Assembly (NCBI GenBank): GCA_964628995.1
Contig: CAZVPA010000003.1
Coordinates: 6,590 to 45,251 of the forward strand
Direction: 5' to 3'
DNA length: 38,662 nt
Source: an uncultured Nitrososphaerota archaeon
Lineage (GTDB): Archaea; Asgardarchaeota; Njordarchaeia; Njordarchaeales; Panguiarchaeaceae
Shown here: piece by piece, positions 1-38,662 of the stretch
How the letters are laid out: each line of letters opens with the position of its first letter
Position numbering within the stretch: the stretch's first letter is position 1
Position numbers and translations under genes: made by a program
The notes under the pieces: generated by a model
Seen by the model: the letters and a program-made list of their open reading frames with translations, nothing else
Databases searched by the model: none
What the model was told of the DNA's origin: nothing

Positions 1-40
1 GCCTTGCAAGGGCAGCGAGCTACCACTACTCTACCCCTCC
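1..40 (-). tRNA. 5' part of a tRNA truncated by the window edge; the anticodon loop reads CUUGCAA (UGC, Ala?)
   Basis: The reverse complement reads GGAGGGG-TA-GAGT-AGTGGTA-GCTC-G-CTGCC-CTTGCAA-GGC. That gives an acceptor 5' strand, a D-arm and an anticodon arm before the window cuts it. The acceptor has A at position 3 instead of the G3 expected for tRNA-Ala, so the isotype is tentative. Confidence 0.5.
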
Positions 41-89
41 ATTTGAGGGGCAACTAAGCAAACTCTCATCATTAAACAGTATCATATAA

Positions 90-183
90 TGGGCCGGGCG
101 GGATTCGAACCCGCGACCCTCCTGCCCCCCTGAGGGGTTTCAGGTTAAAAGCCTGACGCTCTTCCGGGCTGAGCTACCGGCCC
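90..183 (-). tRNA. tRNA-Lys(UUU) with a ~20-nt insertion (putative intron) 3' of the anticodon stem
   Basis: The reverse complement reads GGGCCGG-TA-GCTC-AGCCCGGAA-GAGC-G-TCAGG-CTTTTAA-CCTGA-[~20 nt AAACCCCTCAGGGGGGCAGG]-AGGGTC-GCGGG-TTCGAAT-CCCGC-CCGGCCC. All four stems pair perfectly. The gene is 93 nt plus discriminator A, against about 73 nt for a standard tRNA. Confidence 0.85.
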
Positions 184-354
184 TCACTTTCTTCTATTGT
201 CTATTAGATATTTCCTTTTTGTTTTATAAGATTTGTCTTTATTTCTTATGCGTTACCTGTAGGCCATTCAAAATATTATTAGCTGACCCAGAGATCATTG
301 TTTAGGTTTATGCTACTGAAAAATATTACTATGAATCTATTGGCAGAAGAGTTA

Positions 355-428
355 TGGGCCCGGCGGGACTCGAACCCGCGACAAGGGGCTCCGCAAGCCC
401 CCATGCTTTCCTACTACATTACGGGCCC
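355..428 (-). tRNA. tRNA-Arg(GCG)
   Basis: The reverse complement reads GGGCCCG-TA-ATGT-AGTAGGAAA-GCAT-G-GGGGC-TTGCGGA-GCCCC-TTGTC-GCGGG-TTCGAGT-CCCGC-CGGGCCC. This is a 73-nt cloverleaf plus discriminator A, with no intron and no encoded CCA. Confidence 0.9.
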
Positions 429-481
429 AAGACTACCAATATAAATAATATGGCATTTATTAAATTCTTTCAAAGTTATGA

Positions 482-1165
482 TTGTTCCTAATCATATTGG
501 TGGTGTTTGTGAGTCGGCGCCGCGTAGTCCGTAAGAAGATATATCACTGGATACCTGTGTATCCTCCAGAATTTTTGGGGAGAGATCCTATAGTCAAAGT
601 TTTGACAATAGAGCCGAGAGATCTTATTAATAGGATTGTACGCATCAAGGCTATTGGTTATGTTACGAGGTATGAGGATCAGGTCATGGATCTATTGTTT
701 AGAATTGTTAAGGTTACTCCATCTGGTGCCCATTCAATCTTTATTGGACATCAGTATCCTCGGGAGATAATATCCACTATTGTTAGGAGGAGACGTAGTA
801 AGTGTGAAGTGATCACTAGAGTCCGTACTAAGGATAATCAGCAGGTGAAGGTGTCCGTTATAGCGATGACTTTCAGGCGGGCTCATTATCGCCAAAGAAA
901 GGCTATCAGAAGAACGATGCTTGAAATTCTTGAGGAGAGAGCAAAAGAGCTTGAGTCACAGCAGTTTCTTTGGAATCTTGTTATAAGGAAAGCATTCCAT
1001 AGGGAGATCATTAGTGCTTGCCATAAGATATACCCAATAAGGGATTTCCTTGTCTATAAATCATTCAATGAGAGCAGCCTTATCCCTCCAACGGAAATTA
1101 CAAATTACATTGAGGGAGATCCAGCAAAGATTCTGGAGAAAACGGAAACAGTACGGTTAAGGTGA
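482..1165 (+). CDS. rps3ae: 30S ribosomal protein S3Ae (eS1)
   Basis: The family pattern is present: FIGHQYPREIISTIVRRRRSK, VRTKDNQQVKV, RKAIRRTM and a C-terminal HKIYPIRD. The hydrophobic first ~9 codons look spurious. GTG at 509 (VSRRRVVRKK...) is the more likely start. An AT-rich TATA-like sequence lies at about 440-455. Confidence 0.9.
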   Translation: MFLIILVVFVSRRRVVRKKIYHWIPVYPPEFLGRDPIVKVLTIEPRDLINRIVRIKAIGYVTRYEDQVMDLLFRIVKVTPSGAHSIFIGHQYPREIISTIVRRRRSKCEVITRVRTKDNQQVKVSVIAMTFRRAHYRQRKAIRRTMLEILEERAKELESQQFLWNLVIRKAFHREIISACHKIYPIRDFLVYKSFNESSLIPPTEITNYIEGDPAKILEKTETVRLR

Positions 1166-1312
1166 TAGAATACGTCTATCAAGAAGCTCTGGAGTGAGAT
1201 AAAGAAAATCCTTGAACGAGGACGTGGATATAAGCTGGAAAAAATACTAGAGGAGAAAAAGGACTCAATAGAAGCAGTATTTCAGAAGCCTAAAAGAAGA
1301 GTATATGTTTCC

Positions 1313-1801
1313 GTGACATCTAGGAAAATAAGCGTACAGAAGGTCAGAAGAGTAATAGCAAGGATGGAGGAATATGGATGCCATGAGGGGCTTCTTGCCA
1401 CGATAAGAAATGCCACGCCTCAAGCGAGAAAAGAGGCCGAAGCAAATAGAATAGAGATCATCGATTCCAAGCAACCTCTCATATATATTTTCGACCACTG
1501 GCTTGTACCACAACACAGGTTACTAAGCGAGGATGAGGCAAAACAAGTAATTGAAAAATACGCAGGTGGAGATAGGAGTCTAGCAATGAGAATATTCCCA
1601 AAGATATTGACCTCAGATCCAGCAGTAAGGATATTGAAAGCAAAACCAGGACAAATTATTGAGATACGTAGAACTGTGCCATCCATAGAGGAACTCCGAA
1701 AGCACTTCGGTGACCACGCAGCAAAACGAATACATAGGATACTAAAGAGGCTTATCCCCGCGGGAGAGGAAATATATTACCGTATTGTCGTGGAGGGGTA
1801 G
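1313..1801 (+). CDS. rpoH: DNA-directed RNA polymerase subunit H (Rpo5/Rpb5 family); coding homology appears to extend upstream to about 1169
   Basis: The C-terminal part (HWLVPQHRLLSEDEAKQVIEKY...PKILTSDPAVRILKAKPGQIIEIRR...YYRIVV) matches the RpoH/Rpb5 C-terminal domain. The region before it, and the in-frame sequence upstream of the GTG, resemble the eukaryotic Rpb5 N-terminal domain (see findings). Confidence 0.85.
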   Translation: MTSRKISVQKVRRVIARMEEYGCHEGLLATIRNATPQARKEAEANRIEIIDSKQPLIYIFDHWLVPQHRLLSEDEAKQVIEKYAGGDRSLAMRIFPKILTSDPAVRILKAKPGQIIEIRRTVPSIEELRKHFGDHAAKRIHRILKRLIPAGEEIYYRIVVEG

Positions 1802-2041
1802 GTGGAGACTTTGCGGGCAAGAAACTATATTGTCTGCACTAAATGCATGCGTGTCTTCAATAAGAAGCGACTTATGGAACAACAACAGGGGCGAAGGCTA
1901 GTATGTCCATATTGTGGAAACACAAACTTCTCAGATAATTTCGGGAACATTATAGCCATCTTTGACCCCGAAAAATCCGCAATAGCAAAGAAATTGAATA
2001 AAAACGAACGAGGAATATTCGCACTCACAGTGGAGGTATAA
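1802..2041 (+). CDS. spt4: Transcription elongation factor Spt4 (RpoE''-like zinc ribbon)
   Basis: It has CxxC...CxxC (CTKC...CPYC) followed by FGNIIAIFDPEKSAIAKKL...GIFALTV, the typical Spt4 NGN-binding core. The GTG start abuts the rpoH stop, and GAGGGG lies upstream as a Shine-Dalgarno-like sequence. Confidence 0.8.
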   Translation: METLRARNYIVCTKCMRVFNKKRLMEQQQGRRLVCPYCGNTNFSDNFGNIIAIFDPEKSAIAKKLNKNERGIFALTVEV

Positions 2042-2078
2042 TAACTTATTTTTAAGTCATACTTCTCGGGTGTAGTCT

Positions 2079-4169
2079 ATGGGACTAAGGGATAAACTAG
2101 CGGAGTTGCTATCATATTTTAAAGTCCCAAGGACACTTATCTGTCGCATTGGGGCCTTGCTTATAATATACGTTGTTGGTCTAGTTCTAAGGCTACAGCC
2201 AATATTGATGTATGGAGCCAATCATAGGGCCTATGACCCATTCATTCAATATAGGGCCACCCAAATATTAATTGAAGAAGGACTACTGGGCATGCTCTCA
2301 TACTACGACTTCAAATATTGGTACCCCTTCGGTTCGTCCACATCAAAACTATATATAATAGTACCATTGGTTGGATACATAATTTATGTGATACTGAACG
2401 CGCTAGGATTTCATGTTGATCTTCTTATGGCGATTACTATTGCCCCAGCCATTCTTGGATCCTTCTGTATAATTGCTGTATATTTCATTGGAAGAGAAAT
2501 AAAAAATGATAATGTTGGACTCATTGCTGCACTTGTTACTGCTGTTGCTCCTGGCTTCTTACAGAGAAGCATTGCTGGGTTCTATGATAATGAGATGAGT
2601 ATTCTATTTATCCTGCTACTACTCCTGTTTTATATAAAGGCCATCAAGACTGGAAGCATTGCATACTCTATTATTAGTGGCTTTTTTGGTGGTATTGTAT
2701 GCTGGAGCTGGGGTATTTGGCGGTACATACTTGCGATATTAGCCATCTATACATTCCTCAGAATGATCGGAGGGAAAATCGACTCAAACGACTCTATAGC
2801 ATATGGAGTAACAATAACACTATCCGTGGCAATGGGCATAATGATTCCCAGGAACTACGGGATAATAACATCGACCATTGTTGCTGTATCAATCGCTGTT
2901 CTATTACTCGTATTCCTGAACTATCTTGCTCTACTTTTTTCAAGAATTTTTGGGAAAACACGCATCCAAATGTTCAAGATATTCTTGGGGATAGGGCTTG
3001 TATGTGTTTCGATAGGACTCCCCGCTCTCTTTATGCTCGGCTACCTGAAAACAATAACAGGAAAATTCGCATCAATCCTTAATCCATTCCTTAGAGAGAA
3101 AGTCGTTACGTATACCAGTGTAGCCGAAAATCAACCTGGCGTCTGGACAAACTTCTATATGGGTGCAGGACTCGGAGTTTTGTTTGTGCCTATCGCTATA
3201 TACGCAATGATTGAGCGTCGACATAAGGTGGACTTATTACTCTTCTTGCTTGTCGTGACATCATTCTATTTTGCTGCTTCAATAACACGGTATATTGTAC
3301 TAGGCTCTCCCCTAATATCATTGGCTGTCGGTTTGGGTGTTGATTATTTAATAGAACCATATGCCAGATTTTTAACCAAACGATACATTTTGCATAAATC
3401 TCGAGTAGTCAGAATATTCCTAGGAGAACGCCGGCCCCCTCGGAATGAGGCCTTTGCTGTTTACGCTATCATATTCCTTGTCTTCCTACTTTCCGTAAAC
3501 CAATGCATAAGCATGGCAAAGTATTATAGTGGCTACGACTATACTACAGCAGAGAGAGAAATTTTCTACTATCTTAACACACATGCTAACCCAAATGATG
3601 TTGTTCTTTCCTGGTGGGACTATGGGTATAGATGTACAGTCATAGCGAATATTTCCACATTAGCTGATAATGGTACAAGAAACTCTACCCAGATGGGTGT
3701 AGTAGGAAGTATGCTAATGTTGCCTCCGCCGAGAGCCATATGGCTTATGAGGAAATATAATGTTAAGTGGGTTTTGGTATATTCTGTGGACCTAGCAAAA
3801 GCTATATGGATGATAAAGATAGCCAGCAAGCATGCACCTATGTATGGAGTACATGAAAAGGATTACCTAAATAAGGAAGAGATGCGATACCGCGAGCCAT
3901 TCTTTCACTCGGTATTATGGCACTTGCTTGCCTATAAGGAAGATACACGAGTTCCTACTTGGGTAGAGAGGTATGGAGAGTCCAAACTTAAAGACAAGGG
4001 AACAGAATTCAAAGTTTCTGATTTAGTATACTTCGAACTTGTAATGAAAAAGACCTATGGTAATGAATTTGTAAAACTATACCGTGTGGTTTGGCCTATT
4101 AACCTCAATGAACAACCTTCCTACGTCCCAGGAATGAATGTAACTAGGATTATTAGTGGAGGGGAATAG
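2079..4169 (+). CDS. aglB: Dolichyl-phosphooligosaccharide-protein glycotransferase AglB (STT3 family oligosaccharyltransferase)
   Basis: It has a multi-span N-terminal membrane domain with the AYDPF and FYDNE acidic motifs. The canonical WWDYGY motif is present (VLSWWDYGYRCT), followed by a soluble C-terminal domain. Confidence 0.92.
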   Translation: MGLRDKLAELLSYFKVPRTLICRIGALLIIYVVGLVLRLQPILMYGANHRAYDPFIQYRATQILIEEGLLGMLSYYDFKYWYPFGSSTSKLYIIVPLVGYIIYVILNALGFHVDLLMAITIAPAILGSFCIIAVYFIGREIKNDNVGLIAALVTAVAPGFLQRSIAGFYDNEMSILFILLLLLFYIKAIKTGSIAYSIISGFFGGIVCWSWGIWRYILAILAIYTFLRMIGGKIDSNDSIAYGVTITLSVAMGIMIPRNYGIITSTIVAVSIAVLLLVFLNYLALLFSRIFGKTRIQMFKIFLGIGLVCVSIGLPALFMLGYLKTITGKFASILNPFLREKVVTYTSVAENQPGVWTNFYMGAGLGVLFVPIAIYAMIERRHKVDLLLFLLVVTSFYFAASITRYIVLGSPLISLAVGLGVDYLIEPYARFLTKRYILHKSRVVRIFLGERRPPRNEAFAVYAIIFLVFLLSVNQCISMAKYYSGYDYTTAEREIFYYLNTHANPNDVVLSWWDYGYRCTVIANISTLADNGTRNSTQMGVVGSMLMLPPPRAIWLMRKYNVKWVLVYSVDLAKAIWMIKIASKHAPMYGVHEKDYLNKEEMRYREPFFHSVLWHLLAYKEDTRVPTWVERYGESKLKDKGTEFKVSDLVYFELVMKKTYGNEFVKLYRVVWPINLNEQPSYVPGMNVTRIISGGE

Positions 4170-4174
4170 CCATA

Positions 4175-4828
4175 ATGAGGCTTAAGAGAATTTTTATCCC
4201 TATTTTTCTACTGATGGTGCTCCTAGCAGCTTATAACCCTTTTATGAAGAACACAGATAGTAATACCTGCACGGACTTAAATATAGAGGTATCAACCTCA
4301 CTAGCTGATCCCACTTTGCATGTTGTTAGTACAGAATACCCCTTTCTATATGTTGGAAAAATCTCCAGTAAACATAGTGCTAAACTTGGTGAATGGATCC
4401 GTATATATATTGTTGTGGGAAACGCTGGAAACGCGACAGCATACAATATCAAGATAGTTGATGCCGATTATCCATCCTGGACTTTTGAGACACTTAACTA
4501 TTCCCGGGAGTACCATATACCTCAGATAGCACCAAACGTGTCTATCACCATATCATATCAGTTGAGAATAATAAATACTCACCAGAAAAATGTTTCGCTC
4601 GGCAGGGTCTTAGTTCAATATGAGGATCGAGATGGAAAGAAGTATGAATCTATATCAGAGGAGCTCATTATAAGTATAAAATTTGAGGCAGAGCTTGATC
4701 TGGATAAAACAAGAAAGATATTTCTCACAAGCATAATGCTTATTACTGCATTACCCTCACTAGGACTTATATGGATTGAAAGAAAAACATTGATGGAATA
4801 CCTGCACCAGAAGAGAGAAAGAAAATAG
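4175..4828 (+). CDS. Type-I membrane protein with a beta-sandwich ectodomain (CARDB/DUF11/TRAP-beta-like)
   Basis: An N-terminal signal/anchor ([15 protein letters not shown]) is followed by a ~150-aa domain containing [21 protein letters not shown] and [11 protein letters not shown]. A C-terminal TM helix ([12 protein letters not shown]) and a short basic tail complete it. The gene starts 5 nt after the aglB stop. Confidence 0.6.
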   Translation: [217 protein letters not shown]

Positions 4829-5164
4829 CTAGACCCCTATTACCCTTCTTAACCTTTTCTCAAGAAGCTCCTCTGGAATTGTTTTTCTTTCATCCCTAGC
4901 CCTTATCTTTACGATTCCATAGAACATAGCGCACCTAATGCAATAGTACTTCACAGTTCTCTTTACTGGAATTAGCGTGCCCTGTGACTGAAGTTCTTTT
5001 GCTATACTCTTGCTCACTGGCGAACCCCAGACAACTCTTTTTACAGCCTTATCCTCTGGAATACGAGCACCACACATAACACATGAGACATACTTAACAC
5101 GACCGGGGCTCCTCCCTTTCTTGCGGCCCCGGTTCTTACGTTTATATGGCACGAGAATCACCAA
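4829..5164 (-). CDS. rps26e: 30S ribosomal protein S26e (eS26)
   Basis: An N-terminal KRKNRGRKKGRSPGRVKYVSCVMCGARIPEDKAVKR and a later YYCIRCA give the eS26 zinc-binding CxxC...CxxC pattern and basic N-terminus. Confidence 0.88.
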   Translation of the reverse strand: MVILVPYKRKNRGRKKGRSPGRVKYVSCVMCGARIPEDKAVKRVVWGSPVSKSIAKELQSQGTLIPVKRTVKYYCIRCAMFYGIVKIRARDERKTIPEELLEKRLRRVIGV

Positions 5165-5244
5165 GCATTATCGGTCTCCCATGCTACCTCTCTTCTAAGA
5201 GAGAAAATAATAATTTATTAAGGCATCTATTTTCCATCCATATT

Positions 5245-5302
5245 TATTGATGATGAAGACAGCGGAGCCTGAATGGTGATGTTGTCCGCAACATCTGAAC
5301 AA
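5245..5302 (+). ncRNA. C/D box sRNA (2'-O-methylation guide)
   Basis: The layout is C box ATGATGA (5250-5256), 12-nt guide AGACAGCGGAGC, D' box CTGA (5269-5272), 3-nt spacer, C' box GTGATGT (5276-5282), 12-nt guide TGTCCGCAACAT and D box CTGA (5295-5298). This is the exact archaeal 12-nt spacing. An AT-rich TATA-like TTTATTAA lies about 25-30 nt upstream. The RNA is intergenic between two minus-strand genes. Confidence 0.7.
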
Positions 5303-5334
5303 CCTATCCCATGCACTTACACCTTCTATCATAC

Positions 5335-7314
5335 TTATCGACTTCTGAGAGTATCCAGAAAATACCTAATTGGGCTTGTCCTACATATCTTGTCTGCAAC
5401 AAATACCCTTACTGGTTTTCCTGATGAATAATCCAATCTAAGTATGCCCTCTAAACATACCTCTTCTCCAGACAATATACCCTCCACCGCGTCTATATTA
5501 GTATCCGCGGACTCCTTCCCTATAAGGAGCTTTAATGGAACCATAGCCATTATTGTTGAGTATCCATCATCGATTGATAGGGACACAATATTTTTCTCGA
5601 CGACATCACCTTTATGCCCTTGTTCGCAGATTCTCTTTTCGAGATCCACTATAAAACCACCACACCTACCACAAAAATATACTGGCCCTACCCAATCGAC
5701 TCCCGTTACTACCCCCCATATTCTGGCTCTATCACCGATACCCAACCCCCCTATTGGCCTATACGTCACACCACCTTCCAAGATTCCTTCCATCCCCCAG
5801 AAATTGTAATTACCAGTAAGCTCAAGAACCGATGTTTTCCTTGTAGCCATAATTACTAGCCCCTCTCCTCTTCTATCCCGCACTATCTTTACGTTTGTGA
5901 TCTTTACTAGACTTTTTACAGCATCTTCTATCCTGCTAACGAGACCATCATCCCACATTAGAAATTTTATCTCATTCTCTCCATCACTAAGCCATGCTAG
6001 ACCGACTAATTTCTCTCCAGAGACCTTTTGGATCCTCTCTACACGGAGAATAACATCAAAGATTTTACCCTCAGAAAGCTCAGATATCTTATTGGCTAAG
6101 GGCCTCCATCGAGTCTCATATCCTCTAGAAGCTTTTTCGATGAGCTCTACATGCCCCATATTTGGCTGAATATGTACCTCCCATGTACCTCCCCCATATC
6201 TGACCTGTCCGAATACTCCAATTTTATCTCCAATACCAAAATCAGCTACCAGATCCACAATATCCTCATTCCAGACAACCAGCCTTATATCCTCGCCGGT
6301 TTCTATTTCAGCAGTAACAAATAAATATCTATGCCTCGTTGAGTTTTTCGTGTATGTTCCTATACGCGGTCTTGATTTTATTTTTATAATGAATCTCCAC
6401 CAACCATTCTCCTGGATATCTTTTATGTTAACACTTGGGGGAGTTTTCTTTTCTACTGCCGATATGTTTCTCGCAACCACAAATAGTTTTCCATCAGCCT
6501 CTTTCAGGAATGCTCCATGGATTATGATGATATCGCCTATCTTGGGCCGCACTTTCTCGTATTCACCAATAGCCCTGTCCATAAAGCTACATAATACTCT
6601 ATCGCTACAGTAGTTCTTTACGTCTCCTAGAAGAACTCTTAATATCTTGCATTTGCTGAGGCCCTCTTTACGTGTATCAGTGATAACTTTCATCAAAACA
6701 CCACGAACATGATAGTATGTAAACTTCTCTAGGCTAGTTTTTTTCAGGTCCGAGATATCAATAATCCTGATTGGAGGGGGTACACTATCAACAAATTTCC
6801 TTGCGCTTTCATCATCAAGCCTCCTTATGCGACCCTCATTGGAAACTATAGCTTTTAGGATACCACTTCTAAATCTACCACTTATGTTTACATTCTTTAC
6901 CACAACAAGATCTCCTATTTTTAGGCCCTCTAGATCATCCAAAATTGTGTCTATACGGGGGATATAGATTTGAGCCATTGTTGCCCCATCACTGACCAAC
7001 AGTATGGCCCCATATTTTGCCTTCTCATTTTTGTAGGTTTTTATAACATCAACCCTACCAATAATTGTTATCGCTCTCATACCGACCTCTACCTCCGAGA
7101 GCCTCATAACTCTCGAACTGAGTAGAAGCTCCTCAATTATATCTGTGGCCACATCCATAAGCCCTTTTTTTGTGAGAAGCTGTATTATAGCCACAACTTC
7201 ACTTACTCCGTGCTTTCTTTTTATATTATCAATTAGTGTATCAAGTTCACGAGTAGATACTCTGAGAAGCTCACATAGCTTTTGCTTTATTTCAGGTGAT
7301 ATGGTCATAGCCAA
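5335..7314 (-). CDS. Replication protein A-like ssDNA-binding protein (multiple OB folds plus zinc ribbon)
   Basis: The 659-aa protein has repeated OB-like segments (G..V.V.G.V...). A C-terminal CGRCGG-x13-CEQGH zinc motif is embedded in the last OB fold, as in RPA70/archaeal RPA. This is a pattern-level call only. Confidence 0.65.
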   Translation of the reverse strand: MAMTISPEIKQKLCELLRVSTRELDTLIDNIKRKHGVSEVVAIIQLLTKKGLMDVATDIIEELLLSSRVMRLSEVEVGMRAITIIGRVDVIKTYKNEKAKYGAILLVSDGATMAQIYIPRIDTILDDLEGLKIGDLVVVKNVNISGRFRSGILKAIVSNEGRIRRLDDESARKFVDSVPPPIRIIDISDLKKTSLEKFTYYHVRGVLMKVITDTRKEGLSKCKILRVLLGDVKNYCSDRVLCSFMDRAIGEYEKVRPKIGDIIIIHGAFLKEADGKLFVVARNISAVEKKTPPSVNIKDIQENGWWRFIIKIKSRPRIGTYTKNSTRHRYLFVTAEIETGEDIRLVVWNEDIVDLVADFGIGDKIGVFGQVRYGGGTWEVHIQPNMGHVELIEKASRGYETRWRPLANKISELSEGKIFDVILRVERIQKVSGEKLVGLAWLSDGENEIKFLMWDDGLVSRIEDAVKSLVKITNVKIVRDRRGEGLVIMATRKTSVLELTGNYNFWGMEGILEGGVTYRPIGGLGIGDRARIWGVVTGVDWVGPVYFCGRCGGFIVDLEKRICEQGHKGDVVEKNIVSLSIDDGYSTIMAMVPLKLLIGKESADTNIDAVEGILSGEEVCLEGILRLDYSSGKPVRVFVADKICRTSPIRYFLDTLRSR

Positions 7315-7321
7315 AACCTAG

Positions 7322-7951
7322 GTGATCTGGATGGACACCTCGGAAACACTTAGACGCGTTGAGCTTGATATTACATGCCCTGTATGCAAGGTAGGCTCCC
7401 TCACGATGCTTTATAAAACAATATTAATACCCTACATAGGCCAACTTTTGATCTCCACAATAATATGTTTCACCTGTAAATTTAAGATATCAGATATCTG
7501 GATCGTAAGTAACACAGGAAAATATCGCAAAAAATACCAAACAAGCATTACCGAGGACACAATAAATAACCTCGTGTGTGCCAGTGCTGGAGCAAGAATA
7601 ATGGTTCCCGAACTTGGGGCAGAGATAGACATAAGGACATTCGATGGCGCACATATAACAACAGTTGAGGGAATTCTAAGAGAAATCCTAGACGCAATAA
7701 ACATGCTCATGGATACCGCAGAAAACCCAGCAAAAGCTGAGAAACTCAAGGCCATACTGATGAGCGAAATAGAATCACCCTCAGGAAAATTAACCCTAAT
7801 ACTGGAGGATCCACATGGACATAGTACTATAATCCCGTATGAATACTGGGTACAAAGAACTGAAATGGATCGCCAAGCCCAGATAAACCCTAAAGAAATA
7901 GCGAAAAAAATGATAGAAAAGTGGAGAGAAATCGAGAAACCCCCTATGTAG
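7322..7951 (+). CDS. ZPR1-type zinc-finger protein
   Basis: CPVC...(IPYIG)...CFTC is followed by ARIMVPELGAEIDIRTFDGAHITTVEGILREI, which is the ZPR1 zinc finger plus A-domain pattern. ATG at 7331 is an alternative start. Confidence 0.72.
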   Translation: MIWMDTSETLRRVELDITCPVCKVGSLTMLYKTILIPYIGQLLISTIICFTCKFKISDIWIVSNTGKYRKKYQTSITEDTINNLVCASAGARIMVPELGAEIDIRTFDGAHITTVEGILREILDAINMLMDTAENPAKAEKLKAILMSEIESPSGKLTLILEDPHGHSTIIPYEYWVQRTEMDRQAQINPKEIAKKMIEKWREIEKPPM

Positions 7952-8768
7952 ACCTAAGTATTTGTCTTCTCAAACGCTCAAGCCGCATGACATCAACGAA
8001 CACTATGAAGAATGTAAATATTACCACAGCAAGTATCAGAGGCCACCCATATACCGCAATAATATTTTCTATATTAGCACTTTGAAATACCAAGGAAGTT
8101 AAGAAGAACACCATCGCTATGAGAAGTGACTTGTATAGAACCCTCGCAACATCAGTACCCTCCGCAAAAGTACTCCTAATTAACATACTCCAAGATCTCT
8201 TAGCCGCGCCAATAAATCTAGTGAACTGCGATGCATCCTCCCTAGAAATCCTATTAGATATCCTCCCCAACATATCTTCTAACCTCTCAATCGCTACTCT
8301 ATGCTCATTAATGGCATCAAACATGCGTTTCTGCATCCATGATGACAGATAGAATACTATAGAGATCACAATAAAAAGCAATACTGACACTACAGCAAGT
8401 ACTTGAAGACCAGCAGTAAAGTATGCCTGATAAAGTATGAACCCGATCGCTATCCATACAAGCAGCAAAGATATTGTCAGCCTAACAATATAGACAACAA
8501 ATCTGCTCAGGGCAAAAAGTACCACAGCAACCATAAAAAATGCCACAACTAACGTGACCATACTTATATTCAGAACCGCAGGGACATTCTTTTCAATCAA
8601 ACCTGCTGCCACAAGTACTATAAGCAGTGCTACTATGGTCTCAACAATTATTGTCGTAACCGCGAATGCATATGCAAAACCAGTAGTCTGAAGTTTAGAA
8701 CGCAACCTTCCTATCTCCGAACCACGACTCATAATAGACACCATATATTGTGGATAGAAATACAACAT
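7944..8768 (-). CDS. Integral membrane protein, unknown function
   Basis: There are about 4 N-terminal TM helices, a ~70-aa charged helical loop (NEHRVAIERLEDMLGRISNRISRED) and 2 C-terminal TM helices. I recognised no family motif. Met-13 (8732) is a possible true start. Confidence 0.55.
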   Translation of the reverse strand: MLYFYPQYMVSIMSRGSEIGRLRSKLQTTGFAYAFAVTTIIVETIVALLIVLVAAGLIEKNVPAVLNISMVTLVVAFFMVAVVLFALSRFVVYIVRLTISLLLVWIAIGFILYQAYFTAGLQVLAVVSVLLFIVISIVFYLSSWMQKRMFDAINEHRVAIERLEDMLGRISNRISREDASQFTRFIGAAKRSWSMLIRSTFAEGTDVARVLYKSLLIAMVFFLTSLVFQSANIENIIAVYGWPLILAVVIFTFFIVFVDVMRLERLRRQILRST

Positions 8769-8816
8769 TTATAACACATTAAAAGGAGGTGAGATAAAAT
8801 TATATGGAACCTACTC

Positions 8817-9590
8817 GTGATGGATTCGGCTGGGACACTCATATATTCTTGGTTACATCCAAAGGCCCCGAAGGATCTGCTCAAGAAGTATGAACCTACG
8901 ATGATCGCTGGGTTCATAAGTGCGATAATCAAATTTGGATATGAGATAATAGCACAGCCCCAGCGGATAGACTTTGGAGACATAGCTATGAGCTTTTTCT
9001 CCCTAAAGATAGCGGATAGGATATTTTGGTTCACTATACTCTCGGATACCTCAGACCCACGGCGCGCCACTATAAGATTTCTCCAAGAATTTGTCCAAAA
9101 AGCGAGAGAACTTCTATTAGAAATCAGCGCCGTAGAAGGATTCGCGATACTATCCCAAGATACCGAGAGAACATTAAATAGCATTGTCGAGAAAATCCTC
9201 AGAAAAACAACAAGAATACTACCGGAAATACGTTCAGATGACAAAAAAGCGTTACCATTCGCGATACCCTTAACATTAATCATAACTATCATTCTGAACA
9301 CTACTTTCTACGCATATATAATTCCCTCAATAAGCCTCCCCCTAGAGGCCATAATAGGGATACTATTGATTAATTATGGGCTCATAGGAATATTAGGTGG
9401 CTTAATAAGTAGTAGGAGTATCGCTGGAGGAATCTCCGCGTACATTGCCGCTACAATATCACCACTAGCTTACGGATTAGGTCCTGGCCAGATACTCATA
9501 ATAGCGAGCTCCCTAAGTATTTGGAGTGGGATCGTTGGGATGATATTTGGATCATACATCAATTCCCGCAAGCTTACCCTACCTACCTAA
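8817..9590 (+). CDS. Membrane protein with an N-terminal soluble alpha/beta domain (longin/roadblock-like pattern) and ~4 C-terminal TM helices
   Basis: The N-terminal ~130 aa (GTLIYSW...MIAGFISAIIKFGYEI...DRIFWFTILSDTSDPRRATIRFLQEFVQKAREL) is soluble. The C-terminal ~110 aa is strongly hydrophobic and glycine-rich. The fold assignment is speculative. Confidence 0.5.
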   Translation: MMDSAGTLIYSWLHPKAPKDLLKKYEPTMIAGFISAIIKFGYEIIAQPQRIDFGDIAMSFFSLKIADRIFWFTILSDTSDPRRATIRFLQEFVQKARELLLEISAVEGFAILSQDTERTLNSIVEKILRKTTRILPEIRSDDKKALPFAIPLTLIITIILNTTFYAYIIPSISLPLEAIIGILLINYGLIGILGGLISSRSIAGGISAYIAATISPLAYGLGPGQILIIASSLSIWSGIVGMIFGSYINSRKLTLPT

Positions 9591-12197
9591 TAGGTTCCTT
9601 ATTTTTTCGTACATCGCGAGGATCCATCTCTCTCTATCGGCCATTGTCAGTACATCACTAAGAGCCGCCAATACTATCCCTTGTGCGAATGGACTTAGTG
9701 TTTTAACATCTACCTTCTCAACACAGACAACATCTATATCGCCCCTCTTCATGCCTTGGAATACCTCCTCAGCATGTATGACATCCATATAGTCCTCGAG
9801 TATCTCCCTATACGTCTCCTTGATCACCGGAAAATCCTCTGGGAGTAACCTAACAAGGACGCTTGCCTTTAGCCTCTGCTTCCTAACAGAGATCTCTGTT
9901 CCCTTGTACCTGCGGAGAATCATGAAGGACCTATTAGCAACATGCCTAAACCTATTGATGAACAACTCTGTATTTCTAATAGCCTCCTTAAGAGCACTAA
10001 TAAATTCTGTCCTGAAAGCCCTATCAATTATGACCTGAGGATCAGGGTTCACATACCATGGAAATACCAGATCAAAACCATTATCCGTAACGCCAATCCC
10101 AACATTACAGCTATAGATCTCAGACGCAATAAACGCAAAGAAGCGAGCCAACGCATCACACGTACGTCTCCCATAGGCAGCATGAAAGATCAGGTGAGTC
10201 CTGTTATACTCATCCACCCATCTCTCGATCAGAATTCTCCTATGCGTAGGAACCATCCCGAGAAATCTTATCTGGTCGCGGAAATACCTAACCACATTCT
10301 TAATTGTCGAGTCATCCGCATTGTATTTCTCTCTTAGAACCCTCTTTACCTCCTCTACCCTATCCCTCTTGAGTAGACGCTCCATTTTCTCCCTGAACTT
10401 ACCAATCTCTATCGATAGATCATATGATCGTGGTAGTTGTTCCCCAACCCACGATGGGACAGTAGGATTCTCCTTCTTGGCCTCGACAACTATGACCTTA
10501 TCATTCTTTATTCCATCAACCTTATACTTCCGGCCAGCAAGAATAAAAACATCTCCTGGAACAAGCCTCTCCACAAATGGTTCAGAGAGCATACCTATCC
10601 ACATTTTACGGCCATTCCTCTTAAGGTAAACCTTATAGTCCGCCTCATCGGGAATCGCACCTTGGTTAAGATAATATATCATCCGGGCCATTCTCTTCCT
10701 CCCAAAAACACCCTCCTTTTCATCAAACCAGAGTTTCCGATAGACCTTCTGATACTCCAAATCGACATGCTTCCCAGCCAGATAGTTCAGAACATCCATG
10801 AACTCCTCAAATGTCAGATCATGATAGTTGTAGGAGCGCTTTATAACGCGATAGGCCTCCTCCACATTCCACTTTTTCTCAATACTCATCGCCACTAGAT
10901 GTTGCGCCAAAATATCAAGACAATTCTTGGGGATCGATACCTTATCCAGTTTACCATCATAGGCACATCTAGCAAGAACCAATAGTTCTACTAAATCATC
11001 CTCATCTAGGGCTAGAAAACGCCCCCTAGAAACCCTATGTATAGCATGGCCAGCCCGACCGATTCTTTGAAGCCCCTTCATCACAGAGCGGGGTGATCCT
11101 ACTTGGACAACTAGATCTATGTAGCCAATATCTATCCCCAATTCTAGGGATGTCGATGTTACGACAGCGCGCATTCTACCATTCTTAAGAGCATCTTCTA
11201 CATCAAGTCTGACTTCCCTGCCCAAGGAGGAATGATGAACCCCTATCTTTTGTGCCCATCTCTTACCAAGTTCCTTCTTTAATTTGTAGGCGACAGCCTC
11301 AGCGCCCGCACGGGTATTTGTAAAAATTAAGGTTGTCCGGTACTTCTTGACGAACTTCTTGAGGATCTCATACATTTCTCTGGAGGCGCGTTCCCTAAAC
11401 CTCAAATCGTCGGATGGACATATAACCTTCAAATCGAGCTTCTTTATCCCCAGGACTTCAACAATATAGCACTGCCTAGGCGTACCATCATCATTAAAGC
11501 CCACAAGCCACTTGGCGATTTCCCGAACTGGAGCTTGCGTGGCTGAGAGCCCTATCCTAACAAAATTCTTCGCGAAAAACTGGAGTCTCTCGAGCGATAG
11601 TGATAAGTGGACACCCCTCTTATTATCAGATAGCTCATGTACCTCATCGATAATGACCCACTCAACATCGTATAGCTTATAGCGGAACTTTGGGGCCAAA
11701 AGCATATTCGCCAGACTCTCAGGAGTAGTAATTAATATATGGGGAGGCTTCCTAAGCATCTTAGAACGTTGAGAAGAAGAAGTATCACCATGCCTGACAA
11801 ATATCCTTATCTCTGGGAGCTCATACCCCATCTCCTCCGCTACTTTCCTTATCCCCTCATAGGGAACTTGAAGGTTCTTTCTAATATCATTACTCAGCGC
11901 GCGGAGAGGAGAAACATAGATACAGTAAACCTTGTCCTCAAGCCTGCCCTCCTCACCAAGTCTAAACAACTCATCAAGAATGCCAAGAAATGCTGCTAGG
12001 GTCTTCCCACTTCCAGTAGGCGAGAAAATAAGGACATTCTTCCTGGCCTTTATCAAAGGAATAGCATATCTCTGAGGCTTAAGGAACCTCCTAAATGTCC
12101 TCCTGAACCACTCAGCGGTATACGGCCTCAACAGACCCAGAACTTCCTTATTACTGGGAGGCCTCTTACGTACTCTGACTATCCTACCCAATGGCAT
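9579..12197 (-). CDS. lhr: Lhr-type large ATP-dependent DEAD/DEAH-box helicase
   Basis: Motif I is SPTGSGKTLAAF, motif II is IIDEVHEL, motif III is SATQAP and motif VI is QRIGRAGH. A ~400-aa Lhr-type C-terminal domain follows. The ORF track extends to 12257, but MPLGRIV (ATG at 12197) is the more plausible start. Confidence 0.88.
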   Translation of the reverse strand: MPLGRIVRVRKRPPSNKEVLGLLRPYTAEWFRRTFRRFLKPQRYAIPLIKARKNVLIFSPTGSGKTLAAFLGILDELFRLGEEGRLEDKVYCIYVSPLRALSNDIRKNLQVPYEGIRKVAEEMGYELPEIRIFVRHGDTSSSQRSKMLRKPPHILITTPESLANMLLAPKFRYKLYDVEWVIIDEVHELSDNKRGVHLSLSLERLQFFAKNFVRIGLSATQAPVREIAKWLVGFNDDGTPRQCYIVEVLGIKKLDLKVICPSDDLRFRERASREMYEILKKFVKKYRTTLIFTNTRAGAEAVAYKLKKELGKRWAQKIGVHHSSLGREVRLDVEDALKNGRMRAVVTSTSLELGIDIGYIDLVVQVGSPRSVMKGLQRIGRAGHAIHRVSRGRFLALDEDDLVELLVLARCAYDGKLDKVSIPKNCLDILAQHLVAMSIEKKWNVEEAYRVIKRSYNYHDLTFEEFMDVLNYLAGKHVDLEYQKVYRKLWFDEKEGVFGRKRMARMIYYLNQGAIPDEADYKVYLKRNGRKMWIGMLSEPFVERLVPGDVFILAGRKYKVDGIKNDKVIVVEAKKENPTVPSWVGEQLPRSYDLSIEIGKFREKMERLLKRDRVEEVKRVLREKYNADDSTIKNVVRYFRDQIRFLGMVPTHRRILIERWVDEYNRTHLIFHAAYGRRTCDALARFFAFIASEIYSCNVGIGVTDNGFDLVFPWYVNPDPQVIIDRAFRTEFISALKEAIRNTELFINRFRHVANRSFMILRRYKGTEISVRKQRLKASVLVRLLPEDFPVIKETYREILEDYMDVIHAEEVFQGMKRGDIDVVCVEKVDVKTLSPFAQGIVLAALSDVLTMADRERWILAMYEKIRNLLGR

Positions 12198-12410
12198 CAC
12201 ATATGTGACTAAAGAGATTTTAGAGTCGTAATACGAGATAAAAACACTACTATACAACCAGGAGCTCCATAAAATCTCAACCTTTTATCTCAGTGAATAA
12301 TATCTACATATTGAAGAGCCTAGAAGACCGCCAAAGGAGGAGAATATGCGAATACGGAAACATGACCACGCATACTATAGCGATAGCTATTAGGATTATG
12401 GTGCTCTACA

Positions 12411-13688
12411 ATGCGGGTATACATCCATACTACTGGATGCTCAATCAACCAAGCATTGGGAGAAATTCTCCTGAAAAATATCGAGAAATACGACATTACA
12501 GAAGACCCCTCAGAAGCCAATATTATAATTCTCAATCTATGCGCCGTGAAAAAACCTACGGAGGATAAGGGAATAGCACTAGCCAAGAAACTAGTATCCA
12601 TGAAGAAACACGTCATAATAACTGGGTGTCTAGCTGAGAGCTCCCACAACAGGATAAAGAGAGAGATCCCTGAAGCAAACATCGTTAGTACTGGATACAT
12701 ACTATCCATGGGGATAGACACAATAATACAAAAAATATTGAAAGGAGAGAAAATCACCATTACTGGCGCGCCTGTTCAGCTGAAATATCCAACAGAAAGA
12801 ATAATGAAAAATCCGTTCGTGGGGATAGTGCCTATAGCTTTCGGATGTACTAATAATTGCGCATATTGCATCGACAAGAGAATATGGGGACGGATAAGAA
12901 GCATCCCTCTAGAGGAAGTAGTGCGGGAGATATGGAAGTTGCTAGATAGGGGGGCTGTAGAGATAAGACTCACAGCCCATGACACCGCCGCATATGGTCT
13001 GGACAGAGGCTATACCCTTGTGGATCTGTTAGAAAAAATACTGACACGTGATGGAGAATATAGGATCAGGATAGGTATGGCCTCACCAAACACATTCCGT
13101 AGAATTGCTGATGCTCTCCTAGACATAATCAAGAATGATGATAGAGTGTACAATTTTGTCCATATACCCGTGCAGTCAGGGTCGGACAGAATACTCCGAT
13201 TGATGAGAAGACCCTATACTGCTGATGAGTATGTGAGAATATTCACCAAAGTGAGAAAAACACTGGGGGAAGATGCCACAATAGCAACAGACATAATATC
13301 TGCCTTTCCAACAGAAACGGAGGAGGACCATAAAGCAACAATAAGACTCATTCAGAACCTAAAACCAGACATTGTGAATCTCTCAAGATATGGAGATAGA
13401 CCAGGAGTCCCCTCCTCAACCATAAGGCCAAAGATACACAGCAAAATTGCGAAAAGAAGAACGAAGGAACTATTCGAACTCATCAGAAAAATATCCTATG
13501 AGCGAAACCTGAGATTTGTGAACAAAGAAATGGATGTCCTCTTCCTAGAAAAGAAAGGACTGTACGCTGGAAGAGCAAACAACAACAGAATAGTATATGT
13601 GAACAACCATGTCGAACTAGGAAAATTCTACACCGTAAAGATAAGGAATACTACATGGAAGGCACTATATGGAACAGTAAACCTGTGA
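12411..13688 (+). CDS. Radical-SAM tRNA methylthiotransferase (MiaB/MtaB/CDKAL1 family)
   Basis: The N-terminal UPF0004 domain is present (YIHTTGCSINQ...NLCAV). The radical SAM motif is GCTNNCAYC, and a C-terminal TRAM-like domain (YTVKIRN) follows. Confidence 0.85.
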   Translation: MRVYIHTTGCSINQALGEILLKNIEKYDITEDPSEANIIILNLCAVKKPTEDKGIALAKKLVSMKKHVIITGCLAESSHNRIKREIPEANIVSTGYILSMGIDTIIQKILKGEKITITGAPVQLKYPTERIMKNPFVGIVPIAFGCTNNCAYCIDKRIWGRIRSIPLEEVVREIWKLLDRGAVEIRLTAHDTAAYGLDRGYTLVDLLEKILTRDGEYRIRIGMASPNTFRRIADALLDIIKNDDRVYNFVHIPVQSGSDRILRLMRRPYTADEYVRIFTKVRKTLGEDATIATDIISAFPTETEEDHKATIRLIQNLKPDIVNLSRYGDRPGVPSSTIRPKIHSKIAKRRTKELFELIRKISYERNLRFVNKEMDVLFLEKKGLYAGRANNNRIVYVNNHVELGKFYTVKIRNTTWKALYGTVNL

Positions 13689-14312
13689 ACCACACACATA
13701 CCCCCAACCACACATAAAGAACGATAGATCCACCAAGCAGACAACACCAAATATCCAGCTCCCAACAGCACCACTTCCATATTCTATCCAACATCGTGGA
13801 GTCCATTAGCACTAGAAAACAATACTGTGAACATGGAACCCAAGAAACCAATCATATGTCTAGGCTACTTCATGCTAATTATTGATGTATGGCTAGAGTA
13901 TTCCACACGTTGCCCAGGTACGATAGTATGGATCCAGTAGAAAGTCAGGGGTTCCCAATGTCTATCTCCATGTGAAACATATCTAGCCATTCATATTTAT
14001 GCGATCCAGCGCTTATTTCTTCATTTTCTCGATTTGTGATTGGCTATATAGGACCTCCTATTTTTGACCCCTCATTTCCACTGGAGAACCCGTGAGGACT
14101 AGATCGTATCGTATTCACAATTTTCACATTTTCATCCACTTTTACTGGGAGTATGGCTCGGTTTTGGATGAATCTTATGTTATTCCCAAGACTTTTGGTG
14201 TGGTTTTTTCCACTCGAAATATAGTAATATGGGTTTCTCTTTGGTCTCTATGTTGAGTGGAAATGTATAGCGTCCAGTTTTGTTCTCTCTAGGATAGAAA
14301 AACTGTTGTGGG

Positions 14313-14750
14313 TCAGAATTGTGTTATTCTTTTCCATGAGATCTCTTCTATTTGTGAATACATTTCGTCATAGCTAACAAGCGTCATGTCTTCCTCGTAT
14401 GCGACCCCTGCATGTAGAGCGTCAAAGAAACCTAATTGTGGATATAGTGTCCTCAGGAAATCTGCGGTGATTATGTGGTTTGGTTTTATGGGTATTACAT
14501 CAATGTTGTATTCCCCGAGCTTATCAAAAATTATTATTAGGGCTTCATAGACCTCCTTGCTGCTTAGTCCATGGGAATATAGGACTGTCCTGAATTCGAC
14601 CAGAGCAGTTCCAGCTAGGTAGCATCTGATGTCTCCCTGACGGTGAAGTTTGAGGATCCCTTTTATGTATGGGTGTAATTTATCCCGTGGGTTAAGCCCA
14701 AAAATGAAGTCGGTCTCAACTAGGATTCGTGGGTATTCTTCAGTAACCAT
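14313..14750 (-). CDS. vapC: PIN-domain ribonuclease toxin VapC
   Basis: The acidic PIN residues are in the usual contexts: LVETDFIF, ...FFDALHAG..., VSYDE. It is 145 aa and overlaps the upstream antitoxin gene. Confidence 0.8.
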   Translation of the reverse strand: MVTEEYPRILVETDFIFGLNPRDKLHPYIKGILKLHRQGDIRCYLAGTALVEFRTVLYSHGLSSKEVYEALIIIFDKLGEYNIDVIPIKPNHIITADFLRTLYPQLGFFDALHAGVAYEEDMTLVSYDEMYSQIEEISWKRITQF

Positions 14751-14959
14751 TCTTCAGCCTGCTCCCTAGCTTTTCTTCCCCATTTTATTTTCGCAAGAAT
14801 TTTTGATAGCTTATCTATACTTGTGTCTATGGGCTTGACGAGCAAGCCATCCTTGTGCCTAATTATAACAACTTTTTTGCCAGCGGAAATACCATATTTC
14901 CTTCTCAATCTTTTGTTAATCAAAATTCTCCCACGACTATCGACTGTGGCTATCTCCAT
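14720..14959 (-). CDS. vapB: AbrB/SpoVT-family antitoxin VapB
   Basis: MEIATVDSRGRILINKRLRRKYGISAGKKVVI is a swapped-hairpin AbrB/MazE-type motif. The ORF track runs to 15010, but the ATG at 14959 is preceded by a T-rich TATA-like block about 20-30 nt upstream, which suggests a leaderless mRNA. Confidence 0.8.
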   Translation of the reverse strand: MEIATVDSRGRILINKRLRRKYGISAGKKVVIIRHKDGLLVKPIDTSIDKLSKILAKIKWGRKAREQAEEWLLKNTHES

Positions 14960-14971
14960 ATTATATCCCAT

Positions 14972-14990
14972 AAAACATAAAAAAAATGGG
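14972..14990 (-). promoter_or_regulatory. Putative TATA/BRE region for leaderless vapBC transcription
   Basis: The minus strand reads CCCATTTTTTTTATGTTTTATGGGATATAAT directly before the ATG. The T/A block is centred about 24-28 nt upstream of the start codon. Confidence 0.35.
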
Positions 14991-15435
14991 AAAAAATTAA
15001 AAGTACACATTTTTTAGTTGGAGCATACATTATGCTAGCGTATTGTGAGGAAAGTCTTCGTGCTACCGGCCTATTTGGGAGAGAATTATTGTCTAGGCTT
15101 CGATATTCTCTTGTATGGGTATATATGGCCCCATAATAGCATTAAGAATATTTGAATTTGTCTTATCAGCCAGCGAGTTGCCTATGCGAGGGGTTTCGGT
15201 TTTTGGTAATGGTCAAGAAAAGAAGCTTGACATTATGTCCAGACATTTTTTGTCCTTAATTTCCTTAGTTTTTCTATGGAGAGTAGTATACATTAAGGGA
15301 AGAAATGTTGGATATTATGTGCGACATTGTAGTTTCTGTGTATAACGCACATCCTACATAATGATTGATATTGTTGTTATCATTTATGTTTGGTTATTTT
15401 GTTGTCTGGTGTTTCGGGCTGGATGGGTGATATTA

Positions 15436-16719
15436 GTGGATGAGGTTAGGAGGATCCTAGGTATTGTAAGGGAACAGAATCGTTGGAGGCGGTATGAGTG
15501 TATTAATCTGGTGGCATCAGAAAATGTCATGTCTCCGTTGGCTGAGAGAGTTTATATCTCGGATTTCATCGGCCGCTATAATGAGCATGATGGGAGGAGT
15601 CATTATCAGGGAACGAGGTATGCTATGGAGATAGAAGCGGTCGTTAAGGAGATTATTGGTCGGAGGTTTGGTACTCGTTTTGTAGAGGTTAGGCCTCTGA
15701 GTGGGGGTATAGCGAATCTGATTGTTTTTAGAGCCCTAGCTAGGCTTGGTGATGTTGTTGTTTCTCCTCGGCTTACTGCTGGTGCTCATGTTTCGCATAC
15801 TAGATATGGTGCTGTAGGTATTCTTGGCTTGACGGAGATTCCAGCATATTTTGATCATGAGGATATGGTGATGGATGTTGATAGGACAATTGAATTGATA
15901 AATAATGTTAGGCCGAAGATTGTTATATTTGGTAGGTCGGTTATTCTTTTTCCGGAGCCTGTGAGGGAGATTAGGGATGCTATCGATCCCAAAATAAAGA
16001 TTGTCTATGATGTTGCTCATGTTTTTGGTCTGATATATGGTGGGGAGTTCCAAGACCCGTTTGCTGAGGGTGCTGATATAATTACTTCGTCGACACATAA
16101 GACTTTTCCTGGGCCCCAAGGAGGGATTATTATTGGTAGGAACGATTTTGATGAGGATCTCTGGAGGAGGATTGAGAGGGTAACATTTCCTGGTGTTGTC
16201 TATAATCACCATATACATAGATTACCAGCACTGGGGATAACTGCGTTGGAGATGGAGAGATTTGGTCGAGAATATGCGAAACAGGTGATAAGGAATGCAA
16301 GGAGGTTGGCGGAGGAATTGTATTCCTATGGCTTTAAGGTTCTTTGTCCTCATAAGGGATTCACACAGTCCCATCAAGTACTCCTAGATGTCAGAGGGCT
16401 CGGTGGGGGTAGAGTAGTTGCAGAGAAGCTCGAGGAGAACAATATAATAGTAACAAAGGTGGCATTACCATGGGACTCAGATAGGGACGCAACTGCAAAT
16501 CCTAGCGGTATTAGGATTGGTGTTCAGGAGATGACTAGGTTTGGTATGAAAGAATCGGATATGTCCTATATAGCTGAGCTATTTCACAGGGTTCTTAATG
16601 AGGGTAAAGATGTTGTGGGGGAAGTCGTCGAGTTTAGGAAGGGATTTGATGAGGTCAAATATTGTTTCGAGGTGGATAGGTATGAGGATCATCTTGTGGG
16701 ACTATTTGGAGGATGCTGA
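15436..16719 (+). CDS. glyA: Serine hydroxymethyltransferase
   Basis: NLVASENVMSPLA, the PLP-lysine motif TSSTHKTFPGPQGG and VTFPGVVYNHH are all present. The ORF track starts at 15361, but the first ~25 codons are hydrophobic junk. GTG at 15436 has GGTGA 5 nt upstream. Confidence 0.92.
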   Translation: MDEVRRILGIVREQNRWRRYECINLVASENVMSPLAERVYISDFIGRYNEHDGRSHYQGTRYAMEIEAVVKEIIGRRFGTRFVEVRPLSGGIANLIVFRALARLGDVVVSPRLTAGAHVSHTRYGAVGILGLTEIPAYFDHEDMVMDVDRTIELINNVRPKIVIFGRSVILFPEPVREIRDAIDPKIKIVYDVAHVFGLIYGGEFQDPFAEGADIITSSTHKTFPGPQGGIIIGRNDFDEDLWRRIERVTFPGVVYNHHIHRLPALGITALEMERFGREYAKQVIRNARRLAEELYSYGFKVLCPHKGFTQSHQVLLDVRGLGGGRVVAEKLEENNIIVTKVALPWDSDRDATANPSGIRIGVQEMTRFGMKESDMSYIAELFHRVLNEGKDVVGEVVEFRKGFDEVKYCFEVDRYEDHLVGLFGGC

Positions 16720-17563
16720 GAGGGTGATGGTGGCTGGGGCTCTCGCTACACGCTCTCATAAGGTAGCGGCAGACCTAGAAGTTACCGATGAGCAGATAGT
16801 GAAAATGCTTAAATGGACCAAGGAGATGAAGCTCTCCTCAGTACTGGACTTCGGGTACTATATAGTGTCGATAGAGGGTGTATCTAGAAGTTTCACACAT
16901 CAATGGGTAAGATATAGGATAGCGGCCCATATGCAGCAGAGCTTAAGATATGTAAAAGTAGACACGGGAAGTACTGATTGGTTTGTCATTCCTCCCGAAA
17001 TTGTGAAGAAAGGCCCGGATCTGGTTGTCCAATATATTAGGAGCGCTCTAAGGTCCGGTGAAATGTACCTAGAGTTAATCAATAGGGGTGTCCCCCCGGA
17101 GGATGCGCGCTTTGTTCTTCCAATTGGCGTCAAGACACATATTTCGTCAGCTTTTGATCCTGAGGAACTCATACATATAATCTACCAGAGAACGTGTTTT
17201 GATGCTCAATGGGAGATAAGAACTGTGGCTTATTCCTTATTATTGGCGGGCCTAATAGTTCATCCACGAATTTTTGAGGGTGTTGGACCAGCATGTCTTT
17301 TTATCGGTGAGGAAAAATGTAGAGGGTCACGGAAAGGAGTATGTAGGGAGGATGCCAAAAATATCATAGAAGCACTCAAAAAAATCGCTAATGAGTATAG
17401 AAAAAAATTTGAAAATGTCCCTCCAAGCGAGTTTCTGAGGATAGACCTTACGGATGTCCTTGGCTATAGGGCTCCAAGAGATATTGTCATTGAGGTCTCA
17501 CGGAGGCTTGGCTTCCGGGTTAATCTAGATCTAGATGTTATACTGGAGGTGAGAAAGAAATGA
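16682..17563 (+). CDS. thyX: Flavin-dependent thymidylate synthase ThyX
   Basis: The ThyX signature is present as SFTHQWVRYRIAAHMQQSLRY (RHR-x7-S-x-RY with H replaced by Y). The likely start is ATG 16682 (MRIILWDY...), which overlaps the glyA 3' end by 38 nt. The ORF track start is 16598. Confidence 0.85.
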   Translation: MRIILWDYLEDAERVMVAGALATRSHKVAADLEVTDEQIVKMLKWTKEMKLSSVLDFGYYIVSIEGVSRSFTHQWVRYRIAAHMQQSLRYVKVDTGSTDWFVIPPEIVKKGPDLVVQYIRSALRSGEMYLELINRGVPPEDARFVLPIGVKTHISSAFDPEELIHIIYQRTCFDAQWEIRTVAYSLLLAGLIVHPRIFEGVGPACLFIGEEKCRGSRKGVCREDAKNIIEALKKIANEYRKKFENVPPSEFLRIDLTDVLGYRAPRDIVIEVSRRLGFRVNLDLDVILEVRKK

Positions 17564-18324
17564 GGAGATACAAATTCCTAAGGGATTCCTTCTTTGCGTT
17601 CTTTTTCATGATGGGAATCATCGTATTCTCGAAGATAAAGCTTCACCATATCTTTGGAACGAATGCTAAGTTCTCACTACTGACAATGTTTGGTCCCTGT
17701 GTAGAAGCATTTATTGGGACTGGACTTAGCTTGGTCGTTATCCTTGGAGCGCGCTTCCTGCAAATTATCATTGGCATTTCTGGAGCCCCCAATGTTTTCT
17801 CATATATCATTTATCTTCCCATCTTCTTTGCGAGTCATTGGTTTGGAAATCTTGTAAAGGGAATGGGTAAGGAAAATAAGCGGTCTATTAAATATTTAGC
17901 GGTGATCCCCCTAGGATGCATGATGCTCTTCATTCTTCACCCAATAGGTAGGGAGGTATGGTATTTCAGCCTCTTCTGGCTCATACCAATAATCATACTG
18001 ATGGTGTCCAATTACTTAGAGGAAAAGCTCATGGAGAGAGAAATCATACTGGTATATCTATATGCCCTTGCAGCAACATTTGTTGATCATTGTGTTGGCT
18101 CAGTTCTATTTCTATATTTCCTTAGGATTCCTGCGGTTTATTGGAGGATAGCCATACCCTATGTTCCACTGGAGCGCGCTGTCTACGCATTGGGGATAGT
18201 ATTCTTCTACCTATTTATTCGTAAGTCTGTGGATGCGCTCCATACTATCGTGATTATTGGGTTTATCCAAGTTCAGGAGCGGGAAGAGGAGGCCATAGGA
18301 GAATGGGTTGGAGGGGCCTCCTAG
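17560..18324 (+). CDS. Polytopic membrane protein, unknown function, translationally coupled to thyX
   Basis: It has an ATGA start/stop overlap with thyX and about 6-7 predicted TM helices. I recognised no family signature. Confidence 0.6.
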   Translation: MRRYKFLRDSFFAFFFMMGIIVFSKIKLHHIFGTNAKFSLLTMFGPCVEAFIGTGLSLVVILGARFLQIIIGISGAPNVFSYIIYLPIFFASHWFGNLVKGMGKENKRSIKYLAVIPLGCMMLFILHPIGREVWYFSLFWLIPIIILMVSNYLEEKLMEREIILVYLYALAATFVDHCVGSVLFLYFLRIPAVYWRIAIPYVPLERAVYALGIVFFYLFIRKSVDALHTIVIIGFIQVQEREEEAIGEWVGGAS

Positions 18325-18782
18325 AAGGGATCTATTACTATTCTTTGTTTTTGGGGTTCTGGCTCCATTATCTGGGCTAGTCTGAACTTTACCATTTTTC
18401 CCTGTTTTTTCGAGATGAGTATTCCCTCCTTCTCCATTCTCCTCAGATACGTTATTGTTGTTGAGGATTTTAATAGTACTCCATGGAGATCATAGTAGGC
18501 TTCTCTGGCATCTATTGATGTGAACCATTGGCCATACCTGAACGCTGACATTATTGTCTCCTTAAACTTAGTATAGATGCTGGTTCTGTCCTCCATAGGC
18601 TCGCCGTATTGTCTTGCGGGATCTCCGACACTAGATGGGGAATTCTGTGGTGTTGTTATATGGCCCGCGAATGGTTGGAGTATATTTTTGAGTGCCATTA
18701 ATGTCTCCTTATTAAGCTCTCCATCGGCCTTTATCTCGATTTCTGTATTCCCCATCCTTACTTTTATGTGGAGTGTTGGCAT
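18321..18782 (-). CDS. Hypothetical protein with a C-terminal winged-helix-like domain
   Basis: The 153-aa protein has a C-terminal segment (FTSIDAREAYYDLHGVLLKSSTTITYLRRMEKEGILISKKQGKMVKFRL) with a helix-turn-helix plus wing pattern. The N-terminal ~50 aa is beta-rich and is followed by a Pro/Ser linker. Confidence 0.5.
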   Translation of the reverse strand: MPTLHIKVRMGNTEIEIKADGELNKETLMALKNILQPFAGHITTPQNSPSSVGDPARQYGEPMEDRTSIYTKFKETIMSAFRYGQWFTSIDAREAYYDLHGVLLKSSTTITYLRRMEKEGILISKKQGKMVKFRLAQIMEPEPQKQRIVIDPF

Positions 18783-18880
18783 AGAGTTTTTACCTGGAAA
18801 CTATATATGCCTCTTTGGGTGCCTTATAATTCGTGATATGATGATTTGACTACATATGTAATACATCCATAGTTATTTCT

Positions 18881-19504
18881 TCATACTGATAAATCTTTGT
18901 CCCATTCAAACATGTAATATCTGACTTTGCTGTCCCTCACACATGCGAGGACCCATCGTTTCCTAACACTCCAAGAAAGTCTACCAGAACGTAGGAAGTC
19001 TTGTCCCTTTAGTCTTACTTGTTTGCTGAAAACACTAACAGCGAAAAGTGAGTGGTCTATTCCGGGGCCATAGACATATACCACGAAGTCGGCACCGTAT
19101 TTTAGGCCAGGTTTTACTATGAAGCCTCGCTCTCTCAGGTCTCTATATACGGTATACTTGGCGATGAAATCATCCACAACCCTCGAGGCAACCCTTATAA
19201 TTGTCTCTCTATCCAATGTTTTTCCTCCACATATTATTCTTATTATACCTTTCTCTAGCAGATAGAGGGCATCGTAGAAGGAGAGCTCATAGAGGGTCCT
19301 ATACTTGTATATCTTTGGTTTCCGTATTCCTAGGGGTTTTCCGAAGAATCCTGCCTTGTAGAGGGCATACCCGTGCTCTGGATTCCATATAACTATTCTA
19401 TTTCCCTCTAGGCTTGCTTCTATGTCCAGTTGACGCAAGGCCTCTATCTTCTCTCTTCTCTCACGCAGAAGCTCCTCCGGTATGGATGTTATCTCCCCTT
19501 TCAT
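18881..19504 (-). CDS. endA: tRNA-splicing endonuclease, catalytic subunit
   Basis: YTVYRDLRERGFIVKPGLKYGADFVVY...HSLFAVSV and a downstream basic loop (SVRKR) give the Tyr/His/Lys catalytic-domain pattern of archaeal EndA. Confidence 0.88.
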   Translation of the reverse strand: MKGEITSIPEELLRERREKIEALRQLDIEASLEGNRIVIWNPEHGYALYKAGFFGKPLGIRKPKIYKYRTLYELSFYDALYLLEKGIIRIICGGKTLDRETIIRVASRVVDDFIAKYTVYRDLRERGFIVKPGLKYGADFVVYVYGPGIDHSLFAVSVFSKQVRLKGQDFLRSGRLSWSVRKRWVLACVRDSKVRYYMFEWDKDLSV

Positions 19505-20445
19505 TCCAATATACCTAGTGGGTCATCTATGAGTATGCTGAGTAGGAGTGCCATCCTGACATATAGGCCATAGCTGGCCTGCTTAAAGTAGAGGGCGTAC
19601 TTTGTATTGTCTATCTCTGGATCTAGTTCATCGATCTTTGGTAGTGGATGCATTATTTTTAGGGTGTCCCTAGCATTTTTTAATATCTCAAGTGTTATAC
19701 GGTAGGAACCTTTTATTCGCTCATATTCCGCTGGGTCTGGGAAGCGCTCTTTCTGTATTCTCACAACATATAGAACGTCCAGCTCTCCTATGGCGTCATT
19801 AACATCACCAAGGATCTCGAACCTCATATTATGTTTCTTCAGGTACTCAATAATCATCTCTCTTGGCTTTAGTATCTCGGGAGAGATCAGGAAGATTTTC
19901 TTGGGATTGAATAGGCAGAGCCCCATTAGTAGGGAGTTTATCGTTCGGGCAAACCTTAGGTCTCCCAGAATGCCGATTGTTAGGCCGTCTATTTCTCCAA
20001 ACTCACGGTAGATCGTATAGAGATCCAACATTGTCTGCGTAGGATGCTGAAATCTTCCGTCACCTCCATTTATTACTGGGTGTTTACATATTTCTGCTGC
20101 TAACTTTGCGGCTCCCTCTAATGGATGGCGCACAACAATCACGTCTGAATACATATCGAGCATCCTTAGAGTATCCACAAATTTTTCCCCTTTTCTTACG
20201 GATGTCTCCATAGTCCTAGCAAAGCCTATTGTGTCACCACCCAGTCTCTTCATAGCGCTCTCGAAGCTAAGACGCGTTCGTGTTGAGGGCTCAAAAAAGG
20301 CATAAGCCAAAATTTTTCCACGCAGTGCATCATGGAGCGGTCTTCTTTGCTCCAATATATAGTCAGTTATCATAAATAACCACTCAAGATTATCCCTACT
20401 AAAATCCGTAATATCTATAACATCCCGGTTCCTAAATGGGTTCAA
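19501..20445 (-). CDS. pyrB: Aspartate carbamoyltransferase catalytic subunit
   Basis: FFEPSTRTRLSFE (carbamoyl-phosphate site), the HPTQ motif (RFQHPTQ), and HPLPK with the C-terminal LLSIL pattern are present. It is 314 aa. Confidence 0.93.
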   Translation of the reverse strand: MNPFRNRDVIDITDFSRDNLEWLFMITDYILEQRRPLHDALRGKILAYAFFEPSTRTRLSFESAMKRLGGDTIGFARTMETSVRKGEKFVDTLRMLDMYSDVIVVRHPLEGAAKLAAEICKHPVINGGDGRFQHPTQTMLDLYTIYREFGEIDGLTIGILGDLRFARTINSLLMGLCLFNPKKIFLISPEILKPREMIIEYLKKHNMRFEILGDVNDAIGELDVLYVVRIQKERFPDPAEYERIKGSYRITLEILKNARDTLKIMHPLPKIDELDPEIDNTKYALYFKQASYGLYVRMALLLSILIDDPLGILE

Positions 20446-20503
20446 GGTTTACACCCACTATTCAAATTTCAAATATTTTTCTCCTAATATTGGGGGGTCA
20501 CTG

Positions 20504-20785
20504 ATGGTTGTTGATCTGGTAATCCAAGCTCTCTCAGCCCCATTCTCGATAACAATACTCTACCTACTACATAAATATGGAGAAATGAAACTATCAGAAC
20601 TCTTGGCAAATATCGGGTTCTCAAAATATAAATCTGTAAGGAAGACACTAATGATTCTCGCAAAAGTAGGGCTCATAAAGATCGCGATAAAACATATATC
20701 ACCCAGAGTAAAGGCCTGGAAAATAAGAATAACTGACCATGGTAGAAGAGTGATTGAAGGCATCATAAAGAGTGTAAGCTCCTGA
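20504..20785 (+). CDS. Small winged-helix DNA-binding protein (putative transcriptional regulator)
   Basis: The 93-aa protein carries ILYLLHKYGEMKLSELLANIGFSKYKSVRKTLMILAKVGLI...WKIRITDHGRR, an HTH plus wing pattern of ArsR/HxlR-like proteins. Confidence 0.55.
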   Translation: MVVDLVIQALSAPFSITILYLLHKYGEMKLSELLANIGFSKYKSVRKTLMILAKVGLIKIAIKHISPRVKAWKIRITDHGRRVIEGIIKSVSS

Positions 20786-20868
20786 TGCGGGGGGCGGGAC
20801 TCGAACCCGCGCAGGCATCCGCCACTGGGTCCTCAACCCAGCCCGTTTGACCTCTCCGGAACCCCCGC
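20786..20868 (-). tRNA. tRNA-Leu(GAG), class II with a long variable arm
   Basis: The reverse complement reads GCGGGGG-TT-CCGGAGAGGTCAAACGG-G-CTGGG-TTGAGGA-CCCAG-TGGCGGATGCCTGC-GCGGG-TTCGAGT-CCCGC-CCCCCGC-A. It abuts the stop codon of the convergent wHTH gene. Confidence 0.9.
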
Positions 20869-20944
20869 GGGGTATATTATCCCCCTATTAGTAGATATCC
20901 GAAAAATCTTTAAATAGATTAAGATGTTTCTCTGTTTGGAACTT

Positions 20945-21841
20945 CTAGTAAACTAATAGAAACCATAGTAGTGTTGCTGCCAGCAGTGGGAAGAGTAGGT
21001 TGTCATTTATCCGTAGTTCTAGCGCGCCGTTCAGAAAGTCTACTGTGGCTATTGCTAATGCTACTAATATCGCTATTATTCCTACGAAGAAGTATCCTAC
21101 GATTGATCCAGTTATGAAGTTTGCTAGGAATCCTTCTAAGCTTCTATCCTTGTAGGCTATTTTTCTTAGTTTTTTCCCTACGATACATGCGGCTAGATCT
21201 GATAGTAGCCCCATTGCTATGGCTGCGCATACTATGTTGTCGTAGGGGAAGAATAGGAGTGATATTATGTATATGGATGTGGCTGTGTAGATATATGAGG
21301 CGATCCTGTCGCTTTCTTTTTCTCTTAGTAGTTGTGTGAATAGGTCTGGTTTGTATGTCAGTCGGATGTACTCAATCGTTACGAATAGTATGAGTAGTGA
21401 GTATGTTATTAGGAATATCACGAAGCTGTAGTATCCTTGGTTATACTTTGAGGTAGTAATTCCTGATAGTGATGTGAAGCCGTAGATTGCGGATATATAT
21501 GACATCCATACGACTGCTGGGGGGATGAATACCAGAAAACCTACGAGGTGGAATAGTTTTCGTTTTATCTCCATACGGTAATTGCCCGTATTTGTCGTCT
21601 GCCCTCCAGAGAAGTAGTTGATTATTATAACTACCAATGTGATAACGGGAATTATTACTGTGGCAGCCGTAAGTATGAATACTTGCGTCGCGGGAGTGAA
21701 TGGTTTCCATATCGCGAGATATGCTATGGATAATACGAGCATAAACAACAATAGGCACTGATTTCTCATATCACTCCTCTTCTGGTAGATTATCATACTT
21801 ATCATAAGAACGGGAGCCAGCAGGGGAATAATAATCAGCAT
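20945..21841 (-). CDS. Polytopic membrane protein of the CTP-transferase family (dolichol/polyprenol kinase-like or CDP-alcohol synthase-like)
   Basis: It has about 8 TM helices. KRKLFHLVGF and the C-terminal LLSDLAACIVGKKLRK...RSLEGFLANF resemble the D..A...G...G....KS.EG motif of the phosphatidate cytidylyltransferase/dolichol kinase family. Confidence 0.5.
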   Translation of the reverse strand: MLIIIPLLAPVLMISMIIYQKRSDMRNQCLLLFMLVLSIAYLAIWKPFTPATQVFILTAATVIIPVITLVVIIINYFSGGQTTNTGNYRMEIKRKLFHLVGFLVFIPPAVVWMSYISAIYGFTSLSGITTSKYNQGYYSFVIFLITYSLLILFVTIEYIRLTYKPDLFTQLLREKESDRIASYIYTATSIYIISLLFFPYDNIVCAAIAMGLLSDLAACIVGKKLRKIAYKDRSLEGFLANFITGSIVGYFFVGIIAILVALAIATVDFLNGALELRINDNLLFPLLAATLLWFLLVY

Positions 21842-21963
21842 ATTGCCCCACGTGATCTCCTTTACAGCAAAGCTGAGACATACAATGGAAAGGTAAGTAG
21901 CATTGGGCTTATTGCCATCGTTTTTTATTTTTCAAAAAAATATAAAAATAAAGGGGGTCTGAC

Positions 21964-22221
21964 TTGCCTAAGAAGAAAGGGAGGGGAGAAGATACGCTCT
22001 TAGAGCATCTTTCTAGAATTCTTGATGAGGCGCGGGAAATAGCTCAGAATGTAGACATGGAGGTTGAGGATATAAAGAGATTCGTGAACGAGGTCATAAA
22101 CATGTTTATTACTGATGCTAGAGTTATTAGAGATCAGCTGTTACTAATGGCTTATCGCGTCGCTGAGCTTGAGAATATGGCTTATGAGAAGATAGAGAAG
22201 GAGAAAAGCGAGACCAAATGA
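21964..22221 (+). CDS. Small charged coiled-coil protein, unknown function
   Basis: The 85-aa ORF has a TTG start and is predicted all-helical and acidic/basic (EDIKRFVNEV...ELENMAYEKIEKEK). It ends 33 nt upstream of the PglZ gene. An AT-rich TATA-like run and GGGGG lie just upstream. Confidence 0.45.
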   Translation: MPKKKGRGEDTLLEHLSRILDEAREIAQNVDMEVEDIKRFVNEVINMFITDARVIRDQLLLMAYRVAELENMAYEKIEKEKSETK

Positions 22222-22254
22222 TCTTGGTGAATAAGTATAGGGTATGGGGACATA

Positions 22255-24696
22255 GTGGAAAAGATCTTTAGGAATATATTGGATGATAGCGACCTAGAGG
22301 CATTACTGGGAAGCACCGACATGTATAGACTTCTTAAAATCGAGGAAAAGCTCATGGCTTTAGAGGGGGTTGTTCCTCCGATACGTGATATACTTCCAGT
22401 AATCCATGCGTGCGTGTTTGAAGACGCTAAGTCTAGAAAAAAACTATTGGTTGACTCGATAAAGAGGATGGGGCTTCTTCAGAGGGTATGGAGCCCAAAT
22501 GAGGCTCTAAAGAGGAAAATAGAGGAAACATTTTGGGAGGTTAGGGATATCGGCATTGATAGGGTACTTGGGGGAGTGATTTCTGCGATCCATAGATATT
22601 TGGTAAGTGGGGATGAAAGTGCTATAGACCTAGCAATCATGATGGTTTCGGTTCTTCTCTCGCAAAGTATTGATGAATACGTATGTTCTGGGGTATCTCC
22701 AAGGGAGAATATGGACTCTTTTCTGAGGAAGATGAAGGGCATGTCATTGGCCGATACTGATGGTATGTTGACGCAAGTACTGGATAATATCTATAAGTAT
22801 GTCCCAAAGGAGATCACGGAAGAATTCATAATGTCACTTAGTCTGTTATTTGGCTGGGGGAGGGAAGATATCAATACTAGTAATCTGGTTGGAAAAGCAA
22901 AGGATGATGCCCAGAAGGTAGCGAGGATACTGCTCCTCATAATCATTCTCTCCATAGTAGCTAAACACTACAAAGGTATTCGTCGAGATATGCTGAGTAT
23001 TGAAACAATACGATGGATAATGAGACTATGTATGGCTGCTCGGGGGGATATAAGGATTAAAGCATTAATTGATGCGGTACGCTTCATATGTGTGTCTGGT
23101 AGGGGTGTTGTAAGGATTTGTTTATTGTTACAAAGGCTTATTGAGGTTCATGGAGGCGAAATACTTGTCGAGGTTATGGACAAAGTGATTCCAGCCAATT
23201 TCCTTGGAGACGCCGCAAAAATGCTTGTATTTGTTAACTCGTTGAGGGGGTACATGCCACAGAAAATTATTGCCCAAGCTGTAAGATCCAGTAAGTATGA
23301 GTTGAGGGTTTTAAATATGGCTCTTCTCGAGCAGAAAGTGAGGCCTAGGGGAATAGCATTGGCTATTCCTTGGGAGCTTTATGGGAGGCCTACAGAACTC
23401 CTTAAGGCATGCAAGGAGGCCTTAGATTACTTCAACAACACAGGAGTAAGAGTTCCAACAAGGTTTTTGCTACTTAGGAAATTTCTAGAGCTTGTTCGCC
23501 AGGCAGAGGGAATACACAAAGAAGACATTAAAGGTATGGATATCGAACAGCTAATCGGAATAATACCATTATTTATGAGGCTTAAAAGAATATCGGAAAA
23601 GCTATTTGGGAAGATGAAGAAATTCTACGGGTACGTTCCGGGAATATATAAGATCATGAGGCAGGTAGATACGACCTATGGTTTCTTGGTTAAGAAGTGG
23701 GAGTATATGATCCTGAGTAAGTACAGAGATCTGTTGGATGATAAAGCTGAGCTATTTACGATGAGTATAGGTAGGGAATTCTCAACCACGCGCATGGGCG
23801 AGGCCAGCGTGTTAGTAATAATCGATGGCCTGAGGTATGATGACTTTGTCGTGTCTCTTGTACCGAAGCTTCTGAGGATAGGTTTCAGGAAATTGCTGAT
23901 AAAACCTAAGATATCTCTCTTGCCCTCAATAACAAATATCTCGCGTATGGCGATAATAGAGGGCTGTAGACAAAATGTATTCGCAATAAGTAAAAGGCTA
24001 CGGAGGAAGGAGGAGGACATAATTAAAGGAAAGTATGGAGATATGGAGTTCTACTATGGCCCTCTAGATGTTATTCTAAATAAATTTAGGGCTAAGTCAA
24101 AGCATTCGAGTCGACTAATATTTGTACTGAGTGAACTGGAGAAATCTCTCCACGGGGCATCAGAGGCCATGTTAGTGCATTTTGTTGAGGAGTATCTGGA
24201 CAGGATTGTTGAGTTATTGATGTATGTGGCATCCAGACTTGCGCAGAATTTTGATACTGTACGTATTCTTATATGTTCTGATCACGGTCTAGGCGTGTTC
24301 TTTAAGTATGTTGATATTGATGGTTTCGTAGAGGAACTTAGGAGAAGAAGACTGATTGATGGGGGTCTAGAACCCACAATAAAGGCACGCTATGCGCTCA
24401 TTCCACTGAGAAGTTCCACTGATTTTCTTGGTGTTGAGAATATATATCGGAATACTGAGGAATATAGACGTGAGTTCTGGTTAATAAGGGCAGATGAATT
24501 GGGTTTTGAGAGTATAGAGTTTAGGAGGATAGGGAGCGAGTTATTGACGGGAGTGAAGAGGGCTGACTCCGTCATCATTCTGTTTCCGAAAGGTAACACG
24601 AAGTTTATCAGGGGGCGGGGGGCAGTTTTTCATGGAGGCATAACACCAGAGGAAATGATTAGCGTCTTCGGCGTCTTCGAGTTTTCTTTTTCGTAG
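22255..24696 (+). CDS. PglZ-domain (alkaline-phosphatase superfamily) protein with a ~500-aa helical N-terminal region
   Basis: The C-terminal ~300 aa carries the PglZ signature set: VLVIIDGLRYDD (metal Asp), LLPSITNISRMAIIEG (nucleophile Thr), ILICSDHGLG and AVFHGGITPEEMISVF. The N-terminus has no motif I recognise. Confidence 0.75.
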   Translation: MEKIFRNILDDSDLEALLGSTDMYRLLKIEEKLMALEGVVPPIRDILPVIHACVFEDAKSRKKLLVDSIKRMGLLQRVWSPNEALKRKIEETFWEVRDIGIDRVLGGVISAIHRYLVSGDESAIDLAIMMVSVLLSQSIDEYVCSGVSPRENMDSFLRKMKGMSLADTDGMLTQVLDNIYKYVPKEITEEFIMSLSLLFGWGREDINTSNLVGKAKDDAQKVARILLLIIILSIVAKHYKGIRRDMLSIETIRWIMRLCMAARGDIRIKALIDAVRFICVSGRGVVRICLLLQRLIEVHGGEILVEVMDKVIPANFLGDAAKMLVFVNSLRGYMPQKIIAQAVRSSKYELRVLNMALLEQKVRPRGIALAIPWELYGRPTELLKACKEALDYFNNTGVRVPTRFLLLRKFLELVRQAEGIHKEDIKGMDIEQLIGIIPLFMRLKRISEKLFGKMKKFYGYVPGIYKIMRQVDTTYGFLVKKWEYMILSKYRDLLDDKAELFTMSIGREFSTTRMGEASVLVIIDGLRYDDFVVSLVPKLLRIGFRKLLIKPKISLLPSITNISRMAIIEGCRQNVFAISKRLRRKEEDIIKGKYGDMEFYYGPLDVILNKFRAKSKHSSRLIFVLSELEKSLHGASEAMLVHFVEEYLDRIVELLMYVASRLAQNFDTVRILICSDHGLGVFFKYVDIDGFVEELRRRRLIDGGLEPTIKARYALIPLRSSTDFLGVENIYRNTEEYRREFWLIRADELGFESIEFRRIGSELLTGVKRADSVIILFPKGNTKFIRGRGAVFHGGITPEEMISVFGVFEFSFS

Positions 24697-24964
24697 GTTT
24701 TCTTTTTCGTGTTTTTGCGGCCTTCTGTACGAGGTCTATTATTTCCTTTAGAATGAGTCTGTATCTGCCAGAGAGCTCAGGGTATGCGGATTTGAGTAGA
24801 TGTATGGCTTGGTCTATAATTTTTTTGTCGCATTTTTGTTTCCTTAGGTATTCTCTCAGGATGTTGAGATATCTGTATGCCTCTATTTCTTCTGATGATT
24901 TTAGTGCTGTAATGATATCCGATATGAGCTCGAAGACCAGTGTCGGGTCGCATGAGGGATTCAT
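24659..24964 (-). CDS. Small helical protein with a poly-basic C-terminal tail, unknown function
   Basis: The 101-aa protein has a helical body and the tail KAAKTRKRKPTKKKTRRRRRR. It has a 4-nt ATGA-type overlap with the upstream rnp2 (Pop5) gene. Confidence 0.45.
   Translation of the reverse strand: MNPSCDPTLVFELISDIITALKSSEEIEAYRYLNILREYLRKQKCDKKIIDQAIHLLKSAYPELSGRYRLILKEIIDLVQKAAKTRKRKPTKKKTRRRRRR
24681..24716 (+). terminator. Oligo-T tract cluster, a likely archaeal terminator for the PglZ gene
   Basis: GTTTTCTTTTTCGT occurs twice, followed by GTTTTTG. These runs of T straddle and follow the TAG stop at 24694-24696. Confidence 0.45.
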
Positions 24965-25323
24965 CTAGGGTCACCAAGGGAAGAGTTTTCTGAGAATAGC
25001 CTAATACTAGATGTTTTTTCTTTCAGTTTTTTAAGTGTTCCAGAGCAATATAGGTCATTTATGAATAGAGAAGATCCATCCAGCTCCCTGGTGAATGCCA
25101 ATACTACCCTTAACTTATTTAGTTGGTCTTTTGGACAACAGAGTATCCCTATTCCTCTTCTTGTGTCATATACGACGAGTCTAAACTTAGGAGCACAGAA
25201 GGAGCCATAAAGCTCGTATGCTTTTTTTCGTAATATTCTGATAAGGCTATCCTTACTAGGTAGGCTATTCTTAGAGATTATCTCAAATAGTATCCATCTA
25301 TGTTTTTCACGGGTCAATATCAT
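24961..25323 (-). CDS. rnp2: RNase P protein component 2 (Pop5/Rpp14 family)
   Basis: REKHRWILFEI...LIRILRKKAYELYGSFCAPKFRLVVYDTRRGIGILCC...SGTLKKLKE matches the Pop5 pattern (R.K.RY..FE, G.G...K......G.I.RC, SGT). Confidence 0.75.
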   Translation of the reverse strand: MILTREKHRWILFEIISKNSLPSKDSLIRILRKKAYELYGSFCAPKFRLVVYDTRRGIGILCCPKDQLNKLRVVLAFTRELDGSSLFINDLYCSGTLKKLKEKTSSIRLFSENSSLGDPR

Positions 25324-25420
25324 CTAACCACAACACCGAGAGGGTATAGAAAAAAGACTATATATTCTACTTTAACATTACCATTTCATATTCTTTCTAT
25401 GCACACAAAGGTGAATAGAA

Positions 25421-26008
25421 TTGGCTGAGAGGCCCTTCGAGATAACATTCCTTGCCAGAGGAGGTCAGGGAGCATGGACCGCTAGTGTTCTTGTGGCTCA
25501 GGCGGCAGTCATAGCTGGAAAATATGCGCAGTCTTTTCCAGAATTTGGTCCAGAGCGTTCTGGAGCCCCAGTAAGGGCTTATGCGAGGATATGGGATCGG
25601 CCCATAGACATACATGCTGGAATAACAAAAGCGGATGTAGTTGCTGTAATCGATGGTACACTGGCGGATAGAGCAAAGGCATTGGTTAGGGAGGGAGGAA
25701 TTGTGATTGTGAATACCGTGAAAAGTCCGGCCGAACTAAGAAAAGAGCTGGGACTTCCTAGTTCAGTAAAGCTCTATACTGTAGATGGTACAAAGATTGC
25801 TCTCGAGACTCTCCGCAGGCCGATAGCCAATACGGCAATATTGGGTTCATTGATCCGTATACTGGAGAAGGAGGGAATAAAATATGTAAAATTAGATGAT
25901 CTACTGGAGGCTACAAGGCATGTTCTAGGGGAGAGATATTCAGAAAAAATTGTTGAGGCAAACATAGAGGCTGTTAGGAGGGCATATGAGGAGGTGAGGT
26001 TTGAATGA
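25421..26008 (+). CDS. porG: Pyruvate (2-oxoacid):ferredoxin oxidoreductase, gamma subunit
   Basis: EITFLARGGQGAWTASVLVAQAAVIAGKYAQSFPEFGPERSGAPVRAYARI is the typical gamma-subunit N-terminus. The start is TTG, preceded by AGGTGA. Confidence 0.9.
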   Translation: MAERPFEITFLARGGQGAWTASVLVAQAAVIAGKYAQSFPEFGPERSGAPVRAYARIWDRPIDIHAGITKADVVAVIDGTLADRAKALVREGGIVIVNTVKSPAELRKELGLPSSVKLYTVDGTKIALETLRRPIANTAILGSLIRILEKEGIKYVKLDDLLEATRHVLGERYSEKIVEANIEAVRRAYEEVRFE

Positions 26009-26307
26009 GTGGTGCGGAACTGAGATCATGGAGGGAGGTACCCATAGCAGGAGTCCCATGGTTAAGATCGACAGAGTATCATACTGGTGACTGGAGGTCC
26101 GAGAGGCCAATAATTGACCATGGCAAATGTGTAAAGTGTTTATTATGCTATATATACTGTCCAGAGACGGCCATAAAGGTTTTTTGGGATCCTAACAAAA
26201 CAAAGGTAGAGCGGGTAGATGTGGACTATACATACTGTAAGGGTTGTGGTATATGTGCGAATGAGTGCCCAGTCAAAGCAATCGAAATGGTTCTTGAGAA
26301 GAGGTGA
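26005..26307 (+). CDS. porD: Pyruvate:ferredoxin oxidoreductase, delta subunit (2x[4Fe-4S])
   Basis: Two ferredoxin-type cluster motifs are present: CVKCLLCYIYCP and CKGCGICANECP. There is an ATGA overlap with porG. Confidence 0.9.
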   Translation: MSGAELRSWREVPIAGVPWLRSTEYHTGDWRSERPIIDHGKCVKCLLCYIYCPETAIKVFWDPNKTKVERVDVDYTYCKGCGICANECPVKAIEMVLEKR

Positions 26308-27554
26308 TATGCATGGTGGCGGAGCAGGTTAATATGTTATTAAATGGAGATTTCGCAGTGGCATGGGCTTGGAAGCATGTTGAGCCTGATGTCGTAGCAG
26401 CATTTCCAATAACTCCACAAACTCTAATAGTAGAGAAATTCAGCGAATTTGTAGCTAATGGTGAAGTTAATACGGAATTCATTAATGTCGAGAGCGAGCA
26501 TAGCGCCATCTCGGCGGTCGTCGGGGCAGCAGCGGCGGGAGCTCGAGCGGCTACGGCGACAGCGGCTAATGGTCTGCAGCTAATGCATGAGATATTATCG
26601 ATAACATCATCATTGAGGCTCCCAGTGATGTTGGCCATTGTTAATCGTGCTGTTTCTGGACCCATTAACATTCATTGTGATTATACGGATGCTATGGGTC
26701 AAAGAGATATGGGATGGATAATGATATTTACGGAGGACGCTCAAGAGGCCTATGATACGACGATACAGGCATTTAAGATCGCTGAGAATGAGGAGGTATT
26801 GCTACCTATTATGGTATGTCTAGATGGATTTTTGGTCTCTCATACGGCGATGAATGTAAAGGTCTTTAAGGATGCTAAGGTTGTTAAAGAGTTTGTAGGT
26901 GAGCATAGGAGAGTACCAAAAATAAAAGTTATGGGTAAGGAAGTAGAGTTTTCACTTTCGCCTAAAAACCCAATTCCGTTAACCTTCGGGCCATTCGCAT
27001 ACTATGACTACTATTTCGAGTTCAAGAGGCAACAAGTAGAAGCTATGTCTAAGGTTCCAAAGATCATCGAGAGGGTAAACAAGGAATATGGGGAGATTAG
27101 TGGGAGGACGTATGGGAATGGACGTGTCGTACCTTGGAACATAGATGATGCTGATATTGTTGTCGTAGTAATGGGCAGTAGTGCTGGGACAATGCGATAT
27201 GTGGCAGAGAGATATCAAAAAGAAAAGAATGTGAAGATTGGGGTTCTAAGGGTGAGAGCATTCAGACCATTCCCATGGGAGGATCTACAGAAATTGCTGG
27301 CCGGGAAGGAGCTGGTGGCGATATTTGATAGGGCTCAAGATCAGGGCGCTCTTGGTGGCCCATTATTCCTAGAATCGCTGGCTGCACTCTACTATGCGAA
27401 GGATAAGCCAAGAATTGTGCTTAATTATGTATATGGATTAGGAGGCAGAGACCTACCGCCAGAGCTCATCGAAAAGACATTTAACGAGCTTGTTAGGATT
27501 AGGGACGGCAAAGAAAAACCATTCATAAAGAAGTATCTAGGTGTAAGGGAGTAG
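26304..27554 (+). CDS. porA: Pyruvate:ferredoxin oxidoreductase, alpha subunit
   Basis: LNGDFAVAWAWKHVEPDVVAAFPITPQT...ESEHSAISAVVGAAAAGARAATATAANGL is the typical alpha-subunit N-terminal domain. The start overlaps the porD stop. Confidence 0.9.
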   Translation: MICMVAEQVNMLLNGDFAVAWAWKHVEPDVVAAFPITPQTLIVEKFSEFVANGEVNTEFINVESEHSAISAVVGAAAAGARAATATAANGLQLMHEILSITSSLRLPVMLAIVNRAVSGPINIHCDYTDAMGQRDMGWIMIFTEDAQEAYDTTIQAFKIAENEEVLLPIMVCLDGFLVSHTAMNVKVFKDAKVVKEFVGEHRRVPKIKVMGKEVEFSLSPKNPIPLTFGPFAYYDYYFEFKRQQVEAMSKVPKIIERVNKEYGEISGRTYGNGRVVPWNIDDADIVVVVMGSSAGTMRYVAERYQKEKNVKIGVLRVRAFRPFPWEDLQKLLAGKELVAIFDRAQDQGALGGPLFLESLAALYYAKDKPRIVLNYVYGLGGRDLPPELIEKTFNELVRIRDGKEKPFIKKYLGVRE

Positions 27555-27556
27555 GG

Positions 27557-28537
27557 GTGAGAAATATGGGAGCATGGTCTCCAACATTGATTGAATTGGC
27601 TAAGAGACCTGATTTATTGCTCCCAGGGCATAGGTTATGTGCGGGCTGTGCGGCCCCTGTTATCGTTAAACTAGCATTGAAAGCATTACCTGACCCCAAG
27701 AATGTGGTAGTAGTTAATGCTACTGGATGCCTAGAGGTAGCAACAACAATATACCCGTATACCTCCTGGGGGGTACCCTGGATACACAACGCGTTTGAAA
27801 ACGCCGCGGCTACAGCTTCCGGTATTGAAGCAGCATTCAAGGCATTAAAGAGAAAGGGCCTATGGGAAGGCGATCCTCCCATGGTTCTCGTTTTCGGGGG
27901 TGACGGCGGAACATATGATATCGGTATTCAAGCCCTCAGTGGGGCTGTGGAGCGTGGACACAAATTTGTCTATATATTGTATGATAACGAGGCCTACATG
28001 AACACAGGTATACAAAGATGCTCATCAACACCAAAGTATGCCAGTACTACAACATCTCCCGCCGGAAAAATAATTCCAGGCAAACTCGAATGGAAAAAAC
28101 CCATAGGATTCATCATTGCGGCTCACCATAATGCCTACGTAGCAACAGCGAACCCGTATTTCTGGAGAGATTTTGTAATAAAGGTCAGGAAGGCGGCAGA
28201 ATTTGATGGACCTGCATTTATTCATGCAATATCGGTATGTCCGAGGGGCTGGAGGTTTGAGGGGAAGCTCACAATGACTATATCTAAGCTAGCGACGGAC
28301 ACATGTTTGCATCCATTGTGGGAATTCGATCCCGAGACGAGAGAGTACAGAATCACGGACAGATCTCTTTATATTGCCAAGAATCCGGACAAAAAGGTAC
28401 CGATTGAGGAATATCTCAAGCTTCAGGGTAGATTTAGACACCTATTCAAACCTAGGAGAGATGACCTTATCAAGGAGATCCAAGAGCGTGTAGACAAAGA
28501 ATGGAACTATCTTCTCAAGCTTGCGGGCTTTTCATAA
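27557..28537 (+). CDS. porB: Pyruvate:ferredoxin oxidoreductase, beta subunit (TPP-binding)
   Basis: CAGCAAP, the TPP motif GGDGGTYDIGIQALSGAVERGHKFVYILYDNEAYMNTG and CPRGW are present. ATG at 27566 is an alternative start. Confidence 0.9.
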   Translation: MRNMGAWSPTLIELAKRPDLLLPGHRLCAGCAAPVIVKLALKALPDPKNVVVVNATGCLEVATTIYPYTSWGVPWIHNAFENAAATASGIEAAFKALKRKGLWEGDPPMVLVFGGDGGTYDIGIQALSGAVERGHKFVYILYDNEAYMNTGIQRCSSTPKYASTTTSPAGKIIPGKLEWKKPIGFIIAAHHNAYVATANPYFWRDFVIKVRKAAEFDGPAFIHAISVCPRGWRFEGKLTMTISKLATDTCLHPLWEFDPETREYRITDRSLYIAKNPDKKVPIEEYLKLQGRFRHLFKPRRDDLIKEIQERVDKEWNYLLKLAGFS

Positions 28538-28558
28538 ATCTTACTATTTTTTTAGAGT

Positions 28559-28930
28559 ATGTTGGCCATCGTATTATTGTTGATAATTGTTGCATGGATT
28601 ATACATCCGATAATGAATAAGTTCTTTAGTGATTCATCATTTATTGCCATTACGATGCTCCATAGTGATGGTAGTATCGATTGGTCAACCGTGACAAGTA
28701 ATAGTAGGTCTGTGGAGTGGATGCATAGGGTTGCGGCAACATTTAGTGTTAGGAGTATTAAAAGTATTTCGTTTTGGAGGAACTCTGGGAAACATGTTAT
28801 TGTTGCTATCAATAATTGCATATTAGCGCCCATACATAGTAGTCGCATCTCCATGCGTGCGGCCATATTCACCACACATATATTCCATAATTATTGTTTC
28901 GGTTTGCTAATAAGCAAGTATAGTGGATGA
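28559..28930 (+). CDS. Questionable hypothetical ORF (N-terminal TM helix) ending in an ATGA overlap with rnz
   Basis: The 123-codon ORF has atypical composition for this window (few Lys/Glu). A 107-codon ORF lies fully antisense to it. The only positive evidence is its length in AT-rich DNA and the ATGA junction with the rnz start. Confidence 0.25.
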   Translation: MLAIVLLLIIVAWIIHPIMNKFFSDSSFIAITMLHSDGSIDWSTVTSNSRSVEWMHRVAATFSVRSIKSISFWRNSGKHVIVAINNCILAPIHSSRISMRAAIFTTHIFHNYCFGLLISKYSG

Positions 28931-29871
28931 AGTTGCCTCCACCAATAAAGGTATATTTTATAGGTACTGGTGGTACGACACCGTTCAGTCTGCGGAACAT
29001 GCCATGTATAGCGATGAAATATGAAAATTATCTCATACAATATGACTTTGGAGAGTACTGTCAGTATGGCCTCATAAAATATGGATTGCATCCCTTCCGT
29101 AGCAAGACATATATATTGATATCTCACTTCCATGTGGATCATGTAGGAGGGCTCCCTCCGTTTCTCCACACATATAGTCTTATTGAGTCAAAGGAGAAAA
29201 TTACTTTGGTGGGACCATCTGGATTAAGAGTATTTCTGGATAACATCCTAGGGATATTCGGACTTGAGGACCTAAGGAGACGGATTAATGTAGTTGAGGT
29301 ATATGTGCAACGCGGGGTATTAGAGCCGATAATAGATGAGAGATATTTCACTATATATGCGTTCCGGACGATACATGGAGTCCCAGCACTTGGATATGTC
29401 TTCAAGGAGAAACCCTACACAAGGCTATTAAAGGAGAAACTAAAGGAACTGCATATCCCACTAGGCCCCATTAGGAGAAGGCTTCTAAGGGGAGAGGACA
29501 TTATTGTTAATGGTCGCCTAATTAGAGCACAAGATGTTACTAAGATTGTTCCAGGAAGGAAAATAGTCTATACGGGTGACACGACCGTTTTTGAAGAATT
29601 GGGTGAGGTTATTAGGGATGCGGACTTATTAATCCATGAGGCAACATATCTAAAATCTGAGCACGAAAAATATGCGGAGGAGAGATACCACTCAACAGTT
29701 GAGGATGTATGTGAGATGGCCGTAAAAAGTGGAGTAAAACGTCTGGCGTTGGTACATATATCGCCTAGGTATAGCAAGAATATGGACAAAATAAGGGAGA
29801 TAGCTGAGTCAATAGTTGGGGGAAAAATAGAGGTATTGATACCAGAGGATGGAGATATTCTCATTCTCTAG
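28927..29871 (+). CDS. rnz: Ribonuclease Z (tRNA 3' endonuclease, metallo-beta-lactamase fold)
   Basis: FIGTGG, the HxHxDH motif ISHFHVDHVGG, TGDT and HEATY...H are present. It is 314 aa. Confidence 0.88.
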   Translation: MKLPPPIKVYFIGTGGTTPFSLRNMPCIAMKYENYLIQYDFGEYCQYGLIKYGLHPFRSKTYILISHFHVDHVGGLPPFLHTYSLIESKEKITLVGPSGLRVFLDNILGIFGLEDLRRRINVVEVYVQRGVLEPIIDERYFTIYAFRTIHGVPALGYVFKEKPYTRLLKEKLKELHIPLGPIRRRLLRGEDIIVNGRLIRAQDVTKIVPGRKIVYTGDTTVFEELGEVIRDADLLIHEATYLKSEHEKYAEERYHSTVEDVCEMAVKSGVKRLALVHISPRYSKNMDKIREIAESIVGGKIEVLIPEDGDILIL

Positions 29872-31072
29872 AGTTGGTATCGGGTTTTTCGGTATCGAAC
29901 TTCACTACTTTGATGTTTCCATCCTTATCTCTATAAGCAAGTAGGGACACGCCTGCAGATTTCAGTTTTTCTATGACACTATCACTCGGTTTTGTGTCGA
30001 TGATTATCCCATAGATCTGGCCATCCAGATGCATCACAATGGTTTCTAATAGGGATATATTGCTGGTGACTATATCCTCAAAGTTCTCATTGATGGCTAT
30101 GAATTTTTTGCTGCCTGCTATTTTGTCCAATTTGGCCTCCAGTATGAGTCCTATGTCCTCCTGTGAAAGCTCCTTAGGTTTCTCCAATTGGAGGAAGTAT
30201 TCCTCCACGATTTTCTCTAAGCGGTCAACGTCCAGCGATACTCCTTCGACGGGAATCCTATTATCCAGTGAGCGTTTGATTTCTTTATATGTGAGCTCCT
30301 CAACCTCCTTCCCACGGGGTGCAATGGCTATATAGTCAATATTTACGGCCTGTAGTAGTGATTTCAACAATAATAATCCTGCTCTATCACCGTCAACAAA
30401 TGCTGTTGTTGTCTTTTTCTCTGAAAGTTCAACAATGGTTTTTGGTATGGAGCCAGAACCGCCTATGGCAACAACATTATCAAACCCATACTTAATCAGA
30501 TTTATAACATCTGCTCGCCCCTCCACAATAATGATCTCGTCACTTTTTAGTACACCAACACCTGCTGGTAGGTTTTCTGGTCCAATGTTAACTATCTTGT
30601 TCTTCCTAGCTTTTTCTTTGATGAGCTTTGGGATTTTTTCGGGATGTATCTCGGTTCTCTCATAGCTATACCATCCCCCTAGGATCTCGCTAGCGCGCTC
30701 AATAATTCGTTTTCTTCTTTCCTCCAAGACGTTCTGTATATAGTCCAGTTTTGTTTCAGCAGTCGCTGGCCCAATCTTGTTTATTGTCTCAACAGCAGCC
30801 GCGAGTATGGAGGCCTCCACTTTGTTTAGGGAGCATGGAATCATGATCTCAGCAAAAGTTTTGCCCTCCCTATGTATTAGGTTTACCTCTATCCGTCCAA
30901 TACGCCCAGTATTCAGCAGATTCTGAGGATCAAGATCTGGGGGAAGTATTCCTTCAAGCTGCCCAAAAATTGCTCCAATTATGTCATTTTTCTCCACGAA
31001 ACCATTGATCTCCATTTTGAAGTATAGATTATACTTGACGAAATGTGGTTGCCTACCTGGCATAACAGTCAC
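29861..31072 (-). CDS. dnaG: Archaeal DnaG-type primase (Toprim domain; exosome-associated)
   Basis: The N-terminus is IIGAIFGQLEGILPPDLDPQNLLNTGRIGRIEV. The Toprim motifs are IIIVEGRADVINLIKYGFDNVVAIGG and FVDGDRAG. Confidence 0.88.
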   Translation of the reverse strand: MTVMPGRQPHFVKYNLYFKMEINGFVEKNDIIGAIFGQLEGILPPDLDPQNLLNTGRIGRIEVNLIHREGKTFAEIMIPCSLNKVEASILAAAVETINKIGPATAETKLDYIQNVLEERRKRIIERASEILGGWYSYERTEIHPEKIPKLIKEKARKNKIVNIGPENLPAGVGVLKSDEIIIVEGRADVINLIKYGFDNVVAIGGSGSIPKTIVELSEKKTTTAFVDGDRAGLLLLKSLLQAVNIDYIAIAPRGKEVEELTYKEIKRSLDNRIPVEGVSLDVDRLEKIVEEYFLQLEKPKELSQEDIGLILEAKLDKIAGSKKFIAINENFEDIVTSNISLLETIVMHLDGQIYGIIIDTKPSDSVIEKLKSAGVSLLAYRDKDGNIKVVKFDTEKPDTNSRE

Positions 31073-31111
31073 CTCACTCTGAAAATAGTGTTAGGTAACT
31101 AATAATATATG

Positions 31112-32065
31112 CTATTTTACATATGGAAGCAAACCTTTTTTCTCTAGAAAATTTAGGATTAGTTTTCCAACGCATACGTCTTCATGTATGAATGGATTAT
31201 CGACAGTATCAGTACATATGACATGATCTACACCTGCGTACATAAGTTTATCATATGCGTTCCCGAGGAATAATCCATGCGTAAAGAATGTGTATATCTT
31301 TCCTTGGAAACCATCTCGCCTTATTCTCCTAGCAACACCTGCTACTGTTCCCCCAGTCGCAATAATATCATCGATTATGATTATGGTGTCCCTGTTTTTC
31401 AATACATCTCTATAGGCGTCAGGGTCTTCAGGTTCGTGATGTAGTATCTTCCCAGTATGTGGGTCTCTCACTTTCATGAAAGATAGTGTGGTGGCATTAC
31501 ATTTTTCCCCGAGCTCTTTGATAAAGCCTTTTCTGCCAATATCAGGCGATATTATACAGATGTCTCTATCTGGAAGATTCTTCCTAATATAGCTACACCA
31601 GAGATCCGTAGACCTTATATTCACGAACCTATTATTTAGTTGATGATAGGCAGTCTCATTGTGGACATCAATTGTTATAATGATGTCTGCTCCCCTATCC
31701 AGAATCGTTCTGGCTATAATCTGAGCGGATATCGCCTCCCCAGGAAGGAATCTCTTGTCTTGTCTTGAATATGGCATATATGGTAGACAAAGATAGATTT
31801 TTCTGGCTCCTAAGTCCTTTAGTGTTTCAAGGATAAAGAGGGCTCTTATGATGTTTCTATCTTGCTCAGGGTATCCACGAATTATGACTAGGTAGTATCC
31901 TTCCGGGTCGATATCGTCTAGAAAACGAATATAGGTCTCCCCGTCGGGAAAGAATTTATGCTCCATTTTTAGTATAGTGAAACCATATTTGAGGAAGATA
32001 TCATACCTGAATGATCTGTAGAGGGGATCCTTAACAAGATAGAGCATTTTCCTCACGTAATACAA
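31112..32065 (-). CDS. prs: Ribose-phosphate pyrophosphokinase (PRPP synthetase)
   Basis: FFPDGETYIRF, PYMPYSRQDKRF and the PRPP-binding loop IIIIDDIIATGGT are present. Confidence 0.88.
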   Translation of the reverse strand: MYYVRKMLYLVKDPLYRSFRYDIFLKYGFTILKMEHKFFPDGETYIRFLDDIDPEGYYLVIIRGYPEQDRNIIRALFILETLKDLGARKIYLCLPYMPYSRQDKRFLPGEAISAQIIARTILDRGADIIITIDVHNETAYHQLNNRFVNIRSTDLWCSYIRKNLPDRDICIISPDIGRKGFIKELGEKCNATTLSFMKVRDPHTGKILHHEPEDPDAYRDVLKNRDTIIIIDDIIATGGTVAGVARRIRRDGFQGKIYTFFTHGLFLGNAYDKLMYAGVDHVICTDTVDNPFIHEDVCVGKLILNFLEKKGLLPYVK

Positions 32066-32128
32066 ATCGTGATATTTTGTTATTCATGGTTAAAGGGATG
32101 AAATCAACATAAATTTTGATGAGTAAAA

Positions 32129-35100
32129 ATGGGGGAGCTAGCGGTACCAGAAATAGAGATACCTGAGGACTTAAAGTGTTCAGGTGAATATAGACAATAC
32201 TTCAATGATCTAATAGAGAAGACCAAAAAAGCATACAAAATAGCACTATTAGCACGAAGTAAGGGATTAGACCCCGATATTAAACCGGAAGTATCCCTTG
32301 CTTATGATCTGGCATCGCGAGTAGAAGCAATGGTGGGGCCCAGAGGCATAGCTAAGAGAATACGGGAGCTCCAAAAAGAGGGAAAAGAACTCGAGGAAAT
32401 AGCAATAATAATAGCCAGGGAGATCGCTGAAGGTATATGGATGCCCGAGGAAGCAAACAAAGAGAAAATAGCCGAACAAGCTATAAGGACAGCCTTAGCT
32501 ATAGTCACGAATGGTGTCGTGGCCGCCCCTCTAGAAGGTATTGTGAAGGTCAAAATAAGACCGGAGGGGCATCTAGCCGTATATTATGCTGGACCTATAA
32601 GATCCGCGGGGGGTACAGAAACAGCGATGTCTATACTGATAGCCGATACGGTTCGTAGGGTACTTGGCTTAAAGAAGTATGTACCAACGGAGGGAGAAAT
32701 AAACAGGATGATTGAGGAGGTTTTTCTATACAAGCGATATAAAAACCTGCAGTATCCACCGAATAGGGAGAAGATAATATTCGCTATGGAACATATTCCC
32801 GTTGAAATAAATGGTGAGGGCACAGATAAGGAAGTACAGATGTACCGTAGGGTTAGGCATGTCGACACACCCAAGATACGGGGAGGGGCTGTTCTGGTTA
32901 TAAATGATGGTTTTATAGCCAAGGCAAAGAAACTACTCAAGATTATCCGTAGGCTAAATATTGATGGTTGGGATTGGCTTGAAGAGCTCAGCAAGATTGG
33001 TGAACAAAAGAGCAACGAGAATGAAGAGGAAAATATGAAAAAAGCAGAAAAGATAGCGCCAAATAGATCCTACATGAAGGATGTCGTTGTCGGGAGGCCC
33101 ATATTTTCATCTCCAATGCATAGTGGAGGGTTCAGGCTGAGATATGGTAGATCCAGAAATACGGGACTGGCGGCAGTAGGGATACATCCAGCAACAATGC
33201 ATCTTCTGGATGATTTTCCCGCAATAGGTACGCAGATAAAGCCAGAGCGTCCAGGGAAGGGAGCGATTGTATTGCCAGTAGACACAATAGAACCACCTAT
33301 CGTTAGGCTTAAGAATGGATCGGTAATAAGAGTAGAGACACCAGAATTGGCCATGAGGATAAGGAGTGATATAGATAAGATTCTATTTTTAGGTGATATG
33401 CTTGTCGCTGTAGGAGAATTCCTCGAGAATAACCATATAATACTTCCATCCCCCATAGTAGAAGAATGGTGGATACAAGAACTGAAGGAGGCTATAGAGG
33501 GACGGCTGGGGGGTGCAGATATTCGGGAGATGGTCGATAAGTGTTTGGGTGATCCAGAATTTATGATTAATCTTTGCGAAAAACTTGGGATTCCTTGGCA
33601 CCCAAGGTATACATATTACTGGAAGAATGTTTCAGCAAAGGAGGCCGTGAGGTTATCTGAGTATATACTAAAAACTAATTCAGATGGTGTGCTTCCTTGG
33701 GAGGGAGACATAAAGGAGATACTGGAAAAACTCCTAGTTCCTCATCAGGTAAAGGGGGACAAAATAGTACTCCAGAAGGAGGATATGTTGGTCCTAAAAA
33801 AAGTTAGTGAGTATATTGAGAAGACCAATCTTGATAAGGAAAAATTGGAGGAGATAAATGGTCTTGACCTTCTCAGGAGTTTGGGTCTCAGAATATATGA
33901 TAGGTATACAATCTTTATTGGTGCGAGGATGGGGAGGCCGGAGAAAGCAAAAGAACGACAGATGAAGCCAGCGGTTCATGTTCTCTTTCCGATGGGAGAG
34001 GCGGGGAAACAGACAAGATCTATAATGAGAATGCTGGAAAAAAAGAAGAAGTTCGAGATAGAAGCAACAAGTAGATACTGTAGGAAGTGTAAGATATTTA
34101 CATATCGAATGTTATGCCCAAAATGTGGGGGTAGAACAACTTTGGTTTATATGTGTGCAAATAAGACCTGTGGCTATTTCTCAGAGAGAAAGATAGATAA
34201 ATGTCCTAGGTGTGGAGGATCAAAAATCGTAACATATAGACGATATGTTGTTGACTTTCGTGAACTACTCAAGGAGGTAGAGAAGAAATACGGCGTCTCT
34301 CCTCCACAAGACCTCAAATGTGTTATTGGCCTAATATCCAAAAACAAAGTACCAGAAGAAATAGTTAAGGGTGTTTTGAGAGCAAAATATGGGTTATGGG
34401 TCTTTAGGGATGGAACAATAAGATTTGATGCGACAAATGCCCCCCTTACACACTTCAAACCAGCAGAGATTGGTGTCTCCATTAGTAAGCTACGGGAACT
34501 CGGCTACACGCGTGATATTCAGGGCAGGCCGTTGAAACATCCTGATCAAATAGTCGAGCTGAAGGTACAAGACATCATTATTAGTGAGAATGGGGCAGAA
34601 TATCTGGTTAAAGTTGCTAACTTCATCGATGAACTCCTTGTCAAGGTATATGGAATGAAGCCTTACTATAATGTCAGATCAAAAGATGATCTTATAGGCA
34701 AACTTGTGATAGGCCTTGCCCCTCATACATCCGCTGGAATTATAGGGAGAATTATCGGTTTCACTAAAGCGAGATGTACATATGCCCATCCATATTGGCA
34801 TGCAGCAAAAAGGAGGAATTGCGATGGGGATGAAGACGCCATTATGTTGCTTCTGGACGCATTACTAAATTTTTCAAGAGAGTATCTCCCTAAGAGTAGA
34901 GGGGGCCAGATGGATGCACCACTTATAGTCACGGTTATTCTGAATCCATTGGAGGTAGATTCGGAGGTATATAATATGGATACAACGGACAGGCTGCCCC
35001 TAGAGTTCTATAGGAAATCTCTAGAATATCCTGAACCAAGAGAGATTGAGGACATTATTCCAAATGTCGAAAAGAGACTTGGAAAACCCGAGCAGTTTGA

Positions 35101-35653
35101 GGGGCTCCTATACACACATGATACATCATCAGTAGCCTCTGGCCCACTAAGTACGGCATATGTGAAGGCTAAAAACATGGAGGACAAAATAAGGCGACAG
35201 ATAGAAGTTATGAAGAAGGTAATAGCAGTTGATTTTCCAGACGCTATAGGCAAATTCTTGGAGGGGCACATACTAAGAGATATTTTTGGGAACCTTAGAT
35301 CATTCGGTACACAGGCATTTAAATGCATGAAGTGCAGACTAAAGATAAGACGTATACCTCTAAATGGTCGGTGCCCAAGATGTAATGAGCCCCTTCACCT
35401 ATCCGTATATAAAAACATGGTATTGAAGTACTTTAGATTGGCATATCAGATAACGCGTGAATTACCCTATAATGATTTTCGTGCCCAACAATTCGAACGA
35501 TTTATGGTAACAGACTTTCTTATTTTAAATAAACCATCAACAATAATGTTGGATGAAGTACTAAACAAAAACTCAGAAGAGCCTCACAGAAAACCAGTCG
35601 ACGCAAAAATCGTGATAAAGAGGACAAAAATAGATCTTTCACACTTTATTTAG
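32129..35653 (+). CDS. polC: DNA polymerase II (PolD) large catalytic subunit DP2
   Basis: The 1174-aa protein shows the DP2 hallmarks I recognise: an N-terminal domain, GAVLVINDG, clustered CxxC zinc modules (CRKC...CPKCGG...CPRCGG), the HPYWHAAKRRNCDGDEDA catalytic region and a C-terminal CMKC...CPRC. No intein-sized insertion is evident. Confidence 0.93.
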   Translation: MGELAVPEIEIPEDLKCSGEYRQYFNDLIEKTKKAYKIALLARSKGLDPDIKPEVSLAYDLASRVEAMVGPRGIAKRIRELQKEGKELEEIAIIIAREIAEGIWMPEEANKEKIAEQAIRTALAIVTNGVVAAPLEGIVKVKIRPEGHLAVYYAGPIRSAGGTETAMSILIADTVRRVLGLKKYVPTEGEINRMIEEVFLYKRYKNLQYPPNREKIIFAMEHIPVEINGEGTDKEVQMYRRVRHVDTPKIRGGAVLVINDGFIAKAKKLLKIIRRLNIDGWDWLEELSKIGEQKSNENEEENMKKAEKIAPNRSYMKDVVVGRPIFSSPMHSGGFRLRYGRSRNTGLAAVGIHPATMHLLDDFPAIGTQIKPERPGKGAIVLPVDTIEPPIVRLKNGSVIRVETPELAMRIRSDIDKILFLGDMLVAVGEFLENNHIILPSPIVEEWWIQELKEAIEGRLGGADIREMVDKCLGDPEFMINLCEKLGIPWHPRYTYYWKNVSAKEAVRLSEYILKTNSDGVLPWEGDIKEILEKLLVPHQVKGDKIVLQKEDMLVLKKVSEYIEKTNLDKEKLEEINGLDLLRSLGLRIYDRYTIFIGARMGRPEKAKERQMKPAVHVLFPMGEAGKQTRSIMRMLEKKKKFEIEATSRYCRKCKIFTYRMLCPKCGGRTTLVYMCANKTCGYFSERKIDKCPRCGGSKIVTYRRYVVDFRELLKEVEKKYGVSPPQDLKCVIGLISKNKVPEEIVKGVLRAKYGLWVFRDGTIRFDATNAPLTHFKPAEIGVSISKLRELGYTRDIQGRPLKHPDQIVELKVQDIIISENGAEYLVKVANFIDELLVKVYGMKPYYNVRSKDDLIGKLVIGLAPHTSAGIIGRIIGFTKARCTYAHPYWHAAKRRNCDGDEDAIMLLLDALLNFSREYLPKSRGGQMDAPLIVTVILNPLEVDSEVYNMDTTDRLPLEFYRKSLEYPEPREIEDIIPNVEKRLGKPEQFEGLLYTHDTSSVASGPLSTAYVKAKNMEDKIRRQIEVMKKVIAVDFPDAIGKFLEGHILRDIFGNLRSFGTQAFKCMKCRLKIRRIPLNGRCPRCNEPLHLSVYKNMVLKYFRLAYQITRELPYNDFRAQQFERFMVTDFLILNKPSTIMLDEVLNKNSEEPHRKPVDAKIVIKRTKIDLSHFI

Positions 35654-36206
35654 ACCGTATCCTAGGGGCCTTAAGGAACTTGAGATGGGCAAGGAACTCT
35701 CGATACTTGCTTATGGCGATGAATATGAGCAATGATATGAAGCCGAAGGGTAAATGATACGCTAAGACCTTTATTATGTACCCACCCTTGGTTATAAAGA
35801 AGAAGCGAGGGAGCTCACTATACGGCAAGGCTGAATGCGTACCTTCTGGACTGTAGTATCCTAAGCCTTCAGCAATAATCAGTACTGATATTGATATAAA
35901 GATTATGAATTCATAGAAGATCATCGTCTCAAGATTTCTCGCCGATACTATGGCTACCAATAATGCTAATACAAATATAAGTATTAGGATGCGGATCATG
36001 GGGAATGACGACGTTATTGCCATGGCTGTTGAGAAATATAGCGGGGCACTAGTTAGAATGTAGAGGGTATCAAGCAGGGATGGGTAGAAATGCATGTTAT
36101 TGGTCATGATTGGTCCAATAATACAGATTATGTTATCGACAATGTTAAGTATTAATACTATTAGGATAAAGCGCGATAACCATCTGAATAGGCCCATATC
36201 AGCCAC
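35646..36206 (-). CDS. Integral membrane protein, unknown function
   Basis: The 186-aa protein has about 5-6 TM helices. It overlaps the upstream TPR gene by 8 nt, which suggests an operon. Confidence 0.5.
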   Translation of the reverse strand: MADMGLFRWLSRFILIVLILNIVDNIICIIGPIMTNNMHFYPSLLDTLYILTSAPLYFSTAMAITSSFPMIRILILIFVLALLVAIVSARNLETMIFYEFIIFISISVLIIAEGLGYYSPEGTHSALPYSELPRFFFITKGGYIIKVLAYHLPFGFISLLIFIAISKYREFLAHLKFLKAPRIRSK

Positions 36207-37272
36207 CAGTTTCTTGGTACCTCTTAAGGAGCGTTGCGATTAGCTTTATATACTCATCATTTGGGTCAAGCATATATGCAGTCCAAAGATAGTTGAATGC
36301 CTGTTTTGGGTTCTTCTTCTCAAGATAGCAGATGGAAAGATTTATGAGCGCTCTTATTCTCAAAAATTTGTTTGTGGTATTAATCAAAGCCTTGAAGGCT
36401 ATAGTGGCTTCGTTTAGTCTACCCATATTAAGGAGAATTTCCCCACGTACTAATCTCGCAAAGGGACTAGGCTTTATTCTCAAAGCACTCGTAATTAGGT
36501 CTAATGCCAGCCGATAGTCCCCCTGTAGCATATATAATTGGGCCAAATTTACTCGTGCCTCGAATCCTTTCATTCTGTCCCTCTCTGCGAATGCTAATGC
36601 GTATTGCAGTTCCGTGAATGAGCGGGTTGGATTATCCATCAAAAAGTATATCTTGCCAAGGGCAGCTCTGGGCATATATCCATCAGAAACGTTAATCACA
36701 TTTTTAAGGCTATTGACCGCATCACTAAGCCGTGATATTGAGGCAAATACTATTGACAGATATGGTGTTAGGATATATTTTTGATCACGTGTTAGTTCAT
36801 CAAATAGGCCATTCCTAAAAGCGTAATATAGTGCAAAGCATACGGCTCTAGAGAGAGGACAGATCCATACGGGTACTGTAGGAGATCCGTATTTCCGCCT
36901 CAAAAAAATGGATAGCCGCTCATCCAATAATTGGTTAAATGATAGTAAAGCTAGGGGTAGGTGGTGGCCAACGTGGAAAATCAATAGGGGTATCCTGAGC
37001 ATACTTAAGCACCAAATTATGTCCTCTGGGCGTCTTAACGCGATGTCGCCAAGAATACGGTATTCCAGTAGCTTAATGCCAGTATCATCAACATCTTTAC
37101 AGCTTATTAGGAATTTATCTGTAATCCTTATTATGTCCTGATAGTCGTGTTTAAGTAGTTTTATGGCTAGCAGGTTCAGAACGGAGGAACATGTATTAGC
37201 ATTACCTAGCTTTCTCTCCGCAGAATCGAGATCTCCCGCAAGTAGGTCAAGAAGCCAATCTAAGTCATCCAT
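36199..37272 (-). CDS. TPR-repeat protein
   Basis: The C-terminal half has consecutive 34-aa TPR-like units (VNLAQLYMLQGDYRLALDLITSALRIKP, RGEILLNMGRLNEATIAFKALI, LINLSICYLEKKNPKQAFNYLWTAYMLDPND). Confidence 0.7.
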   Translation of the reverse strand: MDDLDWLLDLLAGDLDSAERKLGNANTCSSVLNLLAIKLLKHDYQDIIRITDKFLISCKDVDDTGIKLLEYRILGDIALRRPEDIIWCLSMLRIPLLIFHVGHHLPLALLSFNQLLDERLSIFLRRKYGSPTVPVWICPLSRAVCFALYYAFRNGLFDELTRDQKYILTPYLSIVFASISRLSDAVNSLKNVINVSDGYMPRAALGKIYFLMDNPTRSFTELQYALAFAERDRMKGFEARVNLAQLYMLQGDYRLALDLITSALRIKPSPFARLVRGEILLNMGRLNEATIAFKALINTTNKFLRIRALINLSICYLEKKNPKQAFNYLWTAYMLDPNDEYIKLIATLLKRYQETGG

Positions 37273-37322
37273 TTTTCAAGCCCCTCCAACATAAAGTTTT
37301 TTCTCCAAATAAATTAGATTGC

Positions 37323-38654
37323 TTGTCAATGCAAGATCTTTTGGGTGTCGGAATGGTGTATGTAAAAGACGACATAGGAAGCCTGGACTCAAAAATAGGT
37401 AAATATGTCAGGGTCTGTGGATGGATAAGGCATGTGCGTGACCTTGGAAAGCTGGTGTTTTGGAGGATTATCGACTCAACTGGGGAGACCCAAGTAGTAT
37501 TTAAACGGGGTGAGGTTGCTGAGGATATGCTTAAAATAGCGAAGAAAGCAGCACTCATGAGTGCAGTAATAGTGGAGGGAGTCGTCAGGAAGGCAAAGAC
37601 CAAGGGTGGAAAGGAGATCGTTCCCGAGAAAGTTAAGGTGATGCCTAGTGAACCAGTACTACCAATAGACCCTATAGGCGAGACAAGTGAGCTAGCATTA
37701 CGGTTAAACTATCGGACGTTAGATCTACGGAACCCGCGAAGATATGCTATTTTTAGGATAAGATCAACGATCGCTCAAGGGTTTAGGGAGTATTTCTATG
37801 GGAAGGGCTTTGTGGAGATACATACACCGTCAATAAGTCTTTATGTTGCCGAGGGAGGTGCCGATGTCTTTGAGGTCAGATATTTTGATAGACGGGCATA
37901 TTTATGTCAATCGCCCCAGCTATATAAGCAATTGGCTGTTGGTGGATTGGAGCGGGTTTTCGAAATTGTACCCGCATTTAGAGCGGAAAAACATTGGACG
38001 ATAAGGCATCTATGTGAGTTCACATCAATGGATATTGAGGTCGCATGGATAGAGGATATAGAACCACTACTAAGATATGCTGAGGAGGTAATAGTGCATA
38101 TATTTAAGAAGCTAAGAGAAGATGCGGTGAAGGAATTTGAGACGCTGGGACTCGAGGCCCCAGAGATCCCTGATAGACCATTCCCGATAATGACGTGGAA
38201 TGAGGCACTAATGTTGATTAAGAATGAGGGAATAGAGGTTGAGGGGAAGGATATCCCTCCGGCTGGGGAAAAATTCCTGTGGAGATATGTGAGGGAGCGC
38301 TATGGCTCAGACTTTGTATGGATTGTTGATTGGCCATTCGACATAAGGCCATTCTATGCGATGAAATATCCAAATACAAACATAACAAAGAGCATGGATC
38401 TACTGTATAGGGGGCTAGAAATACTAACTGGCGGACAACGCGAACACAGATATGACATCCTAAAGAAACAGATTATGGAAAAGAACCTCAATCCATCAAA
38501 ATTTGGTTTCTATCTCGAGGCATTCAAATATGGTTTTCCCCCACATGGAGGCTGGGCGATAGGTCTTGACAGAATAACTATGCAGATACTCAATCTCAAA
38601 AATATAAGGGAGGCAGTACTATTCCCAAGAGACCCCGAGCGAATAGAGCCATAG
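37323..38654 (+). CDS. aspS: Aspartyl-tRNA synthetase (archaeal/eukaryal type, class IIb)
   Basis: The N-terminal OB anticodon-binding domain is present (VRVCGWIRHVRDLGKLVFWRIIDSTG). Class II motif 2 is FRAE (VPAFRAEKH), GGQREHR follows, and motif 3 is GGWAIGLDR. ATG at 37329 is an alternative start. Confidence 0.92.
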   Translation: MSMQDLLGVGMVYVKDDIGSLDSKIGKYVRVCGWIRHVRDLGKLVFWRIIDSTGETQVVFKRGEVAEDMLKIAKKAALMSAVIVEGVVRKAKTKGGKEIVPEKVKVMPSEPVLPIDPIGETSELALRLNYRTLDLRNPRRYAIFRIRSTIAQGFREYFYGKGFVEIHTPSISLYVAEGGADVFEVRYFDRRAYLCQSPQLYKQLAVGGLERVFEIVPAFRAEKHWTIRHLCEFTSMDIEVAWIEDIEPLLRYAEEVIVHIFKKLREDAVKEFETLGLEAPEIPDRPFPIMTWNEALMLIKNEGIEVEGKDIPPAGEKFLWRYVRERYGSDFVWIVDWPFDIRPFYAMKYPNTNITKSMDLLYRGLEILTGGQREHRYDILKKQIMEKNLNPSKFGFYLEAFKYGFPPHGGWAIGLDRITMQILNLKNIREAVLFPRDPERIEP

Positions 38655-38662
38655 GATATAGA

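Follow-up and report, generated by a model that had tools for sequence, protein, structure and literature searches.

In eukaryotes, to which it is supposedly specific, the amino-terminal, or jaw, domain of Rpb5 touches downstream DNA as well as several transcription factors. In the 38,662-nucleotide stretch of DNA analysed here (the window), from an archaeon of the Njordarchaeales, the reading frame of the RNA polymerase subunit gene rpoH is long enough to contain an equivalent of this domain, and the codon found where the protein family starts is ACG. The locus thus raises two questions: whether the protein is a two-domain relative of Rpb5, as an earlier note on the sequence had proposed, and where its translation begins.

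The rpoH reading frame and its operon

The frame is open from 1169 to 1801 (+ strand), contains 210 codons and ends at TAG 1799–1801. It follows directly on the tandem stop codons TGA-TAG (1163–1168, + strand) which close rps3ae, the second of these (TAG 1166–1168) being in frame with the first (TGA 1163–1165), and it is in the same frame as rps3ae. The earliest in-frame ATG, GTG or TTG is GTG 1313. The earlier note had described the frame in these terms, and its coordinates, its translation, the shared frame and the lack of an ATG, GTG or TTG at 1169–1312 were all confirmed. Its list of near-cognate codons ahead of GTG 1313 (ACG 1172, ATC 1178, ATA 1199 and CTG 1235) is correct and incomplete, with ATC 1208, ATA 1244, ATA 1268 and six AAG codons to be added.

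Upstream of rpoH in the operon lies rps3ae (ribosomal protein S3Ae/eS1; 482–1165, + strand; Pfam Ribosomal_S3Ae, E 3e-36; NCBIfam PRK04057, E 6e-40), whose carboxy-terminus, ...VRLR*, is kept in the junction alignments of relatives. TTG 482 opens its longest frame, but the match to the family sets in at residue 16–22 and the gene probably starts at GTG 509, which has a GGTG at −10. Downstream lies spt4 (rpoE''; 1802–2041, + strand; Pfam Spt4, E 2e-10; NCBIfam NF041664, E 4e-15), with a start at GTG 1802 or TTG 1811 (76 amino acids in the JGI and ENA calls). The position of rpoH between rps3ae and spt4 differs from the rpoH-rpoB-rpoA cluster, which has been reviewed as the arrangement in non-Asgard archaea (PMC10833476). 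A second copy of rpoH or of its Rpb5_C domain was not found in the 38,662-nucleotide window by tblastn, and inspection by eye revealed no convincing TATA box at about −27 from 1172 or 1313.

Gene callers start rpoH at GTG 1313 (1313–1315, + strand), which gives a product of 162 amino acids (P0003). The 48-codon startless run ahead of it is not improbable per se, since other open frames of the window also contain startless runs of 20–90 codons. That the segment 1169–1312 is real coding sequence is concluded from three observations. Its addition improves the match to the Pfam family Mrr_cat from E 5e-8 (profile positions 59–109) to E 6e-11 (positions 18–109), and its equivalent is present in all of about 20 homologues. 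Furthermore, the 46 codons from 1175 to 1312 (+ strand) are under purifying selection when compared with L001, one of three assemblies (L001, L002 and L015) of the closest lineage, with which the window protein shares 89% amino acid identity. Synonymous differences number 21 and non-synonymous ones 4 (pS 0.72, pN 0.037, pN/pS 0.05), and the remaining gene behaves alike (pS 0.81, pN 0.062); raw pN and pS are used, rather than JC-corrected dN/dS, since the synonymous sites are saturated.

GTG 1313 itself is located inside strand beta3 of the amino-terminal domain, as judged from the secondary structure of the AF2 model. It was rejected as a conserved internal start: the aligned codon varies among relatives (GTA, CTA, TTA, CTT, GTC, ACG, ATA, GCA and others), and no Shine-Dalgarno-like motif is located upstream of it. 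Besides the start codon, no defect was found in the gene (rpoH/rpo5; 1172–1801, + strand; 209 codons and TAG, with homologues of 209–212 amino acids), and the AF2 models are confident, with a pLDDT of 87.8 for the full-length protein and of 95.6 for the amino-terminal domain alone. By these comparisons rpoH, its start codon apart, is an intact gene kept so by purifying selection, and is therefore probably translated from the non-standard ACG at 1172.

Domain architecture and distribution of the long subunit H

The encoded protein is a member of the RpoH/Rpb5 family, not of the classical short form. As judged from its sequence, it is a Njordarchaeales (Asgard) protein of 209 residues, in which an inactivated Mrr-type amino-terminal domain is followed by the universal RpoH/Rpb5_C domain. 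The carboxy-terminal domain (1487–1798, + strand) matches PF01191 at residues 107–174 (E 3.6e-17, 62.3 bits, the cut-off being 23.5), as the earlier note had anticipated. In a phmmer search of PDB sequences it is aligned with Pyrococcus Rpo5 (E 2.8e-14), and Foldseek matches it to archaeal subunit H with TM-scores of 0.8–0.85. The score against the NCBIfam equivalog for archaeal subunit H, NF007129, is 58.6 bits, below the cut-off of 83, lowered by an insertion in the carboxy-terminal domain and by the extra amino-terminal domain. This insertion of about 28 residues (1676–1762, + strand) is located before the last strand and is modelled as two helices (residues 173–180 and 182–195, pLDDT 86–90). 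It breaks the alignment to Pyrococcus Rpo5 between the motifs IEI[KR]R..P and YYR[IV]VVE, and is present in all aligned relatives of the window protein, with the matches of other proteins ending at about profile position 168–175.

Classical archaeal RpoH/Rpo5 (NF007129, about 75–85 amino acids) has an orthologous carboxy-terminal domain, but is devoid of the amino-terminal one. Eukaryotic Rpb5/RPABC1 (PF03871 plus PF01191; shared by RNA polymerases I, II and III) resembles the window protein in domain order and in length (about 210–215 against 209 amino acids). The carboxy-terminal domains are clearly homologous, the amino-terminal domains are homologous over their full length by profile comparison, and in both proteins the restriction-endonuclease-fold domain is without a conserved catalytic motif. 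The two proteins differ in that only about 20% of the residues are identical, and in that the eukaryotic protein has an insertion of about 20 residues in the amino-terminal domain, while the insertion of about 28 residues in the carboxy-terminal domain belongs to the window protein.

The relatives of the window protein come from Njordarchaeota metagenome-assembled genomes. A long RpoH is the rule in Njordarchaeota, and similar subunit H proteins of 177–190 amino acids are also found in Heimdall-, Hod-, Thor- and Helarchaeota (MCG3217569.1 from Heimdallarchaeota, MHA2499950.1 from Hodarchaeales, MFW9914868.1 from Thorarchaeota and MHA1310242.1 from Helarchaeota). These also combine the restriction-endonuclease fold with Rpb5_C, and their amino-terminal domains align with that of the window protein (98.65%, E 5e-16), but with only about 25–30% identity, and they are without the insertion in the carboxy-terminal domain. 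The long Asgard proteins are already public, annotated merely as subunit H; no report of a long Asgard or Njordarchaeota Rpb5 was found in the full-text literature collection searched.

The amino-terminal domain and the Rpb5 jaw

The amino-terminal domain (1172–1480, + strand) is predicted to form a compact restriction-endonuclease fold, in the order alpha-beta-beta-beta-alpha-beta-alpha-beta, and contains no conserved catalytic motif. In the model of the domain alone, the helices are formed by residues 3–17, 55–67 and 83–91, and the strands by residues 21–28, 32–39, 42–49, 72–77 and 94–98. Of the two Pfam families matched, the first is Mrr_cat (PF04471; E 6e-11, 42.8 bits against a gathering threshold of 21) and the second is NA-iREase1, an "inactive REase" family (PF22722; E 8e-8, 32.7 bits against 27). 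The earlier note had expected RNA_pol_Rpb5_N (PF03871) here; hmmscan gave no match to this family at E ≤ 1 for the 210-residue translation, although 51 of the 126 long homologues from a representative search do match it.

With the Mrr-type PD-(D/E)XK nucleases of PF04471 and PF22722 the domain shares the alpha-beta-beta-beta-alpha-beta core and scores above the gathering thresholds. The invariant columns of the family alignment are L7, W8, K13, I14, R19, L23, A36, F38, V47, S55, V56, A77, T78 and A86, and the nearly invariant ones include E16 in the first helix and E68 in the second. Unlike in the nucleases, no acidic or lysine residue is invariant, or nearly so, in strands beta2 and beta3 of the alignment (DSIEAVFQ and RRVYVSV), the positions of the catalytic motif having been mapped by secondary structure and not by residue-level superposition. 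A nuclease role is unlikely for this domain, fused as it is to an RNA polymerase subunit.

The fold of the amino-terminal domain does not by itself distinguish Rpb5 from the nucleases. When the modelled domain alone is used in Foldseek, Rpb5 chains are matched with E 3e-4 to 1e-2 over 60–78 columns, interleaved with EndoMS, MspJI, EcoT38I and AF1548, which are matched over 100–110 columns. In these models the fold is as near to ordinary PD-(D/E)XK nucleases as it is to Rpb5, a shared feature rather than one specific to Rpb5. With the full-length model, the PDB matches ranked 1–36 are all Rpb5-type chains (eukaryotic Rpb5 and the homologue from ASFV), with E 1e-11 to 1e-6, 143–240 aligned columns and TM-scores of 0.43–0.61.

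When the amino-terminal domains alone are aligned by hhalign with those of eukaryotic and viral Rpb5, the match is 97.9% (E 4.1e-13) over 97 columns and extends from residue 6 to 103 of the query and from 11 to 132 of the 134 template positions. The blocks LW...RGY, K-[IV]-[SG]-V...RM.E, TP.A[KR] and H.LVP.H are aligned, in agreement with the motifs that the earlier note had given for human and yeast Rpb5. The eukaryotic insertion of about 20 residues, located after the RGY helix and before the beta-sheet, is a gap in the Njordarchaeota sequences. With Rpb5 of plants, yeast and human, phmmer gives alignments that span the amino-terminal domain through to the carboxy-terminal domain.

From these sequence comparisons we conclude that the amino-terminal domain of the long RpoH and the jaw domain of eukaryotic Rpb5 are homologous. 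It could also be an Mrr-like domain fused independently to RpoH in this lineage, and be analogous rather than orthologous to the jaw; the assignment to Mrr_cat and NA-iREase1 in place of PF03871 would fit this, as would the more complete coverage of EndoMS, MspJI and EcoT38I than of Rpb5 by the isolated model. Such a second origin is improbable, given that the order of the domains and the junction to Rpb5_C are as in Rpb5, that the profiles and the LW, RGY, VGV..R and TP.AK blocks align end to end, that single phmmer alignments cover both domains, and that the long forms of other Asgard archaea link one group with the other (98.7% and E 2e-16 against eukaryotes). The proposal of the earlier note is thus supported in part: the two domains are collinear with those of eukaryotic Rpb5, as seen in both the hhalign comparison and the AF2 model, and the amino-terminal half of the first one is without a canonical start codon, with the qualifications that PF03871 is not matched, that the eukaryotic insertion is missing, that the isolated fold is not specific to Rpb5 and that the long form is not peculiar to the window.

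If the homology reflects common descent in this way, the jaw would have arisen in Asgard archaea, when an inactivated Mrr-type nuclease was fused to RpoH before eukaryogenesis. This would shift the origin of a full Rpb5 into the Asgard archaea, and would provide a simpler, insertion-free jaw domain to study.

The start of translation

At the position where about 20 distinct relatives have ATG, preceded by GGTG or AGGT at 6–9 nucleotides, the window has ACG (1172–1174, + strand). The Ser-Ile codons that follow ACG 1172 match the family amino-terminus, M-S-[IVL]. The comparison of orthologous loci called for in the earlier note thus puts the family's start at ACG 1172, with the segment 1169–1312 kept. 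ACG is found at this position in the window and in its closest lineage only. Overlapping the rps3ae stop codon is a Shine-Dalgarno sequence, AGGTGAT (1160–1166, + strand), the GGTG of which is at −11 from ACG 1172. This spacing is usual in the genome: a GGTG is present at −10 to −12 in about 15 of the 34 window genes surveyed, with −11 as the modal value, and its frequency of 0.0025 per nucleotide would lead to a chance occurrence at one of these three offsets of about 0.008. AGGTGAT occurs eight times on both strands of the window; two other copies are 11 nucleotides before ATG 7331 and ATG 26313.

On this comparative evidence, we consider the chances about even that translation of rpoH is initiated at ACG 1172, directed by the Shine-Dalgarno sequence and coupled to rps3ae, and that the gene is an intact and functional two-domain one. 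The ancestral ATG has been replaced by ACG in the window lineage and its nearest sister. In the proposed course of events, rpoH would be co-transcribed with rps3ae, and the AGGTGAT at 1160–1166 would hold ribosomes that end rps3ae, or newly recruited 30S subunits, so that at the usual spacing of the genome the P site would be occupied by ACG 1172. The initiator tRNA would then begin at the near-cognate codon to give Met-Ser-Ile-Lys-Lys-Leu-Trp... Among the explanations listed in the earlier note, the best-fitting one is non-canonical initiation coupled to rps3ae.

Initiation might instead use one of the in-frame near-cognate codons that come after ACG (ATC 1178, ATA 1199, ATC 1208, CTG 1235 and so on), with a slightly shorter amino-terminus as a result. 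Such codons are available, ATC 1178 just two codons past ACG, but for all of them the GGTG is at least 17 nucleotides upstream, beyond the −10 to −12 range of the genome, none is aligned with the start of the family, and a start at or after 1199 would delete the invariant L7-W8 of the first helix. We regard this as quite improbable. Even less probable is a sequencing or assembly error hiding a true ATG at 1172, or a spurious T1171, an option also raised in the earlier note. The contig is metagenome-derived and single-base faults do occur in such assemblies; yet one and the same junction sequence is present in the window, in JGI Ga0190367_1005848, in ENA ERZ27248328 k141_386149 and in Logan SRR7051321_132550, four assemblies which possibly come from the same or related samples and elsewhere differ by 1–4 SNPs. 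In addition, the surrounding sequence, ATAGAATACG, is no homopolymer, and ACG is found independently in the sister lineage, in three other assemblies.

A further codon at the junction is GTG 1162–1164 (+ strand), which overlaps the rps3ae TGA as GTGA. Relative to the rpoH frame it is shifted by one base, and its own frame is stopped by TGA 1195–1197. The orthologous GTG of the nearest relative is in frame and has been called as the start there, as is seen when the window, AGGTGATAGAATACG, is compared with L001, L002 and L015, AGGTGAAAAAAACG: these three read GTG-AAA-AAA-ACG in frame, where the window reads GTG-ATA-GAA-T-ACG. Recoding could in principle make use of it, by a +1 frameshift after initiation at GTG 1162, one base off the rpoH frame; alternatively, rps3ae and rpoH being in one frame, readthrough of TGA-TAG would produce an S3Ae-RpoH fusion. 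Inspection from 1168 to TGA 1195 revealed no slippery or re-pairing site and no stimulatory stop, the P-site tRNAs on GAA, TAC, GTC, TAT, CAA and the other codons being unable to re-pair at +1, and the programmed frameshift was rejected. The fusion was rejected in view of the tandem stops and of the relatives, where spacers of 5, 7 or more nucleotides, or overlapping genes, show that the shared frame is not conserved. Recoding, another suggestion of the earlier note, is thus barely credible.

The main rival to ACG initiation is a recent start-loss, or "decapitated", allele, with the amino-terminal domain now untranslated or made in traces. In the ancestor shared with the nearest relative, the start would have moved to the GTG that overlaps the rps3ae TGA, ACG would be a mere threonine codon, and the insertion of a single base on the way to the window would have thrown GTG 1162 out of frame. 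The cell would then depend on the 162 residues translated from GTG 1313, or else on leaky initiation, too little time having passed for the segment to decay. This would account for the in-frame GTG-AAA-AAA-ACG of the nearest relative and for the fact that the TAG to TGA change, which creates the GTG, coincides with the ATG to ACG change in exactly this clade. Stop-start overlaps of four nucleotides are common in the genome of the window, and, as classical archaeal RpoH is the carboxy-terminal domain alone, a truncated product could keep the core function.

Several observations argue against start loss, which we consider rather unlikely. There is no other lesion and pN/pS is 0.05 over 46 codons, although this value reflects the entire divergence of the two lineages and a very recent event would not alter it. 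The allele is the consensus in the four assemblies mentioned above. The insertion sits precisely in the 6-nucleotide spacer between GTG and ACG, which by our own calculation a random disabling frameshift would hit with a chance of about 1% (6 of 630). GTG 1313 has no Shine-Dalgarno and is not conserved, and half a restriction-endonuclease fold ahead of the carboxy-terminal domain would, as judged from the model, probably misfold. In favour of initiation at ACG, the GTG called in L001 lies inside the Shine-Dalgarno sequence and is without one of its own, while the ATGA-overlap starts of the window do have one. Also in its favour, the spacer from the Shine-Dalgarno sequence to ACG has neither the same letters nor the same length in the window (ATAGAAT) and in L001 (AAAAAA), as expected of non-coding sequence, and the 46 codons after it have the pN/pS of 0.05 given above.

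For the proposed ACG start, its presence in the nearest lineage, together with the near-saturation of synonymous sites between the two (pS 0.72–0.81), suggests that it is old. Against this, the sharing of ACG by two lineages is weak evidence, third-position identity there being about 0.59. The nearest relative, moreover, has an in-frame GTG that would serve perfectly well, within a stop-start overlap (GTGA) of a kind common in this genome, so it is possible that the ancestor did not rely on ACG at any time.

In archaea, ACG is not established as a start codon. Other starts than AUG, GUG and UUG are the AUU of E. coli infC and the ACG of some eukaryotic and viral genes; like rpoH, these have a near-cognate codon at a conserved start position and a strong ribosome-positioning signal, but in rpoH the use of ACG is deduced from the comparison of sequences alone, and how efficiently it would be used is likewise a matter of inference. 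No documented ACG start in archaea is known to us, nor was one reported in the full-text literature collection searched. A review lists AUG, GUG and UUG as archaeal start codons, and puts initiation at ACG at about 0.5% of that at AUG in one yeast context (PMC4705826). Should ACG initiate, the start-codon repertoire of archaea would be widened, and the codon might throttle the synthesis of subunit H relative to the co-transcribed ribosomal protein. We advance only tentatively the combined proposal that ACG is a genuine start, retained in two lineages with near-saturated synonymous sites and the first archaeal case of eukaryote-style ACG initiation from comparative evidence, and that the jaw arose by fusion of an Mrr-type domain to RpoH in Asgard archaea before eukaryogenesis.

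An ACG start would also be a warning that conserved domains can drop out of the annotations of Asgard metagenome-assembled genomes used in studies of eukaryogenesis. ACG is not an allowed start for gene callers, which is why they shorten rpoH to 162 amino acids, and they do so in every assembly.

Open frame and domain structure

The gene rps3ae ends at TGA 1163–1165 and is followed, on the same forward strand, by an in-frame TAG (1166–1168). The frame of these tandem stops is open from 1169 to TAG 1799–1801, and the first ATG, GTG or TTG in it is GTG 1313, from which a 162-amino acid product is called in all three other assemblies of the same population. An earlier note, made from the sequence alone, had claimed a startless full-length Rpb5 here. 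The startless frame upstream of GTG 1313 is borne out by the window sequence and the translation given for 1169–1801 proved correct; the in-frame near-cognate codons named do occur, but the list missed ATC 1208, ATA 1244, ATA 1268 and six AAG codons. Startless runs similar to this one of 48 codons are present in other open frames of the window, so by itself the run is unremarkable, and the coding status of the stretch must rest on homology and selection.

In the 210-residue translation (window 1169–1801), hmmscan locates RNA_pol_Rpb5_C at residues 107–174 (E 4e-17) and Mrr_cat at residues 17–101 (E 6e-11), with NA-iREase1 also matched; RNA_pol_Rpb5_N, which the earlier note had named with Rpb5_C as a profile to compare, gives no match. 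As Rpb5_C lies well above threshold, the protein can be assigned by sequence to the RpoH/Rpb5 family; its score against the NCBIfam equivalog for classical subunit H (58.6) is below the cut-off of 83. When 1169–1312 is left out, the Mrr_cat match shrinks to the second half of the profile, and this segment therefore supplies the opening half of a genuine domain. Against PDB sequences (phmmer), residues 42–169 align to residues 69–196 of plant, fission-yeast, budding-yeast and human Rpb5 (E 1e-9 to 1e-6), spanning the N-domain (1172–1480) into the C-domain (1487–1798).

The AlphaFold2 model of the full protein, built on 19 homologues (pLDDT 87.8), contains an N-domain of alpha-beta-beta-beta-alpha-beta-alpha-beta topology and an RpoH-like C-domain. 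In a Foldseek search of the PDB, ranks 1–36 are Rpb5-type chains, 34 of them eukaryotic and two the ASFV RNA polymerase Rpb5 homologue (E down to 1e-11, 143–240 aligned columns). Archaeal subunit H comes next, with TM 0.8–0.85 on the target, and restriction enzymes are behind it. The Rpb5_C domain contains an insertion of about 28 residues (1676–1762), modelled as two confident helices, between the IEIRR..P strand and the final YYRIVVE strand. It is common to all aligned Njordarchaeota-type relatives, and other Asgard long forms, like classical RpoH, give matches that end before it.

Nature of the N-terminal domain

The model of the isolated N-domain (pLDDT 95.6) matches EndoMS, MspJI, EcoT38I and AF1548 over 100–110 columns and, at similar E-values, Rpb5 over 60–78 columns. 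The fold is thus a minimal PD-(D/E)XK fold, by itself not diagnostic. Excised N-domains were also compared profile against profile. The Njordarchaeal N-domain matches those of eukaryotic and viral Rpb5 end to end over 97 columns (97.9% probability, E 4e-13), and the LW, RGY, K-x-[SG]-V...R and TP-x-A-[KR] blocks are in register, as the motifs set out in the earlier note had suggested. Other archaeal long forms match both the Njordarchaeal domain (98.65%, E 5e-16) and the eukaryotic one (98.7%, E 2e-16). In the family alignment, no acidic or lysine residue of strands beta2 and beta3 is invariant or nearly so; the domain is therefore almost certainly not a nuclease, and neither is that of Rpb5. 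Behind the RGY helix, the eukaryotic sequences have about 20 inserted residues that the Njordarchaeal domain lacks. The term "eukaryote-type" holds for the architecture but is too strong for the details. The best label is Asgard long-form Rpo5, homologous throughout to Rpb5; we read it as an orthologue of Rpb5 whose jaw domain is free of the insertion and looks ancestral.

Junction with rps3ae and initiation

The rps3ae–rpoH junction, or the region upstream of rpoH, was aligned for about 20 distinct relatives. In all of them the codon aligned with ACG 1172 is ATG, except in one with TTG one codon earlier, and a GGTG or AGGT motif lies 6–9 nt upstream of the aligned start. The segment upstream of GTG 1313 to which the earlier note drew attention is present in the homologues. 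GTG 1313 has no Shine-Dalgarno (SD) sequence upstream, and the codon aligned with it may be any of GTA, CTA, TTA, CTT, GTC, ACG, ATA or GCA.

Among the aligned relatives, ACG is confined to the window population and its nearest relative (loci L001, L002 and L015; 89% amino-acid identity). The latter has the junction AGG-TGA-AAAAA-ACG, where the GTG within GGTGA shares the rpoH frame and is called as start (M-K-K-T-S-I-K-K-L-W); in L001, GGTG is at -10 from the ACG, and the called GTG, inside the SD, has none of its own. The window junction, AGG-TGA-TAGAAT-ACG, has one more base, which leaves GTG 1162 in another frame than rpoH, with a stop at 1195. Whatever the ancestral route, making the full protein from the present gene would require a non-canonical start codon. 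A sequencing or assembly error is very unlikely, because the junction is identical in Ga0190367_1005848 (JGI), ERZ27248328 k141_386149 (ENA) and SRR7051321_132550 (Logan), contigs that differ from the window by 1–4 substitutions outside the junction, and because the context is not a homopolymer.

The SD sequence AGGTGAT (1160–1166, forward strand), a seven-base match to the archaeal consensus, places GGTG at -11 from ACG 1172. About 15 of the 34 long ORFs of the window, including genes whose ATG overlaps the preceding stop, have GGTG between -10 and -12 of their likely start; the overall frequency of GGTG is 0.0025 per nt. Two others of the eight AGGTGAT copies on both strands lie 11 nt before ATG 7331 and ATG 26313. 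We give about an even chance to initiation at ACG 1172, for which the SD would position the codon and which would be coupled to termination of rps3ae. It is favoured by the sharing of ACG with the sister lineage and by an SD–ACG spacer that has diverged in length and sequence like non-coding DNA. Archaeal start codons are listed as AUG/GUG/UUG (PMC4705826), and that ACG initiation is not documented in archaea counts against it; if confirmed, it would be new for archaea.

The sister lineage's usable in-frame GTG in a GTGA overlap, a type common here, also speaks against ACG and for an allele that recently lost its start, so that the protein would be truncated or made in traces only. Between the window and L001, codons 1175–1312 (n = 46) show 21 synonymous and 4 non-synonymous differences (pS 0.72, pN 0.037), and the remaining 162 rpoH codons 86.5 and 23.5 (pS 0.81, pN 0.062). 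As the synonymous sites are nearly saturated, both lineages that carry ACG are old. Through essentially this whole divergence the "startless" segment appears to have been maintained as protein, which is compatible with a loss that happened in the window lineage only very recently. Start loss is nevertheless doubtful, and use of ACG favoured, since the gene is otherwise undamaged, the allele is the fixed one in several assemblies, and the extra base (T1171) falls exactly in the 6-nt spacer, where a random frameshift in 630 nt would land with a calculated chance of about 1%. A start at another near-cognate codon is improbable, as ATC 1178 and later ones are at least 17 nt from the SD. Among the explanations in the earlier note, coupled non-canonical initiation is thus preferred and start loss is its rival; assembly error is unlikely, and recoding is the least probable of all.

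Frameshifting (+1) from GTG 1162 was rejected, since no P-site re-pairing is possible before the 0-frame stop, as was an rps3ae–rpoH readthrough fusion, given the tandem stops and the different frames of the two genes in relatives. Among the more distant members, which make up half of the family (L009, L011, L025–L034; about 50% identity), rpoH does not follow rps3ae; an AT-rich region of its own, with a GGTG SD, lies upstream. The coupling is therefore specific to the window's subclade.

Distribution and neighbouring genes

A profile search of 1.8 billion representatives gave 2066 relatives. All 126 long ones contain Rpb5_C, 51 with Rpb5_N (eukaryote or virus type) and 46 with Mrr_cat. Where proteins of the Mrr_cat type are named, they are "DNA-directed RNA polymerase subunit H" (177–190 amino acids) from Hodarchaeales, Thorarchaeota, Helarchaeota and Heimdallarchaeota; the two-domain long form is thus widespread in Asgard archaea. 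The family of the window protein comprises about 20 proteins of 209–212 amino acids. In the PD-(D/E)XK census (PMC3424549), the Rpb5 N-domain is assigned to Eukaryota alone, and a 2014 paper describes archaeal RpoH as being without any N-terminal extension (PMC3906176). A full-text literature search found no published report of the long Asgard form; the PF01191 plus PF04471 architecture is already visible in public precomputed annotations, yet no discussion of it was found.

Most of the genome records with relatives carry the label Candidatus Njordarchaeota and some the labels Promethearchaeati, Nitrososphaerota or Crenarchaeota archaeon, and public MAGs with near-identical members (L005–L013) vary likewise, including uncultured Nitrososphaerota. 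The placement of Njordarchaeales is a matter of published dispute, which these labels echo. In some much longer relatives, P0025 (436 amino acids), P0047 (481), P0056 (378), P0033 (293) and P0066 (250), the two-domain module is located at the C-terminal end, with up to three matched stretches per protein; these are possibly larger fusions or duplicated N-domains.

The genes rps3ae, rpoH and spt4 are apparently arranged as one tightly coupled operon. From TTG 482, rps3ae would begin with a hydrophobic stretch unlike its family, whose matches begin at residue 16–22; its real start looks like GTG 509, with GGTG at -10. A TATA-like ATATAAATAAT is located upstream, near 441–452. The spt4 start is ambiguous: GTG 1802 abuts the rpoH stop, and TTG 1811, the start in the JGI and ENA calls (76 amino acids), has GGTG at -10. 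At 2079–4828, an STT3/AglB oligosaccharyltransferase (696 amino acids) is directly followed by a homologue of eukaryotic translocon-associated protein beta (TRAP_beta, Pfam E 3e-11), a eukaryote-like combination that fits an Asgard origin of the window. The reverse strand carries tRNA-Lys-UUU (90–183), whose 94-nt call suggests an intron, tRNA-Arg-GCG (354–429), tRNA-Leu-GAG (20786–20868) and an RPA-like OB-fold protein of 659 amino acids (5335–7314) with a weak tRNA_anti-codon OB match only. On the forward strand are a ZPR1 jelly-roll domain protein (7322–7951) and an 813-amino acid protein (22255–24696) with a sub-threshold PglZ match (24.1 bits, cut-off 25).

Follow-up and report, generated by a model that had tools for sequence, protein, structure and literature searches.

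The 38.7-kb window (the whole stretch of DNA analysed) contains, on its forward strand, the gene c0, which the ORF listing places at 22255-24696 with a GTG start and which encodes an 813-aa PglZ-family protein. Upstream of it on the same strand lies s85 (21964-22221, TTG start), which encodes an 85-aa acidic protein (pI 5.1) and ends 33 nt before c0. An A/T-rich TATA-like element, ATATAAAAAT, was read by eye at 21940..21949 on the forward strand, 15-24 nt before the start of s85, and is a possible candidate for the promoter of an s85-c0 transcript. Divergent from these two genes is c2 (20945..21841, reverse strand), which encodes a 298-aa multi-pass membrane protein with a distant likeness to CTP_transf_1 proteins and polyprenol kinases. 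Farther upstream are a tRNA-Leu(GAG) gene (20786..20868, reverse strand) that belongs to the conserved neighbourhood, and c1 (20504..20785, forward strand), which encodes a 93-aa basic winged-helix (wHTH) protein with weak matches to Pfam HxlR/DUF4364 and to the PADLOC Csa3-wHTH model. On the other side, c5 (24659..24964, reverse strand; 101 aa with a Lys/Arg-rich tail) is convergent with c0, shares 38 nt with its 3' end, and forms an operon with the RNase P gene Pop5 (24961-25323, reverse strand).

ORFs of at least 90 aa were listed across the window; the main ones were assigned with Pfam, and those that were unassigned or large were searched with PADLOC. By Pfam, the other window genes are housekeeping genes. 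No BREX partners were detected in the window with Pfam or PADLOC, nor in 30+ related loci, which bears out the claim of the sequence-only reading that c0 is an orphan with respect to BREX. PADLOC returned no defence matches among the window genes except the canonical helicase Lhr, 10 kb away. Lhr is the only helicase in the window, and it resembles BrxHII-type helicases.

The catalytic PglZ domain of c0, which is of the alkaline-phosphatase superfamily, was delimited from Pfam PF08665 and the invariant columns of the family alignment to residues 516-813 (23800..24696, forward strand). PF08665 matched residues 519-678 of c0 with E=4e-5 and 24.1 bits, slightly below the gathering score of 25, and it was matched by 14 of the 14 aligned family members (E<=0.01, best E=2.2e-9). 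Judged by these matches, membership in PF08665 is convincing for the family and borderline for the c0 sequence by itself. The four blocks of c0, IDGLRYDD (residues 523-530), LPSITNISR (556-564), SDHG (675-678), and HGGITPEE (793-800), are invariant throughout the family, and the earlier description of a PglZ domain with four intact signature blocks therefore holds. Matches to the PADLOC PglZ models were marginal (E~1e-3), and the NCBIfam scores were 16.7 bits for BREX_PglZ_3 (cut-off 250), 11.6 for BREX_PglZ_1_B (cut-off 400), 10.9 for TIGR02687 (cut-off 270), and 17.5 for the PorX model (cut-off 300). The ENPP/NPP model PF01663 gave E=0.25 for c0 and was matched by 3 of the 14 family members; ENPP was weaker than PglZ by every measure. 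Response_reg was matched by none of the 14 members, and no conserved hydrophobic 19-residue segment, transmembrane segment, or signal sequence was consistent across the family. We conclude that c0 is a genuine gene for a predicted PglZ-type metal-dependent phosphodiesterase.

We propose, from their spacing relative to PorX, that the metal ligands of c0 are D524, T560 (the nucleophile), E629, H633, D676, H677, and H793, with D239, T272, D361, H365, D415, H416, and H500 as their PorX counterparts; the PorX residues R276, R438, and E507 (PMC9757075) would correspond to R564, R712, and E800, which are likewise invariant or almost invariant in the family. The spacing of the c0 ligands is identical to that of the PorX list (PMC9757075); HMMER aligned just the segments D524-R564 and H793-E800 to PorX, and the remaining equivalences are based on motif spacing. 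In the family alignment, D524, T560, E629, H633, D676, and H677 are invariant, and H793 is present in at least 90% of the sequences. The position of PorX D361 is occupied by Glu in the entire family (E629 in c0), whereas in BREX, variation at the D361-type metal site and at the H365 position is seen in only some types. To judge from the alignments, the active site of c0 is intact, with all seven PorX metal-ligand positions matched (D361 replaced by Glu).

An AlphaFold2 model of c0, for which 14 family members served as input, had a pLDDT of 87 and a pTM of 0.82. Its first ~510 residues are all-helical and lead into an alpha/beta domain, and the chain ends with the catalytic core at residue 813. 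When solved structures were searched with Foldseek, the best match was PorX (1.4e-10), followed by the BREX PglZ chain 9zn5_B (2.1e-8) and the ENPPs (~1e-5 to 1e-6); the top 18 PDB matches were all PorX and BREX PglZ chains. The alignment with 9zn5_B, a full-length BREX PglZ, extended over 740 columns with a TM score of 0.41, which suggests that the helical region preceding the core is comparable too. Against PDB sequences, the family profile matched PorX with E=1.6e-7 over the helical bundle, the N-terminal half of the PglZ domain, and the HGG..E block, and it matched 9ZN5 with E=0.21 only. In the model, the catalytic domain thus has the alpha/beta fold of the alkaline-phosphatase superfamily, with PglZ domains as its nearest solved relatives.

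The N-terminal ~510 residues of c0 had no match in Pfam, NCBIfam, or PDB sequence families, in keeping with the earlier remark that an N-terminal region of some 500 aa could not be assigned to a family. On the basis of the AlphaFold2 secondary structure and identity comparisons, we divided off residues 1-429 (22255..23541, forward strand) as a fast-evolving all-helical region, in which IPWEL (residues 371-375, with E374 invariant) is the sole strongly conserved motif. Identity to the closest relatives is 22-30% in the N-terminal region, compared with 48-54% in the C-terminal domain and 50-86% in neighbouring genes, and the longer Njordarchaeota homologues carry an additional 110-175 residues at the N terminus. 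Divergence this extreme, as measured by these identities, is seen more typically in conflict genes than in housekeeping ones. Residues 430-496 (23542..23742, forward strand) form two long helices in the model, H430-458 and H462-496. The profile alignment begins within the helical bundle of PorX (PorX residues 115-299), and because these two helices match the helical bundle or linker found ahead of the catalytic domain in both PorX and BREX PglZ (domain layouts from PMC9757075 and PMC12839542), they may by analogy form a dimer interface.

The 85-aa ORF singled out by the sequence-only reading 33 nt upstream proved to be a genuine, co-oriented, conserved gene. Homologues that are 55-65% identical to the window copy were found in lineages L001, L039, L040, and L041. 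In the first three of these, s85 directly precedes c0 (in L040 it overlaps the c0 start by 4 nt); in L041 it adjoins the membrane-protein gene, and the contig stops short of the c0 position. The gene is known from five distinct genomes, all of the window's own sublineage, and no copy of it adjoins c0 in L012 and L013-15, the nearest of the other lineages, or in any Njordarchaeota locus. We take s85 to be a real, strongly conserved gene that is limited to the window's sublineage, where it is probably co-transcribed with c0.

Several other neighbours of c0 recur. The most widely conserved is c1, which lies no more than 2 kb from c0 in 11 of ~21 distinct lineages and is directly adjacent in 8, in two orientations among those 8. 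The c1 family comprises 18 clusters among 5.8e9 proteins, and its named members are from Njordarchaeales; divergent wHTH copies of this type also occur without a PglZ gene. Both c1 and c0 have the same narrow taxonomic range. The membrane protein c2 has no Pfam match, and hhalign related it to c30, a protein of Njordarchaeota, with probability 92% and E=8e-7; c30 in turn matched CTP_transf_1 (PF01148) with E=8e-5 and 23 bits (gathering score 24). Either c2 or c30 lies 0.4-0.9 kb from c0 in six lineages, and in Njordarchaeota a gene for a GPN-loop GTPase separates c0 from the c2-type gene. The same tRNA-Leu is directly upstream of c0 in L012 and L013, and aspartate carbamoyltransferase (ATCase) is a recurrent neighbour along with tRNA-Leu, c1, and c2. 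The gene c5 is conserved in L001, L011, and L013-15: c0 adjoins c5, Pop5, and the gene for pyruvate:ferredoxin oxidoreductase (PFOR) in the window as well as in L001 and L011, and it adjoins c5-Pop5 in L013-15. We regard c5 as a conserved neighbour that probably has no functional tie to c0. This syntenic housekeeping position of c0 is kept in at least four lineages of the clade to which the window belongs, and in Njordarchaeota, too, the loci have a housekeeping context. The conserved neighbourhood may reflect inherited gene order rather than functional linkage.

Relatives of c0 amounted to 21 cluster representatives among 1.84 billion (1.84e9), and the gene was present in 7 of 185,579 species genomes, at one locus each. 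All carriers are Njordarchaeota or related MAGs. In the databases searched, the family proteins are nameless or labelled 'hypothetical protein'. We found no viral relatives and no viral or plasmid-like context. A distant homologue in L030, 27% identical across 373 residues, sits within a CRISPR-Cas locus of type I-A; on one flank it has Cas7a, Cas5a, Cas8a, Cas3', Cas3'', and Csa3, and on the opposite flank HerA and Cas6. A cas locus surrounds the homologue in L030 only; the window and ~20 other lineages lack one, so that the defence context extends to 1 of ~21 lineages. The distribution and gene order indicate that c0 is a vertically inherited chromosomal gene of Njordarchaeota-like archaea. 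It is probably single-copy, although the MAGs are fragmentary.

The reading we prefer, and to which we give about an even chance, is that c0 is a cytoplasmic, probably dimeric, vertically inherited phosphodiesterase of oligonucleotides or nucleic acids that belongs to the PglZ branch and acts outside BREX. The cytoplasmic location is supported by the lack of a consistent hydrophobic 19-residue segment in the family. We infer the substrate class, dimerisation, partner roles, and cellular function of c0 as follows. Thr560 would attack the phosphodiester, with D524, T560, D676, and H677 forming metal site one and E629, H633, and H793 forming metal site two. By analogy with PorX and BREX PglZ, the substrate would most likely be a strand of nucleic acid or an oligonucleotide, possibly a cyclic one. 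Dimerisation, as in PorX, probably occurs through the helices at residues 430-496, and residues 1-429 would act as a regulatory or target-recognition module. The s85 protein is probably an accessory subunit or regulator of c0, and c1 may control c0 transcription in the wider clade.

The sequence-only reading had raised the possibility of a minimal two-gene defence module, which our results do not support. On that view c0 would be a stand-alone PglZ defence effector whose hypervariable N terminus senses an invader component and whose PglZ domain then cleaves nucleic acid of the invader or the host or breaks down a signalling nucleotide, and s85 would be a small adaptor or inhibitor, loosely like the BrxB-PglZ sub-complex of BREX. 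PglZ has already been proposed as the BREX nuclease effector (PMC12205998, PMC12839542), the N terminus of c0 evolves far faster than any neighbour while the catalytic domain and s85 are conserved, and the flanking domains of BREX PglZ show the same pattern of rates (PMC12839542). The 740 Foldseek columns shared with full-length BREX PglZ and the L030 homologue within cas genes point the same way. Against this, c0 holds its housekeeping position by synteny in the window's clade, has a housekeeping context in Njordarchaeota as well, and gave one locus per species genome; it has no ATPase, methyltransferase, helicase, or iSTAND partner; the PADLOC matches are marginal and the NCBIfam BREX PglZ scores (at most 17 bits) are far from their cut-offs of 250-400; viral relatives and viral or plasmid-like surroundings were not found; s85 is missing from most lineages; and a defence context was seen in L030 alone. 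The sequence-only reading had held that a universally conserved single-copy gene in a housekeeping context would speak against defence, and what we found comes close to that. Because of the hypervariable N terminus and the distant homologue in the CRISPR-Cas locus, we keep a defence role as an unlikely minority reading. A role as a PorX-like off-switch, in which c0 would degrade oligoadenylates, cyclic or linear, or further oligonucleotide signals such as type III CRISPR messengers, is distinctly unlikely. PorX, the closest solved relative, does cleave cyclic and linear oligoadenylates to NMPs and binds pGpG (PMC9757075), and the L030 homologue adjoins Csa3, a CARF-domain protein. However, the CRISPR context is that of one very divergent homologue, the L030 locus is type I-A with no Cas10 on the stretch examined, and neither cas genes nor CARF proteins occur near the window gene or in the loci of its 20 other lineages. 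The specificity of PorX is, moreover, not transferable to c0, because even BREX PglZ, among the pGpG-binding residues of PorX, conserves only R276 and N358 (PMC9757075). We consider it fairly unlikely that c0 is a clade-specific, stand-alone PglZ immune or signalling enzyme in which a helical sensor gates the nuclease or phosphodiesterase and s85 serves as adaptor, with one branch recruited to type I-A CRISPR-Cas and possibly degrading cyclic oligoadenylates.

Two further proposals draw on the neighbouring genes. The alkaline-phosphatase superfamily includes lipid-directed transferases, and c0 might, together with c2, be a phosphatase or phosphotransferase acting on lipid-linked substrates (polyprenyl or dolichyl phosphate) and tied to N-glycosylation. 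That c2 is related to a CTP_transf_1-like protein of the dolichol-kinase superfamily and recurs near c0 in six lineages, itself or as its Njordarchaeota counterpart, agrees with this option as first raised, and AglB is indeed inside the window. The recurrence nonetheless looks like ancestral synteny, since ATCase and tRNA-Leu are equally conserved neighbours, and in Njordarchaeota the GPN-loop GTPase gene intervenes. AglB is 18 kb off, c0 differs from EptA/LtaS-type enzymes in lacking a signal sequence and conserved transmembrane segments, and the nearest relatives in sequence and fold (PorX, BREX PglZ, and the ENPPs) are nucleotide-directed; a lipid substrate is therefore very improbable. Processing of RNA or tRNA ends, such as stripping off terminal or cyclic phosphates or trimming oligonucleotides, is suggested by RNase P Pop5 near c0 in the window, L001, L011, and L013-15, by a tRNA-splicing endonuclease near c0 in the window and L001, by the tRNA-Leu directly upstream in L012 and L013, and by a Clp1-type polynucleotide kinase and TatD nuclease in L003/L017, where TatD lies 14 nt upstream. 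Every such association is limited to one lineage, however, small archaeal genomes commonly carry such genes, and Pop5 is convergent with c0 and not co-transcribed with it, which makes this role improbable.

If c0 belongs to ordinary lineage-specific metabolism, its value is chiefly one of annotation. If the immune or signalling reading is true, PglZ would be a single-protein effector that dispenses with the ATPase and methyltransferase machinery of BREX, and the case would lie in relatives of the archaeal ancestor of eukaryotes. Because c0 is one protein, with no more than a small partner, it is potentially a simple system in which to study how a lone PglZ acts and on what natural substrate. 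The contrast between the very conserved s85 and the hypervariable N terminus of c0 is unusual.

To our knowledge, PglZ domains have been characterised in two settings only, BREX phage defence and the PorX response regulator. The ENPP/NPP enzymes share with c0 the superfamily fold and, as in PglZ, two-metal Thr-nucleophile chemistry, but they match c0 less well than PglZ does, are secreted or membrane-bound, and carry other accessory domains. BREX PglZ (BrxZ), for which the Acinetobacter protein (PDB 9ZN5) was our reference, has the same PglZ catalytic core as c0, and the non-catalytic parts of both evolve fast (for BREX, PMC12839542). It is an active nuclease that nicks DNA, and PglZ has been put forward as the effector nuclease both of BREX and of the BREX-related type-3 systems (PMC12205998, PMC12839542). 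In BREX PglZ, an N-terminal alpha/beta domain (inactive Swi2/Snf2-like) and a C-terminal beta-sandwich flank the core (PMC12839542), whereas the c0 model lacks both, being helical from residue 1 and terminated by the core, and BrxA, BrxB, BrxC, PglX, and BrxL are all missing near the gene. Type-3 BREX-related systems, in which the genes accompanying a bare PglZ encode a DUF499 ATPase, methyltransferase, helicase, and iSTAND protein, likewise provide an active PglZ domain outside canonical BREX, archaea included (PMC12839542), but c0 carries a helical extension of ~510 residues and has no such genes beside it. The Bacteroidota protein PorX, which is the response regulator for type IX secretion (PDB 7PV7/7PVA/7PVK, 8TED/8TFF, and 8P6F), differs in having a REC domain with a phospho-acceptor Asp, where c0 has ~430 unrelated, fast-evolving helical residues, and c0 is archaeal, with no PorY-like kinase and no type IX secretion context. 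PorX is nevertheless the best match to c0 in both family profile and fold; both proteins place a helical bundle directly ahead of the PglZ domain, and the seven metal-ligand positions, R276, R438, the HGG block, and E507 all have counterparts in c0. The c0 family represents a third PglZ architecture, a long fast-evolving helical region joined to a PglZ core, in a third PglZ setting, that of a syntenic chromosomal gene of Asgard-related archaea that stands apart from BREX and two-component partners.

The 813-residue protein under study is encoded at 22255-24696 (+ strand, GTG start) and follows, at a spacing of 33 nt, an 85-aa ORF with a TTG start (21964-22221, + strand). Residues 519-678 matched the Pfam PglZ model (PF08665) with an E value of 4e-5; its score of 24.1 bits falls slightly short of the gathering score, which is 25. 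The same model matched all 14 of the full-length family members that we aligned (alignment A1; best E = 2.2e-9). This search bore out the PglZ assignment made in the sequence-only reading; the match to PF01663 (NPP) was far weaker (E = 0.25). The PADLOC PglZ, NCBIfam PorX, and NCBIfam BREX-PglZ models also recognized the protein, but only at E values of about 1e-3, with scores one to two orders of magnitude under the curated cut-offs. A weak PADLOC Cas8b match to residues 124-192 (E = 0.011) was taken as noise.

The domain carries the motifs IDGLRYDD (523-530), LPSITNISR (556-564), SDHG (675-678), and HGGITPEE (793-800). Residues D524/G525, P557/S558/T560/S563/R564, E629/K630/H633/G634/E637, D676/H677/G678, and R712 are invariant in A1, and H793/G794/P798/E800 are nearly so. 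In PorX, a Bacteroidota response regulator with a PglZ domain, the metal ligands are D239, T272, D361, H365, D415, H416, and H500, and R276, R438, and E507 are core residues (PMC9757075). By motif and spacing, the ligands correspond, in order, to D524, T560, E629, H633, D676, H677, and H793 of our protein, and the core residues to R564, R712, and E800. Only the D361 position departs from the PorX ligands, with Glu in place of Asp, a change fixed across the whole family. As all of these positions are otherwise matched, the active site is intact, in agreement with the sequence-only reading. The protein is basic in all its parts (pI about 9) and has no hydrophobic stretch that keeps its position across the family, which fits a soluble, possibly nucleic-acid-binding protein.

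AlphaFold2 modeling with A1 gave a pLDDT of 87 and a pTM of 0.82; the single-sequence model reached a pLDDT of only 38, and all fold results are from the alignment-based model. Residues 1-510 are all helical, the last two helices being long (430-458 and 462-496), and residues 516-813 form an alpha/beta domain. When the family profile was compared with PDB sequences, PorX was matched at E = 1.6e-7 in an alignment that extends from the helical bundle to the PglZ domain beyond it and includes the HGG..E block, whereas the BREX phage-defense PglZ (9ZN5) was matched only at E = 0.21. A Foldseek search of the PDB with the model ranked PorX chains at the top (E about 1e-10), followed by BREX PglZ (9ZN5_B; E = 2e-8, 740 aligned columns, TM 0.41) and then by ENPP phosphodiesterases (E about 1e-5 to 1e-6). 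A BFVD fold search gave nothing below E = 0.03, and its matches were generic NPP/sulfatase or spurious ones.

The family is rare. A word-indexed search against 5.8 billion proteins retrieved nothing but the query itself, and an exhaustive comparison with 1.84 billion cluster representatives by phmmer yielded 21 proteins, the members being unnamed or "hypothetical" in the databases searched. A genome-contig scan with the single sequence found no loci; when the alignment was used instead to scan one genome from each of 185,579 species, seven emerged, one apiece in seven assemblies labeled Njordarchaeota, Promethearchaeati, or "uncultured (Nitrososphaerota) archaeon". JGI metagenomes yielded 22 loci from a small set of samples, and no relatives were found in IMG/VR viral contigs or PHROGs. 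For aspartate carbamoyltransferase (ATCase), the window copy is 64-70% identical to the copies of the closest relatives and of a Njordarchaeota-type locus, and the carriers therefore all belong to one fairly compact archaeal clade. Within the protein, residues 1-370 are 22-30% identical to the closest relatives and residues 371-510 are 31-36% identical; the PglZ domain reaches 48-54%. In the same genomes, ATCase is 70% identical, the subunits of 2-oxoacid:ferredoxin oxidoreductase (PFOR) 74-86%, a winged-helix protein (c1) 62-68%, a membrane protein (c2) 44-52%, and the RNase P protein Pop5 about 47%. No other sequence in the neighborhood evolves nearly as fast as the N-terminal helical region.

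We clustered the ORFs of all fetched loci and counted as distinct those lineages of the PglZ gene with less than 85% mutual identity; clustering gave 20, and loci L035/L036 added one more. Within the window's clade the position of the gene is stable. The window and L001 share the order c2(-), 85-aa ORF(+), PglZ gene(+), c5(-), Pop5(-), PFOR, where c5 encodes a small basic-tailed protein; L011 has the PglZ gene, c5, Pop5, and PFOR, and L013-15 have the PglZ gene, c5, Pop5, c2, and c1. In L012 and L013, tRNA-Leu(GAG) lies directly upstream of the PglZ gene (at 9638-9723 and 499-581, respectively). The typical Njordarchaeota-type order is a CTP_transf_1-like gene (c30), a GPN-loop GTPase gene, the PglZ gene, and c1, and then an ECF transporter or radical-SAM/SPASM gene.

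The 85-aa ORF has homologs only in the window's sublineage (L001, L039, L040, L041, and the same-species contigs L008-L010). They are 55-65% identical to the window copy, all are read with a non-ATG (Leu-codon) start, and in every case they directly precede the PglZ gene, with a 4 nt overlap in L040; the L041 contig ends before the PglZ gene, and there the ORF adjoins c2. The N-terminal regions of the PglZ proteins beside it are merely 25-37% identical, so the ORF is a real gene under much stronger constraint. No copy precedes the PglZ gene in L012, L013-15, or any Njordarchaeota-type locus. The gene pairing noted from sequence alone is found within one sublineage, of which the ORF is probably an accessory, and it does not define the family. 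Longer Njordarchaeota homologs carry an N-terminal extension of about 110-175 residues; the idea that the ORF is a split-off piece of it was rejected (hhalign probability 0.2%).

The gene c1 (20504-20785), which encodes the 93-aa winged-helix protein, lies less than 2 kb from the PglZ gene in 11 lineages and is directly adjacent in eight; two orientations occur. The c1 family matches the PglZ family in rarity, with 18 clusters among 5.8 billion proteins, and those members that carry a name are from Njordarchaeales. Despite a weak PADLOC match, c1 is not specifically of the Csa3 type (hhalign probability 6% against the Csa3 of L030); the likeness is generic to winged-helix proteins. Divergent copies of c1 adjoin a radical-SAM/SPASM gene in divergent orientation, with no PglZ gene nearby (L037:1250-3169 and L038:6384-8287), which suggests that c1 may be linked primarily to the radical-SAM/SPASM gene. 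The 298-aa membrane protein encoded by c2 (20945-21841) is a homolog of the c30 product by hhalign (probability 92%, E = 8e-7); c30 is itself a borderline CTP_transf_1 member, and one gene or the other lies 0.4-0.9 kb from the PglZ gene in six lineages. ATCase and tRNA-Leu are also conserved neighbors, the window's tRNA-Leu(GAG) (20786-20868, - strand) beginning one base past the c1 stop. Because these genes are kept equally, and because c1 occurs elsewhere without the PglZ gene, some of the linkage probably reflects gene order passed down within a compact clade. On the other side, c5 (24659-24964, - strand) runs antisense to the last 38 nt of the PglZ gene and shares 4 nt with Pop5 (24961-25323, - strand). 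Its product, 101 aa long and helical, has an extreme Lys/Arg tail (pI 10.2); the gene is kept with Pop5 in L001, L011, and L013-15, and the protein could be an unrecognized RNase P or RNA-binding partner.

The other genes of the window are archaeal housekeeping genes, among them those for ribosomal protein S3Ae, AglB/STT3, a TRAP-beta-like protein, ZPR1, Lhr, a MiaB-like radical SAM enzyme, SHMT, ThyX, tRNA-splicing endonuclease, ATCase, tRNA-Leu, Pop5, four-subunit PFOR, a DnaG-like primase, PRPP synthetase, and PolD DP2. No BREX partner gene was found in the window or in more than 30 related loci, which upholds the earlier statement that no BREX components surround the gene. PADLOC was negative for the unassigned and large ORFs of the window, with the exception of the Lhr helicase (9579-12257, - strand), which matched DpdJ (8e-131) and BrxHI/II (6e-77), a resemblance expected for any Lhr. 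We rejected it as a BrxHII-like partner, since its architecture is that of a canonical Lhr-core protein (Pfam DEAD, Helicase_C, WH_Lhr, DEAD_assoc), it is 10 kb distant, beyond at least nine housekeeping genes, and the related loci have no linked helicase of this kind. These scores show that a housekeeping Lhr can be mistaken for a defense helicase.

Elsewhere in the window (2079-4828 and 7322-7951), AglB/STT3 is followed immediately by the TRAP-beta-like gene (PF05753, E = 3e-11), with the ZPR1 jelly-roll protein nearby; these eukaryote-like secretion/chaperone genes are consistent with an Asgard-related host. The tRNA-Lys(UUU) gene (90-183, - strand) spans 94 nt, which implies an intron, and a tRNA-splicing endonuclease gene lies in the same window (18881-19504). 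A PADLOC-negative 145-aa PIN-domain (VapC-like) ORF overlaps a 96-aa upstream ORF (14313-15010, - strand); the two may be a toxin-antitoxin pair, which would be the only conflict-type element found in the window. Three ORFs of 153-274 aa (17560-18324, +; 18321-18782, -; 7944-8768, -) had no Pfam, PHROG, or PADLOC match, and the 153-aa one (18321-18782) is kept in L001 at 49% identity.

One lineage, L030, shows a defense context. There a distant homolog (1013 aa, 8048-11089; PADLOC PglZ 9e-9) lies within a type I-A CRISPR-Cas locus (L030:1429-15140) in the order Cas7a, Cas5a, Cas8a, Cas3', Cas3''-HD, Csa3 (CARF+wHTH), PglZ homolog, HTH protein, HerA, Cas6. On the available stretch we found no convincing CRISPR array, only two imperfect 24-nt repeats. 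In L003 (175-5738) and L017, 14 nt separate the end of a TatD-family DNase gene from the homolog downstream of it, so the two probably form one operon; beyond the homolog come genes for a MerR/HTH_17 protein and for a polynucleotide kinase of the Clp1 type. PorX acts on cyclic and linear oligoadenylates (PMC9757075), and together these contexts and this activity point to nucleotide or nucleic-acid substrates.

The best-supported reading is that the protein is a putative cytoplasmic PglZ phosphodiesterase of the two-metal type, in which Thr560 would act as the nucleophile. It would probably dimerize through the helices preceding the core, as PorX does, and would probably act on oligonucleotides or nucleic acid, with the variable helical region serving a regulatory or target-recognizing role. 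The gene would have been inherited vertically as a clade-specific chromosomal gene, the 85-aa protein would be a sublineage-specific accessory, and c1 is a possible regulator. The main rival, a role in defense or conflict, is favored by the hypervariable N terminus and by the CRISPR-Cas context of the L030 homolog, but we regard it as unlikely given the stable synteny, the single locus per genome, and the lack of partners and mobile-element signals. The minimal two-gene defense module suggested earlier is not supported: the same synteny speaks against it, and one of its two genes is confined to a sublineage. The other earlier suggestion, a lipid-phosphate substrate, has as its only basis the neighbor c2/c30, which may be there by descent, and we consider it very improbable.

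The predicted phosphodiesterase differs from BREX PglZ in having no partner genes and in falling short of the curated BREX models, and its model lacks the N-terminal alpha/beta domain and the C-terminal beta-sandwich of that protein (PMC12839542). It differs from PorX-type response regulators in having no receiver domain, and from "Type-3 BR" systems, in which PglZ is a bare domain beside a DUF499 ATPase, a methyltransferase, a helicase, and an iSTAND protein. Its architecture, Njordarchaeota-like restriction, and housekeeping context are not described in PMC9757075 or PMC12839542. As PglZ outside BREX is already known from PorX and the type-3 BR systems, the kind of protein is known, and this architecture, in this clade and in a housekeeping setting, is a new variant of it.
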